A DNA stretch of 64,000 nucleotides from Mytilus trossulus (Eukaryota), in the NCBI RefSeq assembly GCF_036588685.1, contig NC_086382.1, positions 44,206,001 through 44,270,000 of the forward strand. The letters run 5' to 3'. Both the position numbers and the translations under genes were made by a program. Of the stretch, positions 1 through 64,000 are shown piece after piece. How positions within the stretch are numbered: position 1 is the first letter of the stretch; each line of letters starts with the position of its first letter. The notes beneath the pieces were generated by a model, which did no database searches, was not told the DNA's origin, and saw nothing but the letters and a program-made list of their open reading frames with translations.

Positions 1-1333
1 GATAAAGTTGAAGTCCAATTTACTTTAAACTTAGCACAAGTATTCCCTCTGATTTGATCTTTCTAATTGTAATGCTTAATTATAGTTTTACCTCAATTTC
101 ACGGTCCATAAATTATCTGTGACAAACTGCGTTGGGCTTATAAGGGTATTACACTGCACTGGTATTGTATTTAAATCATAGGTTTTACTGACCGTGCCTC
201 TTAAGTGATGAATGATTGAAAGGGGTTCTGAAAGTGGCCCTGCTTTTTAATGAATACATCGAGAAAGTTTCGTGTAGAGACGGTAAAATATCTGCTATTT
301 TTCTTTTGTCCAAGGTCTACAAACCATCACAAATTAACTTAACTAAATGATTGTTGATTGTTTTTGTTTATTGTTTGTGCTCGTATGCACTCGGGACTAT
401 TAAAAGCCTGATATATTGCATAGATGGTGTCGGTCTATTGGTGAAGACAATTTGTTGCCTTCTAGATTAAACCACAGAACATCTCCTTTTGTTGTTATTC
501 AGAAAATCTATGGGATTCTTGAAATTGTAATTTTGTGGGGAATGTAATCGTATTTTTTATAATCACATTCTGGTTTGAAATTAAAACATGTGTATATTTT
601 TTTTTTAAAAGACAAGAAAGTAAAATGATTTAAAATTAACAATGACGCCAAACTTTAAGAAATGTATCAGTTATATCTGTGTGCATGTTTTTCCTTGAAA
701 AGCTTGCTTGATTTAAGGATTTATTTTTTCGATTAATACCTTCTCTCCTCTGTAACGAAAAAAACAACAAAACAATTAACACAATAAAAACAAATAAAAA
801 GCACTTTAATTTAACCAGCTGAAAATATGCCTTTGATGATGGATGTTAACGGCTAATCAAGACATTTATTAAAACAAGTTCGTCTAGTCGCACATGCATT
901 GATTTGGTACACGAAATTTTCATATCAAATATGACAAAGCCTTACAAAGCTTTTATATGAATAAAGCTTGGTGGTTTGAAAATTAACTTGTTAATTTGCA
1001 ATTCCGTTGTTTGATAGAGATATTTTCTCGTGGAATTTGAGGATTATAGAACCCAAAAATGTCCTGTGTGTATCATTCGATTCTTAATTTCGTTGATTAA
1101 TCTATTCATTACTGTCATAATTCGTAACCATCATTTGACAATAGTTTTTGGAATGATAGGACAATTGATCTACGAGGCCTATACAAGTGCTATTCTTATA
1201 GCTATAATGTCTTTTGATATCAAATATAAGCAAGATTTTTCATTTACAGTCCATCGCTTACACCCATTTGATTAGTTAAAAATGCTGCTTTTCTTTTTAA
1301 TAGTTATCAAAGGTACCAGGATTATAATTTAAT

Positions 1334-1377
1334 ACGCCAGACGCGCGTTTCGTCTACAAACGACTCATCAGTGACGC
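1334..1377 (-). ncRNA. Minimal type I hammerhead ribozyme
   Basis: GCGUCA-CUGAUGA-GUC(GUUUGUA)GAC-GAAA-CGCGC-GUC^UGGCGU: complete core, stems I and II, palindromic short stem III. Predicted cleavage between 1340 and 1339. Confidence 0.9.
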
Positions 1378-1689
1378 TCAGACCAAAACAGTTAAAAACC
1401 CAAACAAATACAAAGTTGAAGAGCATTGAGGACCCAAAATTCCAAAAAGTTGTGCCAAATACGGCTAAGGTAAGCTACTCCTGGGCGTAGGAAAATCCTT
1501 AGTTTTTCGAAATATTCAAAGGTTTGTAAACAGAAAATTTATAAAAATGACCATATAATTGATATTCATGTCAACACCGAAGTGCTGACTACTGGGCTGG
1601 TGATACCCTCGGGGACGAAACGTCCACCAGCAGTGGCATCGACCCAGTGGTGTTAATAGTTATCAAAGGTACCAGGATTATAATTTAAT

Positions 1690-1733
1690 ACACCAGACGC
1701 GCGTTTCGTCTACATACGACTCATCAGGGACGC
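1690..1733 (-). ncRNA. Minimal type I hammerhead ribozyme (weakened stem I)
   Basis: Core CUGAUGA/GAAA/GUC intact. Two stem I substitutions (GCGUCC/UGGUGU), including the pair next to the core. Confidence 0.8.
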
Positions 1734-2045
1734 TCAGACCAAAACAGTTAAAAACCCAAACAAATACAAAGTTGAAGAGCATAGAGGACCCAAAATTCCA
1801 AAAAGTTGTGCCAAATACGGCTAAGGTAATCTACTCCTGGGCGTAGGAAAATCCTTAGTTTTTCGAAATATTCAAAGGTTTGTAAACAGAAAATTTATAA
1901 AAATGACCATATAATTGATATTCATGTCAACACCGAAGTGCTGACTACTGGGCTGGTGATACCCTCGGGGACGAAACGTCCACCAGCAGTGGCATCGACC
2001 CAGTGGTGTTAATAGTTATCAAAGGTACCAGGATTATAATTTAAT

Positions 2046-2089
2046 ACGCCAGACGCGCGTTTCGTCTACATACGACTCATCAGTGACGC
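2046..2089 (-). ncRNA. Minimal type I hammerhead ribozyme
   Basis: Intact core and stems; cleavage site exactly 356 nt from the previous one. Confidence 0.9.
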
Positions 2090-2562
2090 TCAGGCCAAAA
2101 CAGTTAAATACCCAAACAAATACAAAGTTGAAGAGCGTTTTAAGTCATGCATCTGACAAATTGATTGAATGTGGTTTTAAGGACGCATCAGACCAAACTA
2201 TAAATATTTACATGAAGCTAATGTGTATCAATTTTATCCGAACCATGACAAAATATGGAACATTGTCAATTTTTTATATCATAATTTTACGTTTATTTTC
2301 AGCAACCACTTTCTAAATCATTAAAGCTTGACGGAAAACATTGATTTTAAACATTTTCGTTACTATTTGAATGCTAAATTCATGAAATTGTAGAGAAACG
2401 AAAGACGTTACTATATGTGAAGATGTCAATGTTTTGTATAGCTATTTCTACGTAGCCACGTGTCCTTGAAGTGTACGTGAAATAAAGACCAATACAGCAA
2501 TCAAAGGGTTTGCTCGTATACATTCAAAACAAAACATAAAATTACACAGGTATATTGCATTG

Positions 2563-2568
2563 TTTATT
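2563..2568 (-). terminator. Poly(A) signal of protease copy 1
   Basis: AATAAA just downstream of the TAA stop; equivalent hexamers follow copies 2 and 3 (~16070, ~27408). Confidence 0.65.
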
Positions 2569-2580
2569 CGGATATTATAT

Positions 2581-5500
2581 TTAGGAATTTGAAGCCATCA
2601 CGAATTCCATCCAGCTTTTGTACACACCAATTCGAGTGTACACGCTTGGACGACTTCCTGGACATCCACTCTGGCCCCAGGATGTTACACCAGCCAGTTG
2701 ACCAGAACAAACCATTGGTCCTCCACTGTCTCCCTAATGATAAATAAAGATGATGAAATATAATGGAGGGGTTAAAGAGTATAGATGTATTTATAGTAGA
2801 CTGTGGACAAATGAAAATGCATTGTATAAAAAAATAAAATAAGTAACATCTACACTTACTTAACACACATGTCTTATGACTAATGTTTCTCTCTTAATAT
2901 CTTCAATAAACGTTTGTCGTTTATTAAACTCTTTGAATATTGATGAATGTAAAATCAGATAAATTTCATGCAAACAATTTCTCAGTAAAGAAACAATTTA
3001 ATCCAACTAAAAACTATGACACGCTGAAATATATATATATAAAAAGCTTCATATAGAAACTTAATCAGTACCTATGTAAGAATATGCATCACTTACGTTG
3101 CAAGCACCGTAACCAGTTCCTTGGAATATACAAATATGGCCGTCAAGTATGTTGTTGCCAGTCCAATAGTTTTTGCACTCACTGTTTCTTAGAACTTGCA
3201 TGCTTAATGCTTTCAAATTAGTGGGTAAACCGCCTAGAAAATAAAAAAAATGACAATTTCATACAAGAGACGTACTAGAGAAACATTATTATAGAATGGT
3301 CATACAGACGAGTTCCAGAGCTGTCTCAAAATTGTCAGTATCCAATCAATTTTATATTATATATTTAAAGAACATTCACTAAGAGCATGTGGACCTTTTC
3401 TAAGGAACAATGGACTTATCCCACAAGTTCTGCCAGATTTTGTTTTCGAAATGTACTAACATGTTCCACAAGTTGTGCCAGACTTTGTTTTAGTTATTTG
3501 CTTACAGGTTTCACAAGTTCTGCCAGACTTTGTTTTAGTTATTTACTTACATGTTCCACAAGTTCTGCCCCACCCAGTGATTTCACATGTCTGGCCAGCA
3601 AACTCGTCAGGACTTCCTGTTGCCAAGGTAATGGCTGAAATACTTCCGGTTAATGACAAACTGGATGACATTTTCATCAATGCAATGTCATTTGGGAATG
3701 TTCCAGATCCTGAGTTGTAGTTTTCGTGCTACAAAAAAACAGTTTATAAAAGGGTTACATTTCGCTTTTTTCACAATTCCAAAATGCAATGTAATGATGC
3801 TTCTTATATACAAAATTTTGTGGGTTTTCAGTAAATTGTTTTTCAGATTATTTTTTAAATGTTTGTACTACGATCTGTTTTACAAATCAAATATCATGAG
3901 AATATATTACAAAGGAATTTTTTGTGACAATTTGATAACATTTACATATCATTATTTATTTACTTATTAGCTTTCATAACAGAATGCAGACATTATATGA
4001 ATAATATTTCAGAATGACTTATAAATTATTGCATGTATAAGACTTGGGATCCCATAGCTTACATATTATGCCCGATGATTATATTCGGACCCAATTTCAA
4101 ATAGTCCATCATGACATATCGAATTTTTTTCATGTTTATGTTGAGGGGTCTGTGATGCCTAACACGTATTAAGTGAAAGTATCAGGATATTAGTTATATA
4201 TGTTCATTTTAGATATTTTAATTATCACAAACACGTTTTTAAAGGTTGGCCAGATTCACTGTAGTGTCGTATATATGTTCATATACTTCTTCATTTTTGG
4301 TACTGAAAAGTCTTGCAGTTTACTTTTATTTTTATACCTTATATATGTGATAAAAATTATAAACATTATTGTCGACTCTAACAATATAATGTAATGGTGG
4401 AGATTTTTATACTTAACATTAGACTGATTGGTAAAATCTCTAAAAAAAAAAATCAAGCCTTGTATCTTACCTTCTCTTCATTTGTAGGAAAATCATTTGG
4501 GGAAAAGCAATCGCATGGAGACCGTGTATATTTAAAACGGGATTAGAAGGCGAGGTTTCCTATAATGTCAAAATATCACTGTGTAACTAATAATACACAA
4601 CTGTGTATAGGGGGATATATAAAAAAGAAGATGTGGTATGATTGCCAACGAGACAACTATCCACAATAGACCAAAATGACACAAACATTAAATACTATAG
4701 GTCACCGTACGGCCTTCAACAATGAGCAAAGCCCATACCGCATAGTAAGCTATAACTGTAGTTTTGTCAATACTAGACAAACACGTATTTTACCCTAATT
4801 GATTAAAGAAATAAATGATCAGAATATTACCGATACGATGAGCTCTATACTTCTTGTAGTGCCACCACTAGCATGAGCTGAAGATCCTGCTCGTATCCTG
4901 TAGTCTTGTCTGAATACAGAGAGAGAAAAAATATGTATTTTATTATCTATCAGCAATATGGGAGAGCAAAATGTGGTTTCATATCACTGGTGGTCTTTTA
5001 CATGTTCTAACTATATGAAACACACTACAAAGGAACCTACAACTAAAAGTCTTATAACAAAGTGTTTTGCTAAATACAAGTGGTTACGTTAGAAGGAATA
5101 ACTCTATAAATTCCAAAATTGATTTCATATTTTCCTCTTTGTTATCACCAAATTAACCTTAGAGCCTGTTGTGTGGATCGGTGGTTACCTCAAACCACTC
5201 CGGAATCGACCAATCATGAAAAACTGACCTTCAACAAATAGTCAATGGTGTCAGTGTGGCGTTGAACATAAAATAATCCATTTGCTGAGCTGTACAAGTA
5301 TATTAGTTTTTTATCTTTGCAATACGCCACAAAACATGGCTTGAATATTGATAATTATTTACTTGTAAAACAATGGCAAAACAAAATAAAAGAACATGGA
5401 GACCGAAAAACCCAAATATAATCCGTTTGGAAACGTTTTTTGAAAAATGTCAAGAAAGATTAAGTGTTAACCGATACTTAGAAATATGTTGAAAATGAAA

Positions 5501-7784
5501 GCGCTAAATCAAATATAGATACTAAGTAGGTGATTGTTGTTCTTGAAAAAACGCATTTGACCATCCACCAGTCCTTGCAGTCATTCAATGATCAGTTCTT
5601 CATTACTTGAATTATATATATCAGTAGATCTTGATGTGGGCATATAAGTTAAAAAAAAATTCTGTTATCACAATGTATCTATACACTTACGGTCTAGAAC
5701 TGTCGACACAATGTGCAGCCGTTACAATCCAGTCAGCATTCACAATGGCACCTCCACAAATATGGCTATTACTTCTTTGTAGGGACACTTGATGAGGGTG
5801 CTGGGAAATTGTTGTATCTTCACCACCGACGATTTTCCCTTTCACATCATCGACCTAGAATGATAAAATATCAAAATTGATAATAATATAGGGTTATTGC
5901 ATGAATATAAGGGAATATTGTCCCGAGTAGAATTTTATATTGCACCAGCTTGCGAGTCATGATTTTTTGAAGATTCATTGTACTAGTGCAATATTGGAAT
6001 TTATTGCACGCTAACTTTTTGTTACTTTCTATGGGAAATATTATATTGCTATGTAATAATAATTATTGATGCATTAGTTGTATTAACAATCGGAGGGTTG
6101 TCAACATGTGAATTCACATACTTAGCCTTTCGGTCCGGACATAATAAAGTGCGGAATTATGTGCCTATCATAACAATAATAATAAGATATCAAAATTTAT
6201 AATAATAATGATAAAATATCAAAATTTATCAAAATAATGATAAAATATCAAAATTTATAATAGTTATAATAAAATTTCAAAATTTATAGAATAACTATAT
6301 CTATTTATACATAAGTTGTCGGAACAATCTGAGGGTTGTCAACATATACATACACATACTATTTCTTTGTGTCCAGACAAAATAGAGTGCGAAAGTGCGG
6401 CAGTATGTGCCAAATTCTTTCTCATTCTTAAGGTCATATTAATCTATCTTTTCTATGTTTCCCATTATACTTATTGCGTTATGTTCTAGCACCCCACTAT
6501 TCTCTATGCTTGATTTTATGTCTATTTTTTATTTGTATTTGTCCTTTTTAAAACCAATTTTCAAACCCCATCCAACAGTTGCAAAGAGGAGTTTCAATGA
6601 TAACTGGGGTTTTTTTTCACATCAGGATCAATTTTCCAAAAGACTATTAATCTTTACTGTTACATGTAAATATATCACCAAACGAAAAACGCATAACGAC
6701 GGATGAAAATCATAAGTTTGACAGAAATGTTAGCAAATTTTGAGACTTATTCTAACACAAGTGTGATGACATCGTTGATTAAAACAAATAGCCTGTAGTT
6801 AAAATTAGCGATGTCCTCCTACGCAAAGTTTGAGACCAAATGACACAGAAATTAACAACTACTTGTATAGGTCACCGTACGACCTTGAACAATTAACAAT
6901 GCCCATACCGCAATAGTCAGCTGTAAAAGGCCCCGAAATGACTGTTTATAATTTAATACTATATAAACAGTAAAGAATGTGACACCTTTTTTAGACTTCG
7001 ACCCTGAGAGTGAACCAACTACATGCAAAATTGACTCTATTTCTTTAAAAAAAAAAAAAAAAGGAGATGTCGCATGATTGCTAACGAAACAGCTGTCCCC
7101 AAAATTATACCCAGTTATTTATAAACAAGAAAGCTTACCGGCCATGTGTCTCCCCTTTCTACACTTTCTATCAGCTCTTTCGCTGGTTGCCATATGTCAA
7201 CAGCAGAGACTGTAATAATAAATAAAAAGTAAGAAATGAGATAAATTATTTACAACAAACCAAAAAGACACAACGCGCAATGATAATTCACAGTTAGTTG
7301 CTCATTTTTGTAAAGTTAATAATATTTATAATTTATTTTATTAGAATAATACTTGATTCCAAAAGTAGCATGTAGAGATAACTGGATAACTTTATAAAAT
7401 GTTAGACAAATCAATTATATATGCACCATATCACATACAAATACGAGTAGCCTTCTTCTTATTTTAGCCCACTTTATATAATAAATTTTAAGTTACAATT
7501 CACCAAAAATGTATTTACCCACTTCCAATCAGATACATTTTTTTTATTAAACTTCAAAAGGCAAAATGAAGCATCTTTAATGTATTTTTTTATTGTATAA
7601 ATGTATAAATACCATCAAAATTGTTCATATCAATGAATGAAATGACCTAATTTTAGAGCTTTTTTAATATATTCGGGTAACATATATATGAAGCACCAAG
7701 ACAAATGTAATAGACTAGAATAAATAAAGGAAGAAAAAACATACCAGCTACAATCAGTGTAAACACAAGTACTGAGGCTCCCAT
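2581..7784 (-). CDS. Secreted S1A serine protease, chymotrypsin/elastase-like (copy 1), 7 exons, 273 aa
   Basis: Exons 7784-7745, 7209-7139, 5854-5691, 4909-4831, 3728-3551, 3233-3097, 2733-2581. All introns are GT..AG with compatible phases; total 822 nt. Signal peptide [16 protein letters not shown], activation site VDDVKGK|IVGG, catalytic motifs TAAHC, NDIAL, GACNGDSGGP. The S1 pocket is G189/G216/S226 (no Asp189), so it is not trypsin-type. Confidence 0.95.
3421..3569. repeat. 45-bp minisatellite spanning the exon 5/intron 5 junction (copy 1, ~4 units)
   Basis: Minus-strand unit GGCAGAACTTGTGGAACAT|GTAAGTAAATAACTAAAACAAAGTCT. Confidence 0.9.
4621..4755 (+). repeat. Abundant interspersed repeat (GAAGATGTGGTATGATTGCCAA...GGCCTTCAACAATGAGC family)
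   Basis: Further copies at ~6830, 8310, 10820, 18250, 20460, 21940, 23460, 45960 and 56592 (+), and 58100-58391 and 63680-63955 (-). Confidence 0.85.
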
Positions 7785-7834
7785 CTTTCTTCTTCGTAGA
7801 TGTCCGACTAGTGACAAACTTTAAAATAATTAGC

Positions 7835-7842
7835 TTTTTATA
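7835..7842 (-). promoter_or_regulatory. TATA box of protease copy 1
   Basis: TATAAAAA about 50 nt upstream of the ATG, at the same position in all three copies. Confidence 0.75.
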
Positions 7843-8974
7843 CATGGTGTAAAATGAAACTTGCACGTCGTGCATGACACTTGTGTATTTCTAAGTCACC
7901 TATATAAACACTTAAAATTGAAATTTATAGACTCTGGACAAAAGCTAGAGATACTTCAAATTACTGCTGAACACACTTTATAGTTTGAATTTAGTAATTT
8001 ATTGTCGGCTATCAGTTTGACGAAAAATAGTAAGAACTGATAACACGTGTTATAACATGTACTAAATATTGCTTAAAATGGTTTTTACTTCTACAAAACT
8101 TATGAAATAAATTTAGGTAAATACATTTGAAATTTATTGAATAATAAAGAACAATAATTAAAAGCAAAGAACGTTTTTCTTTAGAGAACTATGATCACAA
8201 AGTTTCTGAAATATTTTTATCCCATCATGTCTTATGTTGACTTGTATTTTTATGTAATTGTATGTTTTATGCGGTTCACCATGTCTTACAGCAGTGTTAT
8301 TATAAAAACGAAAATGTCAATGAGACAACTTTTCGGAAGAGACCAAATGACACAGAAAGTAACAACTTACTAACTAACTATGAGCAAATCCGATGCCGGA
8401 TAGTCTTATGCATCTTAAGTGTCAACTATTGTGCAGATATTTTGCATTGCCTTCAAAGTTGAGACTCGCTATTATAATTCATCAGATTAAAATACTGAAA
8501 AGTGTTTTTGACTGCGTTTGTGAACAAACTGCGTACAAAAGGTATAACGAAATTATGAAACTACTCATCTTGTCATTTACTATATAAAGAAAGGAACAAA
8601 CACACTCAATGATGAAATTGTTATTGAGGTTAATAACATGCAATAATAGAAAAATGTCTCTATTTTCAAAATGTGTACAAGTTAAAATCGTTTTTAAACA
8701 ATATGTTGTACATGTTCATGTGATAACATATACGGGGTACTTTTGGACATATTTTAACATGTATGTTTGGATTGGGCAATTTATATCATGTACAATATAC
8801 TTTTACATGTTATAACATGCACAAAATCGCAACTTGTTCATTACATGTATATATATCAAGGTGAAAGATTTTTTTTTCTCTATTCATATACAATGAACAC
8901 AATTTATTAATCTAATGAAAAATTAGTATGTTTTAATAATTGTTTATTTTGCTAATTATGTTATGAATAAGTAT

Positions 8975-9672
8975 CAGTCAGGGGCATTACTTAAACAAGT
9001 TACAATTAACATTACCTATACAAGTAATGTTGAAAACGAGGCTTATTTAAATATAACTTATATAAGTTATTTTTCTGAATATTATTTTTATAGGTGTCCA
9101 AGAATACAGATTTTACTAGCTTTGAATAATTTTCACAGTTATCTGGTTATTTTTCCCTTGAAATATAAAAACTAATTCTTCAGAAACACTAATTAACTTT
9201 CCGACGCACTTATCTTTCATACCGACGCTTCTGGGTCAAAGATTGGTCTTTTGGGACTATTACATTATCATTTTCCTCTAAAATCTTGAATGTAGACTGA
9301 TATAAATAGATAGATACTTGTGAATTGATTAAGACCTGAAGTTATTTATAATTTGTAACCTAAATCAAGTACATGTGTGCCTTAGATAAGTGTGATTGCA
9401 ATTTTTTTCAAAAATGTTTAAAATAACGCATTCAAGTAATATTTTTGTCATTATTTTCAAAGTAACCCTTTATCTCTATACTCCTCTCAAATCTGATAAA
9501 TTCTTTATTTTATGATATAAAATGTTGTTTAAAATCATGAAAACTACATTTAATGTATGTTTCTATTGAAAATTAAAATAACTCTATTAAGTAATTTTAT
9601 TATTTTTAAAATAAAAAATTACTTTTATCAGTAATTAAAAAAAATAACTTGTTTAAGTAACGCCCCTGACTG
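8975..9672. mobile_element. MITE, 698 bp, 28-bp TIRs
   Basis: TIR CAGTCAGGGGCRTTACTTAAACAAGTTA, flanked by duplicated AGTAT. The empty site GAATAAGTATATTG is visible in the paralog at ~22611-22624. Confidence 0.9.
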
Positions 9673-10494
9673 AGTATATTGTATTTAATCTGCTTTTTAT
9701 AGGACACCATGATTGGTTGATAAAATTATCAAACATTTATTGATAACGCCCACACATAAATGTGTTACATGCGGTTTAAGTATAGCACTCAAACAATAAA
9801 ATGAGGCATTATGCATGCTGTACTTTTAAAAGGAGAGGAATTGATTTGTAGATATTTTAGAATAAACAAGCATTTTTCTTTATAACATTAAATTCATGTG
9901 TATAGACTTATGTATTTCATAGTAGAATGGACAATAGAAGTATTGTGGATTAATAGTATAATATCTGGGTAGATATATTTTATTCTACTATTTTTCATGC
10001 TGTTAGGCTACTGGACTTGTAGAATCCTCTGGGACAGATTGTCTATTAGCAGGTTCTGGTTCGGTGGTATTAATAAATAAAGGCAACAGTAATATACTGT
10101 TTAAATCAGTCTATACCTAACTAGAATTGGCAACGTAAATTTTCCGAATTTTTCATTCACCACAAATTTAGGTTCAGTATTTCTAATTTTCATTATTCTT
10201 TTAGAAAAAATCTAATGCATCTGTTGAATTATTTTCAAATTCTTAACCTCAAAACCATAAAGAATTGAGTGTATCAAAGAATAAAACATTTCAGTTACAA
10301 ATCTATAGGAATGTTTTCGTTTCTAACCATTCGATATATAAAATCCATCGATTTCTGCGCTTAGTCAATAAGTTTGTTATTTTATCTAAAACAGTACTGT
10401 TATATTTAAAGATAATACACAAATAAGAAAAGTCTTCAACAACCTCAAGTCCATTGTGATTTAATTGCCCTGCTCTCCAAGTTTAATGAATAAT

Positions 10495-10670
10495 TAGGTA
10501 CCAGGCTATTAATCAATACGCCAGACGCGCGTTTCGTCTTCATAAGACTTATCAGGGACGCTCAGATCAACATAGCTATAAAGACAAACAAGTGCAAAGT
10601 TGAAGAGCATGTATGACCAAGAATTCCAAAAGGCTGTGTCAAATACGGATAAGGTAATGCATGCCGTGGA
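10495..10670 (-). mobile_element. Degenerate retrozyme fragment (356-bp family)
   Basis: Similar to 1313-1480; hammerhead core mutated to CUGAUAA (10518-10561). Confidence 0.75.
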
Positions 10671-11029
10671 TAATCCCTGCATGCAATATCACATTAAAAA
10701 GCTCAGTGTAAATACATATCACAATGGTAGAGAGTTTTTCAAAAACTATTTTAGTATTCTGTCTGTACCAAGAGCTTTATCGTGTTTCAAGTATCCACCA
10801 CCTCTTGTTATATAATGATAAAAATGAAGATGTGTTAACTCTCCACACGAGACCAAATGACACTGAAATTAACAACTATAGGTCACCGTAAGGCCTTCAA
10901 CAACAATGTACAAAGCCTATACCGCATAGTCAGCTATAAAAGGCCCCTATAATGACAAATGGCAAACAATTCAAACGAGAAAACTATTGGCCAAATATAT
11001 GTACAAAAATAACTCCATTTGAAAGTTCA

Positions 11030-11575
11030 TTATAAATTGGTCCACTCAACTACCGCATTTATATTAATATCATTTAAATTGTCTTCATCACTTGCATTCA
11101 TGATTCTAAAATGTTCATGGGTTGCTTTAATACAGATAGATGGTTTGTACTGATATTTTTTTTTTAGTGTCATCCATAATACCTTAATTGTTCGATAATG
11201 ATCTGAGTTGATCAGAACAGTTTTCTCTATACCGCTGATAAGTAATGTTAAGTGTCTTGTGGTATTCATTGACCGTACTATTTATTGCTAGCTTATTATC
11301 ACCTGAATTTACTGTATTATACAGATTTCTAGCCTTGCGAAACTAAAAACGTTTGTCTTTGCAATTTGTATCAAACCATGGTCTATTTTCCTGTCGGGAT
11401 GAACCAGTTTCTTTTGTCTTTTGTTAGTACTCTTTCTGTCGTATCTAAACGTTTATCATCCTTTTTATCAACTAGGCAGTTCACCATTTCAAAAGTAACA
11501 TTATTTGTGTCAATATTACTCAAAATGTTATCAATCTGTTGTGAACTGCCTGGAGTAAGGTAGTGTTTGATGCAG
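11030..11575 (-). mobile_element. Decayed LINE ORF2 fragment (endonuclease-RT linker); paralog at ~23680-24235
   Basis: The paralog translates as ENRPWFDNNCKDKRF*FRKARNVYN...KEYHK...LW, the PWF..C..R pattern typical of LINE ORF2 linkers; interrupted by stops and frameshifts. Confidence 0.6.
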
Positions 11576-11905
11576 TGAAAGTCCAATCAACGTGAAACCG
11601 AGTACACATGTTCATGTTCCTATGATAATTTTAATGCCAAATAAGAGTTTTTCCCCAATTTCAAGGTCCACTGAACATAGATAACGATAGTGCGAGTAGA
11701 CCATCCGTGTATTATGGAGATATTCTTGTTAAAAATGTCTTCCAGAAAAGATTAATCTGTAACAAATTACCTTAGGCTTATAAGGGTATTACACTGCACT
11801 AGGTTTGTATTTCAATCCTAGGTAGCAATACACAGTTAGGAAAAACTTTAAATTGACACTCATAATTTCTAACAATCTTTTTCCCGTTCCTTTTTTCAAA
11901 AATAA

Positions 11906-13604
11906 CTAGAACACACCCGCGAAATCGCGGACATAAACAGCTTGTAAACTGTTGTAAGGTGAATTTTGGTAAAAGATATTATGACTGAAGAATTTCACAT
12001 AAGGTATCAAAAAACACTCTCCCTCCGTTATGTATTTCCTTTCTGTTAAAATCATTTTTTTTTCGTGTTTTTGGACTTTTACCACAATTATTCTTCCCCT
12101 TTGCTACAATGCGTTTTTTTGGTTAAAGTCAAATAAAATAAGAAAAATTGCACCGCTTCAACATGGAATAGATGAAACTGCTTATAGACCATTATTATTC
12201 TAAGAAATTGTGCTTCTATGACAATCCACCAGTGCTTTTCCTTTTGACAGCCCTATTAACATGTCAAGAGTAGGATTTGAATTTCGTATAAATGACTAAG
12301 GCTCATTTGAGGGGTGGTCTGAGGAGCCCTGATCCCGAATATCGGGCTTAAAAACATGATTTCCCGAGGTGCGTATTTTAATGAAATTCATATCCAAACA
12401 TCACGAAATTAAAAAAAAATATATCCACGCATCCCGTAAAGATCAATCGCGAAATCCCGAGCTCAAAAACACCAGATCCCGACGTCCCGAATAAGTCCTG
12501 CCTTCTTCTAATCTCTACCCTACTTTCATTTTGGCAAAATCACAACTTTGACTTTCAACAAAATAAATTTGTATGTCCCATTTATAGGAATTATGTTTTC
12601 TAGTCTGTTCGTCCGTCCTCTGTCCGGCTTCAGGTTAAAGTTTTCACTTTCAACAATAAATTTTAATGCCCCATTTATGGGAATTATGTTTTCTAGTCTG
12701 TTCGTCCGTCCGACAGTCCCGCTTCAGGTAAAAAATTTTGTCGAGGTAGTTTTTGATGAATTTGAAGTCCAACCAACTCGAAACTTTGTAAATATGTTCC
12801 CTATGATATGATATTTCTAATTACAATGCCAAATTAGTCAGAAATTTTATCCCATTTGACGGTCCACTAAACATTATAGTAAATGATAGTGGCGATGTGG
12901 TGTCCGTATACTATGGACACATTCTTGTTTCCGCACGTTTTACTTATTTCAATATATATGCAACTGATATGACCCCTTAGAAAGTAAATATTTCAGAAAA
13001 AAAAATAGACAGAATACAGAGAGTCTCTGTATATTATAGTTGTATAATCGTAGTTTACAGGTGGATAACCGCGAAAACATAATTGTCTCTAAGGAGGTAT
13101 AATAGTTGTGGTTCTTGCGATCTAAAAACCATGATATGGAGAACGCTCTGATTAGCTTATTTGTTTTTCATTTTTGTAATCTATCATACGATTGGTTGTT
13201 CTTGTGCACGTTTAAAACCGGAAGTCTTATCTATGACTTAAAGTCAGTCTAGTAACGGAAACAATATCCGGACACCTAATTTGTCGTTTTTCTCTCAAAA
13301 GAACTCAATCTGAATAATCATAAGAATGGATGACAAATGCTACTATAAAATTTAGAATGGAAATGGGGAATGTGTCAACAACCCGACCAAATAAAAAAAC
13401 AACAGCAGAAGGTCACCAACAGGTCTTCAATGTAGCGAGAAATTCCCGCACCCGGAGGCGTCCTTTAGCTGGCCCCTAAACAAATATATACTAGTTCAGT
13501 GATAATGCATGTTACCTAAAAAACACAGAGGCATGATATTTCATTTATTGTGGAAGGAAGAGAAGCGACACACAAAATGAGGTCTTCTGGTTTAATAGTA
13601 TAGA
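11906..13604 (-). mobile_element. Non-autonomous Helitron with nested repeats
   Basis: The minus strand starts TCTATACTATTAAA and ends with hairpin CCGCGATTTCGCGG, 7 nt, then CTAG. Inserted between A and T with no TSD; the empty site is in the paralog at ~24929. Confidence 0.88.
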
Positions 13605-15533
13605 TACTTTATATGTGTGTAATGCATGTGTATATTATTGGAAAGAACATCTTCCAAAGATTTTATTTCAAATAGTTATAATGGTGAAATATAATATCTT
13701 TTTGATGTAACCATGGCAACAATGCTTTTATTTGATACCAAATATTGGGGGAAAATGGGAGGGTGAAAATGTCACAAAGTTCTAAAAAAAATGGTCTAAA
13801 AGGAGAAATTTAAATCCATTACAGTGACACCTTTCATAAAACCATAGACATTTATCTGGCAAAAGGTCCAAAAAATCATATGCAATTATGCTCGTTTTTC
13901 CATAAAAATGTACTTAAAAGGTCAAGGGTGAAATCTTTGTTGAAAAACACTACACTAATTTCTGGACCTATGGGCGGTAAGGATGTGAAAAAACGGACTG
14001 TCAAACAGACAAATGGCCTATAAAACATGCTAACACAATTTAAATGTTCAAAATAACCCACTTGGAGCGCTATATTATTCTTCAACTATCTCAAATTCAA
14101 TTTTATTGTACAAAACCTTTTATATTTAGAATAATCCCAATGATCTAGAAAACTAAACTTGTAACTGTGTATTTCTACCATAGGTTTTATAATCGGTGTC
14201 TCTGATTTATGTAATGATTGAAAGACGTTTTGAAAGTGGCCATGCTTTGAAATGAATACATCGAAGAAGTTCTGTGTAGAAACGGGTAAATAACTCTTCT
14301 ATTCATAAATGATTGTTGATTGTTTTTGTTTAGTGTTTATGCTCGTATGCATTCGGGACTATTTGAAGCCCGACTAGATTAAACCACATCTCCTTTTGTT
14401 CATATTCAGAATATCTATAGGATTCTTGAAAGTGTTTTTTATACTGGGAATTACAAATTAAACACATTCTCGTATGAAATAAAATCAATTATTAAAAAGT
14501 TAACAATGGCATTAAATTTGAAACACATCAAAATGAAACAAAACAGCCAGGAGTTTTCCACTTGATAGAAACTCTGCATACGGCTAATCGTTACATTTAC
14601 CCAAAAATTTTATCCAGTCGAACATGCGTTTTTTGTACACAACATATTGATTTTAATGTGGCAAATCTTCTTATTTGCTTATAGCTTGGTGGTTTGACAA
14701 TTCACTTGTTGACAGATAATTCCGAGGTTTGATAGAGATATGTTCTCATGGAATTGCAGGATTACAGAACTCGAAGGTTTTCTGTGTTTATCATTCGATT
14801 CTTAATATTGATCCCTGCCATATTTCGTAACCAATATATGCAGATAGTTTTTGGAATGGCAGGACAATAGGATTATCATGCCTATACCAGATATATAACT
14901 AATATGTCTTTTGATACCAAACATAAGCAAGATTGTTCATATACAGTTCATCGCTTACACCAATTTTATTTGTTAAAATGCTGTTTCTCTGTTTAGTAAT
15001 TTGGTAAATCCATTAATTGTGTTTAAGAATGCATTCGAATAAACAATATTATTTTCCATAAGGGAAACAGTCCATTCTGTAAAATATTGGACTGTTATAG
15101 TTGAAAATGATGTTAGGAAGAATAAGAGTAACACCACAGGTCAATTTTGATAACCTAAAGATGAACGAGGATAAATCTTTTGAAAAAAGAAATTCATAAA
15201 AGCAACAAAACCAAAACTTACAACAAGCATAATCAACTTATTGAATTAGTGCTAAAAGAGACAACCCAAAAACATAAGAAAAATGGCGAGTATATAAGTA
15301 TTGGTAATGTTAAAAATCAATTTGAAAGTGGGTTTTTTTTCCTCAAAAAACCGTTTTGATGAGTGACAAACTATTGTATTGGTCGTTGATTTTAATAAAA
15401 TGTTTTCTTTAATTGTCATTTGTTTTTTTTGGTTGTAGTTTTGATAACATTATGAAAACAATTAGAGTAATTAATAGTTTTTTTTTATTTCAGTGATTGA
15501 ACTATCATGTTAATAAAACATTGAATTGAATTG

Positions 15534-15647
15534 TACCTGTAAGAATCAGTTATGCTACCTTTAGCTGTCCCATATGTTTAAGAAAGAGGAGAGCTATTCT
15601 TCAAAATATTGGACAGCTGAAGGTAACATAATGGTTTCTTACAGGTA
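15534..15647. repeat. Short palindromic MITE-like element (paralog 26864-26977)
   Basis: Imperfect ~42-bp inverted arms TACCTGTAAGAA.../...TTCTTACAGGTA. Confidence 0.7.
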
Positions 15648-16087
15648 AATTTTACTCCATTAACTGAAATAAAGAACGGGTAAAACAAGAGAATGACGTA
15701 ACAACAATGTTTTAAATGAAGCTAATGTGTTTCAATATTGTCCAAACAATGATAAAATTTGGAACAATGACAATTTTTGAAACACAATTTTGCGAGATTT
15801 TTTTAGCAAACACATTTTCAATAATGAAAGCTTGACGGAAAATATTGACTTTAAATGTTTTCGTTACTTTTTTAATTCGAAATTGTAGAGAACGTGAAAC
15901 GTTACTATCTGTGAAGCTATCAATGACAAGTTATCTTGTTTAGCTCTTTCCACGTAGCCATCTTTCTCCTGTCTTGAAACAAAACGTGTACGTGAAATAA
16001 AGACCAAAGAATCAATCAAAGGGTTGGCTTGCATACATTTAAAACAAAAAACTCAAGTATAGTGCATTGTTTATTCGGAAATAATAA

Positions 16088-19000
16088 TTAGGAATTTGAA
16101 GCCATCACGAAGTCCATCCAGCTTTTGTACACACCAATTCGAGTGTAAACGCTTGGACGACTTCCTGGACATCCACTCTGGCCCCATGATGTTACACCAG
16201 CCAGTTGACCAGAACAAACCATTGGTCCTCCACTGTCTCCCTAATGATAAATAAAGATGATGAAATATAATGAAAGTGATAAATAGTATAAATATATTTA
16301 TAGTAGACTGCGGACAAATGAAAATACATTGTATAAAAAATAATATAGCATCTACACATATTGAACACACATGTCTTATTCTAATGTTTCTCTCTTGATA
16401 TCTTACAATATATTATCATGAAGCGTTTTTTTTTATTAAACACCTTGAATATTGATAAATGTCGAGGCCTATAACTTTCGTGCTAACAATTTCTCAGTAA
16501 AGTAACAATTTAATCCACATAACAAATATGAAACGCATATACAGCTTCATACAGAAACTTAATCAGTACCTATATAAGAATATGCATCACTTACGTTGCA
16601 AGCACCGTAACCAGTTCCTTGGAATATACAAATATGACCGTCAAGTATGTTGTTGCCAGTCCAATAGTTTTTGCACTCACTGTTTCTTAGCACTTGCATG
16701 CTTAATGATTTTAAATTAGTGGGTAAACCGCCTGGAAAATAAAAATTGACAATGTCATACAATAGACGTACTAGAGAAACATTATTATAGAATGGTCATA
16801 CAGATGAGTTCCACAGCTGCTCAAAATTGTCAGTATTCAATCAATTTTATTAAATATATTTTAAGATCATTCAATAAGAGCATGTGAACCGTTTCTAAAG
16901 AACAATGGACTTATCCAACCAGTTCTGCCAGATTTTGTTTTCGAAATGTACTAACATGTTCCACAAGTTCTGCCAGACTTTGTTTTAGTTATTTACTTAC
17001 ATGTTCCACAAGTTCTGCCAGACTTTGTTTTAGTTATGCACTTACATGTTCCACAAGTTCTGCCAGACTTTGTTTTAGTTATTTACTTACATGTTCCACA
17101 AGTTCTGCCAGACTTTGTTTTAGTTACTTGCTTACAGGTTTCACAAGTTCTGCCAGACTTTGTTTTAGTTATGCACTTACATGTTCCACAAGTTCTGCCC
17201 CATCCAGTGATTTCACATGTCTGGCCAGCAAACTCGTCAGGACTTCCTGTTGCCAAGGTTATGGCTGAAATACTTCCGGTTAATGACAAACTGGATGACA
17301 TTTTCATCAATGCAATGTCATTTGGGAATGTTCCAGATCCTGAATTGTAGTTTTCGTGCTACAAAAAAAGTTTATATAAGGGTTACACTTTTTTCACAAT
17401 GCCAAAATGCAATGTAATGATGCTTGTTATATACAAAGTTGTGTGGGTTTTCAGTAAATTGATTTTCAGTTTAATTTTTAAATGTTTGTACTACGATCTG
17501 TTTTACAAATCAAATATCATGTGAATATATTTCAAAGGAATTTTTTGTGATCGCAAGAGCCAGTAGGATAACATTTACATATCATTATTTATTTACTTAT
17601 TAGCTTTCATAACAGAATTCAGACATCATATGAATAATATTTCAGAATGACTTACAAATTATTGCATGTATATGACTTGGGATCCCATAGCTTACATATT
17701 ATGCCCGATGATTATATTCGGACCCAATTCCAAAAAGTCCTTCATGACATATCGATATTTTTTCATGTTTATGTTGAGGGGTCTGTGCTGCCTAACACGT
17801 AATAAGTGAGAATATCAGGATATTAGTGATATGTGTCCATTCTAGATATTTTAATTATCACAATCACGTTTTTAAAGGTTGACCAGATTCACTGTAGTGT
17901 CGTATATATGTTCATTTACTTCTTTAATTTTGGTACTGAAAAGTCTTGCAGTTTACATTTTTTTGTTACCTTATATATGTGACCAAAATTATAAACATTA
18001 TTGTCGACTCTAACTATATAATGTAATGGTGGAAATTTTTATATTTAACATTAGACTGATTTGTCAAATCTCTAAAGAAAAGATAAGCCTTTCATCTTAC
18101 CTTCTCTACATTCGTAGGAAAATCATTGGAGGAAAAGCAATCGCGTGGAGACCGTGTATATTTTAAACGGGATTAGAAGGCGAGGTTTCCTATAATGTCA
18201 AAATATCACTGTGTAACTAATAATACACAACTGTGTATAGGGGGATATATAAAAAAGAAGATGTGGTATGATTGCCAATAAGACGACTATCCACAAAAGA
18301 CCAAAATGACACAAACATTAACAACTAGAGGTCACCGTACGGCCTTCAACAATGAACAAAGTCCATACCGAAAAGTAAGCTATACATGTAGTTTTGTCAA
18401 TACTAGACAAACACGTATATTACCCTGATTGATTAAAGATATAAATGATCAGAATATTACCGATACGATGAGCTCTATACTTCTCGTAGTCCCACCACTA
18501 GCATGAGCTGAAGATCCTGCTCGTATCCTGTAGTCTTGTCTGAATACAGAGAAAAAATAAATATGTATTTTATTATCTATCAGCAATATGGGAGAGCAAA
18601 ATGTGGTTTCATATCACTGGTGGTCTTTTACATGTTCTAACTATATGAAACACACTACAAAGGAACCTACAACTTAAAGTCTTATAACAAAGTGTTTTGC
18701 TAAATACAAGTGGTTACGTTAGAAGGATTAACTCTATAAATTCCAAAATTGATTTCATATTTTCCTCTTTGTTATCACCAAATTAACCTTAGAGCCTGTT
18801 GTGTGGATCGGTGGTTACCTCAAACCACTCCGGAATCGACCAATCATGAAAAACTGACCTTCAACAAATAGTCAATGGTGTCAGTGTGGCGTTGAACATA
18901 AAATAATCCATTTGCTGAGCTGTACAAGTATATTAGTTTTTTTATCTTTGCAATACGCCACAAAACATGGCTTGAATATTGATAACTATTTACTTGTAAA

Positions 19001-21414
19001 ACAATGGCAAAACAAAATAAAAGAACATGGAGACCGAAAAACCCAAATATAATCCGTTTGGAAACGTTTTTTGAAAAATGTCAAGAAAGATTAAGTGTTA
19101 ACCGATACTTAGAAATAGGTTGAAAATGAAAGCGCTAAATCAAATATAGATACTAAGTAGGTGATTGTTGTTCTTGAAAAAACGCATTTGACCATCCACC
19201 AGTCCTTGCAGTCATTCAATGATCAGTTCTTCATTACTTGAATTATATATATCAGTAGATCTTGATGTGGGCATATAAGTTAAAAAAAAATCTGTTATCA
19301 CAATGTATCTATACACTTACGGTCTAGAACTGTCGACACAATGTGCAGCCGTTACAATCCAGTCAGCATTCACAATGGCACCTCCACAAATATGGCTATT
19401 ACTTCTTTGGAGGGACACTTGATGAGGGTGCTGGGAAATTGTTGTATCTTCACCACCGACGATTTTCCCTTTCACATCATCGACCTAGAATGATAAAATA
19501 TCGAAATTGATAATAATATAGGGTTATTGCATGAATATAAGGGAATATTGTCCCGAGTAGAATTTTATATTGCACCAGCTTGCGAGTCATGATTTTTTGA
19601 AGATTCATTGTACTAGTGCAATATTGGAATTTATTGCACGCTAACTTTTTGTTACTTTCTATGGGAAATATTATATTGCTATGCAATAATAATTATTGAT
19701 GCATTAGTTGTATTAACAATCGGAGGGTTGTCAACATGTGAATTCACATACTTAGCCTTTCGGTCCGGACATAATAAAGTGCGGAATTATGTGCCTATCA
19801 TATCAATAATAATAAGATATCAAAATTTATAATAATAATGATAAAATATCAAAATTTATCAAAATAATGATAAAATATCAAAATTTATAATACTTATAAT
19901 AAAATTTCAAAATTTATAGAATAATTATATCTATTTATACATAAGTTGTCGGAACAATCTGAGGGTTGTCAACATATGCATACACATACTATTTCTTTGT
20001 TTCCATACAAAATAGAGTGCGAAAGTGCGGCATTATGTGCCAAATTCTTTCTCATTCTTAAGGTCATATTAATCTATCTTTTCTATGTTTCCCATTATAC
20101 TTATTGCGTTATGTTCTAGCACCCCATTATTCTCTATGCTTGATTTTATGTCTATTTTTTATTTGTATTTGTCCTTTTTAAAACCAATTTTTTAACCCCA
20201 TCCAACAGTTGCAAAGAGGAATTTCAATGATAACTGGGGTTTTTTTCACATCAGGATCAATTTTCCAAAAGACTATTAATCTTTACTGTTACATGTAAAT
20301 ATATCACCAAACGAAAAACGCCTAACGACAGATGAAAATCATAAGTTTGACAGAAATGTTAGCAAATTTTGAGACTTATTCTAACACAAGTGTGATGACA
20401 TCGTTGATTAAAACAAACAGCCTGTAGTTAAAATTAGCGATGTCCTCCTACGCAAAGTTTGAGACCAAATGACACAGAAATTAACAACTACTTGTATAGG
20501 TCACCGTACGACCTTGAACAATTAACAATGCCCATACCGCAATAGTCAGCTGTAAAAGTCCCCGAAATGACTGTTTATAATTTAATACTATATAAACAGT
20601 AAAGAATGTGACACCTTTTTTAGACTTCGACCCTGAGAGTGAACCAACTACATGCAAAATTGACTCTATTTCTTTAAAAAAAAAAAAAAAAAGGAGATGT
20701 CGCATGATTGCTAACGAAACAGCTGTCCCCAAAATTATACCCAGTTATTTATAAACAAGAAAGCTTACCGGCCATGTGTCTCCCCTTTCTACACTTTCTA
20801 TCAGCTCTTTCGCTGGTTGCCATATGTCAACAGCAGAGACTGTAAAAATAAATAAAAAGTAAGAAATGAGATAAATTATTTCCACAAACCAAAAAGAAAC
20901 AACGCGCAATGATAATTCACAGTTAGTTGCTCATTTTTGTAAAGTTAATAATATTTGTAATTTATTTTATTAGAATAATACTTGATTCCAAAAGTAGCAT
21001 GTAGAGATAACTGGATAACGTTATACAATGTTAGACAAATTAGTTATATATGCACCATATCACATACAAATACACGTAGCCTTCTTCTTATTTTAGCCCA
21101 CTTTATATAATAAATTTTAAGTTACAATTCACCAAAAATGTATTTACCCACTTCCAATCAGATACATTTTTTTTTATTAAACTTCAAAAGGCAAAATGAA
21201 GCATCTTTAATGTATTTTTTTATTGTATAGATGTATAAATACCATCAAAATTGTTCATATCAATGAATGAAATGACCTAATTTTAGAGCTTTTTGAATAT
21301 ATTCGGGTAACATATATATGAAGCACCAAGACAAATGTAATAGACTAGAATGAATAAAGGAAGAAAAAACATACCAGCTACAATCAGTGTAAACACAAGT
21401 ACTGAGGCTCCCAT
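16088..21414 (-). CDS. S1A serine protease copy 2, 7 exons, 273 aa
   Basis: Exons 21414-21375, 20839-20769, 19484-19321, 18539-18461, 17358-17181, 16731-16595, 16240-16088. Exon sizes match copy 1; catalytic triad intact; no stops. Confidence 0.95.
16917..17199. repeat. 45-bp exon/donor minisatellite (copy 2, ~7 units)
   Basis: Same unit at 45-nt spacing. Confidence 0.9.
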
Positions 21415-21464
21415 CTTTCTTCTTCGTAGATGTCCGACTAGTGACAAACTTTAAAATAATTAGC

Positions 21465-21472
21465 TTTTTATA
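21465..21472 (-). promoter_or_regulatory. TATA box of protease copy 2
   Basis: TATAAAAA, positionally conserved with copy 1. Confidence 0.75.
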
Positions 21473-24400
21473 CATGGTGTAAAATGAAACTTGCACGTTG
21501 TGCATGACACTTGTGTATTTCTAAGTCACATATATAAACACTTAAAATTGAAATTTATAGACTCTGGACAAAAGCTAGAGATACTTCAAATTACTGCTGA
21601 ACACAGTTTATAGTTTGAATTTAGTAATTTATTGTCGGCTATCAGTTTGACGAAAAATAGCAAGAACTGATAACACGTGTGATAACATGTACTAAATATT
21701 GCTTAAAATGGTTTTTACTTCTACAAAACTTATAAAATAAATTTAGGTAAAGCAGAATATACATTTGAAATTTATTGAATAATAAAGAACAATAATTAAA
21801 AGCAAAGAACGTTTTTCTTTAGAGAACTATGATCACAAAGTTTCTGAAATATTTTTATCCCATCATGTCTTATGTTGACTTGTATTTTTATGTAATTGTA
21901 TGTTTTATGCAGTCCACCATGTCTTACAGCAGTGTTATTATAAAAACGAAAATGTCAATGAGACAACTTTTCAGAAGAGACCAAATGACACAGAAAGTAA
22001 CAACTACCTGTCACAGTACGGCTTTCAACTATGATCAAATCCGATGTCGGATAGTCTTATGCACCTTAAGTGTCAACTATTGTGCAGATATTTTGCATTG
22101 CCTTCAAAGTTGAGACTCGCCATTATAATTCATCAGATTAAAATACTGAAAAGTGTTTTTGACTGCGTTTGAGAACAAACTGCGTACAAAAGGTATAAAG
22201 AAATTATGAAACTACTCATCTTGTCATTGACTATATAAAGAAAGGAACAAACACACTCAATGATGAAATTGTTATTGAGGTTAATAACATGCAATAATAG
22301 AAAAATCTCTCTATTCTATGTGTACAAGTTAAAATCGTTTTTAAACAATATGTTGTACATGTTCATGTTATAACATATACGGGGTACTTTTGGACATATT
22401 TTAACATGTATGTTTGGATTGGGCAATTTATATCATGTACAATATACTTTTACATGTTATAACATGCACAAAATTGCAACTTGTTCATTACATGTATATA
22501 TATCAAGGTGAATGATTTTTATTCTCTATTCATATACAATGAACACAATTTATTAATCTAATGAAAAATTAGTATGTTTTAATAATTGTTTATTTTGCTA
22601 ATTATGTTATGAATAAGTATATTGTATTTAATCTGCTTTTTATAGGACACCATGATTGGTTGATAAAATTATCAAACATTTATTGATAACGCCCACACAT
22701 AAATGTGTTACATGCGGTTTAAGTATAGCACTCAAACAATAAAATGAGGCATTATGCATGCTGTACTTTTAAAAGGAGAGGAATTGATTTGTAGATATTT
22801 TAGAATAAACAAGCATTTTTCTTTATAACATTAAAATCATGTGTATAGACTTATGTATTTCATAGTAGAATGGACAATAGAAGTATTGTGGATTAATAGT
22901 ATAAAATCTGGGTAGATATATTTTATTCTACTATTTTTCATGCTGTTAGGCTACTGGACTTGTAGAATCCTCTGGGACAGATTGTCTATTAGCAGGTTCT
23001 GGTTCGGTGGTATTAATAAATAAAGGCAACAGTAATATACTGTTTAAATCAGTCTATACCTAACTAGAATGGTAACGGAAATTTTCCGAATTTTTCATTC
23101 ACCACAAATTTAGGTTCAGTATTTCTAATTTTCATTATTCTTTTAGAAAAAATCTAATGCATCTGTTGAATTATTTTCAAATTCTTAACCTCAAAACCAT
23201 AAAGAATTGAGTGTATCAAAGAATAAAAACATTTCAGTTGCAAATCTATTGGAATGTTTTTGTTTCTAACCATTCGATATATAAAATCCATCGATTTTTA
23301 CGCTTAGTCAATAAGTTTGTTTTGTATCTAAAACAGTACCGTTATATCTAAAGATAATACACAAATAAGAAAAGTCTTCAACAACCTCAAGTCCATTGTG
23401 ATGTAATCACCCTGCTCTCCAAGTTTAAGGAATAATTAGGTACCAGGCTAATAATTAAAATGAAGATGCGTTATGGTTGCCAACGTTTTCTCTCCACACG
23501 AGACCAGATGACACTGAAATTAACAACTATATGTCACCGTAAGGCCTTCAACAACAATGAACAAAGCCCATACCGCATAGTCAGCTATAAAAGGCCCCTA
23601 TAATGATAAATTTCAAACAATTCAAACGAGAAAACTATTGGCCAAATATATGTACAAAAATAACTCCAATTGAAAGTTCATTATAAATTGGTCCACTAAA
23701 CAGTGTATCTATATCAATATCATTTAAATTGTCTTCATCACTTGCATTCATGATTCTATAATATTCATGGATTGCTTCAATACAGATAGAGGGTTTGTCT
23801 TTTTTTGTACTCATTTTTTTTTTGTGTCATCCATAATACCTTACAGTAATATTTCGATAATGATCCGAGTTGATCAGAACAGTTTTTCTCTATACCGCTG
23901 ATAAGCTATGTTGAGTGTCTTGTGGTATTCCTTGGCCGTACTATTCATTGCTAGCTTATTATCACCTGATTTAACTGTATTATACACGTTTCTAGCCTTG
24001 CGAAACTAAAAACGTTTGTCTTTGCAATTATTATCAAACCATGGTCTATTTTCCTGTCGGGATGAACCAGTTTCTTTTGTCTTCTGTTGGTACTCTTTCT
24101 GTTGTATCTTAAAGTTTATCATCCTTTTTATCAACTAGACCGTTCACCATTTCAAGAGTAACATTATTTTTGTCAATATTACTCAAAATGCGACCAATCT
24201 GTTGTGAACTGCCAGGAGCAAGGTAGTGTTTGATGAAGTAAAAGTCCAATCAACGTGAAACCAAGTACACATGTACATGTTTCCTATGATAATTTTAATG
24301 CCAAATAAGAGTTTTTATCCCAATTTCACGGTCCACTGAACATAGATAATGATAGTGCGAGTAGACCATCCGTGTATTGTGGAGATATTTTTTTTTTAAT

Positions 24401-24530
24401 TTGTCTTCCAGAAAAGATTAATCTGTAACAAATTTCCTTAAGCTTATAAGGGGTATTACACTGCACTAGGTTTGTATTTCAATTATAGGTAGCAGTAAAT
24501 AGTTAGGAAAAAACTTTAAATTGACACTCA

Positions 24531-24889
24531 TAATAAAATCAACGGTACCAATTTTGTTGCACCAGATGCGCATTTCGACAAAAAATGTCTATTCAGTGAT
24601 GCTCGTGGCCAAAATATTTGAAGTCCAAAGCTTATATAAAAGATGAAGAGCTATAATCCAAAAGGTCCAAAAAGTATCGCCAAATTCGTGAAAAGAATCA
24701 GAGCTTTGCATGAGGGAGATACATTCCTTAATTTATAATAATTTTTAATACTTTGTAACAGCAAATTTTAATAACACAAAAAATCCGTATTTTCATGCCA
24801 GTACCGAAGTACTGGCTTCTGGGCTGGTGATACCCTCGGGGACTTATAGTCCACCAACAGAGGCATCGACCCAGTGGTAGTAATAAAAT
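24531..24889 (-). mobile_element. Second retrozyme family, one 350-bp unit with 9-bp terminal redundancy
   Basis: TAATAAAAT at both ends; absent from the paralogous site near 11862. Hammerhead at 24559-24602: GCAUCA-CUGAAUA-GAC..GUC-GAAA-UGCGC-AUC^UGGUGC, with G8 changed to U. Confidence 0.8.
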
Positions 24890-27425
24890 TACATAACAAT
24901 CTTTTTTCCGTTCCTTTTTTAAGATATAATACTTTATATTTGTGTAATGCATGTGTATATTATTGGGAAGAACATCTTCCATAGATTTTTAAAATTTCAA
25001 ATAGTTATAATGGTGAAATATAATCTCTTTTTGAGGTAACCATGGCAACAATCTGCTTTTATTTGATACAGATATTGGGAAAAAATGGGAGGGTGAAAAT
25101 GTCACAAAAGTCTAAAAAGAAAAGGAAAATGGTCTAAAAGGAGAAATTTAAATCCATTACAGTTACACCTTTCATGAAACCATAGACATTTATCTAGAAA
25201 AAGATCCAAAAAATCATATGCAATTCTGCTCGTTTTTCCATAAAATGTACTTAAAAGGTCCAGGGTGAAATTTTTGTTGAAAAACACTACACTAATTTCT
25301 GGACCTGTGGGCGGTAAGGATGTTAAAAAAATGGACTGTCAAACAGACAAATGGCCTATAAAAATGCTAACACAATTTAAATGTTTAAATTAACCCACTT
25401 GGAAGGCTATATTATTCTTCAACTATCTCAAAATCAATTTTATTGTACAAAACCTTTTATATTTAAAAATAATCCCAATGACCAAGAAAACTAAACTTGT
25501 AACTGTGTATTGCTACCATAGGTTTTATAATCGGTGTCTTTATGTAATGATTGAAAGACGTTTTGAAAGAGACCATGTTTGAAATGAATACATCGAAGAA
25601 GTTCTGTGTAGAAACGGGTAAATAACTCTTCTATCTATAAATGATTGTTGATTGTTTTTGTTTAGTGTTTATGCTCGTATGCACTCGTGACTATTGGGAG
25701 CCCGACAAGATTAAACCGCACATCTCCTTTTGTTCATATTCAGATAGGATTCTTGAAAGTGTTATTTATACTGGGAATTAATAATTAAACACATTCTCGT
25801 ATGAAATAAAATCAATTATTAAAAAGCGTTAACAATAGCATTAAATTTGAAACACATCAAAAAGAAACAAAACAGCCAGGAGTTTTCCACTTGATAGAAA
25901 CTCTGCATACGGCTAATCGTTACATTTACCCAAAAAGTTTATCCAGTCGAACATGCGTTTTTTGTACACATATTGATTTTAATGTGGCAAATCTTCTTAT
26001 TTGCTTATAGCTTGGTGGTTTGAAACTTCACTTGTTGACAGATAATTCCGAGGTTTGATAGAGATATGTTCTCATGGAATTGCATGATTACAGAACTCGA
26101 AGGTTTTCTGTGTTTATCATTCGATTATTAATATTGATCCCTGCCATATTTCGTAACCAATATATGCAAATAGTTTTTGGAATGGCAGGACAATAGGATT
26201 ATCATGCCTATACCAGATATATAAGTAATATGTCTTTTGATACCAAACATAAGCAAGATTGTTCATATACAGTTCATCGCTTACACCAATTTTATTTGTT
26301 AAAATGCTGCTTCTCTGTTTAGTAATTTGGTAAATCGATTAATTGTGTTTTAAGGATGCATTCGAATAAACAGTATTATTTTCCATAAGGGAAACAGTCC
26401 ATTCTGTAAAATATTGGACTGTTATAGTTGAAAATGATGTTAGGAAGAATAAGAGTAACACCACAGGTCAATTTTGATAACCTAAAGATGAACGAGGATA
26501 AATCGTTTGAAAAAAGAAATTCATAAAAGCAACAAAAACAAAACTTACAACAAGCGTAATCAACTTATTGAATTAGTGCTAAAAGAGACAACCCAAAAAC
26601 ATAAGAAAAATGGCGAGGATATAAGTATTGGTAATGTTAAAAATCAATTTGAAAGTGGTTTTTTTTTTTCCCTCAAAAAAACGTTTTGATGAGTGACAAA
26701 CTATTGTATTGGTCGTTGACTTTAATCAAATGTTTTCTTTAATTGTCATTTGTTTTTTGGTTGTATTTTTGATAACATTATGAAAACAATTAGAGTAATT
26801 AATAGGTTTTTTTTTTATTTCAGTGATTGAACTATCATGTTAATAAAACATTGAATTGAATTGTACCTGTAAGAATCAGTTATGCTACCTTTAGCTGTCC
26901 CATATGTTTAAGAAAGAGGAGAGCTATTCTTCAAAATATTGGACAGCTGAAGGTAACATAATGGTTTCTTACAGGTAAATTTTAGTCCATTAACTGAAAT
27001 AAAGAACGGGTAAAACAAGAGAATGACGTAACAACATTTTTTTAAATGAAGCTAATGTGTTTCAATTTTGTCCAAACAATGATAAAATTTGGAACAATGA
27101 CAATTTTTGAAACACAATTTTACGAGATTTTTTTAGCAAACACATTTTCAATAATGAAAGCTTGACGGAAAATATTGATTTTAAATGTTTTCGTTACATT
27201 TTTAATTCGAAATTGTAGAGACCGCGAAACGTTACTATTTGTGAAGCTATCAATGACAAGTTATCTGGTTTAGCTCTTTCCGCGTAGCCATCTTTCTTCT
27301 GTCTTGAAACAAACCGTGTACGTGAAATAAAGACCAAAGAATCAATCAAAGGGTTGGCTTGCATACATTTTAAACAAAAAATAGAATAACACAAGTATAC
27401 TGCATTGTTTATTCGGACATTATAA

Positions 27426-30400
27426 TTAGGAATTTGAAGCCATCACGAAGTCCATCCAGCTTTTGTACACACCAATCCGAGTGTAAACGCTTGGACGACT
27501 TCCTGGACATCCACTCTGGCCCCAGGATGTTACACCAGCCAGTTGACCAGAACAAACCATTGGTCCTCCACTGTCTCCCTAATGATAAATAAAGATGATA
27601 AAATATAATGAAAGTGATAAAGAGTATACATATATTTATAGTAGACTGCGGACAAATGAAAATATATTGTATAAACAATAATATAGCATCTACACATATT
27701 GAACACACATTTCTTATTCTAATGTTTCTCTCTTGATATCTTAAATATTTTCTTATGAATGTTTTGTTATTAAACACCTTGAATATTGATAAATGTCGAG
27801 GCCTATAACTTTCGTGCGAACAATTTCTCAGTAAAGTAACAATTTAATCCACATAACAAATAAGAAACGCTGTAATATGTATATGTATATAAAGCTTCAT
27901 GCAGAAACTTAATCAGTACCCAAGTAAGAATATGCATTACTTACATTACAAGCACCGTAACCAGTTCCTTGGAATATACAAATATGGCCGTCAAGTATGT
28001 TGTTGCCAGTCCAATAGTTTTTGCACTCACTGTTTCTTAGCACTTGCATGCTTAATGATTTTAAATTAGTGGGTAAACCGCCTGGAAAATAAAAATTGAC
28101 AATTTCATAAAATAGGCGTACTAGAGAAACATAATTATTGATTTTATTTATGAATAATGCAATTGTCCAAACAAAAACTTACTCCCTCAGCCTAAGTTGA
28201 CCATAGACATTTTGAAATTTCAAGTTTTGTCTCATTTGGTTTTGACACTCTCTAAAATTGTATACTGAATGTATTGGCTTCCAGAAAAAATGTTGTAAAC
28301 TACGAAATAGGTGTCGCATGTTTTGATAACAATATGAAAAGATAAGTGGGGATGCTGGTGGAACGCCACATTCCAGGGCTTCGTGTGAAACTTTTCGAAA
28401 GAACCATGGACTTGTATATTCTACAAGTTCTGCCAGAATTTATTTGAAGTAAGTATTTACATGTTTATGCCGGGCTTTGTTTCAGTTATATGTTCTTACG
28501 TGTTCCACACGTTCCGCCAGACTTTGGTTTAGTTATTTACTTTCATGTTCCACAAGTTCTGCCAGACTTTGGTTTAGTTATTTACTTACATGTTCCACAC
28601 GTTCTGCCAGACTTTGGTTTAGTTATTTACTTACATGTTTCACAAGTTCTGCCAGACTTTGGTTTAGTTATTTACTTACATGTTCCACACGTTCTGCCAG
28701 ACTTTGGTTTAGTTATTTACTTACATGTTCCACAAGTTCTGCCCCATCCAGTGATTTCACATGTCTGGCCAGCAAACTCGTCAGGATTTCCTGTTGCCAA
28801 AGTAATGGCTGAAATACTTCCGGTTAATGACAAACTGGATGACATTTTCATCAATGCAATGTCATTTGGGAATGTTCCAGCTCCTGAGTTGTAGTTTTCG
28901 TGCTAAAATAAAGAGTTTATAAAAGGGTATTTCATTTCGCTTTTTTTCACAATACAAAAATGCAATGTAATAATGCTTGTTAAATACAAAATTGTGTGGG
29001 TTTTCTATAAGTTTTTTGGCAGTCTACTTTCCAAATGTTTGTACTACAATATGTTTTACAAACCAAATATCTTGTGAATATATTAAACAGGAATATTTTG
29101 TAAACGCACGAGCCAGTAGGGTTACCTTCTCCGACATTGGTATGTATGTATGACATAACTTGCACCTGACATATAACAGTATATTAATACAAATGTACAA
29201 ATTATTATTCATTTATTTATTAGCTTTCATAACAGAATGCAGACAATATATGAATAATTTTTAAGAATGACTTATATATCATTGTATATGACTTGAAATG
29301 CCATAACTTATATATTTGACCCAATGATCAATTCGGACCAAATTCCAAATAGTCCATCATGACATATGGATATTTCTGCATGTTTATGTTTAGGCGTCTG
29401 TGATGCCTAAAAATAATTATGAATGAGGAAAATCAAGATACCAGTTATTTTAGTAACTTTTTGATAATTTATTTACCAGAAACACGTTTTTAAAGGTTGA
29501 CTAGATCCACTAAAGTGTCTTATATATATACTGTTTAAATTTGACAAACCTACCAATCTTGCTTTTTTTCATTTTTGTTACTGAAAAGTCTAAAAATTTA
29601 TATATATTTTAATACCTTTATATATTTGATCAAATTATAAACATTAATGTCGACTTCAAGAATATAATGTAATGGTGGGGATTTCTATTTAACATAAGAC
29701 TGATTTGACAAATCTTTAAAAAAAAATAGCTTGTATCCTACCTCCTATAAATTTCTATGAATACCATTGGTTAAAGTCAACCGCGTGGAGACCGTGTATT
29801 TTTAGAATTGGATTAGAAGCGTGGTTTCGTAAAATGACAAAAGATCACTGTGTAACTAATAATACACAACTGTGACAATACTAGACAACCAAATATATTA
29901 CCCTGAATGATTTAAGGAATAAATGATCAAAATATTACCGATACGATAAGCTCTATACTTCTTGTAGTGCCACCACTAGCATGAGCTGAAGATCCTGCTC
30001 GTATCCTGTAGTCTTGTCTGAATACAAATAAAAAGAAATTTTTTTTATTATCTCTAGGCAATACGGAAGAGCAAAAATGTTGTTTTATACGACTAGTGAC
30101 CTTTTACACGTTCAAACTATATGAAACACACTACAAAGGGACCTACAACTAATAGCTCTATAACAAAGGTTTTTGCTATATGCAAGTGGTTACTTTAGCA
30201 GGTTTGACTCTATAAATTACAAATTGACCTTATATTTTCTTCTTTTTTATCACTAAATTAACCTTAGAAAGTCTGTTGTGTAGATCGGTGGTTACCTAAA
30301 ACCACTATGGAATCGACCAATCAATAAAAACTGACCGCCAAGAAATAGCCTATAGTGACAATGCACGTGGTGTTAAACATAAACAAAAATCAATGTGTGT

Positions 30401-33400
30401 ACTAGTATGTATTAGATTTGTATCTTCGCAAAGCGCCACAAAACATGACTTGAGTATTGCTTTACTCGTAAAACAATGTAAAACAAACCAACATGGAAAC
30501 AGAAAACCCAAATATAATCCGTTTGGAAACGGTTTTAAAAAATGAGATGTCATTTTTTTTCTGAAAAAAAGTGATTGTGACCATCCACCAGAACTTTCGG
30601 TCATCCAAAGTTCAGTTCTTCAGGTCTTTGGTTATGTATTAGTATATCTTCTTGTGTGCACTTAAAGTTCATCACAATATATCTAAACACTTACGGTCTG
30701 GAACTGTCGACACAATGTGCAGCCGTTACAATCCAGTCAGCATTCACAATGGCACCTCCACAAATATGGCTATTACTCCTTTGAAGGGACACTTGATGAG
30801 GGTGCTGTGAAATTGTTGTATCTACACCACCCACGATTCTGCCTTCCCTGTCATCGACCTAGAAAAATACGATAGCCAAATATATAATAATGCTGACTAT
30901 TTATATATTAGGTGTCGGAACAATCGGAGGATTGTCAACATATGAATACACATGCTATTCCTTTCTGTCCAGACATAATAAAGTGTGCCCTTGATGTGCC
31001 AAACACTTTGGCGTATTTTTAGGTTGTTTTTCTCTATCTTTTAGTTTTGTCCCATTATTCTTTATTCTCAAAGTTTTAGCAACCCAGTATTATTTTTTCT
31101 TTATTTTGGGCCCATTTTTCATAAGTTTTTGTCCATTAATCCCTAATTTTCAAACCCCATCCAAACACCTCTGAATTAATTTCTTTTCAAATTCAGCTGT
31201 TAAAGATATGAAATGGTATTATTTTAATTTTTATGTTTACACATCTCACTTTTATACAATTAAGATATTTATTAGTTTGTTTGAAATCTGTATCATAATC
31301 TACTGCTACCTTTCTTAAAGTAGTACGAACAACATAATTTATAGTGCTGTCCAAGTCAGGTGAAAATTTGGTAGCACAGTAACACCAAACAAAGACAAGA
31401 GTGATAGATAGGGCGAAATAGGGTTTTTGAAAAAAGAAAAGATTCGATGTTGTGACTGAAATATTAAGAACATATAGATAGGAATAAATATGGAAAAAAA
31501 TTGTTTTATAAATAGTCTTAGCATTTGATCGGATCAATACACCAGAAATTACTAGACCTATTTAATCAGATAAATGTGCGATTTGAGTTATAGTTATACA
31601 TAATGATTTGAGAGAGAGAGAAACTATTTAAGACTTTTAATCCTAACTTGAACTTCCAGTAACACGGCAAAATGTAAATGTGTACATTTTAAGGTACTCA
31701 CGATATAGGCCTATTTATAAATATATCACCAAACTAAACGCTTAATGACTGATAAAAATCGCAATTTTGCAGAAATTTTGTTAAATTTTGAGTATTTCTC
31801 GTTAAATAAAGTGTTAGGACATCGCTCTACCATGTAAAATTTGTAGTTTTGTAACAATATCAACAGCAAAATTAAAATTAAGAATTAAAACGGGGAATGT
31901 GATATAGAGACCAAAGTGTATAGAAAATCCAAATGCAACCACTGGGTAATGAGTCTTAAACACAGCCTGAAAATCCAACACTCAGAGGCGGGTTTCATCT
32001 AGCACCTAAACAATCAAGTGTTCTAGTTCAGAGAAAATGGACGTCACACTAACCTCAAAAAAATATAAATTAACCAAATATTTTTAAAAAACATACAAGA
32101 CTAACAAATGTTGAATAGAATTTTGAGTGTATGAAGATGTTTAGAATTGTAAAAAAATGTTTCGAACTATTTATGAATGGATATTCAATAAACAGTATAG
32201 ATAAAGGCAACAGTAGTATACTGCTGCTCTAAACTAATAAATCGATTGAAAAAAACAAATCCGGGTTACAAACTAAATTTGAGGCAAACGCATTAAATAT
32301 AAGAGGAAAACAACGACACAACATAATTTAACACACACAGAAACTAACTAAGCATTAGACAAAAGCCGATGGGAATAACAAATATAACATCAAAACTAAA
32401 TACATGAATTTGGAATAGAAAAATACCGTCCAACGTCTTACAGTAATGGGAATTCACACTCAAATATAAGAGGAAACAAACGACACAACAGAAACACAAC
32501 GTTAAAATGTAAATAGAATATGACATCTTTTTTCGACTTCTTTATAAAAATAAGGAGATGTTGCATGATTGACAACGAGACAACTATCTACATAAGTATA
32601 CCCACTGTCAGTTATTTTCAAAGAATAAAACTTACCGGCCATTTGTCTCCCCTTTCTACACTTTCTATCAGCTCTTTCGCTGGTTGCCATATGTCAACAG
32701 CAGAAGCTTTAATAATGAATAAAATGAAAGAAATGTTACAAGGTATGTACAATAAAACAAATCACACAAAGTGCAGTGATAATTTACACTTTGACCTTTC
32801 CAAAGTTGTTTTCTTTTTATTTCAGGTCACTGGTGAGCCTTTGTAGACGAAACGCGCGTCGGCTCAAATCCAAAATTGCAATTCTATTACTCGTATCTAT
32901 GATGAGCTTATTTACATTTATCTGCTATTTTTCGTAAAATTAGTAATATTGATAATAATATCAATTTATTCCGAAAGCAGGTAGAGACAACAAGATAACT
33001 TTATACAATGTTAGACAAATTACACATATATGCACCATATCACATACACATACAGCAACAAGTGGCCTTATTCTCATTTCTAGTTTACTTTATATAATTA
33101 ATTTTAACCTTAAATTACAGTTCTCTAAACATGAATTTACCCAACTCCACTCAGATACAATTATTTTTAAACTTCAAAAGGCAGAATGATGCATTCTTAC
33201 TGTATTTCTAAAATTTCTAAATGTATAAATACTATCAAGTAAAAAAAAAACATTTTCAGATCAATGAATGGAATTTCCTAATTTTAGGGGGGGGGGGGGG
33301 GGGGTACATTATTTTTTTTAAGACCATTGAAATTTGAGATTTTCGGATAACAAAAAACAAACATAGATGAAACCAAAATAATGTAAGAGACAAGGATGAA

Positions 33401-33763
33401 TGAATTAAACAAAAACAAAAAACAGGACTTCACTGGACAAGAAAATAATCAATCAAGTTTCTATATACATGTATGTTAATCTTGTTTAAATGTGTATAAT
33501 TCAAACTTAAACTTAGAAAAGATAACAATTATGTATTTGTAATATACTTTTTTATATGTCCATTTATTGTCTACATTTAAAGTGAAATTCTGGGAACCTA
33601 TCAACTATTACTTGATACAATATACCAATATACATTGTCAATTTTATAGTACTGAAAAAAATTTAAGAGAATAGGGAAGAGAAACGATAAACATTGATCG
33701 AATTAGTTATAGCAAAAACATACCAGCTACAATCAGTGTGAACACAAGTACTAAGGCTCCCAT
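27426..33763 (-). CDS. S1A serine protease copy 3, 7 exons, 273 aa (most diverged 5' half)
   Basis: Exons 33763-33724, 32706-32636, 30858-30695, 30017-29939, 28902-28725, 28081-27945, 27578-27426. Activation site VDDREGR|IVGG; triad intact. Confidence 0.95.
28421..28743. repeat. 45-bp exon/donor minisatellite (copy 3, 6 clear and 2 degenerate units)
   Basis: Alternating CACAC/CACAA variants give a 90-bp higher-order period. Confidence 0.9.
32826..32865 (+). mobile_element. Degenerate hammerhead/retrozyme remnant in intron 1 of copy 3
   Basis: CTGGTGA-GCC..GAC-GAAACGCGCGTC; the core carries A6 to G. Confidence 0.6.
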
Positions 33764-33814
33764 CTTTCTTCTTCGTAGGTGTCCGATTGGTGACAAACCT
33801 TACTAATATTTAGC

Positions 33815-33822
33815 TTTTTATA
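33815..33822 (-). promoter_or_regulatory. TATA box of protease copy 3
   Basis: TATAAAAA conserved although the flanks have diverged. Confidence 0.75.
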
Positions 33823-35009
33823 CAAGGTGTAAAATGAAACTTGCACGTTGTGCATGACACTTGTGTTTTCCTTAATCACATATAAACACTTTAAAATTGA
33901 AATTTATAGACTCTGGACAAAAGCTTGACACACTGTAAATTACAGCTTAACACAGTTTATAGTTTGAATTTAGTAATTTATTGTGAAAACATAACAGGTG
34001 AAATTTATCATGTAAAATTATTTTTCTAACTTATTTATTTATACGCCCATCTGTCGTATCGCACAGTAAAACGGTCATGGAGTCATTTTCATAAAGTTGC
34101 AGCTCAGTTCGGAGAAGAATAACCAGAACAGAAAACACTTGGTGTGGAAATAAATTTGCGCGTTTTGTATTGTACATCGGACAGTTTCAGAGAAAACAAC
34201 TTTTATGAGGTCAAAAGCATAATTGAAATGTTACCTATATCATGTAAGTGCACCTAAATAACTGCAATTGCATGTCAGGTTATGCATGTCTACACATAAA
34301 ATGACAATGAAGTTTGACATTTCCATATTTCATATAACCACAGTTTCTACAGTGTATGTTTTTGAGTGGTTTTCATTTCTAACGACATATATTTAGGTTA
34401 CATCATATGCAGAAATATATTAAATAGACATATAGCAAAACAGAGATGAAGCGAATATAAGAGTAGCATTGCCACAACGCGAAATACTTTGTGCACATAT
34501 TTTGTATCAATTATCTGTAAATATAGGAATTTTTTGTTTGCTGGCAACATTATATGAACTGAAATCAGGTGATTCAACTCTATATGCAAGATATGCCTGA
34601 AGATCAATCGCTTTTATGTACAAATTTTCAATAAATAGTATTCCATTATATAGGGAATTCATAGTGTTATATTAGGGTATATAGGGGAATATCTGAGACA
34701 AGTGCTTGTTAGAGAACTTTAACGAGAGTGCACTTAATTTGCGTTTGACTTCCTAGGAAATAGGACACATCTGGGGTTTTTTCGTTCTTTGTCGTTTTCT
34801 ACCTTGCATATTGCATTTCATACTTTTTACTATGATTGTTGATTGAAAAACAGCGTCGGAATACACCAATAGGTCGAAGAAAAGTAAAAGTACCATAGGA
34901 AAAATCAAAAAACAACGAAAAGAAAAAATAGAGACTGTGCAACACGAACCCACCAAAAAAAGTTGGTACTGCTTTGTTTCATTAACCAAACAATGGCCGA
35001 CGTAGATAC

Positions 35010-35990
35010 AAGTATCTTTCTAAAGGAGAGTTAAATCCTACTTTGTAAAGAATCACTCTGATTCGAACAAAATATTCTCTGAAACTGACATTATAAAGAT
35101 GCTTGATTTTTTTATTGACAACATATTTGTAACATTTTGACGATGTGTTTTTCAATAATAGACTGTCGGCATTCCAATGGGAACCAATTGTGCCCCTCTT
35201 CTTGTCGACTTGTTCCTCCCTTTAACTATACTTTCCGCTGTATAGATTGTGTTCTCTCACTTCAAAATGTATTGACTATCTTGAACGTATATATCCCATC
35301 GAACAAGAGAAATAGGATGCAACATATAGAGTTAAGTCTGCCTCATATTTTGACTTACATCTATAAATTGACAATGATGGTCGGTTGAAAACAAAACTTT
35401 ACGACAAAAGAGATGATTCCAATTGTGAACTTTCCATTTCTATGTAGCAACATTCCAGCAGCGCCTGTATACGGAATATACGGAGCATATATCTCCCAAT
35501 TATAATACGATATTCCCGTGCTCGTATTTCCTATCATTATTTTCTTAATAGAGGGTTGCTTCTCACAAGGAAGCTATTGAACCAAGAGTTCCGATTGATA
35601 AAGTTGAGATCATCTCTTCGTAATTTAACGGATGCCATTACGAGCTGGTTGGCCGTTATTGAATAACCGTTTCACAGATGATATCGGATATGTTCCTTAT
35701 GTAGTAACTACAACCCCCTTTCCTTTTCACGTCTGTGACCTACCGAATTAGACTATTTACCAGGTTTGTAATAACATGAGCAACACGACGGTACCACATA
35801 TGGAGCTTACCCTTTCAGAGCACCTGAAATTAAACCCAGTTTTTTGGGGGTTCGTGTTGCTAAGTCTATGTTATGTCTTGTGTACTATTATTTGTCTGTT
35901 TGTCTTCTTCTTTTTTAGCAATGGCGTCGTCAGTTTATTTTCGATCTATGAGTTTGACTGTCCCTCTGGTATCTTTCGCCCATCTTTTTT
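35010..35990 (+). mobile_element. Decayed Penelope-like reverse transcriptase fragment
   Basis: IKMLDFFIDNIFV, VGIPMGTNCAPLLVDLF, FNYTFRCIDCV (decayed YIDD), KLYDKRDD, VNFPFLCSNIPAAP; many stops. Confidence 0.75.
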
Positions 35991-35999
35991 AACAGTCCC

Positions 36000-36890
36000 T
36001 GCTCCAAATGTATCTGGCATCCGTCTTGTTAATCATGAAAGAACTAATAATAAGTATGTTGATGAATCCTCTATGTTACAATCATTGAAAAGGGAACGAC
36101 GGGATGGTGGTTACGATAACTGGAACATATCATGATCATGTGCGACACAGATATCTCATAAAGGTTAACATCGTAATTGAGATGCTGTCCGTAAAACCTC
36201 GAGGGATAACTTCAACTTTGATTCTCAGAGTCGTTTGAATAATAGTATCCTTGTAAAAAGCAATCCACTATCAAGGAACTTGGTAAAGAAAACACAACCT
36301 CTGACGATATATACTTCATGTACATGCATACTTCATATGCAATCATACAAGATGCTAGAATGCAGCTTCATAGAATTGTAAAGTCACAATTGTGAAACTT
36401 AAAGTCGTTCATTTGTTCTGAACATACCATCTTTGTCAAATTGAAGAGGATATATAGTAAGGATATGAGACAGACATAACTGTATCTGTTGTATCCTTAA
36501 TTTCAATTTCGATTGGAAAGATGCGTCCACAATAGACACCAACATATGAAATAACTATCTTTTTTAGCGGAACTTGAAGTAAAGAATCATGTTAAATTAT
36601 TTTCATACTTTCTGAGAAGGTCTGGTATGAAAACATTATGTCATACATGAATAAAGGTGCAAGTCGAAAAAGGGGAATCATTTGGTTCCAATTCCCATAA
36701 GATTGCTGATTTATTGTTGAAAAAAACATCCTCCAAACGTAATCAAAATGTTGTCAATGAAAAGCAAGCTTCAGTTTCAAAGAATGTTGTGTCTAAATCA
36801 GTGTGTGTTTCTTTCTTTCATATCCATAGCGGCGTTCGGTCACAAGTTGTCTTATTTTTGATATTCAAATACGGTGATTAGTTATACTTT
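36000..36890 (-). mobile_element. Highly decayed inverted copy of the same Penelope-like RT
   Basis: The reverse complement gives FIDNILITFGGCFFQQ followed by a decayed MG(I)GTK segment; convergent with the 35010-35990 copy. Confidence 0.55.
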
Positions 36891-37864
36891 TTATTGCATT
36901 GGCTAATGGCTTTTTTTTTAAGAAATTAATGTTAGAAATGTAAGGAACTATATGTTTTTTTTACGCATTCACAATTTGTTTTGATCCGACGTTATCGACG
37001 TCTTGACAACGCCTATTATTGTATGACGTCAGAGAGTGAAATAACCACGTTTATCATATACTTAGACTAAATAACATATGATTTTTACCGTATGATAATA
37101 GCATAGAATTAACGTATATTCCATATTTTTTCGAATTGGTGCTTAGCGGGCTGATATGAAAAGTTTTTCACATGCTTCGCTTGTTATCACATGTCTTTCC
37201 GTAACGTTATCACATGGCATTCCGGTAATACTCGGCAAATTCCGAAAAATACACCTCAATACTACGTTTTCAGTGAAAAACATTACAAAGTAGTGCATAA
37301 AACAATTATTTGGATACTGGAAAGTTTATTGTGTAAAATAATATGAAAAATAAACAAAAACAAAAACAAACAAATTATTCAATAAATGCATTTTTTTAAA
37401 GTTTCAAACATAATTTAGAAAGCTACTTTTAAAAAGGTTGACTTTTCCAAACAATGTTCATTATTTTTATTGTTGATTTTTTTTTGTCGATTCGTCCATG
37501 TTAAAATGTTGGGTTTTTTTCTGTTGAGGCATATGATAGAAAGATTCATATCGAATGTACAAAAATTTGGGTCCGACGTCAGTGGACTTTTCACTCTTTG
37601 AACTTCTTTTCTAAAAGGATCAATATATGAATCTGTTATTTTTCTTTACTGTTGAAGCATATGATAAAAAGATCATAACATGTCATTTTCATATCGCATG
37701 TATTATCAGCCCTCGGTCAATATCAGCCCTCGAGCTATGCGGCTCTTGGGCTAATATTGAACCTAGGGCTGATAATACATGCGATATGAAAAATGCCATG
37801 AAATAATCTGATATTATCATATACTTAGACTAAATAACATATGATTCTTACCGTATGATGATAG

Positions 37865-38109
37865 TGTTATATGGTACGTTATAGTGTTTGTTACGTTATC
37901 AGATTAGATCGTTGATGAGGGAGACCGGAAGTGAGATTGTCGTCAGGACGAAAGCGTGTGGCAGATTTAAAAAGGACAATTAGTTGTTACTGGACCAGAT
38001 GAGTTAAGTTGAACATTTACTAACATTCTCAACTGTTATCTTGTTGTACATATTCAATTACAAATGTAAATAATAAACTGATTGATACGTTTACTTCTTG
38101 TGTGTTAAA
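37865..38109 (+). repeat. 5' LTR (245 bp)
   Basis: TGTTAT...GTTAAA (terminal CA mutated). Three substitutions versus the 3' LTR by my count. Confidence 0.95.
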
Positions 38110-38110
38110 G

Positions 38111-38129
38111 TGGTGACAGCGGTGTGGAT
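38111..38129 (+). promoter_or_regulatory. Primer binding site, tRNA-Leu type
   Basis: TGGTGACAGCGGTGTGGAT, complementary (with one extra T) to a tRNA-Leu 3' end ..AUCCCACCGCUGYCACCA; 1 nt after the LTR. Confidence 0.8.
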
Positions 38130-38991
38130 GGAGCGCCAATCGGGCCACTAGCGTTTATTGTGACTGATTCACGTGGTAACAATTTTGACAGTAACAGAAT
38201 ATTTGAACAGCCACCTGACTTTAGAATAGAATATTGTATTGTCCGTGGAGCCACAGTAAATGAGTTAAAGGACGTTTTCTTGCAAAGACTAAATAGTGTG
38301 GACACAAATAGATGTCTCCCAATAATCGTAAAAGTTGCAGTTGGAATAAACGACTTCACAAAATTTATTTAAAAATAAAAACAGGGAACGTGAGCTAGTA
38401 TATTCATGTGCTAAAGGTCTTGAAATATATGAGAAGATATTAGAATTTAAAGCAGCGGTTAAAGATAAATTACCAAATGCTTTAGTCGGTTTTATAACTG
38501 TGCCACCAATAAGTTTTAAGAAATATAAGGAACACTGTTTTGAGAATAAGAAGTTGACAGTTTCAGAGATATCGGACGATGATCTGCTCAAGTTTCAAAA
38601 GGATTTAGAAAAGGAAGTTGAACTGTTAAATGAAAAAATATTTTTTGGAAATTATGAAAAACAGTCAGGACATTTAAAAGGCTGTCGCACAATTTCTTGG
38701 CACAGATCAGTTTGCAGGCTTGGAAAAGTAAAACGAGGTAAAAAGTATCAAAAAGTATATAAAAACGATTTTCGAGAATTGTATGACGGAATACATGGTA
38801 CTTCGGCTATTAAACAACAGTGGTTTACACAGTTAATTATAGCTATCAGAGCTGAAATTGGTTGTACAAAAGCGGAGGCTGCACAATCGTCAGATGACAT
38901 AATAGCTGGCAGCTCGGTTGTAGAACATTCACAGTCAGAGGATAGTTACAGGGAAGACTCTTGGGATTTTAAGAGAGGACAATTAATGTAA
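38124..38991 (+). pseudogene. SGNH/GDSL hydrolase-like ORF inside the LTR element (frameshifted)
   Basis: Removing one T at ~38370 joins ORFs 38124-38372 and 38500-38991 into ~288 codons. Blocks: FIVTDSRG (I), VRGA (II), VAVGIND (III), YDGIHGT (V). Confidence 0.8.
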
Positions 38992-39262
38992 AACTATAAA
39001 TGCTATTTTGTATCCTTTGGTAACAAGTTTTATGTTCAGTTAAGGTATTAAGAATATGTGTTTGTTCTCTTGATACATGTTGAGCCGCAGGTAGTAGCTC
39101 ATACATTGTAGTCAAGTTTTGTTTGAATAGAAACTGATCTTTATGCATATATATTTATATAAAAAGATTTTCATTATAAATATATCTAAACCTTAATTTC
39201 TTATTTTATATTGCTCTAAAGACAAACTTATAAACCTAGATATTTTTTGAAGAATTATAATA

Positions 39263-40196
39263 ATGGCGGAGAATGGAGACGAAGTACAGCATGTCGCAAA
39301 AACAAAAAGACCAATTGTTATGCCAGATGTCTTTACTGGTGAAGAAGAATGGACAGATTGGCTATTTCAGTTTGAAAGCTGCTCATCATTGAACGACTGG
39401 AATGATGGCTTAAAATGTAAATTCATTATAGTTAGATTGAAAGGAACGGCAGGTAAGGTTTAAAGCGATCTAGATGATGACACTAAGAAAGATTGGACTA
39501 AATTAAAAGCAGAACTAACTGCAAGGTTTGACACAACTACAAGGCCAGATCTTTATAAATCAGAGTTTATGGGAAGAAACCTTCGGAAACATATTTGGAA
39601 ATGGTTAATTCAATTAGAACTCTGGCACGTAAGGCATATCCATCTTTGTCAAATATTGTCCGAGATGAATTAGCCAAGGATCAGTTTTTAAGGGACCTAG
39701 ATAAGACAGAATTAGCTTTGAAAGTGAGACATGCAAATCCGAAACGCTTGATGAAGCTATAAGAATGACGTTAGAGTGGGAAGCAGTGGAGAAAGACGTT
39801 AAGGATACAAATACTGCTCCAGAACAGAAAATTTTGGCCACGATGACAGATGAAACGGGTGCATGTGCAAGTATCAACCCGTCAAAAACAGACGAGCTTA
39901 TTAGTCTGATGACAGACATGATGAAACTGATGAAAGAGGATAAAGAAAGAACAACAGTGTCTTCTAGATATCAGCCACGTGGAAGAGGAGGCTATGGTCG
40001 AGGGCAGCGAGGAGGAAATCAAAAGGACTTGCAATGTTGGACTTGTTATGATTTTGGCCATACAAGCAGAGAATGCCATAAAAATAGACAGACGGGACAG
40101 CGCGGGAAACCTGGTGGTTGCTGGACATGTGGGAGACCTGGGCACATTAGCAGAGATTGCAGCCAGAATCCGGGAAACGAAAACAGGCTGATGTGA
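39263..40196 (+). pseudogene. gag: gag, disrupted
   Basis: MPDVFTGEEEWTDWLFQFE N-terminus and two CX2CX4HX4C knuckles; stop at 39461 and frameshifts between ~39580 and 39750. Confidence 0.92.
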
Positions 40197-43100
40197 AGGG
40201 TCACACGTCAGCCAAAATATTGGACCCTGATAGAAATTACCCTTTGGATGAAGACAAGGTAGAAACTGACTGTTTTAGCACGGGACTGTCAATTGTTTGT
40301 AGTGGGAAGATTGAAGGAAGACTGGTGGATATGTTAGTCGATACTGGCTCAGTTTATACACTGATAAGTGAAGCTTTGTGGGAGACCTTACGGAGTAACT
40401 TGTGCACGAGTGATAGGTACAGGTGTGCAGCAGGTAGTAGCACTATTGTACCTAGTACACTTGAGTTAGTAAGGGAACAGCACAAGGTCGTATCAGCAAA
40501 TGGTGAACCTATTGATATCTTAGGGAAAACACAACTAAGTATTTGTATAGGACAGGAAGTGGGAAGACAGTCAGTTTTAGTAGCTAGGGACCTGGCACAG
40601 GAGTGCATCCTTGGGGTTGATTTTATGAGGGCCCATAAATTGATAATTGATTTTGATACCATGGCATTGAAATCTAAAACAACAAATATTTGCCTTAAGA
40701 AAGGAAACGCTAATCTTGCGTGTAACATAAAATGTGCTAAAAAAGAAGTAATTCCTGCTGGACATGAAAAGATTATTGACGGAAAACTTGTTGCTAAGGG
40801 CAGAGGAGAGGTTATGACGACAAATTATGTCGGTATAATTGAATCAAAATTAAGGCAAACAAATGAGAAACCTGTACTGTTAGCACGAAGCCTTGTAATG
40901 TCCAAAAAATTAACTGTACCATTGAGGGTAGCAAATTTTTCAAGTGAAGACGTGACAATCTACAAAAACACTACTCTAGGGATTTTCTCTACGATTGATG
41001 AGAACTTTGATAAAGACAAGGGTGTTTGTGGTGCGGTAAACAGTTCTACGGGTTGTACTGGCATCAGGAACACAATTGATAATATGCATGTTGATTGTTC
41101 ATTAAATCTTGAACAAAAAGGAAGACTCAATTCCCTGTTAGAGGAATATAGCAGCATATTTTCAAATGGACCAGCTGATCTTGGTCGAACCTCATTGGTG
41201 AAACACCACATTGAAACCGGTAGTAGTTGTCCCCTGCGACAAGGGGTAAGACGTGTGCCTATACACAAGCAGAAAGAAATCAAAGATCACATTGACAACA
41301 TGTTACAGGAAAGGATTATTCAGCCATCATGAAGCCCTTGGGCAGCTCCTGTGATTTTAGTGCCTAAGAAGGATGGTAGTACTAGGTTTTGTATTGATTA
41401 TCGCCGGATAAATTCAGTCACTAAAATAGATGCATATCCATTACCACGGATAGACCAGACGTTGGATGCTCTTGCAGGGGCAAAATTATTCTCTTCTCTC
41501 GATTTAGTTAGTGGTTACTGGCAGATAGAATTAGATGCTGAAAGCAGAGAGAAGAGTGCGTTTACAACCAACTGGGGACTTTACGAGTTTAATGTCATTT
41601 CCGTTTGGTCTCTGTGGGGCACCTAGCACTTTTCAGAGACTGATGGAAACAGTTCTGGCGGGATTACAGTGGGACCTGTGTTTAGTTTACCTTGATGACA
41701 TTATCATCTTTAGTCACACTTTCGATGAACATTTAGTCAGACTCAAGGAGGTATTCGAAAGAATTCGAGGAGCGAACTTGAAGTTAAAACCTTCCAAATG
41801 TCACCTTTTGAAATCAAGAATTAATTGTTTAGGTCATGTAATTTCAGAAAAAGGTATTGAACCCGATGAAGCAAAAATCAAAGCTGTTAAGGACTGGACC
41901 CCTCCAAAATCTGCATCAGAGGTTCAGCAATTTTTAGGATTCGCCTCGTATTATAGACGATTTGTTGCAAAGTTTTCAGATATTGCATCACCATTATATA
42001 AATTGACTCAACAAAATACACCATTTATTTGGAATGATCGATGCCAAGATGCATTCTTGGAGTTGAAGAGGAAACTAACGACGGAACCTATTTTGGCTTT
42101 TCCGCTCAGTGACTGTGAGTTCATAGTTGATACTGATGCGAGTGATTTTGGAATAGGCGCTGTACTCTCACAGGTCCAGAATGAAAAGGAAGTCGTTATA
42201 GCTTATTCGAGTCGAACATTGAGCAAGTCTGAAAGGAACTACTGTACTACGAGAAAAGAGCTTCTAGCATTAGTGTTTTTCATTAAACAATATCGTCATT
42301 ATTTGTATGGCAAGAAATTTCGGGCAAGAACAGATCACAAAGCACTGAAATGGCTTTTCTCAATGAAGGAACCGGAAGGTCAAACTGCTCGGTGGATCAC
42401 ACAGTTATCAGAGTATGAATTTTCTATAGAACACAGAGAAGGTAAACGTCATAGAAATGCAGACGGAATGTCTAGAATACCTTGCAACCAGTGTGGTAAT
42501 GAGGATAATAATAATGCTACCTCTGTTGTAAATAAGCAATTTTGTTATGAACAGAATGATACGTCGAGGAGACAACAAAAATTAGTGAATAAGAATGATA
42601 CATCAGCTGGTTCTGGAACAGCATGTTGCAGCTCTAGAATCACTGATACGTCATCTACGTTAAGAGACCAGTCATCAAATGATAGTTTCCAGAAAGCGCA
42701 ACAGAAACAAGACAAAGACATTTATATGGTTTTATCTTGGGACATTGGAAATAGACGACCAGAATTTCGTGACGTTGAAGGAAAAAGTCCTGTGGTTAAG
42801 GACTTGTGGAGCAAGTTTGACCAATTGGTATTACACAATGAAATGCTATATATAAGATGGGAAAATGCAAGGAAAGAAGAATATAAATTGAAGATGGTTG
42901 TTCCACGTAAATTAGTCAATGAAATACTATACAACCTTCATACTAGCCCACTAGGGGGACATTTGGGAGTGTCAAAAACATTTGGAAAAGTTTCTGAAAG
43001 ATTTTATTGGTTTGGACTGAGGCGTGACGTTGAAAATTATGTCGCTAACTGCGTTGAATGTGTTACAAGGAAGAATCCGAGTAGAACAGCTAGAGCGCCG

Positions 43101-43736
43101 TTACAGCCACATTATTCTGGAGCTCCATTTGAGAAAATAGCAATTGACATATTGGAAGTGCCTATGTCGGATCAAGGGAACAGATTTATTGTGGTAATTG
43201 GAGATTATTTCTCTAAGTGGGCAGAGGCTTTCCCTTTAAAGAATCACACAGCTCCTGTGATCGCCGAAATCCTCATTGATCAGTTTGTATGTAGATTTGG
43301 TGCACCATTCCAATTGCATAGTTACCAGGGGCCTGAATTTGAGTCTCGACTGATATCAGAACTATGCAAGTTACTAGGAATTGATAAAACAAGGACGACT
43401 ACGTACCACCCTCAATCAGACGGTCAAGTTGAAAGATTCAATAGAACACTGCTCTCTATGCTCAGCAAGTACGTCAAAGAAAACCAAAGAGACTGGGATG
43501 TTCACCTACAAAAAGTGATGATGGGGTATAGAACTAGTGAACATGAGTCTACAAAGTTTTCCCCGGCTTATGTTCTTTTTGGAAGGGAACTTAGACTTCC
43601 ACTGGATGTGCAGTATCAGTTGCCTGATGGCAGCACTGCAAAACATGCCAGTGAATATGTGACGAGAACTAAGGAGAGATTTTTACAGGCATACGAAGTA
43701 GTAAGGGACTTTGTGCTTGACGATGAACTTGATTAA
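40157..43736 (+). pseudogene. pol: pol (protease, RT, RNase H, integrase), disrupted
   Basis: LVDTGS, YLDD, VDTDAS, HHCC, IAIDI..HSYQG..GQVER. Stop at 41330, frameshift at ~41600, second catalytic Asp of integrase changed to Tyr, C-terminus short. Confidence 0.95.
40172..40213 (+). promoter_or_regulatory. -1 programmed ribosomal frameshift signal (gag-pol)
   Basis: G GGA AAC in the gag phase (40172-40178), 7-nt spacer, stem GGCUGAUGUG/CACGUCAGCC (40186-40213); pol is in the -1 frame. Confidence 0.85.
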
Positions 43737-43842
43737 CTTTATGACAATTGATATATTTTAAACATGTGTGTAAATTTTGTCGTATCAAGAATTTATTTTA
43801 TTCATATAGATACGAGGACGTGTCTTACATAGTGGAGGACAA

Positions 43843-44100
43843 TGTTATATGGTACGTTATAGTGTTTGTTACGTTATCAGATTAGATCGGTGATGAGGGA
43901 GACCGGAAGTGAGATTGTCGTCAGGACAAAAGCGTGTGGCAGATTTAAAAAGGACAATTAGTTGTTACTGGACCAGATGAGTTAAGTTGAACATTTACTA
44001 ACATTCTCAACTGTTATCTTGTTGTACATATTCAATTACAAATGTAAATAATAAACTGATTGATACGTTTACTTCTTGTGTGTTCTTCTTGTGTGTTACA
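43843..44100 (+). repeat. 3' LTR (258 bp)
   Basis: TGTTAT...GTTACA with an extra 13-bp duplication CTTCTTGTGTGTT; preceded by AGTGGAGGACAA. Confidence 0.95.
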
Positions 44101-46402
44101 ATAGCATAGAATTAACGTATATTCCATATTTTTTCGAATTGGTGCTTAGCGGGCTGATATGAAAAGTTTATCACATGCTTCGATTGTTATCACATGTCTT
44201 TCCGTAAAGTTATCACATGACATTCCGGTAATACTCGACAAATTCCGGAAAATACACCTCAAGACTACGTTTTCAGTGAAAACATTACAAAGTAGTGCAT
44301 AAAACAATTATGTGGATACTGGAAAGTTTATTGTGTAAAATAATATGAAAAATAAACAAAAACAAAAACAAACAAATTTTTCAATAAATGCATTTTTTTT
44401 AAAGTTTGAAACATAATTTAGAAAGCTACTTTAAAAAAGGTTGGCTTTTCCAAACAATATTCATTATGTTTATTGTTGGGGTTTTTTTTTTGTCGATTCG
44501 TCCATGTTAAAATATTGGGTTTTTTTCTGTTGAGGCATATGATAGAAAGATTTAAATCGAATGAACAAAAATTTGGGTCCGACGTCCGTGGACTTTTCAC
44601 TCTCTAAAAGGATCAATATATGAATCTATTATTTTTCTTTACTGTTGAAGCAACAATCAATATGTTGACGCAAGAAGCAATATCAGCCCTCGAGCCATGC
44701 GGCTCTTGGGCTGATATTGAACCTAGGGCTGATAATACATGTGATATGAAAAATGCCATGTAATAATCTGATATTATTTCACATGTGAAATTATCGGTTT
44801 TTATTTAACTGGGAAATCAATTTAATTCATTGCAACCAATGTAATAATATTTGATAACTTAGTGAACCGCTTTATTAATATGAAAATATTATTGTTTTCT
44901 AAATCTCTTTAAATCTTGACCAAAATTAGTATATGTCTACTTTTAGGATTAAACTATATCATGTCATATTACAGAGGGCCCAGATGGGGTTAACATAATA
45001 GAGAATTATGGGTAAAAGGTGCAGAATAAATTGTTTAAAATATTATAAATAGAGGGGGGGGAAAAGAATAGAAAATAAGCTGTTAATTATACCAAAAAAA
45101 AAGTTCTTAATGGACAACTGAATAAAGAAAAGAGGAAATAAGATCTGAAAATTAAAGACAAAACAATTGAAGGAATCCCCTCCGGACCCTCATTGTTATT
45201 AACTAATATTGAGTATTTTGTATTACTTTTAAAAACATAAGATTTTTAACCGATTACGTACTCTCAAAATGATTTTCCAATCATTGAATAGATAATTTGG
45301 GGTTAAACTACATGTTCTATTTACAATGACGAAATCTATTGTTTGAAAGTATGGACGTGAAGATTTCGATCTAAGTTAAAAGCTTTGTTCAAGCATTGTT
45401 AAACTTTCATTTAGAAACTTTAAATGAATTTTGAAACGTAATGCATGTGGGTCTTTGACTTTTAATTAACTAGTTTGTCAAAGGAATAAAATAAAATCAT
45501 ACGTTAATGCATGAGAGATATATTTGTTAATGACTTACAATAATCAACAAATTGGGTGGAACTTTGTGCTGGAATTACACCAGTCCATAATATAGCATTC
45601 AGTATAAGGCTTCGACAGATTAATATATTTTGAAAAACATGGAAAAGGAAAAATGAGAAATATTGGAAAACATGCCATAATACAAATATAAGGTTAGTGT
45701 GCATCGTCCATGTGAATTTAAAACAAAAACAAAATCCTTTTTTTGTTTAAATCCTGTAACTATAGGTCAGACACGTATCAAACGATAATCACTGCATTAT
45801 CGTAGTTTCCTTACTTGGGACAAATGAATACAGAATGTGGCATTATTATGGTGTCATTTTATATAGAATAATAATATATAAGGATCGAATGAACGCCAAT
45901 GAGAAAACTCTCCCCCCGAGACCTACTGACATTGAAGTTAACAAAGTGATATAAATAATAAAGTGTGGTATGATAGCCAATGAGACAACAATCCACCAAA
46001 GTTCAAATGAAGTGGATGCAAGCAATCCCATGTATACGTCATCGTACGGTTTTCAACAATGAGCAAAATCCATACTGCATATTGAGCTATAAAAGGCCCG
46101 AGAAGAAAAATGTAAAACAAGAAAACGAACGGCCTAATTTATGAACAAAACAAATACGATATATAGCAACAAACGACAACCAGTACTGAATAACAGGCTG
46201 CTGACTCAAAAACAGACACATACAGAATGTTACGGGGTTAAACATGTTTGCTGGCACAAAACCCTCCCATTTCCTGGGACAGTGGTGTGAGATTACAACA
46301 TTATAACACGTATAAAGGTCAGTTTAAAAGAACTAAACTCATAAGACCGAGTCATCGCAGTTACTGAAAGCTAATAGATAAATCATGTAAATGTATCTAA
46401 GA

Positions 46403-46481
46403 CATCTTCGCGAGCCAAGGGTTACGAGCCATTTCATTCTTCTCCAGGGAGGTGGATCGTAGCCCTTGGCTAGCAAAGATG
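46403..46481. mobile_element. 79-bp micro-MITE with 10-bp TSD
   Basis: Imperfect ~29-bp TIRs CATCTT.../...AAGATG; GTATCTAAGA on both sides (46393-46402, 46482-46491). Confidence 0.85.
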
Positions 46482-47363
46482 GTATCTAAGAATAAAGTTA
46501 TTTTTATATTTACATGTTCTCCTTATTACTCCATCTATGTTATTTTACGTAGAATGACAATATGTCATGATGAGGGTAATAAGTATCGGATTATAGAATA
46601 GAGATTAATGAACAAAACTCATAAAAAATAAAAGAGGTAAAATTGTGGAAGCCAGACGCACGTTTCGAAATAGAACATGGGGAAAATGCAAGTATTGTCT
46701 TTTATTTTTAAAACACGAAAAAATGGTCGAGAAAATCCGCAAAAAGCAAAAATATTTGAAATATCAAATTCTACCTACTGTTTCAGATTTCCTTAGTTAT
46801 TATCTTAGATCAAATATAATAGATAAATCTTTAACAGAAACAAAAAATATCATCAGAGTTTTACCATCTGTGTGTGAAAACTATAATAGACACCGGTAAA
46901 ATAGACAAAATTAACCAACAAGACAGAAACCGCAAATAAGTAACGAGGAAGATAATGTTACTCAACAACTTATTTTTATAGGTGTAATTGCTCAAAATGA
47001 AAAGTAAACTGTTTATTTTTTCTCTTCTTTTTTTTGCGTTTTGAGCAAAAACTTAACATAGATAGAGAGAAACTGTAAACATGAAAAAAGATCAAGATTA
47101 CAATATTGTTAATTTTCTTGCAAAAATATTGAAGTTTTCTGTCGTAAGAAAGCAGAGCGTGTCTGTATTCGAGGGACTAAGAATATGAAAAATATTGTGT
47201 TGTCAGAAATGCAAAGTAGTAAACTATGGAAACATCCAACCATACTATCCACACTCATCTGTGTCCACACTTGTAAACTATGGAATAAATAATATGAATC
47301 AAAATAGTTTTTGATAGAAAAAAAGCTAAATTAGATGTTCTAATGAAAAAAAATTAAATCACA

Positions 47364-47580
47364 TTTAAAATAGCTGTTAACGAGAAACCCCATGGCGCTA
47401 TTACAAACTTACAATTGGTTTAAAATAGCTGTTCACGAAAACCCCATGGCGCTATTATAAACTTACAATGAGTTTAAAATAGCTGTTAACGCGAAACCCC
47501 ATGGCGCTATTACAAACTTACAATGGGTTTAAAATAGCTGTTCACGAGAAACCCCATGGCGCAATTACACACTTACAATG
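47364..47580. repeat. ~55-bp tandem repeat, 4 copies
   Basis: TTTAAAATAGCTGTT..AAACCCCATGGCGC..ACTTACAAT with period 54-55. Confidence 0.9.
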
Positions 47581-47939
47581 ATCAACATATGATAAAATAT
47601 AAAAATATATATTTATAATTTCATGATATTTTTATTATTTTTGGATTAAATGGATTAATTGCGAGTCATTGATTTACGAATAATTAAAAACTAACAATAA
47701 ATATAGTACAATAATAATAAATTATTTTGTTAAAGTGTCACGTGTTGATTAACAGTGGAACAATAGGTTCATAAGGGATGACACTTGTGGTTTTTATGAA
47801 TATACGGAGATAAGGCGTTAATTATTTAGTTTATATTGTAAGCATACAAAGCAGTCTAATTACGACTACATGTGTATATGAATAAGTTGATTGAGTTTTT
47901 AATTGAATATGTGTTGCATTTCCTATTTTGTGAACCGAA

Positions 47940-48050
47940 AATTTCAAAAATAAGATGTATCACAATTTCAAAAATAAGATATATAACATAATTTCAAAAA
48001 TAAGATATATAACATAATTTCAAAAATAAGATATATAACATAATTTCAAA
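47940..48050. repeat. ~26-bp tandem repeat, ~4 copies
   Basis: AATTTCAAAAATAAGATATATAACAT repeated. Confidence 0.85.
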
Positions 48051-48214
48051 GATGAAATGAATAATTATGTGATACTGATTCAGTGTGTCCAGAATAAACA
48101 TCTCTTGGTCACTCATTCTTGTAGTAAAATAGATTAAAATTAAAACAAGATAGAATGTCTTCCGTAGACGGGTGTTCGTTCTATTCGTCTTCCTAATGAA
48201 AAAGCTGACAGAAC

Positions 48215-48335
48215 CAGGGGCGGATCCAGCGATTTTAAAAAGGGGGGTTCCAATTATATGCCCCCATTCAAATGCATTGATCTTCCCAAAAAAGGGGGGT
48301 TCCAACCCCCGGACCCCCTTTTGGATCCGCCAATG
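48215..48335. mobile_element. 121-bp MITE with 5-bp TSD
   Basis: TIR CAGGGGCGGATCCA / TGGATCCGCCAATG; AGAAC on both sides. Confidence 0.85.
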
Positions 48336-49062
48336 AGAACACTAGTCAAACATTCAATGGGATCATAGTGATGTTAGTATGTAAAGCTACGTTTAACACC
48401 AAGAGTTCACATATTACCGACCGTTGGAGGGCTGAAAAGCCCGTCAAGGTCGTTAAACACTTCCATATATATGAGTTCATATCGACCACGCGAGGGCTTT
48501 ATAGTTAGTCAATATTCATTATGTTTTTCGCAGAATTCGTTTAACTCTATCAAAATAGTAACGGGGGCTTTAGTCCACTACAAAAATAATATTCTAGTCG
48601 GAAAGATTGGTATTTAATGAGTTTGTTTCCAATCAAAATCCAGCCCAGTGAATCAATACACAAAACATATACTAGAGATCACTGTGTATTTCTGACAAAT
48701 GTAGTTTAGGTAAATAATTATTAATGAGTAAATTCGCCACCAGAATTTTTGCTGAATTTAAATTAAACTTTATCTTAAAATTTCAATGCAATAATACATT
48801 TTCACCTTTCCATCATATCAATTTTCCGTAACCCCATGCAATTAAGTCATCTTAAAATCTTATTTGTCATGTGACATGTCAAACATGATTGTCCTGCTTT
48901 AAAATTAATATTTTATATAGCACCTTGTAAGAATCACGTCAATATTTGTAAACATTTCTTGATTGTTTATTTTCTTTTTATTAGGGGATTGTTTGATCAG
49001 CACGTATTGTTGTAGTAATCCGATTTAAGATGGACATTTATTGACTCCGTACAAAGTAATCA

Positions 49063-50163
49063 ATGACCGCCATTGCTTCACAAAAAGCTTACCTGTATGA
49101 AACGAGGGGCAGTGCAAAGGGAAGGCAGAGGCACAATTTGGACTATAAACTTGAAGGTCGTCATGCAACGCTCGCTTGTCGGGATTCTGCATCGCTTAAA
49201 GGAAAATTTTCATTAAGTATAGGACGCAAAGTAGATTTGTCTAAAGAAAAGGAAGAGAAAGAAAAAAGAAAAGATGAACGAAGCGATGCTGATCCTGTGA
49301 TTTTACCGAAATGTAGAGAGGAAACGTCGACCGATCTAATGGAAAAGTGCGAAACATCGGTTGAAGAATCGGCATATCAACTCATGCGTGAAAATACAGA
49401 TGACGTACCATTGACTGAAGAGCTTCTTAGTAATGATACAAATCTTTATCCAACTATATGTTCAGAATGTGCTAAATTAAGTCTGTATCGAAAAATTGGA
49501 CGGTTTAAAAATGCAATTATAAATGATGATAAGGAACTAAATACTTGTGTTATTTGTGAAAAAAAGAAACTTTCAAATAGGAAATCTGTGAAAGATGAAA
49601 AAACTTTACTGATGTCAATTATATATCCACATGATTTTTATGATCGATATCAGAGTGTAAGACGAAATTTCCAAACACCATCTGATGATGTTGAAAGAAA
49701 ACGAGAACGCATAAGGAAAACAATCCATCAGAAAACTATAGTGCCGAAACAGAGTATAACACTTCCGGATACCGTAAATGAAGGAGATAAAGTCCTCCTT
49801 AAGCCTCATGTTGTAAGATTCAAAGAAAAGGAGAAACAAAGGAGGGAAAGCATTGTAAATGTCGTAAATCATGAGTTCGAAATTGACAACAGAATTATAT
49901 CTAGTAGCATTAACATTCTACCGCCATTAAAAGTGACAACACCAATGCCTACGAAACCTAAGCATATGCGATGTATACCTCAGACGAAGGCTTACTTTGT
50001 CGCATCAATGACCTCTGAGAGTGTCTCAAGAGAACATAAGTGTTCTTGGTTTGATCAAAAGAAATCATTTAGAGGCTTTATGCTGTCAAGGAGTGAAAAA
50101 TTCGAAAGACCAAAACTAGCAGACGTGAGACACTGTAAGTATATTATTTCAGAAAATTCATAG
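49063..50163 (+). CDS. Uncharacterised 366-aa charged protein, single coding exon
   Basis: 1.1-kb non-repetitive ORF in AT-rich DNA; strong acceptor (TTTTCTTTTTATTAG, ~48984) upstream of the ATG; AATAAA just after the stop. Confidence 0.75.
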   Translation: MTAIASQKAYLYETRGSAKGRQRHNLDYKLEGRHATLACRDSASLKGKFSLSIGRKVDLSKEKEEKEKRKDERSDADPVILPKCREETSTDLMEKCETSVEESAYQLMRENTDDVPLTEELLSNDTNLYPTICSECAKLSLYRKIGRFKNAIINDDKELNTCVICEKKKLSNRKSVKDEKTLLMSIIYPHDFYDRYQSVRRNFQTPSDDVERKRERIRKTIHQKTIVPKQSITLPDTVNEGDKVLLKPHVVRFKEKEKQRRESIVNVVNHEFEIDNRIISSSINILPPLKVTTPMPTKPKHMRCIPQTKAYFVASMTSESVSREHKCSWFDQKKSFRGFMLSRSEKFERPKLADVRHCKYIISENS

Positions 50164-53100
50164 ACATGCAAATAAAGTCAATATAATGTAGGTTTCTGAT
50201 AACATCTTCAGTTCTCAAGCAGGTTTTGAAAATAGACATTGCTTTTGAAACAAAAACATCTGGAAAATCAAGTCGCGTAAAAAACAAAAAACAACAACAA
50301 GAAAACAAACAAACAACGACACAAGATAAAAAAAAATAAAAAATAGATAAACAGGACACGTAAATTGAGATCAGTGTATGACCACAAAGTTGTCGAATGG
50401 ACATTTAATATTTAGTTTGCTAAAAGGTTAACTTCATAATCGAGGAAATTCATAAGTGGTCAATATTGGCCATAAAAAAATCCAGTTTACATATATAAAA
50501 ATAATTATAAAATCAATGAATAGTAGTTCCAGATTTTTTTTATAAGTGGGTACCTGACTAAGAGGAGGCCCGCTCCAGTCATACTTTAGTGATTCCATAA
50601 ACATTTTTTTTCGACAAAAGGGTGGACCAGGCACTGAGCAACACAAAAAATACTAAAAAAAATAAGCATTGAGTAGCACAAAACACTTCGCAGAATATGT
50701 ACTCTCAGTGGTAGCTCTTTGGAAATGTTTAATTATTCACATCTGCTTAACACTTTAACATGTATTATAGTTAATGTCCCGATTCAGATTGAACGCGTTC
50801 TTATTTTAATCCATAAAAAATATTCCCCTTTTAGTATGAGCACACTACCTTATATAACGCACAAACAAGACATTATCAATCGACTTTTTGTTTAGTTTCC
50901 TTTGGTACATGACATCGGACTTCTTTCTGTACTGTGCGTATGGTTGTGTGTTTTTTTTCTATATTGGGTAGAGGTTTTATGGGGAGGGTTGAGATATCCA
51001 AAAAACATGTTAAACCTCGTCGCATGTTTTCGCCTTTCCTTAGTCAGAAGCCTCTGGCCTTGACCTCACGTTTCAGCTAGCAAGCAAGCTAACCAAGGAT
51101 ATTACATTTACCTACACATTCAATGCAATCGGCTGTAAGTTATTTTAACTTACTTTGGGTATATTGTATCTTTTATCATTCTTTTTTTACGGCATATTGA
51201 TAATTGTTAAATGAACCTGCGATCTTTTATACTTGTAGCTAAATTGTAAGCTTTTTCATGTTCTTTTGACTTTTTTAAAAGATTTATGGAGTTAAGTTTT
51301 TCGGTCTATATGCAAACAAAATAGCTTGATTACTTGTCCATGAAGTTCAGGGACTTGTCTTTTACTGCATTTATAAGGAATTTGGTGCCAACGTCAGATA
51401 TTTGAGTCTCTTAAATCTCTTCACCCATGTCCAGACTCAGGACATTAAGTTGTACGTATTGTGCGAACGCTTACTTGTAAATCACCGTATGTTGACAGCT
51501 ATACTAAACTATAGAGTGTTAATCTAGATGTATGTCCGGTTTTGAGTTGATATCTAACAATTGATGCCAATTTTCACCACACACAGAAAACTTTAAAAGT
51601 TTAACTATAGCCGAAGAGTGATATTAGTATACCTTTACAGCAGATTTCAATGAGTATGTAGCTAAAGGTAATATCTTTGGTTAGCTTGCTTGTTAGCTGA
51701 ACCGTGAAGTCATTGTTAGGTTAGGTAAGCTATCCTCCTTTAATAGTAGACTAGCCCAACAGATAACCAATGTATCTCTTTGTAGGACTAAACTGCTTTA
51801 AAAGGAGGGTAGTATACCTTATCAAACAATGACTTCACGGTTCAGCTAACAAGCAAGCTAACCAAAGATATTACCATTAGCTACATACTCACTGAAATCT
51901 GCTGTAACATAAATTTGATATACATATTCCTTTTATCTGTTAGCTACTGAAATATCTTAAATGAGATGTCTTATCTGTTTTAGCTTTATTCAACGTTGGG
52001 AGCTTAGGATTGACAATTGGCATTCCAGAATACAACGACAAACTAGTAAACAGACAAACAACTACGAACAATTTTCTCTCTCGAACATGTACATCCCTAA
52101 CAAACCTAAATAGACCTCAGAGTTTACACGCGCCTATGAAGAATAAAGTCCGGCCTCCTGGGTCAGTCGGACATAGAAGTATGCCATGAGAGTTTTGTTG
52201 ACTTGCCTTTTATGATAGAATGACAGTTTTCGGAAAGGATAGAAATGAACCTTATTTTATTCTGTTATTACGTAAAAATGTTGATCATATTAGACAAAGA
52301 TTATTTTCTTGGCAAAACAAAATGTTTGAAAATCTATTTGATATTGGTAGGACTGTTCATGTATTGTTTAATATTAAATTTACTTGTTATTCATTATTTG
52401 TCAACAAGTTATGTCTGTTTTTAATGTATCTCTAAATGGTAAATATTTGACAAATCTGCAAGTTCGTCGGATGACATAGGATTAAAAAAAGGGTTCACAT
52501 CACAAAGTTCTTTTGAAGTTCAACTTCCAATGCTATATCTGAAAAGTTGAGGTAGAGAATTTCGGAAATTCCCTCTGCATGTTTCCGGGACATCATGACA
52601 ACTTCCTGCATTTCTAAATTAACAAACATATCTGAAGTTTTTTTCTGAACTCAGCGGGATTTTAAAACATGTTTCATAACAGACATATTACAAAATATTA
52701 GAGAACTTATTTTACACCACAGCGCACAATAAGAAAGATTTCAAGTGAAACGAAATTTAAACTATTGATTTTCTTATCTTTAACCATTAACTGGAACAAA
52801 TTAACCATACCATTCAATTGGGTGTTAATTTTCGTGTCGAATATATAGAAGTATTGCAATTATTTTCTATATATTATTTATATGTTATACAATACTTGGT
52901 TATGTTTTATGAATATTTAAAGCCCGAGGCGAGCTTGCTAAATCTCCCGTAGTTGTCCGTTCACTCTGATCATTTACATATTTTGCAAAAATAATAAAAA
53001 TAATTTCATAACAAAATAATAGAATAATATTTCATATTAAAAATATTTAAAAAAAAACCAATGTTGTGTTGGATCATATGGAATAAATTGTCTATAATTA

Positions 53101-53273
53101 ATTGTTCTGTTTAAATGATTCAATGAAAAAGAAACGTATAATATGAATAAAGCTAGGCAGTCTAGTCATCAAGATTAATACAACAAACAAGAGGTGAACA
53201 TTTGAATATATATACATGGGAGGTGGATTTTGAGAGTGAATAACTTGATATAGATATATATATAGATATATAT

Positions 53274-53738
53274 ATGTTTAGACGAGTTGTATATACATTA
53301 TGTACACAGCCATGTATCACCATCATTGATGGCGATCCGATGGATACATCTATTGTAGGGTTGTCACTGACTCAGACGTACTTATGAATATAATTATTTT
53401 CTGTGACTGTATCTTACATTAATTTGTAGGATCCTTTACTATAGATAATTTAGCTGATCTGTAACAATAACACCTTCATGCCTTATATATCATGTACTGT
53501 AGTACGCCGCTAGATTAAAACTGACGTGGAAAGGTAACATATGGCCACCGAAAGCTCTTTTTTTGAGAGCCCAGGTGGTCGTGTGGTCTAGCGGGACGGC
53601 TGCAGTGCAGGCGATTTGGTGTCACGATATCACAGTAGCATGGGTTCGAATCCCGGCGAGGGAAGAACCAAAAAAATTTGCGAAAGCAAATTTACAGATC
53701 TAACATTGTTGGGTTGATGTTTAGACGAGTTGTATATA
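53274..53738 (+). mobile_element. 443-bp circularly permuted unit with tRNA-type A/B boxes, inserted in (TA)n
   Basis: 22-bp terminal redundancy ATGTTTAGACGAGTTGTATATA (53274-53295, 53717-53738); A box TGGTCGTGTGG at 53576; B box GGTTCGAATCC at 53643. Confidence 0.8.
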
Positions 53739-53764
53739 TATATATATATATATATAGCTTTAGG

Positions 53765-54010
53765 AGTCTCTGGCCTTTGTTAGTCTTGTATTATTTTAAT
53801 TTTAGTTTCTTGTGTACAATTTGGAAATTAGTATAGCGTTCATTATCACTGAACTAGTATATATTTGTTTAGGGGCCAGCTGAAGGAAGCCTCCGGGTGC
53901 GGGAATTTCTCGCTACATTGAAGACCTGTTGGTGACCTTCTGCTGTTGTTGTTTTATTTGGTCGGGTTGTTGTCTCTTTGACACATTCCCCATTTCCATT
54001 CTCAATTTTA
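53765..54010 (-). repeat. Interspersed repeat (GAATGGAAATGGGGAATGTGTC family)
   Basis: Copy at ~13347-13508 (+) and a diverged copy at ~31875-32105. Confidence 0.8.
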
Positions 54011-54849
54011 TATATAGACTTACACAAGATGGAAAAGTTAATTCTGTAACACAAAATGCAGGACAGAAATGGTAAGCAACAGATAAAAAAAAACATAACA
54101 GAAAAAAAACATCCGCCCATGTATATTGGTTCCCCTTTATGAAATAAAGCGTTGTTCTTCATGGTCCCCATGCAATTGCTTCACCCGCATAAACTGTATT
54201 GGAAAAAAGGTTAAAAATACATACATCAAAAAAGTTAGACAGCATACTATACAGTTATTATAACATTTTTATAAAGTAATTATATTATTCAATCCAACTT
54301 CAATTCTACCGAAGACATTTTTTTACCAAACACTGATTGTGTTTTAGGTATCTGTTGATTTTTAAAACAATATTAAAAATTAGAAAATACATATTTCCGT
54401 GTGAATCATGCGTGTTTCTGTAATAATTCTTTTTTGATGAATGTTTCACAATACTTTTAACTTCAACTAAACTCCTCTATGGAACTCCTTGCTCAAATTG
54501 AACAAAAATTGTCAGAGGACACCTTGTATGATTTTTAGCAATTTCACGTGTAATACCTATTACTATAAAATTTTGTAAACTAGAGGGATCATAGATACCT
54601 TATATAGTAACAATAATCAACAAGACCAGATCTGCATTTTAATTCAAACATAGTCGAAATTTGTTATCGTCTTCTTATGAGCGATTTTGACCTTGAATGA
54701 CGATTTTTACATATTTTTGTGTCCTTTTCGCAATAATTTTGTAAAGTATAATGAATAGAAAGAATGTTAAACAGCTAGAAACGTACACACTACTTCTTGT
54801 TATTACTCCTTATTATAGTTTTTGTCCATTGTTTACATTGGTGTCTATA

Positions 54850-56024
54850 GTAGATAAAGAACAGATCTTACGTCAACATGGCCGTGATTGTCAGTATAAA
54901 GAACAGATCTTACGTCAGCATGGCCGAGATTGTCAGTATAAAGAACAGATCTTACGTCAACATGGCCGTGATTGTCAGTATAAAGAACAAATCTTACGTG
55001 AACAGGGCCGTGATTGTCAGTATAAAGAACAAATCTTACGTCAACATGGCCGTGATTGTCAGTATAAAGAACAGATATTACGTCAACAGGGCCGTGATTG
55101 TCAGTATAAAGAACAGATATTACGTCAACAGGGCCGTGATTGTCAGTATAAAGAACAGATCTTACATCAGCATAGCCAAGATTGTCAGTATAAAGAACAG
55201 ATCTTACGTCAACATGGCCGAGATTGTCAGTATAAAGAACAGCACTACGTCAACATGGCCGAGATTGTCAGTATAAAGAACAGATCTTACGTCAACATGG
55301 CCGAGATTAACAGTATAAAGAACAGATTTTACGTCAACATGGCCGAGACTGTCAGTATCAAGAACAGATCTTACATCAACATGGCCGCGATTGTCAGTAT
55401 AAAGAATAGATCTTACGTCAACATGGCCGTGATTGTCAGTATAAGGAACAGATATAACATCAACATGGCCGAGATTGTCAGTATAAAGAACAGATCTTAC
55501 GTCAACATGGCCGTGATTGTCAGTATAAAGAACAGATCTTACATCAACATAGCCAAGATTGTCAGTATAAAGAACAGATCTTACGTCAACATGGCCGAGA
55601 TTGTCAGTATAAAGAACAGATCTTACGTCAACATGGTCGGGTTAACAGTATAAAGAACAGATTTTACGTCAACATGGCCGAGACTGTCAGTATAAAGAAC
55701 AGACCTTACGTCAACATGGCCGTGATTGTCAGTATAAAGAACAGATCTTACATCAACATGGCCGCGATTGTCAGTATAAAGAACAGATCTTACGTCAACA
55801 TGACCGAGATTGTCAGTATAAAGAACAGATCTTACATCAACATGGCCGAGATTGTCAGTATAAAGAACAGATCTTACGTCAACATGGCCGAGATTGTCAG
55901 TATAAAGAACAGATCTTACGCCAACATGGCCGAGATTGTCAGTATAAAGAACAGATCTTACGTCAACATGGCCGAGATGGTCAGTATAAAGAACAGATCT
56001 TACGTCAACATGGAGATTGTCAGT
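54850..56024. repeat. 42-bp minisatellite, ~28 copies
   Basis: Unit CAGTATAAAGAACAGATCTTACGTCAACATGGCCGWGATTGT. Confidence 0.95.
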
Positions 56025-56995
56025 AGACACCTTGTTGGAACTTAGCCTTTTAAGTAAAATGTCTTGCACTGCCAGAAAAATATTTTTGTAATTATGAAAC
56101 TATTTTGTATTGTGTGAGAGTGATCATTGTTGAAGGTGAACATTGATCCTGGTGAGCGCACAGTCTATATTGAACGCACAGTCTCTATCGAACATTTGAT
56201 TTTCAAACCTTTAAAACAAAATCACGCATCTGCTATACTGTGAACTGCGACAAGCATAATTATGTGTAGAAGGAGATTAAGAGAGAGAAATTCTCTCTTC
56301 GTCATATCTTTTCAAGTACTACATCCAATTAGAAATGCAAAAAAAAATATTCAACAGAACCATGAACTGACGAAATATTTGCCACTGGTCGTTAAGCAAC
56401 CAGCAATCTATAAATCGTTAACAGATCTTATATTCCAACATATTTTAACGATTTGTTGTTACAGAACTTTCTCAAAAGAAAAGGATGGTTGAACGATCAC
56501 AAACTTATTATATTTTTTTTTTATTCGGGAGCCTGTATTCTGGAGTGGTAGTCTTTGGTTGCTGTTCCTCGGAATTGTAAGAACAATGTTGTAAATAGAT
56601 ATAGGAAGATGTGGTGTGAGTGCCAATGAGACAACTCTCCGTCCAAATAACAATTTAAAAATTAAACCATTATAGGTTAAAGTACGGCCTTCAACACGGA
56701 GCCTTGGCTCACACCAAACAACAAGCTATAAAGGGCCCCAAAATTACTAGTGTAAAACCATTCAAACGGGAAAACCAACGGTTGTAAATGTTTGTTTTTC
56801 GTTGTAAATGACTATTCTATATTGTATGAAAGAATAAATTGCAAATTGCATTTATTACTGATCTATATTTCATTAAATATTGAATAAATGAAGGGTTAGA
56901 CAATCGGTTCATATTGAAACATGTTCATGTTCCTTCCAAAAGACAACGCCAAGACAGTTACAGAGTAGGCCCACTCCTGTGATAACCAGTTAAAT

Positions 56996-57523
56996 CTATC
57001 GTTGTTTTACCACATTCAGTCTTCTTCTGAAATCCTGTAATGAATCTGCAAGTTGACTTTTACGAATTGTACCCTTTGAACGAATGAAAACCTCATGATA
57101 CAACAAACTGTTAGTTATGACGTTTTTACTATGGGCTATTTTTGGGATCCAGAAGCGAGGGTACGAGTAGCAGCCATTTGCTGAAGATTTATTGTGATGA
57201 ACATATTTATATTCGCAATTAGGTAAAATATTACCGTATTTTCCACATAAGAAGACTTTCTTTTCGAATTGATTATTGTTATATAATTCCTCCTCTTTGA
57301 TGGTATCCAATTTACCTGCAGTTTTTATTCTTGAAGGTTGATTTTTCACTTCGAACCTTTTTCTTAATGGCTTCTTTACGTTGTTGTCCATGAATTCCGA
57401 AGTAGTTAGAGACAGACTATGTTTAGCAATTGCAGCTTTACTGACCTTCAGTTGCAGTTCCGGATGGTCAAAGCTTCTTAATTTTTGATATCTCAATTTT
57501 GAATAATCCTTTGTCGTGTACAT
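56996..57523 (-). CDS. Uncharacterised basic 175-aa protein, single coding exon
   Basis: ATG-started non-repetitive ORF; acceptor-like ACATTTACAG ending at 57561 upstream. No domain recognised. Confidence 0.55.
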   Translation of the reverse strand: MYTTKDYSKLRYQKLRSFDHPELQLKVSKAAIAKHSLSLTTSEFMDNNVKKPLRKRFEVKNQPSRIKTAGKLDTIKEEELYNNNQFEKKVFLCGKYGNILPNCEYKYVHHNKSSANGCYSYPRFWIPKIAHSKNVITNSLLYHEVFIRSKGTIRKSQLADSLQDFRRRLNVVKQR

Positions 57524-58778
57524 TCCGTTCTAACTCTTTTTTTTAAATATAGAATTTTAGCTGTAAATGTTAAATAGCAGATAATCGCTACACTTAAGGC
57601 GAAAGTACAACACGACGTAACTCACAATTATTTTAAAGATCCATTTTATCAGGCAGAAATGAGAGTAAGAAAAGTAAAACTTTCCAACACTATAGGACAT
57701 AATTTAAGTATAATAAATACTTGTTCGGTTTTATCAAATACATATGTATAGCTATAATATCCTTTTTCTTTTTGAAATTTAAATAAATGTTTGTCTATTA
57801 TATTGTAAGGTTTTGGGAAAGTTTATTTTCCCACATTTTAAGACGGGAATGTCCAGTAAAGACGTGTTAATAAATGCAAATAATATGTATTTACATATCG
57901 ATAAACACTAAGAAATCTGTGAAGAAAATGTACATATTTAAATTAAGTGTGAATATTGATCAATGTTTCATTAAAGTTCAATTACAAAGTTTAAAATATT
58001 GTTGACATTTCCCTTAATTCAAATAGTATGTTGATTTTCAGAAAATAAGAGATGTAAACAAGTAGATATAATGTACGATAATTAGGACTAAACAATAATT
58101 TTGCACCTGTCCTAAGTCAGGAATCTGATGTACAGTAGTTGTCGTTTGTTTATGTAATATATACGTGTTTCTCGTTTCTCGTTTTGTTTATATAGATTAG
58201 ACCGTTGGTTTTCCCGTTTGAATGGTTTTACACTAGTAATTTTGGGGCCCTTTATAGCTTGTTGTTCGGTGTGAGCCAAGGCTCCGTGTTGAAGGCCGTA
58301 CTTTAACCTATAATGGTTTAATTTTTAAATTGTTATTTGGATGGAGAGTTGTCTCATTGGCACTCACACCACATCTTCCTATATCTATTTATAGAGGAGG
58401 ATGACACGCTTTTTTGATTTGTGAAATCAGAGACAAATACTATATGTCTCTGGTGAAATGGAGTTTACAAAGTGGAGATGAAGGGTAAAAGGGGTAAAAT
58501 AAAGTAGAAATGAGGGATATTGGGAAAGGGAATAAAATGTGATATGTTTTAAAAAAACCTTTGTTCATTGCACACAAAAAAATCTTGAAGCTCATACTTT
58601 TCTCCTTTTAATTTTAATTAGGTCGAACTCAAAATTTTGAAAAAAATTATGTTCCAACTAAAATCGAAAAGCTTTTTCCCTTCATGTGTATTTGAAATAG
58701 ATATGTTATATTCAAAACCGGTTAATTATTTCAATCGATGCTACACTGCATGTAGTTTGAAATTTAAAAGAATAGTAA

Positions 58779-59229
58779 AATAAGAATGTGTCCAAAGTAC
58801 ACGGATGCCCCACTCGCACTATCATTTTCCATGTTCCATGGACCGTGAAATTGGGTAAAAATCTAATTTGGCATTAAAATTAGAAAGATCGTATAATAAT
58901 GTTGCGTCCTAAGTTTCAAGTTGATTGGACTTCAACTTCATCAAAAACTACCTTGACCAAAATCTTTAACCTGAAACTCCCACTTTCATATTCTATGTTC
59001 AGTTGACCGTAAAATTTGGGTCAAAAGTCTAATTTGACATTAAAATTAGAAAGATCATATTATAAGCAACAAGTGTACTAAGTTTCAAATTGATTGGACT
59101 TCAGCTTCATCAAAAACTACCATGACCAAAAACTTAAACCTGAAGCGGGACGAACGAACGAACGGACGGACGAAAGGGGCAACAGAGCATAAAACATAAT
59201 GCCCCTCTACTTTCGTAGGTGGGGCATAA
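58779..59229 (+). mobile_element. Helentron/HINE-like non-autonomous element
   Basis: Two internal core repeats, a (GAAC/GGAC)n microsatellite and a 3' hairpin GCCCC..GGGGC. Related copies at 59410-59628 (-), 12550-12930, 11580-11730, 24240-24390 and 1-110. Confidence 0.65.
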
Positions 59230-59994
59230 CAACAAGCCAAAAAAATTATAACTTCTATTTTTGCCGACATTTTTAAGATATCAACTTAACTGCATACTGT
59301 GTCATGATAGAATATAAATTTAATGCAGTTCGCTTGTCATGTTTTCGGACTTTTGTCAGATTATCCATTTGAATGCCTAAAAATATTTTCGCCATTGACC
59401 CTCATTTTTCTTTCATGTCCCATTTATGAGCATGATGTTTTCTTGTCTGTGTGTCCGTACGTTTGTCCGTTCGTCCGTATGTCCCGCTTCAGGTTATAGT
59501 TTTTGGCCGAGGTAGTTTTTGATGAAGTTGAAGTCCAAATTAGAGATTTTACCCCATTTTCACGGTCCACTGAACATAGAAAATGATAGTGCGGATGGGG
59601 CATCCGTGTACTCAGGACGCATTCTTGTTATACATCTTTTACATGTATAATGATAAGCCATCTGTAAAAGTTTTATATAATTTTAGTATTTTTTAATGGT
59701 TTTTGAGAACTTAAACTTGACAATGATAAAGCTATGAAAAGTCAAGAGAGAATAATTTCAATGGGAAATATATGAAAACAAGCACATTGACCTATACATT
59801 GGAGTTGCTCTTTTGATTCATTTATTAATCCCCGACGCAGACGCAGACGACAACATTATAGCATTATACGAACCCACAATTTGTTTTTTGCCATCGTAAA
59901 AAACCGAGTTACATCTTCAAACAACAACAAAAATAATACACGTATTGTTTCATATTAGTGTTGGATCATAAGCCGATAATCAAGATGCAGTTAT

Positions 59995-60360
59995 CTAGTT
60001 ATATCCATCCATTAATAAACCAAACATGATTGACTGGAAATAATTCCTTGAATTTTTATGCACATCACGTTTTCGACGGGAAGATTGATCAGTTTTGGTT
60101 TCTATGGTTCCGGTCACATGTTTGATAATTGTTACTTCCTCTTGAACAGTCACTATGGCAGTCATCACTCCTGGTTTAGTTACCAGATCTTCCCCGTATG
60201 GATCAGTTGTATTATCACCATCAAACAGATATCCGAAGTTATAGTAAACAAAAACAAGTACACATGCACTGACAACTGCTCCAGTTACTACCCCGGATCC
60301 GAAAAATTTGAATTTTGTTACAAACGGTCTCTCAGTGTCACTCATGAAAGGATGTGGCAT
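59995..60360 (-). CDS. 121-aa single-pass membrane protein with RRKR site
   Basis: Hydrophobic segment GVVTGAVVSACVLVFVYY; acceptor CTTTATTTTTATAG ending at 60384; AACAAC-ATG start context. Confidence 0.6.
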   Translation of the reverse strand: MPHPFMSDTERPFVTKFKFFGSGVVTGAVVSACVLVFVYYNFGYLFDGDNTTDPYGEDLVTKPGVMTAIVTVQEEVTIIKHVTGTIETKTDQSSRRKRDVHKNSRNYFQSIMFGLLMDGYN

Positions 60361-60714
60361 GTTGTTAAATTATTTTCAGGTTCCTATAAAAATAAAGTAT
60401 TTGGAATGAACAGAACTATAGACAGCTGGGTGGAAGAACGTTAAAGTGTGTCCAACAGAGAGTATTTCACGAAAATCAGGACGAAAACTTAATGTGGTAT
60501 GCATAGCAAAAGAATTTTTTGAAGTGTGTTTCTGGTGCATTTGTCAGAAAACAAACTTCACATAAAAGTCTGAATAAGCTTGTAAGTTAACTTAAGCTAC
60601 ATAGCTAACTTACTAGTTCAAATCATTTTCCTGTTAAACAGTTAAATCAAGGTTTGAGTTCTGTGTTTAAATTTTTTTGCCGTTTAGAAGTTAAATTCTA
60701 TATTGCTTTATTCT

Positions 60715-61612
60715 CTAAACCGACATTATCAAAATGCTTTATTTCCGGATCGGCAAACTTTTGTTATGTTCGGAGGACGCGTTTTTCAACAAACTATCAT
60801 TAGTCCTATGGGAACCAAGTGTGCCCATCTTCTTGTCACTTGTTCCTTTATTCTTATGAAGCCGACTGGCGACTTCATACATGAACTTCTTAGGAAAAAA
60901 GAAGAGAAGTTAGCAATATCCTTAAACTTTACTTTCCGCTATATAGATAATGTTCTCTCACTTAATAATTCAAAATTTGGTGGCTATGTTGAACGCATCT
61001 GATCTATCCCACCGAACAAGAGATAAAGGATACAATGGATACAGTTTAGTTTTCCTCATATCTTGGCTTACATCATCGATTGAAAACAAAACTTTACAAC
61101 ATAATGGATGTTATCTTCCCAATTGTGAACTTTCCATATCTATGTAGCAAATTCCAGCAACACCCGCATACGGAGTATATATCTCCCAATTGATACGATA
61201 TTTCAGGGCTTGTATTTTCTATCATGCTTTCCTAACAGGAAGATATACAAAAGAATTTCAACAGATGAAGTTGAAATCATCCCTTCGTAAATTGTACAGA
61301 CGCCATCACGAGTTGGTTGACCGTTATGGAATATCCGTTTCACATATGATATAGGTTATGTTCCTTATGTCGCCACTACAAACCCATTCCCTTTTCACGA
61401 ATTTGACTATTTAGCGGGTGTGTTATAACATGAGCCACACTCCGGGTGCCGAAGGTAGAGCCTTCCGAAGTACCTGAGATAACCCCCAGTTGTTAGTGGG
61501 GACCATGTTGCTTAGCATTTAGTTTTCTATGTTGTGTCTGATGTTCTTTTATTTGTCAGTTTATTTTTTTTATTTATGAGTTTGAATGTCTCTCTGGTAT
61601 CTTTCACCCTCT
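60715..61612 (+). mobile_element. Decayed Penelope-like RT fragment
   Basis: FGGRVFQQT, PMGTKCAHLL, LNFTFRYIDNVLSLNN, PIVNFP, PAYGVYISQLIRY; same family as 35010-35990. Confidence 0.75.
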
Positions 61613-63557
61613 TGTCCTAAATTATTGTGAAATCTAGCATTTTTAGATAAAATATCTTGAGCTGTTTTATTTTTTCAAATTTAAATCATTGAAATGACCG
61701 GTTACATACTTTTTGGGATCTTTTTAAGATTCCGATACTGAATTTTCTTTTCAAAATGATTTGAAACATGAACACAATATCTTTCAAAAATACTCACAAA
61801 TTATGACAACGTTCAATAATCAGTTACAGCTTCACTTAAAGACGTTTGGAAAAGGTTTAAAAGATTTTAAAAAACTTCTCTATGATAATCAATATTACAA
61901 GAAAATCTCTAAATATTTTAAAGAATAGGGATCATTTTACTCCATTTATCGATCAGATGGTATGTGGTAAAACAAAAAGGTTTGATACTTGGTGAATTTC
62001 TTGAAATAGATATCTAACTATTCTACATTATGCAGATTCAATATCTTATTAAAGTTTTCAGTCTTAGATGAATAATTTTTTTTATTAGTTGTTAGTGGCT
62101 TTGAACTAGCTGTCAGATTACTGCGAGTACTCTCAGGTCTGTTCATTGTGTCTTTTTGTGTCGGGATGAATAAGTAGCCGGCCACGTTCACTTGTATTTT
62201 TGTCCATCTAATGTGTTTTTTATAGTTTTGTCAAACTTAGGTTTTGGGTGTTTGTTGTTTGTTCTTTTGTGGTAGAGCTTTTTGAAGCAAGAGTGACAGG
62301 CAGATGCAGTGTGATTTTGACTGTATGATTTTCAGCTGTGACAAGATAATTATCTTGTTGACTGGAGTCTTTTGACAGGCCTGAAAATAGTCAAATCTGA
62401 TTTCTGAAGAATAGTCTTTATTTACTGCGTTCAATTTGAAAAAGTCATATATAATAACAATATTACATAATAAAATATTAAGCATAACAATGCAGTCAAT
62501 AAAACAGATACAATAATAATCATGGATTATTAATACTATGGATGGAACTGTGAAGTTTCTTACTATTTCACCTTAAACGGTGTGAACTCTAGAGCGTTTG
62601 ACTGGTTTCTAAATTGTGCAGCCTGACATGCATGGGACTTTGCAGTAAACAATTAAACAAATTATAAACTATTCATTTGTTCTCTTTTAACAACCAAATA
62701 TCTCTATAATAATAATGTCGACTTATTCTCAGAAACTTTTACTATTAAAACATGTATTTACAGTATAACATAGCTGAAGGCTATTATTTACAGAAAAGCA
62801 AACAGTTGTAAACAAATTTGCATATTAAGGGGAGATAACTGTGAAAGTTAAATCTTGGGACTGGGACTAGCTCATATACTAAAAATAAGAACATGGGGGA
62901 CTTTATACATATAGCATATAACACAATAAAGGAAGTTCAATAAACACATTTACTTTGAACAGGAAAACTATGTAAACAAACTGGGAATCTTATGAAATAA
63001 GAAAACAAGTGCAACACTGGGCTTTGCAATGGGATAAATAGAGAACATCAGTCTAATAGCTTCTAAGAGCTTTATGTTACCTAACGACTATGAGAACTAA
63101 TGCATAATGCTTTGAATAATAATGTTCTTACACCTACCATTGTTCATAAATAATGGGTAAACTGTAAATTGAGACATATAACTTGCTCATGAAATTGTCG
63201 CGGTAAAACTGGAGTTATCTCCCATATAAAAATTACTTCTGATGAAGCGTGTTCATTTTAGTCTAGTTTTGGCAACTAGTGTTCATTTACAAAAATACTT
63301 AATATGTTTGAAATTAATAAAAACTTTCAAAATATTAACTTGAAAAAGATATATACATATTTAAAATTGACCAACTGGTTTGGCGTCTTTCTCTAACTAT
63401 TGAAAATGATAATTTCTCTTAATAATAATAAATTGGCATAACTCATTGGAATGAGCATTTAGAACTTTTAAATATACATTGCAAAAATGAAATAAATACT
63501 TTGAATCTATAAAGAAATAGATTTTTAAAATAAAAATAAAACTTAGTTTTCACTTAC

Positions 63558-63629
63558 CTGAAAATAGTCAAATCTGATTTCTGAAGAATAGTCTTTATTT
63601 ACTGCGTTCAATTTGAAAAGTGACGCTTT
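63558..63629 (-). other. Candidate 72-nt exon of a gene continuing beyond the window
   Basis: TCTTTATTCACTAG acceptor and CAG|GTAAGT donor; only phase 0 is open (KASLFKLNAVNKDYSSEIRFDYFQ). Confidence 0.45.
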
Positions 63630-64000
63630 CTAGTGAATAAAGACTATTCACAGATAACCCCGCCACATCACTTATGTATGTGCCTGTCCCAATTAAGTCA
63701 GGAGCCTGTAAATTCAGTGGTTGTCGTTTGTTTATGCGTTACATATTTTTTTCGTATATAAATAAGGCCGTTAGTTTTATCGTTTGAATTGTTTTACATT
63801 GTCTTATAGGGGCCTATTATAGCGGACTATGCGGTATGGGCTTTGCTCATTGTTGAAGGCCGTACGGTGACCTATAGTTGTGAATGTCTGTGTCATTTTA
63901 GTCTTTTGTGGATAGTTGTCTCATTGGCAATCATACCGCATCTTCTTTTTTATATTTATTTAAGGAAATGTATGTACTTGAAAGAAGGGTAAGCTTACAA

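Follow-up and report, generated by a model that had tools for sequence, protein, structure and literature searches.

The three tandem hammerhead ribozymes near the start of the window (the whole stretch of 64,000 nucleotides of Mytilus trossulus DNA analysed here) are part of a retrozyme insertion. We propose, with a probability of roughly 0.7, that this retrozyme is a non-autonomous hammerhead retroelement copied by the RT/GIY-YIG protein of Naiads, a clade of Penelope-like elements. The proposal comes from sequence comparison. More specifically, a domain shared with Naiads points to a candidate partner whose ORFs are intact in this genome. At stake is the identity of the reverse transcriptase that moves animal retrozymes, and of the target that it recognises.

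The hammerhead array and its insertion site

Three CUGAUGA...GAAACGCGCGUC cores on the minus strand end at 2052, 1696 and 1340, and this spacing of 356 bears out the tandem hammerhead array of the original prediction. TRF describes a tandem repeat at 1297-2136 with a period of 356, 2.4 copies and 98% matches; the exact element has 837 bp (1301..2137, minus strand) and consists of 2.35 tandem 356-bp units. It lies between two copies of a 6-bp target-site duplication, TTTTAA, one on the element's 3' side (1295..1300, the last 4 nt of which also fit the element) and one on its 5' side (2138..2143). The array is 5'-truncated at unit position ~269-271, and its 3' end is 39 nt beyond the last cut site. 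This 39-nt 3' tail, running from the cut site to the fixed integration end (1301..1339, minus strand), is repeated at 1657-1695 and 2013-2051. Two paralogous flanks, at ~14.97-15.04 kb and ~26.29-26.37 kb, are 73-85% identical and continuous without the element, as had been claimed, and these empty flanks support the view that the element came in once the local genes had been duplicated. Of 356 sites, 5 differ between the two full units, and calling the insertion recent, as was done before, rests on this 1.4% unit divergence and on 97-99% identical relatives. GC content is 0.38, measured over 1001-2000, and the single stop-to-stop frame of at least 90 aa that overlaps the array is on the opposite strand and runs out of the element. 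The retrozyme identity given in the original prediction is supported by type I hammerheads in tandem ~350-bp units of a dispersed high-copy family.

The last exon of a trypsin-like protease gene, with the GDSGGP motif, is located at 2580..2733 on the minus strand (the PF00089 match is on a paralogous exon). It shares the strand of the array, its stop codon lying ~440 bp upstream, and the gene is a possible source of read-through transcription into the array. There are three trypsin-like serine protease paralogues on the minus strand of the window (2580-5900, 16070-19500 and 27400-30900); they come from local duplications, with blocks 77-96% identical, each having a 45-bp intronic tandem repeat. 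The window also contains a Gypsy-type LTR retrotransposon at 37097-44777, with zinc knuckle, protease, RT, RNase H and integrase in several frames and terminal repeats 88% identical, as well as 28 tandem copies of a 42-bp repeat and a 169-bp dimer (54854-56025 and 58812-59144).

All three hammerheads are of type I, and two are intact. In the Rfam Hammerhead_1 search (RF00163) suggested as a check of the original prediction, the outer copies exceed the gathering score of 34, with 35.8 bits for 2046..2089 (minus strand, cut after C2052) and 34.6 bits for 1334..1377 (minus strand, cut after C1340), but the middle copy (1690..1733, minus strand, cut after C1696) stays under it at 28.5 bits, E 1.1e-4. 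Stem I of the middle copy is damaged: an A>C change at hammerhead position 2.1 (window 1728) leaves a C.U mismatch in pair 2.1-1.1 beside the cut site, and there is also a G.U wobble (1692). The A>C change is private to this copy and found in 0 of 89 other units. The monomer hammerhead fold has an energy of +1.6 kcal/mol in the middle copy vs -4.7 kcal/mol in the outer two, and the middle cut site can still pair six stem I positions with the core of its neighbour. The palindromic stem III that had been claimed is found as the 8-nt palindrome ACGCGCGU in all three hammerheads, with predicted energies of +2.4 kcal/mol as a hairpin and -13.3 as an intermolecular duplex. In constrained folds of two adjacent copies, the double-hammerhead beats two monomers by 12-14 kcal/mol, the unconstrained fold being lower than both; the hammerhead is the minimum-energy fold in none of the three copies.

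Helix III has 2 bp with a 4-nt loop and helix II has 3 bp. Passages of PMC4209133 define the minimal hammerhead (min-HHR) by the lack of helix III and by a long helix II, so the min-HHR of Penelope-like elements is ruled out by the 2-bp helix III and 3-bp helix II. The earlier word 'minimal' has to be withdrawn, since in the terms of those passages these are 'canonical' metazoan type I hammerheads with a 2-bp helix III and a palindromic loop. Cleavage as dimers is possible but not obligatory: passages of PMC7229834 report a kobs of ~0.1/min for a cloned mussel repeat and reserve the dimer requirement mainly for vertebrate retrozymes. The predicted release of 356-nt RNA also needs revision. Because the middle ribozyme is damaged, an array cutting as monomers should, by these models, favour a 712-nt product, and 356-nt pieces would need residual activity or the double-hammerhead fold.

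Retrozyme families, their transcripts and their integration ends

In the 1.3 Gb genome, mostly in ~14 large contigs, a 17-nt hammerhead motif is matched exactly at 24,090 places and its control at 0. There are three related retrozyme families, of 356 bp (the present locus), 350-351 bp and ~364 bp, and in the 350-351-bp family stem III is compensatory, GAAAU-GCGC-AUC. Two further copies with damaged hammerhead cores are found on the minus strand of the window. One is a single unit of the 350-351-bp family (24560..24885, ~71% identical) with the same 5' domain, the other an older 5'-truncated fragment of the 356-bp family with hammerhead and tail (10496..10658). Satellite-like long retrozyme runs of 15 to more than 50 units were noted near the start of contig C1 (G000:C1:113108-118373 and C1:269290-291170).

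Four raw RNA runs carrying the same species label were mapped to one unit, giving 5555, 6192 and 9773 reads from 8.7, 8.3 and 7.3 million records and 3106 reads in the fourth run. Ribozyme-strand transcripts predominate in the family; this holds at the family level only. The mid-unit strand ratio is ~5:1 to 9:1 toward ribozyme-strand RNA in three of the four runs and 1:1 in the fourth, with the strand call presuming the usual first-mate-antisense library. Since most mapped reads are 90-95% alike to the unit and only 61-108 per run reach at least 99%, most of them come from other copies or another species. In the four runs neither a pile-up of read ends nor a coverage dip is seen at the cut site, which reads cross at full depth; short reads of this kind cannot separate circles from tandem transcripts. 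The predicted fold of the complete 356-nt unit is not more stable than those of shuffled sequences (z -0.15), and on this figure a viroid-like rod fold of the whole unit was rejected.

The integration pattern was followed in 39 other arrays, taken from the 40 best-scoring of 2987 candidates and thus a biased sample, together with the array in the window. Among these best 40 of 2987, the closed 3' ends fall at +38 to +48 after the cut site in 32 of 33 arrays, and the closed 5' ends are scattered in 31 of 31, from 25 to 348, with none at +1. Both ends are closed, and the 3' end is canonical, in 29 arrays; T stands at position +40 in 22 of them and at +41 in 26. Duplications of at least 5 nt flank 10 of these 29 arrays vs 3.0 in shuffled pairings (p 0.0004); one of the ten sits in a tandem repeat, and six of the 29 arrays have no duplication. 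From 98 to 420 RNA reads per run leave the unit into many unlike flanks at 1654-1657. No poly(A) tail was found at the retrozyme junctions of the arrays examined. In 91 units the median number of differences is 3 inside one array and 13 between arrays, and 101 non-consensus alleles are fixed array-wide. The 107 within-array variants comprise 66 private ones, 31 shared with other arrays at scattered sites, 7 CpG and 3 reversions.

Fixed 3' ends, random 5' ends, fractional units and junction duplications are the signature of reverse transcription. An excess of copies starting at the cut site is not clear: among 427 pattern matches ~5-7 of 30 inspected are genuine, which gives roughly 70-100 in all, vs 71 uninspected matches of a control pattern shifted 3 nt. 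Linear cleaved monomers were rejected as the main template for want of a clear excess. As the 3' ends are fixed and cut-site starts are not in excess, reverse transcription appears to have a constant internal start, ~40 nt past the cut, and a template that continues beyond it, either a circle or an uncut multimer. Between these two templates we see the chances as balanced.

A structured domain shared with Naiad elements

The original prediction also proposed mobilisation by a Penelope-like RT such as those with remnants in the window. A Penelope-like partner is supported and can be narrowed to the Naiad clade, including the remnants; mobilisation in trans itself is only inferred. Judged by their sequences, the putative autonomous partner and the window remnants are Naiads as passages of PMC8557442 define them (N-terminal GIY-YIG, CxC, DKA). 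The remnants are found on the plus strand at 34956..35988 (5'-truncated and broken, with the 3' part of the RT and the 3' UTR and without the 5' domain, 81-86% identical to a Naiad copy with an intact ORF) and at 60710..61613 (also broken, 76%). A third, more diverged Naiad-like RT remnant of 65% identity lies on the minus strand at 36089-36805. Intact Naiad frames in the genome have 998-1000 aa with the endonuclease at residues 135-174 and the RT at 709-854; the N-terminal GIY-YIG match is weak (PF01541, E 0.03), and the CTC and DKA motifs are visible. In one Naiad family the ORF start is, by eye, nearly identical to published Mytilus consensi. Naiads are described in passages of PMC8557442 as lacking canonical hammerheads. 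A search for CUGANGA..GAAA on either strand found none in four of five Naiad stretches and one loose match in a disrupted part of the fifth (L093).

Retrozyme unit positions 37-107 match the Naiad 5' end with 83-85% identity over 71 nt (E ~1e-16 to 1e-17) in all five Naiad copies that reach the 5' end. No other blastn similarity was found between the unit and the own sequence of these five copies. In each of the five, the Naiad 5' end directly follows a copy of the element's own 3' end, and this head-to-tail junction has 88 exact occurrences genome-wide. At the sequence level, every retrozyme unit reproduces the Naiad head-to-tail junction. The 356-bp family and Naiad have in common the 10-nt motif TGGTAYCTTT, 8 nt ahead of a terminal TT, with a variant in the 350-351-bp family; at the locus it lies within the 39-nt tail at 1309-1318, 1665-1674 and 2021-2030 (minus strand). 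The motif was chosen by eye and is the best 10-mer match in both units (9/10 and 8/10, next 7), and a comparison of the whole 24-nt ends of Naiad and retrozyme does not stand out. Six of 20 Naiad insertions have TT-start duplications of at least 5 nt, a count made without a shuffle control. Thus Naiad and retrozyme have terminal cis sequences in common, in register with the retrozyme's own integration end. We hold it probable, at odds of about three to one, that the Naiad protein is the mobilising partner of the mussel retrozyme, a reading drawn from these sequences.

At the locus the domain is present in two copies on the minus strand, 1589..1651 and 1945..2007, and consists of P1, P2 and a conserved bulged core; the first copy and the Naiad 5' end are 87% identical in 63 nt (E 4e-16). 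It is followed by an 8-bp UUCG hairpin and then an AUG aligned with the first in-frame Met of the Naiad ORF (1567..1589, minus strand, repeated at 1923-1945). The retrozyme AUG opens only 17 codons here and, by eye, 9 codons in the 350-351-bp family. In the predicted fold, an internal loop separates a 7-bp helix from a 6-bp helix, and these are followed by a bulged hairpin whose loop is variable. The z of the domain is -2.1 alone (-1.95 for the opposite strand). Two Naiad families and three retrozyme families were aligned in 14 rows. All 168 cells of P1 and P2 are paired there, against 25-54% in slid controls, and 4 of the 12 pairs have changed on both sides; the rows are related, and shuffle figures are not probabilities. 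The count covers P1 and P2 only, as MAFFT misaligned the core in two rows of the second Naiad family. G.U variants in P1 and P2 occur on the sense strand, and the second Naiad family and the three retrozyme families share the same domain core. Such covariation argues that the shared domain is an RNA structure.

An exact-word search showed that 16 of the 54 published Naiad consensi also begin with the core (GCUGGUGGA ... UCCCCGA), two having one-base variants: three from Acropora, nine from bivalves (one by a less direct assignment), three from hemichordates and one from a fish. The helices flanking the core differ in sequence among these consensi and pair by eye. The domain has no Rfam match at E up to 10. 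An HDV-like ribozyme was rejected on this result and on the HDV helix order, which misfits by eye. Also rejected were a plus-strand hammerhead in the GACGAAACGUC hairpin, where the loop varies freely among families and no Rfam match falls, and a pseudoknot GCUGGU/ACCAGC, which is perfect in the 356-bp family and broken in the Naiad rows and, by eye, in oyster consensi.

Several related repeats were noted in the genome. Another repeat with the domain core has cores 167 bp apart and no hammerhead found nearby (L165, L180), and may be a hammerhead-less non-autonomous Naiad partner. The core of the second Naiad family occurs as seven copies with 131-bp spacing at G000:C12:27544287-27545097, possibly a mini-array from a Naiad 5' end. 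A subfamily of the second Naiad family has a 25-29-nt insert of the retrozyme tail only in its 3' region, spread to several loci (L177:1009-1037, L195, L196, L200). A second Naiad 5' motif, GACGTCG..CCAG followed by TATAAAA, is located ~60-75 nt past the first AUG (L090-L093, L097); it is also visible in published oyster and ark-shell consensi and is not kept by retrozymes.

Mobilisation model, alternatives and known systems

In the mechanism that we propose, the ribozyme strand would be transcribed, for which the evidence is at the level of the family, not of the locus. Hammerheads would then cut multimers to units that are ligated into circles, as published for mussel retrozymes. The Naiad protein might bind the folded domain at unit +48 to +105, the structure that also opens Naiad, and prime directly 5' of it (+39 to +41), using a nick where the target contains TT. 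Running round a circle or multimer would give near-identical units with a constant 3' end, a 5' end at a random place and a TT-start duplication. At the locus, one event would have left 2.35 units, the middle ribozyme having mutated later. By analogy, we slightly favour the domain as the start signal for reverse transcription. According to passages of PMC11167929, cDNA made by the Poseidon protein starts internally at +111 to +118 and needs RNA to +172. That protein requires ~55-60 nt of RNA 3' of the start and cuts or prefers ATT, and its internal initiation is independent of hammerhead cleavage (same passages). A binding site in the domain with priming 5' of it would explain why the own 3' end precedes full Naiad copies. 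A start signal at this place would likewise explain the fixed end of the retrozyme, its tandem form and the value of circles, because a binding element located 3' of the start can be copied only from a circle or an uncut multimer. A signal downstream of the priming site thus suggests a reason for the circle.

A broader proposal, to which we give an even chance, is that a conserved RNA structure, so far undescribed, opens Naiads from corals to fish and is bound by their telomerase-like RT, with cDNA starting upstream. Retrozymes would be minimal circular parasites of this start signal with a separately acquired hammerhead, the circle placing the signal behind the priming site. If this is true, an animal retrozyme would have both its enzyme and its cis signal named, and rolling-circle retro-integration would gain a portable tag of 70 nt. 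The domain is short, covarying, widely conserved and directly mutable as RNA, and its sharing implies that a retrozyme with a hammerhead can rely on a clade that has none.

The retrozyme could instead derive from a Naiad 5' end in which the domain serves transcription, translation or stability, or is a self-processing RNA not yet recognised, with the tail alone setting the 3' end. The domain adjoins the Naiad AUG, which retrozymes keep, its core bases are conserved in sequence, and the 10-nt tail motif is equally distant from the end in Naiad and retrozyme. We regard this as unlikely, since retrozymes encode no conserved peptide in their 17 codons (9 in the 350-351-bp family), the covarying helices with G.U on the sense strand fit RNA rather than a DNA promoter, and self-processing would have to go without an Rfam family at E up to 10 and without a pile-up of read ends at the domain. 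DNA-level duplication or unequal crossover of a single short insertion, satellite-like and with the RNA circle as a by-product, is the least probable of the alternatives. It would also give homogeneity within arrays, and dozens of units at ~355-bp spacing do occur near the start of contig C1, but short arrays are dispersed over many chromosomes, and their constant 3' end, random 5' ends, fractional units and junction duplications speak against it, and so do the 2.35 units between one duplication at the locus.

Another enzyme may have moved the retrozyme in place of the Naiad protein, and we consider this improbable, by a hair less so than the DNA-level route. One version has a LINE as partner, for which the TTAAAA insertion site, which resembles the L1 endonuclease target, would speak, and against which stands the lack of a poly(A) tail. 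The other version has a canonical hammerhead-bearing Penelope-like element with a C-terminal endonuclease, as proposed in Xenopus, where passages of bioRxiv 10.64898/2026.07.22.740005 describe pLTR homology. The genome does contain canonical elements with ORFs up to 911 aa and hammerhead-like cores. However, the domain is present in 0 of 10 long canonical copies, and the retrozyme-like matches in three of these are fragments outside the ORF, unshared within the family. Among 30 GIY-YIG loci (of 615 candidates) 14 are canonical and none has the domain as its own part, and the five canonical 3' ends examined run into TA repeats, unlike retrozyme junctions. At least four canonical Penelope-like families were seen in the genome, with hammerhead-like cores having a variant first base, TA-repeat ends and inverted 5' duplications (L187-L216, L247-L256). 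The Gypsy element of the window was set aside as a partner, as the retrozyme has no LTR structure and a self-blast of the window gave no similarity between the two.

With copying by the Naiad protein as our preferred reading, the retrozyme can be compared with known systems. Passages of Cervera and de la Pena 2020 (PMC7229834) describe ~5000 hammerheads in 350-390-bp repeats of Mytilus galloprovincialis, abundant circles on northerns and RtcB ligation, and name PLEs as a strong candidate partner only; neither the shared domain nor the fixed integration end is described in those passages. The present retrozymes resemble the ones described there in ~350-bp tandem units with a type I hammerhead each, GC below 50%, thousands of copies, transcription and two related hammerhead families. 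No tested feature differs, the likeness being one of description and not of clone sequence. The locus is an ordinary copy of this published non-LTR kind, and the element probably belongs to the same family as studied in 2020. With Naiad (Craig et al. 2021, PMC8557442, in the passages cited) it has in common the 5' structured domain, a similar 10-nt motif near the 3' end, partial-tandem 5'-truncated insertions and short TT-start duplications. In contrast to Naiad, the retrozyme has a canonical hammerhead and no ORF, and its 290 nt outside the junction are unrelated. The words 'stem-loop', 'hairpin' and 'RNA structure' are absent from the main text of PMC8557442.

Vertebrate retrozymes (passages of bioRxiv 10.64898/2026.07.22.740005) are likewise non-autonomous, with a Penelope-like partner and homology limited to element termini. 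Xenopus retrozymes are linked there to pLTRs, other organisms being stated as unexamined, whereas the mussel retrozyme is homologous to the 5' leader of a clade that lacks hammerheads, so that the ribozyme would not have been inherited from the pLTR of the present partner. As in Poseidon PAc (passages of PMC11167929), the cDNA start would be downstream of the hammerhead cut, RNA 3' of the start is needed in that system, and the ATT target is similar. PAc belongs to another clade, its binding region is inside the ORF and structurally undefined, and its start is ~85-92 nt past the cut vs ~40 in the retrozyme. Our literature search, with Repbase, Dfam, subscription journals and supplements outside it, found no retrozyme-Naiad link and no Naiad 5' RNA structure. 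Relative to the literature found, the locus itself is of a known kind; what is new is the domain shared by retrozyme and Naiad and the structure at the Naiad 5' end.

Follow-up and report, generated by a model that had tools for sequence, protein, structure and literature searches.

The window, which is the whole 64,000-nt stretch of DNA analysed here, carries on its minus strand members of two repeat families that share a conserved block. The host repeat is a non-LTR retrozyme, with a tandem period of 356 bp and a type I hammerhead (RF00163) in each unit. A preliminary description of this DNA had placed one block in each of the two families; both were found at those places on the minus strand, and we added a third copy at 1926-2003. 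Copies of the whole block lie at 1570-1647 and 1926-2003 (family 1) and at 24797-24874 (family 2), all on the minus strand, and the 3' half of the block has three matches in the window against 0.00 expected. The features of the repeats and of the block are as follows.

1297..2136, minus strand: family 1 retrozyme array, 356-bp period, 2.4 copies, 5'-truncated; it stops at the tail, directly before a would-be third module
1334..1377, minus strand: type I hammerhead (RF00163, 34.6 bits)
1570..1589, minus strand: retrozyme-only terminal hairpin with a C(UUCG)G loop, followed by an AUG where the Naiad start codon sits; present in 6/6 retrozyme families and 0/3 Naiads checked
1592..1647, minus strand: core bulged stem-loop, family 1 copy, made up of stem P0 (6 bp), a 1x4 internal loop, stem Pa (6 bp), a near-invariant bulged core and stem Pc with a variable loop
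1608..1615, minus strand: 3' strand of the invariant core, UCCCCGAG, the same in 11/11 rows of alignment A4
1623..1633, minus strand: 5' strand of the invariant core, CUGCUGGUGGA, the same in 11/11 rows of alignment A4
1655..1668, minus strand: U-rich tail; its 3' edge at 1655 is the family 1 insertion end, 7 nt before P0, and the putative start site of the reverse transcriptase (RT)
1690..1733, minus strand: type I hammerhead upstream of the module, under the Rfam gathering score, with predicted cleavage after 1696
1926..1945, minus strand: UUCG hairpin, second copy
1948..2003, minus strand: core stem-loop, second family 1 copy
2046..2089, minus strand: type I hammerhead (RF00163, 35.8 bits)
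10006..10092, minus strand: decayed 5' fragment of the second Naiad family, with tail, module and start codon
22949..23035, minus strand: duplicate of the decayed Naiad 5' fragment
24532..24892, minus strand: lone family 2 retrozyme unit, stopping at the tail (24532); one core base of its hammerhead (about 24560-24601) is altered, and Rfam misses this hammerhead
24797..24816, minus strand: UUCG hairpin, family 2
24819..24874, minus strand: core stem-loop, family 2 copy, with a non-majority C-to-U change

Several other features were read in the window. A 5'-truncated family 1 fragment at 10490-10600 (minus strand) has a changed hammerhead core, a decayed tail and no module. The pol region of a Gypsy-type LTR retrotransposon, with a protease ORF and an RT-RNase H-integrase ORF, occupies 40151-43736 (plus strand), and a 42-bp tandem array of 28 copies at 54854-56025 has one frame open for 302 codons. 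Exons of a trypsin-like serine protease lie at about 2580-3700 (minus strand), with related segments near 16900-17200 and 28460-28750; a 45-bp intronic repeat recurring three times in this region suggests a local gene cluster formed by segmental duplication.

Retrozymes and Naiad elements bearing the module

The 3' half of the block, allowing up to two mismatches, has 20,764 matches in the 1.3-Gb genome, while the reversed control has none. The two families had been regarded as otherwise divergent, a view that does not hold, as they are homologous over the entire monomer. The claim that the block is better conserved than the hammerhead was borne out: between the family majority lines (32 and 56 distinct monomers), identity per 30-column window is 87-93% in the block, 47-73% in the hammerhead and 37-80% elsewhere. 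As for the compensatory and G-U changes reported between the two families, they are found as compensatory changes in the UUCG hairpin and are absent from the core, where only the loop and a single bulged base differ. The G-U change ascribed to family 2 occurs only in the window copy and a few others, the family 2 majority reading GCUGGU. Since the core does not covary between families 1 and 2, more distant homologues were needed.

Two further families in the same genome, F3 (1,000 exact matches to its pattern) and F5, bear the block, as do a family from other records, F4 (L224, L236, L445), and a 401-bp retrozyme of another host (L430, L484); F4, F5 and L430 were recovered with patterns requiring part of the core. 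The core is nearly identical in families 1, 2, 3 and 5, and the hammerhead ahead of the block differs in each of F3, F4, F5 and L430/L484. In three stranded RNA runs from a related sample, first mates map mainly to the plus strand (2- to 27-fold over most bins), so that, if the library is of the dUTP type, the retrozyme RNA is the minus, hammerhead-sense strand. The reads span the whole monomer, across T-runs. For the retrozymes of the mussel M. galloprovincialis, hammerhead self-cleavage and abundant circular RNA are described in the available text of PMC7229834.

Inverted, 5'-truncated retrozyme copies lie beside direct ones at four loci (L007, L026, L063, L064), a pattern described for insertions of Penelope-like elements (PLEs). 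At two loci (L271, L280) a family 2 copy lies within about 1 kb of a zinc-finger ORF, which from its translated motif we take to be nanos-like.

We searched the genome for GIY-YIG endonucleases and recovered several PLE families. A comparison with Penelope-element ends, proposed in the preliminary description, revealed the same stem-loop at the 5' boundary of Naiad elements. In Naiad-1 (L332), an intact ORF of 1056 aa has a GIY-YIG domain at 183-273 and a weak RVT_1 match at 824-907, and a DKA motif and a tandem copy are present. Its module stands at the 5' boundary after a similar U-rich edge, with a hairpin inserted behind the 5' strand of Pa; 13/13 full-length copies in which the ORF end lies upstream stop at the U-rich edge, and the 5' end agrees with the Naiad_Mgal consensus in the literature. 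With the mussel-genome Naiads withheld from its construction, a covariance model still picked out the Naiad-1 5' ends (30.5 bits, E 7.5e-5), and it had no hits among 29 other GIY-YIG loci, many of which are 5'-truncated.

Two weak matches of the model in the window led to a second family, Naiad-2, with a protein about 50% identical to that of Naiad-1 (L569: 927 aa, GIY-YIG 58-146, YIDD motif downstream). Its module lacks the insert and has the ACCA internal loop of families 1-3, which makes it a closer match in form to the retrozymes than Naiad-1. No hammerhead core was found in three of its four loci, and in the fourth only within an adjoining retrozyme. Both autonomous partners have the single ORF with GIY-YIG N-terminal to the RT by which Naiads are recognised. 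A third Naiad copy with the module (L467) lies on a host-derived MAG contig, and RNA depth is low at the Naiad 5' end. The module and the UUCG hairpin had been taken as one unit; they occur together in the retrozymes, and the hairpin is missing from the three Naiads checked. One Naiad-2 copy abuts a family 2 array (L552, L567); its position suggests insertion into the array rather than a chimera, and it was set aside.

To gauge the taxonomic range of the module, we read by eye the first 140-210 nt of 51 of the 54 published Naiad consensus sequences (PMC8557442, File S5), a visual survey with no computed score. The module is recognisable in 17/51: a ctenophore (Bfor), corals (Amil, Aacu, Anas), a fish (Cmel), hemichordates (Skow-1, Pfla-1, Pfla-2) and bivalves (CGi, Sglo, Olur, Tgra, Pmar, Mcor, Mgal, Bpla, Mphi). 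It was not recognised in the other 34, including the clams Mmer and (doubtfully) Scon, nor in these 140-210 nt of any arthropod, nematode or cephalopod Naiad. The module is therefore not universal among Naiads. None of the 17 consensuses that bear it is listed as TA-targeting, and none of 17 TA-targeting ends seen has it; it is likewise absent from the PLE families with a C-terminal endonuclease that insert in TA repeats. Across the 17 ends, P0 and Pa change widely yet stay paired, and changes in the core are confined to single positions. The L430/L484 retrozyme has a module of the oyster Naiad type.

In Naiads another small hairpin, whose loop contains GACG, was seen 35-45 nt past the module, in the part of the ORF that encodes the N-terminus (L332 at about 3707-3745, L542 at about 1626-1665, and L467), with weak folding support; with changed stems it also appears in several published bivalve and hemichordate consensus ends. 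In one genome (G000), a hammerhead repeat family that inserts in TA microsatellites (L339, L344, L351) has tails like those of Neptune-type PLEs and, by eye, no module; it probably rides, in the manner of a retrozyme, on PLEs of another clade.

Outside animal genomes, five of 54 metagenome loci are true homologues and the others chance. The scan of prokaryote genomes gave 111 loci, among them six host-derived homologues in MAGs (L418, L430, L445, L467, L484, L509), the remainder being treated as chance. These six are stretches of animal repeat or transposon sequence within contigs of bacterial MAGs; the stretch in L430 is joined to an ORF of bacterial appearance, a junction that suggests contamination or a faulty assembly. 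In a symbiont MAG, positions 900-2700 of the host-derived contig L418 hold about 25 units of 74 bp in tandem, which consist almost purely of the F4 module. In viral contigs the two-part core pattern has no matches and the Naiad protein no relative; the two half-patterns have 102 and 1 matches, the single match being unrelated when read.

Fold and covariation of the module

The module is a 56-nt bulged stem-loop with a nested fold. Single copies fold better than shuffled sequences (z -4.05 for the family 1 block, -4.73 for family 2). The preliminary description had called for a covariation analysis, and in an alignment of 11 rows 97.7% of 220 cells are paired in the nested fold and 7 of the 20 pairs, in the outer stems, show double changes, values reached by 0/500 shuffles in each case; these rows are related, most of the double changes come from three of them, and the shuffle control ignores relatedness. 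Slid registers of the same rows reach at most 58% paired. Naiad-1 was left out of the pair counts because alignment A2 misplaced its insert, and is represented only in the anchored parse, in which nine representatives have 52/54 cells paired in P0 and 53/54 in Pa.

RNAalifold yields the same nested fold unaided from 10 rows, and folding of single sequences agrees exactly in 5/7 homologues. The Naiad-1 sequence deviates, with its insert and an open core, and the L467 Naiad copy folds no better than shuffles (z -0.65). The outer stems co-vary around a near-invariant core. Pairing within the core is predicted, as its pairs never vary in these rows, and the invariance seen in alignment A4 is inflated because several homologues were found with patterns demanding the core. 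The spacing of the core is tight, with only 66 genomic matches at longer spacing.

The preliminary description had also proposed a pseudoknot. None of its six pairs shows a double change, its 5' strand never varies, 8/65 cells are unpaired, and only one of six pairs can form in each of the distant homologues L430 and L467, which together speak against a conserved pseudoknot. It is still compatible at 6/6 pairs in four mussel retrozyme families and Naiad-2, and may yet form in the mussel version. A look-alike of the hammerhead on the antisense strand of family 1 was dropped, since family 2 lacks its GAAA.

Rfam, which had been suggested as a check on novelty, has no match over the module in its retrozyme or Naiad context at E up to 5-10. 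Taken together, these results support a conserved functional RNA structure.

Insertion ends and the proposed role of the module

We then located the ends of insertions relative to the module, using one 260-nt reference per family. Among the four retrozyme and two Naiad families, 153/181 distinct insertion 3' ends are located no more than 12 nt upstream of P0 (48/59 in F1, 33/38 in F2, 25/30 in F3, 12/15 in F5, 16/20 in Naiad-1 and 19/19 in Naiad-2), in loci picked by module or endonuclease searches and not at random. Most lie 5-8 nt ahead of P0. The 5' starts of arrays are scattered, and the single 3' end site is the U-rich edge a few bases ahead of the module; the 401-bp retrozyme of the other host also stops just before its module. 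In six families the hammerhead cut and P0 are separated by differing distances (40, 40, 45, 48, 54 and 80 nt), and therefore the 3' end follows the module and not the hammerhead. On a circle or multimer, this tie places the module directly 3' of the required cDNA start point.

RNA read ends form no pile at the module boundary; they form none at the hammerhead site either, so this comparison has no power. A pile of antisense read ends at 1576 in 2/3 raw runs was taken as a hairpin fold-back artefact.

Ten small arrays, read by eye, consist of Naiad-derived units without a hammerhead. In nine of them, with periods of about 115-173 bp, the unit is the module, a little following sequence and the last 20-70 nt of the tail; the tenth (L558) is a 77-bp duplication running into the Naiad ORF. 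Their junctions differ from one another, and 8/10 stop at the usual 3' edge (L561 stops about 25 nt short). These sequences suggest that module and tail suffice for being copied, and the mini-arrays could also have grown by duplication or amplification at the DNA level.

Based on these results, we propose, with a probability of roughly 0.7 and from sequence comparison, that the module is the RNA element that the Naiad RT binds to start cDNA internally, a few nucleotides upstream, and that the retrozymes have borrowed it. The module has a fixed position and is shared between an autonomous element and its riders, as expected of an RT-recruiting element, and it covers about 7 to 63 nt downstream of the putative start. 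The invariant core, kept in place by stems P0 and Pa, would be bound by the Naiad protein, whose endonuclease would nick AT-rich DNA. The RT would then begin on the U-rich stretch 3-9 nt 5' of P0, copying away from the module, go round the circle or multimer and stop at random; the resulting arrays would be tandem, truncated on the 5' side and fixed at a single 3' end. The sole part of the hammerhead would be to supply the circle. The retrozymes may thus have captured the Naiad 5' end, including its AUG, added the stable hairpin and come to use the hammerhead for making circles. Among the functions listed in the preliminary description, RT recognition appears the best-supported option; ligation is disfavoured, as self-ligation of the mussel monomer is about 1% in the available text of PMC7229834, and so is a second ribozyme.

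Such a ribozyme would be an undescribed self-cleaving one, perhaps protein-assisted, that cuts just 5' of itself, substitutes for the hammerhead and makes the priming 3' end. A cut at the 5' edge of the module would produce identical fixed 3' ends, and the hammerhead-free mini-arrays require some route to a circle or multimer. The sequence of the core is invariant, HDV-like and truncated twister ribozymes occupy the 5' boundary in other elements (PMC7761336, available text), and Naiads are described without canonical hammerheads (PMC8557442, available text). On the other hand, the invariant core lies 12 base pairs from the boundary, where the bases vary, and the Rfam ribozyme classes (HDV-like, twister, twister sister, pistol, hatchet, hairpin and hammerhead) leave the module unmatched at E up to 10 or 5. 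The published mussel work further reports an intact 353-nt monomer purified after double hammerhead cleavage, and circles as >75% of the retrozyme RNA (PMC7229834, available text), so that we consider this route unlikely. It is quite unlikely, too, that the module is a translation element of the Naiad mRNA 5'-UTR (for uncapped start or start-codon control) which the retrozymes inherited. The AUG does lie 7-18 nt past P0 in Naiads and is kept 22-26 nt past P0 in retrozymes, yet the retrozymes have no long ORF and keep the module better than the hammerhead, and the tie of insertion 3' ends to the module would be left unexplained.

The tight spacing of the core would also suit a DNA element, either an endonuclease recognition site or an internal promoter with a Pol III B-box look-alike in the 5' arm. 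This look-alike has one mismatch to the B-box consensus in five mussel retrozyme families. It has four mismatches in three Naiads and the other-host retrozyme, in which pairing is nevertheless kept; a double-stranded DNA site would give the flanking stems no reason to covary, and the RNA reads cover the full monomer across T-runs. Internal promoters lie close to the pLTR junction of Penelope and of a Chlamys element (PMC8557442, available text), but a promoter does not explain the tie to insertion ends, and we regard a DNA element as very improbable. Finally, the near-identity of the core in families 1, 2, 3 and 5 could reflect a block functionless in retrozymes, obtained from a Naiad by recent capture or as a gene-conversion tract. 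The retrozyme stems differ from both Naiads of their own genome by compensatory changes, the other-host retrozyme has its own paired variant and insertion ends are tied to the module in every family tested; this reading is scarcely credible and largely refuted.

The recognition element proposed here may have a wider role, to which we give slightly better than even odds. The motif, found in Naiads from ctenophores to fish, would be the template-recognition and start signal of a telomerase-related RT; any small circle with the motif and a short U-rich tail would be copied as a tandem array, mussel retrozymes would be parasites of Naiads by virtue of this signal, and the motif might also, with the help of protein, cut or circularise RNA in place of the hammerhead.

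If the proposal is true, it names a candidate helper, which belongs to the hammerhead-less Naiad clade and not to the hammerhead-bearing PLEs first suspected. It touches two questions that have been stated as open, namely the identity of the enzyme that mobilises animal retrozymes and the way in which an RT can begin on a circle, where there is no 3' end. The 56-nt element and its start site are testable in an existing in vitro assay. As PLE RTs are the closest relatives of telomerase, a conserved RNA that determines where they start is also relevant to how RTs recognise RNA in general, and a transferable signal by which circular RNA is copied into DNA could serve as a tool.

Comparison with known systems

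The conserved motif and its position are new, while the host repeat, the Naiad clade, a general link between PLEs and retrozymes and internal initiation by PLEs were known. No account of the motif, or of a tie between Naiads and retrozymes, turned up in the literature and supplements searched, a set that takes in few subscription journals and neither Repbase nor Dfam. Structured RNAs that recruit an RT and fix its start include the epsilon stem-loop of hepatitis B virus and the 3'-UTR of R2. Like the module, epsilon is a bulged hairpin near a 5' end; protein priming takes place within its bulge, while R2 primes at the RNA 3' end. The module has no known sequence relation to either, and Rfam gives no match.

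The host repeats fit the non-LTR retrozymes of M. galloprovincialis (Cervera and de la Pena 2020, PMC7229834), which are 350-390 bp tandems with a type I hammerhead, two similar families and circles; unlike the repeats analysed here, no second motif appears in the available text of that work. A 2020 review states, in its available part, that metazoan retrozymes show no conserved motif pointing to a helper element (PMC7761336). In vertebrates, retrozymes have a terminal sequence in common with PLEs and have been proposed to use the PLE machinery, as derivatives of PLE pLTRs (Li et al. 2026, bioRxiv 10.64898/2026.07.22.740005); in its available text that work concerns Xenopus and other vertebrates, with no molluscs, no structured RNA signal and Naiad only in a coral.

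In the Poseidon element PAc, the RT starts inside the RNA and genomic 3' ends mark the start sites, as described in the available text of Frangieh et al. 2024 (PMC11167929). Initiation there depends on the RNA as far as about 55-60 nt past the start, and hammerhead cleavage is unneeded in vitro. This element differs from the one described here in that it belongs to another PLE clade and has two start sites inside the ORF, lying in an AC-rich stem-loop, no conserved motif being defined in that text. The Naiad clade (Craig et al. 2021, PMC8557442) is characterised by an N-terminal GIY-YIG with RT, partial tandems and no canonical hammerhead, all of which the Naiads of the mussel genome share. 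Its available main text mentions neither a 5' hairpin (0 matches to 'hairpin') nor a link to mussel retrozymes, while the consensus sequences that accompany it carry the module, where recognised by eye, at their very start.

Follow-up and report, generated by a model that had tools for sequence, protein, structure and literature searches.

The stretch of DNA analysed here (the window) comprises 64,000 nucleotides of A+T-rich, eukaryotic DNA from Mytilus trossulus and holds, at 37865-44100, a 6.2-kb Ty3/Gypsy element with long terminal repeats (LTRs) that are ~99% alike and a 4-bp target-site duplication (Table 1). The LTRs differ by three substitutions and one 13-bp duplication, the terminal dinucleotide of the 5′ LTR is not identical to that of the 3′ LTR, and an unoccupied site with a single copy of the 4-mer is preserved near 37099, in an adjoining duplicate of the host unit. 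The primer-binding site (PBS), which we take to be of the tRNA-Leu type, begins one base beyond the 5′ LTR. Pfam places the pol domains in the order protease, reverse transcriptase (RT), RNase H and integrase, both here and in two related elements described below, L001 and L002; the pol of L002 matches Ty3 Gag-Pol at E 1e-123 and the next non-Ty3 entry at E 3e-60. In all three elements about 100-170 nt separate the pol stop from the 3′ LTR, with no env-sized ORF between them. By every feature tested, the element in the window is a member of Ty3/Gypsy. The window gave no tRNA gene, and 36500-45500 matched no Rfam family.

Between protease and RT, the three elements carry a further domain of ~100 aa (window 40712-41050, L002 3402-3716, L001 2855-3160) that is 34-39% conserved. 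For a low-confidence model of this domain (pLDDT 60, three sequences), the best 14 structural matches are dUTPase-fold proteins, the best of them weak (Z 5.8, rmsd 3.8 Å, 75 aligned), and Pfam reports no dUTPase in the window, L001 or L002; the domain may have a dUTPase fold, probably in degenerate form.

This copy of the element is dead. Its gag contains a stop at 39461 and frameshifts near 39575 and 39745; its pol contains a stop at 41330, a frameshift near 41603 and an altered integrase core motif, and the C-terminal part of the integrase, found in relatives, is missing. Some of the frameshifts sit in base runs and could be assembly errors.

Table 1. Features of the Ty3/Gypsy element, in window coordinates; rows refer to the alignment of 106 ORF0-family proteins
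Feature	Position	Strand	Basis or remark
5′ target-site duplication, 4 bp	37861..37864	+	identical 4-mer at 44101-44104
5′ LTR, 245 bp, TG start, AATAAA at 38072	37865..38109	+	alignment to 3′ LTR
ORF0, SGNH hydrolase, one +1 frameshift, no in-frame ATG start	38109..38991	+	
PBS	38111..38128	+	L001, L002 have same motif after LTR
SGNH block I, TDSRG (nucleophile Ser, then family-conserved Arg)	38163..38177	+	D 99, S 100, R 100 of 106 rows
SGNH block II, RGA (oxyanion Gly)	38244..38252	+	G in 106 of 106 rows
SGNH block III, GIND (oxyanion Asn)	38343..38354	+	N in 68, C in 38 of 106 rows
Basic beta-hairpin insertion just 5′ of block V	38704..38766 (approximate)	+	model strands 234-241, 244-251
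SGNH block V, DGIH (catalytic Asp-x-x-His)	38785..38796	+	D 105, G 106, H 106 of 106 rows
Spacer separating ORF0 from gag, 271 nt, 76% A+T, 5 ATGs	38992..39262	+	
gag with two CCHC knuckles, broken	39263..40196	+	
pol, -1 frame relative to gag: protease, linker with possible dUTPase fold, RT, RNase H, integrase; broken	40151..43736	+	
Polypurine tract (PPT)	43831..43842	+	directly 5′ of 3′ LTR
3′ LTR, 258 bp, TG...CA	43843..44100	+	
3′ target-site duplication	44101..44104	+	

The additional reading frame before gag, ORF0, reads the PBS in frame. It is open from 38109 to 38369, meets a stop at 38370-38372 and resumes in the +1 frame, where it ends with the stop codon 38989-38991; read through with an X at the break, which falls within a T/A run at about 38364-38373, it spans 293 steps, or 288 counted from a GTG at 38124. 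An ATG does occur at 38128, out of frame and followed by a reading frame of only seven codons, and the window ORF0 contains no Met except as its last codon. These readings bear out an earlier note on this DNA, which had described a frame of ~288 codons starting at the PBS, a single break at ~38370, an off-frame ATG at 38128 and four SGNH motifs, all of which translate where it had placed them. Its overall span of 38111-39262 holds at the start, which is the PBS, and fails at the end, where everything after the ORF0 stop is spacer. The frame runs on through the PBS (38076-38135), and the subfamily to which this copy belongs has no evident ATG start. Translation may begin there at the GTG at 38124, at a codon inside U5 or on a spliced exon, and the predicted Met starts of relatives may be GTG or TTG codons called as Met by prokaryotic gene callers.

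As to its surroundings, ~780 bp are tandemly duplicated here (37040-37830 and 37814-44777, 88% alike), and the element sits in one of the copies; at the end of the duplication is a long, imperfect inverted repeat (37655-37826) that may be a non-autonomous DNA element. Large segmental duplications occupy 2500-33000, at spacings of about 13.6 and 11.3 kb and with many stretches 96-99% alike, and 54854-56025 consists of a 42-bp tandem repeat in 28 copies with long open frames. At 56592-58391, 191-bp inverted repeats, 99% complementary and 1418 nt apart, enclose a 177-codon minus-strand frame with no Pfam match; this segment looks like a non-autonomous TIR transposon. A 367-codon open frame at 49060-50163, outside the element and with no convincing Pfam match, is possibly a host exon.

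The SGNH hydrolase family of ORF0

Sequence searches of Pfam, NCBIfam and the PDB returned no SGNH match for the window ORF0 protein, so that Pfam, one of the means by which the earlier note had proposed to recognize the family, is silent on this protein. A profile of nine close relatives likewise found no match in the PDB. A profile of 106 family members gave six weak PDB matches, including 3p94 (E 0.7) and 4c1b (E 1.6), and weak matches to Pfam Lipase_GDSL and Lipase_GDSL_2 occur in 9 and 4 of these members, respectively (best E 8e-5).

Relatives of ORF0 are nonetheless numerous. A homologue search recovered 14 at 40-97% identity among 979 candidates, the nearest named proteins being from Mytilus edulis and M. 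coruscus (81-97% identity), and the profile of nine relatives reached 447 clusters (50% identity) at E ≤0.001 and 188 at 1e-10; the family sample lists 150 of them. From 161 short proteins we dropped fragments and odd gene models, leaving 106 near full-length sequences (alignment A3). Ser, Gly, Asp and His are present together in 99 of the 106 rows, and all five catalytic residues including Asn in 63; Arg directly follows the nucleophile Ser in 100. The hairpin just 5′ of block V has a median net charge of +7 and at least +4 in 99 of 106 rows, as against -2 to +2 in other 21-column windows. An acidic tail with a W-D-F-K-R-like end is found in 46 rows. Members with Cys for Asn in block III (38 of 106) fall mostly on one tree branch.

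We compared structures through P0002, an intact M. edulis protein that shares 281 of 293 positions (~96%) with the window read-through and whose predicted model has a mean pLDDT of 86.7 and a core above 95. Its best match is the GDSL protein 4rw0 (Z 18.1, rmsd 2.4 Å, 171 aligned), and the best 50 matches listed are all SGNH-type, some by their entry titles and others by what we take those proteins to be; a Foldseek search of the same model had the same outcome. The SGNH fold anticipated by the earlier note is thus found, in this intact near-twin of the window protein. Atlas neighbours are clusters from Mollusca and Annelida (taxa read from few members) and GDSL-bearing clusters, with Lipase_GDSL families present in 21-30% of the members of neighbour clusters. 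A viral fold library yielded phage and giant-virus SGNH domains at 9-18% identity and identified no viral donor of ORF0. The four motifs alone would be insufficient; the 14 relatives, the invariant catalytic columns and the fold match together settle the assignment. By predicted fold and motifs, ORF0 is a member of the SGNH superfamily, yet one that lies below the curated Pfam GDSL cut-off, and a large invertebrate protein family thereby escapes Pfam.

ORF0 in related elements

Genome contigs were scanned with patterns from the nine-row alignment, the 106-row alignment being too diverse for this use, and 35 pattern matches yielded two confirmed loci, both of them Gypsy elements; because of the origin of the patterns, these two are biased towards close relatives. 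L001 (JBEVXV010000954.1) consists of LTR, PBS, leader, an intact 289-aa ORF0, gag beginning 12 nt after the ORF0 stop, pol with one frameshift, PPT and LTR. L002 (JBEVXV010001270.1) consists of LTR, PBS, an intact 241-aa ORF0 at 1164-1889, spacer, intact gag, an intact pol of 1490 aa, PPT and LTR. In both, ORF0 begins with ATG and the integrase keeps GPY/GPF, and both share one PBS type with the window element. The ORF0s of L001 and L002 are 37-40% identical to that of the window and 50% identical to each other; RT-RNase H identity among the three elements is 57-67% (57-60% for the window against either of the others). The L002 sequence shows circular permutation or collapse, and its pol tail contains 54-bp tandem repeats. 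Despite the filing of both loci under a bacterial MAG, we rejected a bacterial origin, as both are complete eukaryote-type LTR retrotransposons; they are apparently host DNA binned there as contamination.

Long proteins give the same order. Three were found among 7999 candidates scored, of which two are Mytilus gene models reading ORF0-gag-pol, one with an ORF0 only 37% identical, and the third is an ORF0 spliced onto an unrelated protein; a second long-fusion search added nothing new. P0005, P0007, P0012 and P0014 open with the peptide that a PBS would encode in the ORF0 frame, which suggests the same position for these four; their predicted N-termini start within the end of the LTR, in that register. 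On the DNA context of three elements and two gene models, the layout LTR-PBS-ORF0-gag-pol-PPT-LTR is almost certainly a trait of the whole lineage.

Four Mytilus gene predictions (P0017, P0011, P0010 and P0002) have ORF0 spliced to unrelated upstream exons at the LTR end. These exons may be prediction artefacts or cases of exonisation, and gene predictors evidently absorb the family into host gene models (P0017, P0011, P0010).

Between L001 and L002, ORF0 differs with pN 0.35 and pS 0.79, and Gag with pN 0.38 and pS 0.81; the two pieces of the window ORF0 give pN 0.41-0.46 and pS 0.70-0.81. Codon-position identity in ORF0 is 0.58/0.69/0.37, second positions being best kept, and protein identity is 50% for ORF0 and 48% for Gag. 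Because synonymous sites are saturated, these values do not yield an exact dN/dS. Judged from these comparisons, neutral evolution of ORF0 is excluded, and the conservation of its protein is close to that of Gag. The earlier note's main proposal, a Gypsy lineage with an SGNH gene 5′ of gag, is therefore upheld by fold, by position in divergent families and by purifying selection; of the outcomes it had named as fatal, a one-off insertion is contradicted by the same placement in L001, L002 and the two gene models, and neutral drift by the saturated synonymous sites and Gag-like conservation.

How widely the family is tied to Gypsy elements is a separate matter. In a quick tree of 111 ORF0 rows, the eight rows with shown or inferred Gypsy context all cluster in a single group of 26 (SH-aLRT 90), which leaves 85 rows outside it. 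In a four-taxon congruence test, ORF0 and integrase favour the same topology and Gag is unresolved, and the AU test rejects no topology. One gene model, P0154, joins an ORF0-like N-terminus to another stretch that has no Pfam match and that we read, by motif, as LINE endonuclease-like.

The family may accordingly be an esterase pool swapped among mollusc and annelid elements, with most of the 447 clusters in other elements or host genes and the 5′ place reflecting one capture in one subclade. We regard this as a serious possibility, just short of probable, and one compatible with any function of the enzyme. The placement of all eight rows with shown or inferred Gypsy context in one group of the tree fits it, as do the hint of a LINE link in P0154 and published GDSL ORFs common to LTR and Penelope-like elements (described in the available sections of PMC5408684). 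It sits less well with the fact that both loci with DNA are Gypsy elements, albeit found by patterns from close relatives, with the occurrence of the W-D-F-K-R tail in both the Gypsy-linked group and the most distant group of the tree and, weakly, with the count of no non-Gypsy element among the 8000 candidates scored in the second long-fusion search.

Expression and possible function

The layout suggests that ORF0 would be the first cistron of the element RNA, made as a separate protein with no Gag fusion. In that case gag-pol, sitting behind a long first ORF, presents a translation puzzle: it must be reached by splicing, reinitiation or internal entry, scanning to gag being unlikely because ORF0 contains 10-13 ATGs. 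A consensus splice donor lies exactly 5 nt past the ORF0 stop in L001 (1451) and L002 (1895), in each the only occurrence of its 7-mer; with approximate weights, it ranks first among the 439 GT sites of L001 and second among the 447 of L002. In L002, the 121 nt of 1895-2015 run from GT to AG, and with them spliced out the ORF0 stop and the gag ATG would stand 12 nt apart, as they already do in L001. As a general feature this donor was rejected, since the window spacer contains weak donors only, the best of which (39020, 39045 and 39091) rank 26, 31 and 50 of 374, again with approximate weights. From the sequence, splicing or reinitiation is a plausible route to gag.

The window holds a decayed copy of a Gypsy lineage in which ORF0 is a long-standing accessory gene, maintained by selection, for a soluble protein of the SGNH serine esterase type. 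The best explanation taken whole, which we advance tentatively and rate somewhat below probable, adds to this a membrane role for the 5′ accessory esterase. Conservation argues that intact copies very probably encode a catalytically active enzyme, with a Ser-His-Asp triad and a Gly/Asn oxyanion hole; against the explanation as a whole stand the Cys in place of the block III Asn in 38 of 106 rows and the want of an evident ATG start in the window's subfamily. The linked ORF0s have no hydrophobic helix or leader (maximum 19-residue hydropathy 1.27-1.42).

With more reserve, we consider it possible, by analogy, that this soluble acyl-esterase has a lipid or membrane role at anionic lipids or membranes. 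By analogy with the ZfL2-1 esterase, ORF0 might dock on negatively charged membranes via its basic hairpin and the Arg beside the nucleophile, cleave an acyl chain off a lipid or a lipid-modified protein, and help the particles of an env-less element assemble on, move along or cross membranes. We favour lipids because the one characterised transposon esterase, that of ZfL2-1 ORF1, hydrolyses esters and binds anionic phospholipids and liposomes (available sections of PMC3905857), and because the conserved Arg and hairpin would offer an anion-binding surface near the active site. The fold itself does not point to lipids, since the structural neighbours of ORF0, at 9-18% identity, are for the most part acetylesterases for carbohydrates, sialate or small molecules; the hairpin fits nucleic acid as well as lipid; and ORF0, not being fused to Gag, has no evident route into particles.

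It is rather unlikely that ORF0 instead serves counter-defence, deacetylating or deacylating host proteins, glycans or messengers and so blunting silencing or innate immunity. First place on the RNA would allow ORF0 to be made early, and the acidic tail with its W-D-F-K-R motif would recruit a host partner or mediate nuclear entry. A separate, soluble product of a first cistron would suit such a role, as would the recurrent tail motif, the nearest folds (acetylesterases and PAF acetylhydrolase) and the listing of protein deacylation as a possibility for transposon esterases (PMC3905857, in part). However, the catalytic core and surface hairpin have been conserved among deeply divergent members, with no visible fast evolution, the ZfL2-1 esterase failed a histone deacetylation assay (same source), and the acidic tail is absent from L002, an intact element.

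Less likely again is a broader proposal, that an old, env-less Gypsy clade of molluscs and annelids carries a 5′ SGNH phospholipase or deacylase, expressed by splicing or reinitiation, as a substitute for env in cell or animal passage. If true, most of the 447 protein clusters would be the 5′ esterase gene of that clade.

A role on RNA, in which the hairpin and Arg bind nucleic acid and the enzyme either deacylates the charged tRNA primer or chaperones or exports the element RNA, seems to us improbable. The aminoacyl-tRNA bond is a carboxyl ester, and priming requires a free 3′-OH. The net charge of the hairpin and the single PBS type common to all three elements with DNA context would agree with this role, and Oskar OSK, an SGNH-fold domain that is reportedly RNA-binding, is among the matches listed (Z 13.2, rmsd 3.1 Å, 165 aligned). 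Yet most Gypsy elements, to our knowledge, prime without such an esterase gene, and esterases occur also in LINEs and Penelope-like elements, which use no tRNA primer. Further, the ZfL2-1 esterase does not bind oligo-A RNA (PMC3905857, in part). Finally, that ORF0 is a one-off or neutral passenger is scarcely credible: the window copy is frameshifted and lacks an ATG start, and intragenomic variation of Vesta ORF3s is reported as mostly neutral (PMC5408684, in part), against which stand an intact ORF0 in the same place in elements with such distant RT-RNase H domains, saturated synonymous sites and invariant catalytic residues.

Relation to known esterases of mobile elements

With cellular SGNH hydrolases (Veillonella 4rw0, Parabacteroides 3p94, sialate O-acetylesterase 7pzg, PAF acetylhydrolase 1bwp), ORF0 shares the fold and the blocks at Z 16-18. 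It differs from them in its identity of only 9-18%, its D-S-R block I, its acidic tail and its two beta-hairpin insertions, one strongly basic.

The openly accessible literature that we searched yielded no report of a Gypsy element with an SGNH ORF placed between PBS and gag; such elements may be catalogued without comment in Repbase, GyDB, Dfam or subscription journals. The accessible portions of PMC6238403 (without its additional files), PMC10294476, PMC8220671, PMC2774666, PMC12440569, PMC6338049, PMC13524379, PMC8557442, PMC9025612 and PMC7599744 contain no relevant passage, and the named Gypsy clades MolGy1-16, C, AB, CsRN1 and Cigr-1 are defined there by tree only (PMC6238403). An esterase in a Gypsy element is not new in kind, as Vesta1 ORF3 attests (PMC5408684, in part); its 5′ position is what stands. 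Esterase-bearing Gypsy elements and LINE ORF1 esterases are already known, and what appears new, in that it was not found in the literature searched, is the 5′ position together with a mollusc and annelid subfamily with a basic hairpin.

SGNH accessory genes are also kept by other mobile elements, among them the Penelope-like Terminons/Athena and Neptune with their GDSL ORFs (PMC6431247, PMC5408684), Ngaro elements and a platyfish Helitron. These belong to other element classes, and the sections available describe no LTR-PBS-ORF0-gag arrangement for them. Gypsy accessory genes, usually env-like and placed after pol according to the earlier note, can also lie before gag: the MDG1 group, env-less like the elements described here, has accessory ORFs upstream of gag, sORF1 and sORF2, of 70-110 aa (10.1101/2025.03.14.642691, in part). 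By contrast with ORF0, a soluble enzyme of 240-290 aa, sORF2 is a FAST-like membrane protein.

An esterase domain is found in ORF1p of CR1, L2 (ZfL2-1, PDB 4c1b) and RTEX non-LTR elements (available sections of PMC3905857 and PMC4120745). As in ORF0, this is an SGNH domain with a conserved active site, encoded 5′ of the RT gene; in LINEs, however, it lies within ORF1p, has a coiled coil and replaces Gag, whereas ORF0 belongs to an LTR element that has a complete Gag besides, and it has no demonstrated counterpart of the ZfL2-1 coiled coil. The ZfL2-1 ORF1p is dispensable for retrotransposition in HeLa cells (PMC3905857), a point that, like the coiled coil, counts against the membrane role proposed for ORF0; its esterase, 4c1b, is not among the best 50 matches of either structural list.

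The closest likeness is to Vesta1 of bdelloid rotifers, a Gypsy-type element without env whose GDSL ORF3 is separate, keeps its catalytic residues and lacks a transmembrane or coiled-coil part; ORF3 has been proposed, not shown, to aid membrane passage (available sections of PMC5408684). Vesta1 also has a dUTPase domain between protease and RT, and the apparent dUTPase fold at that place in the mussel elements, there a weak model only, makes kinship possible. The two differ in host (rotifers against mussel) and in position: ORF3 follows pol (amplicons of about 1.3 kb), while ORF0, of about 0.7-0.9 kb, lies between PBS and gag, and no GDSL ORF follows pol in the window, L001 or L002. Further, GPY/F is reduced to proline in Vesta1-5 (PMC5408684) and kept as GPY/GPF in L001 and L002.

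SGNH esterases have been taken up repeatedly by unrelated mobile elements; the zebrafish LINE esterase has no known natural substrate, and the role of the rotifer ORF3 is a proposed one. Because ORF0 is a stand-alone, soluble and confidently modelled protein of 240-290 aa, with intact copies and under purifying selection, it makes the reason for this uptake directly testable.
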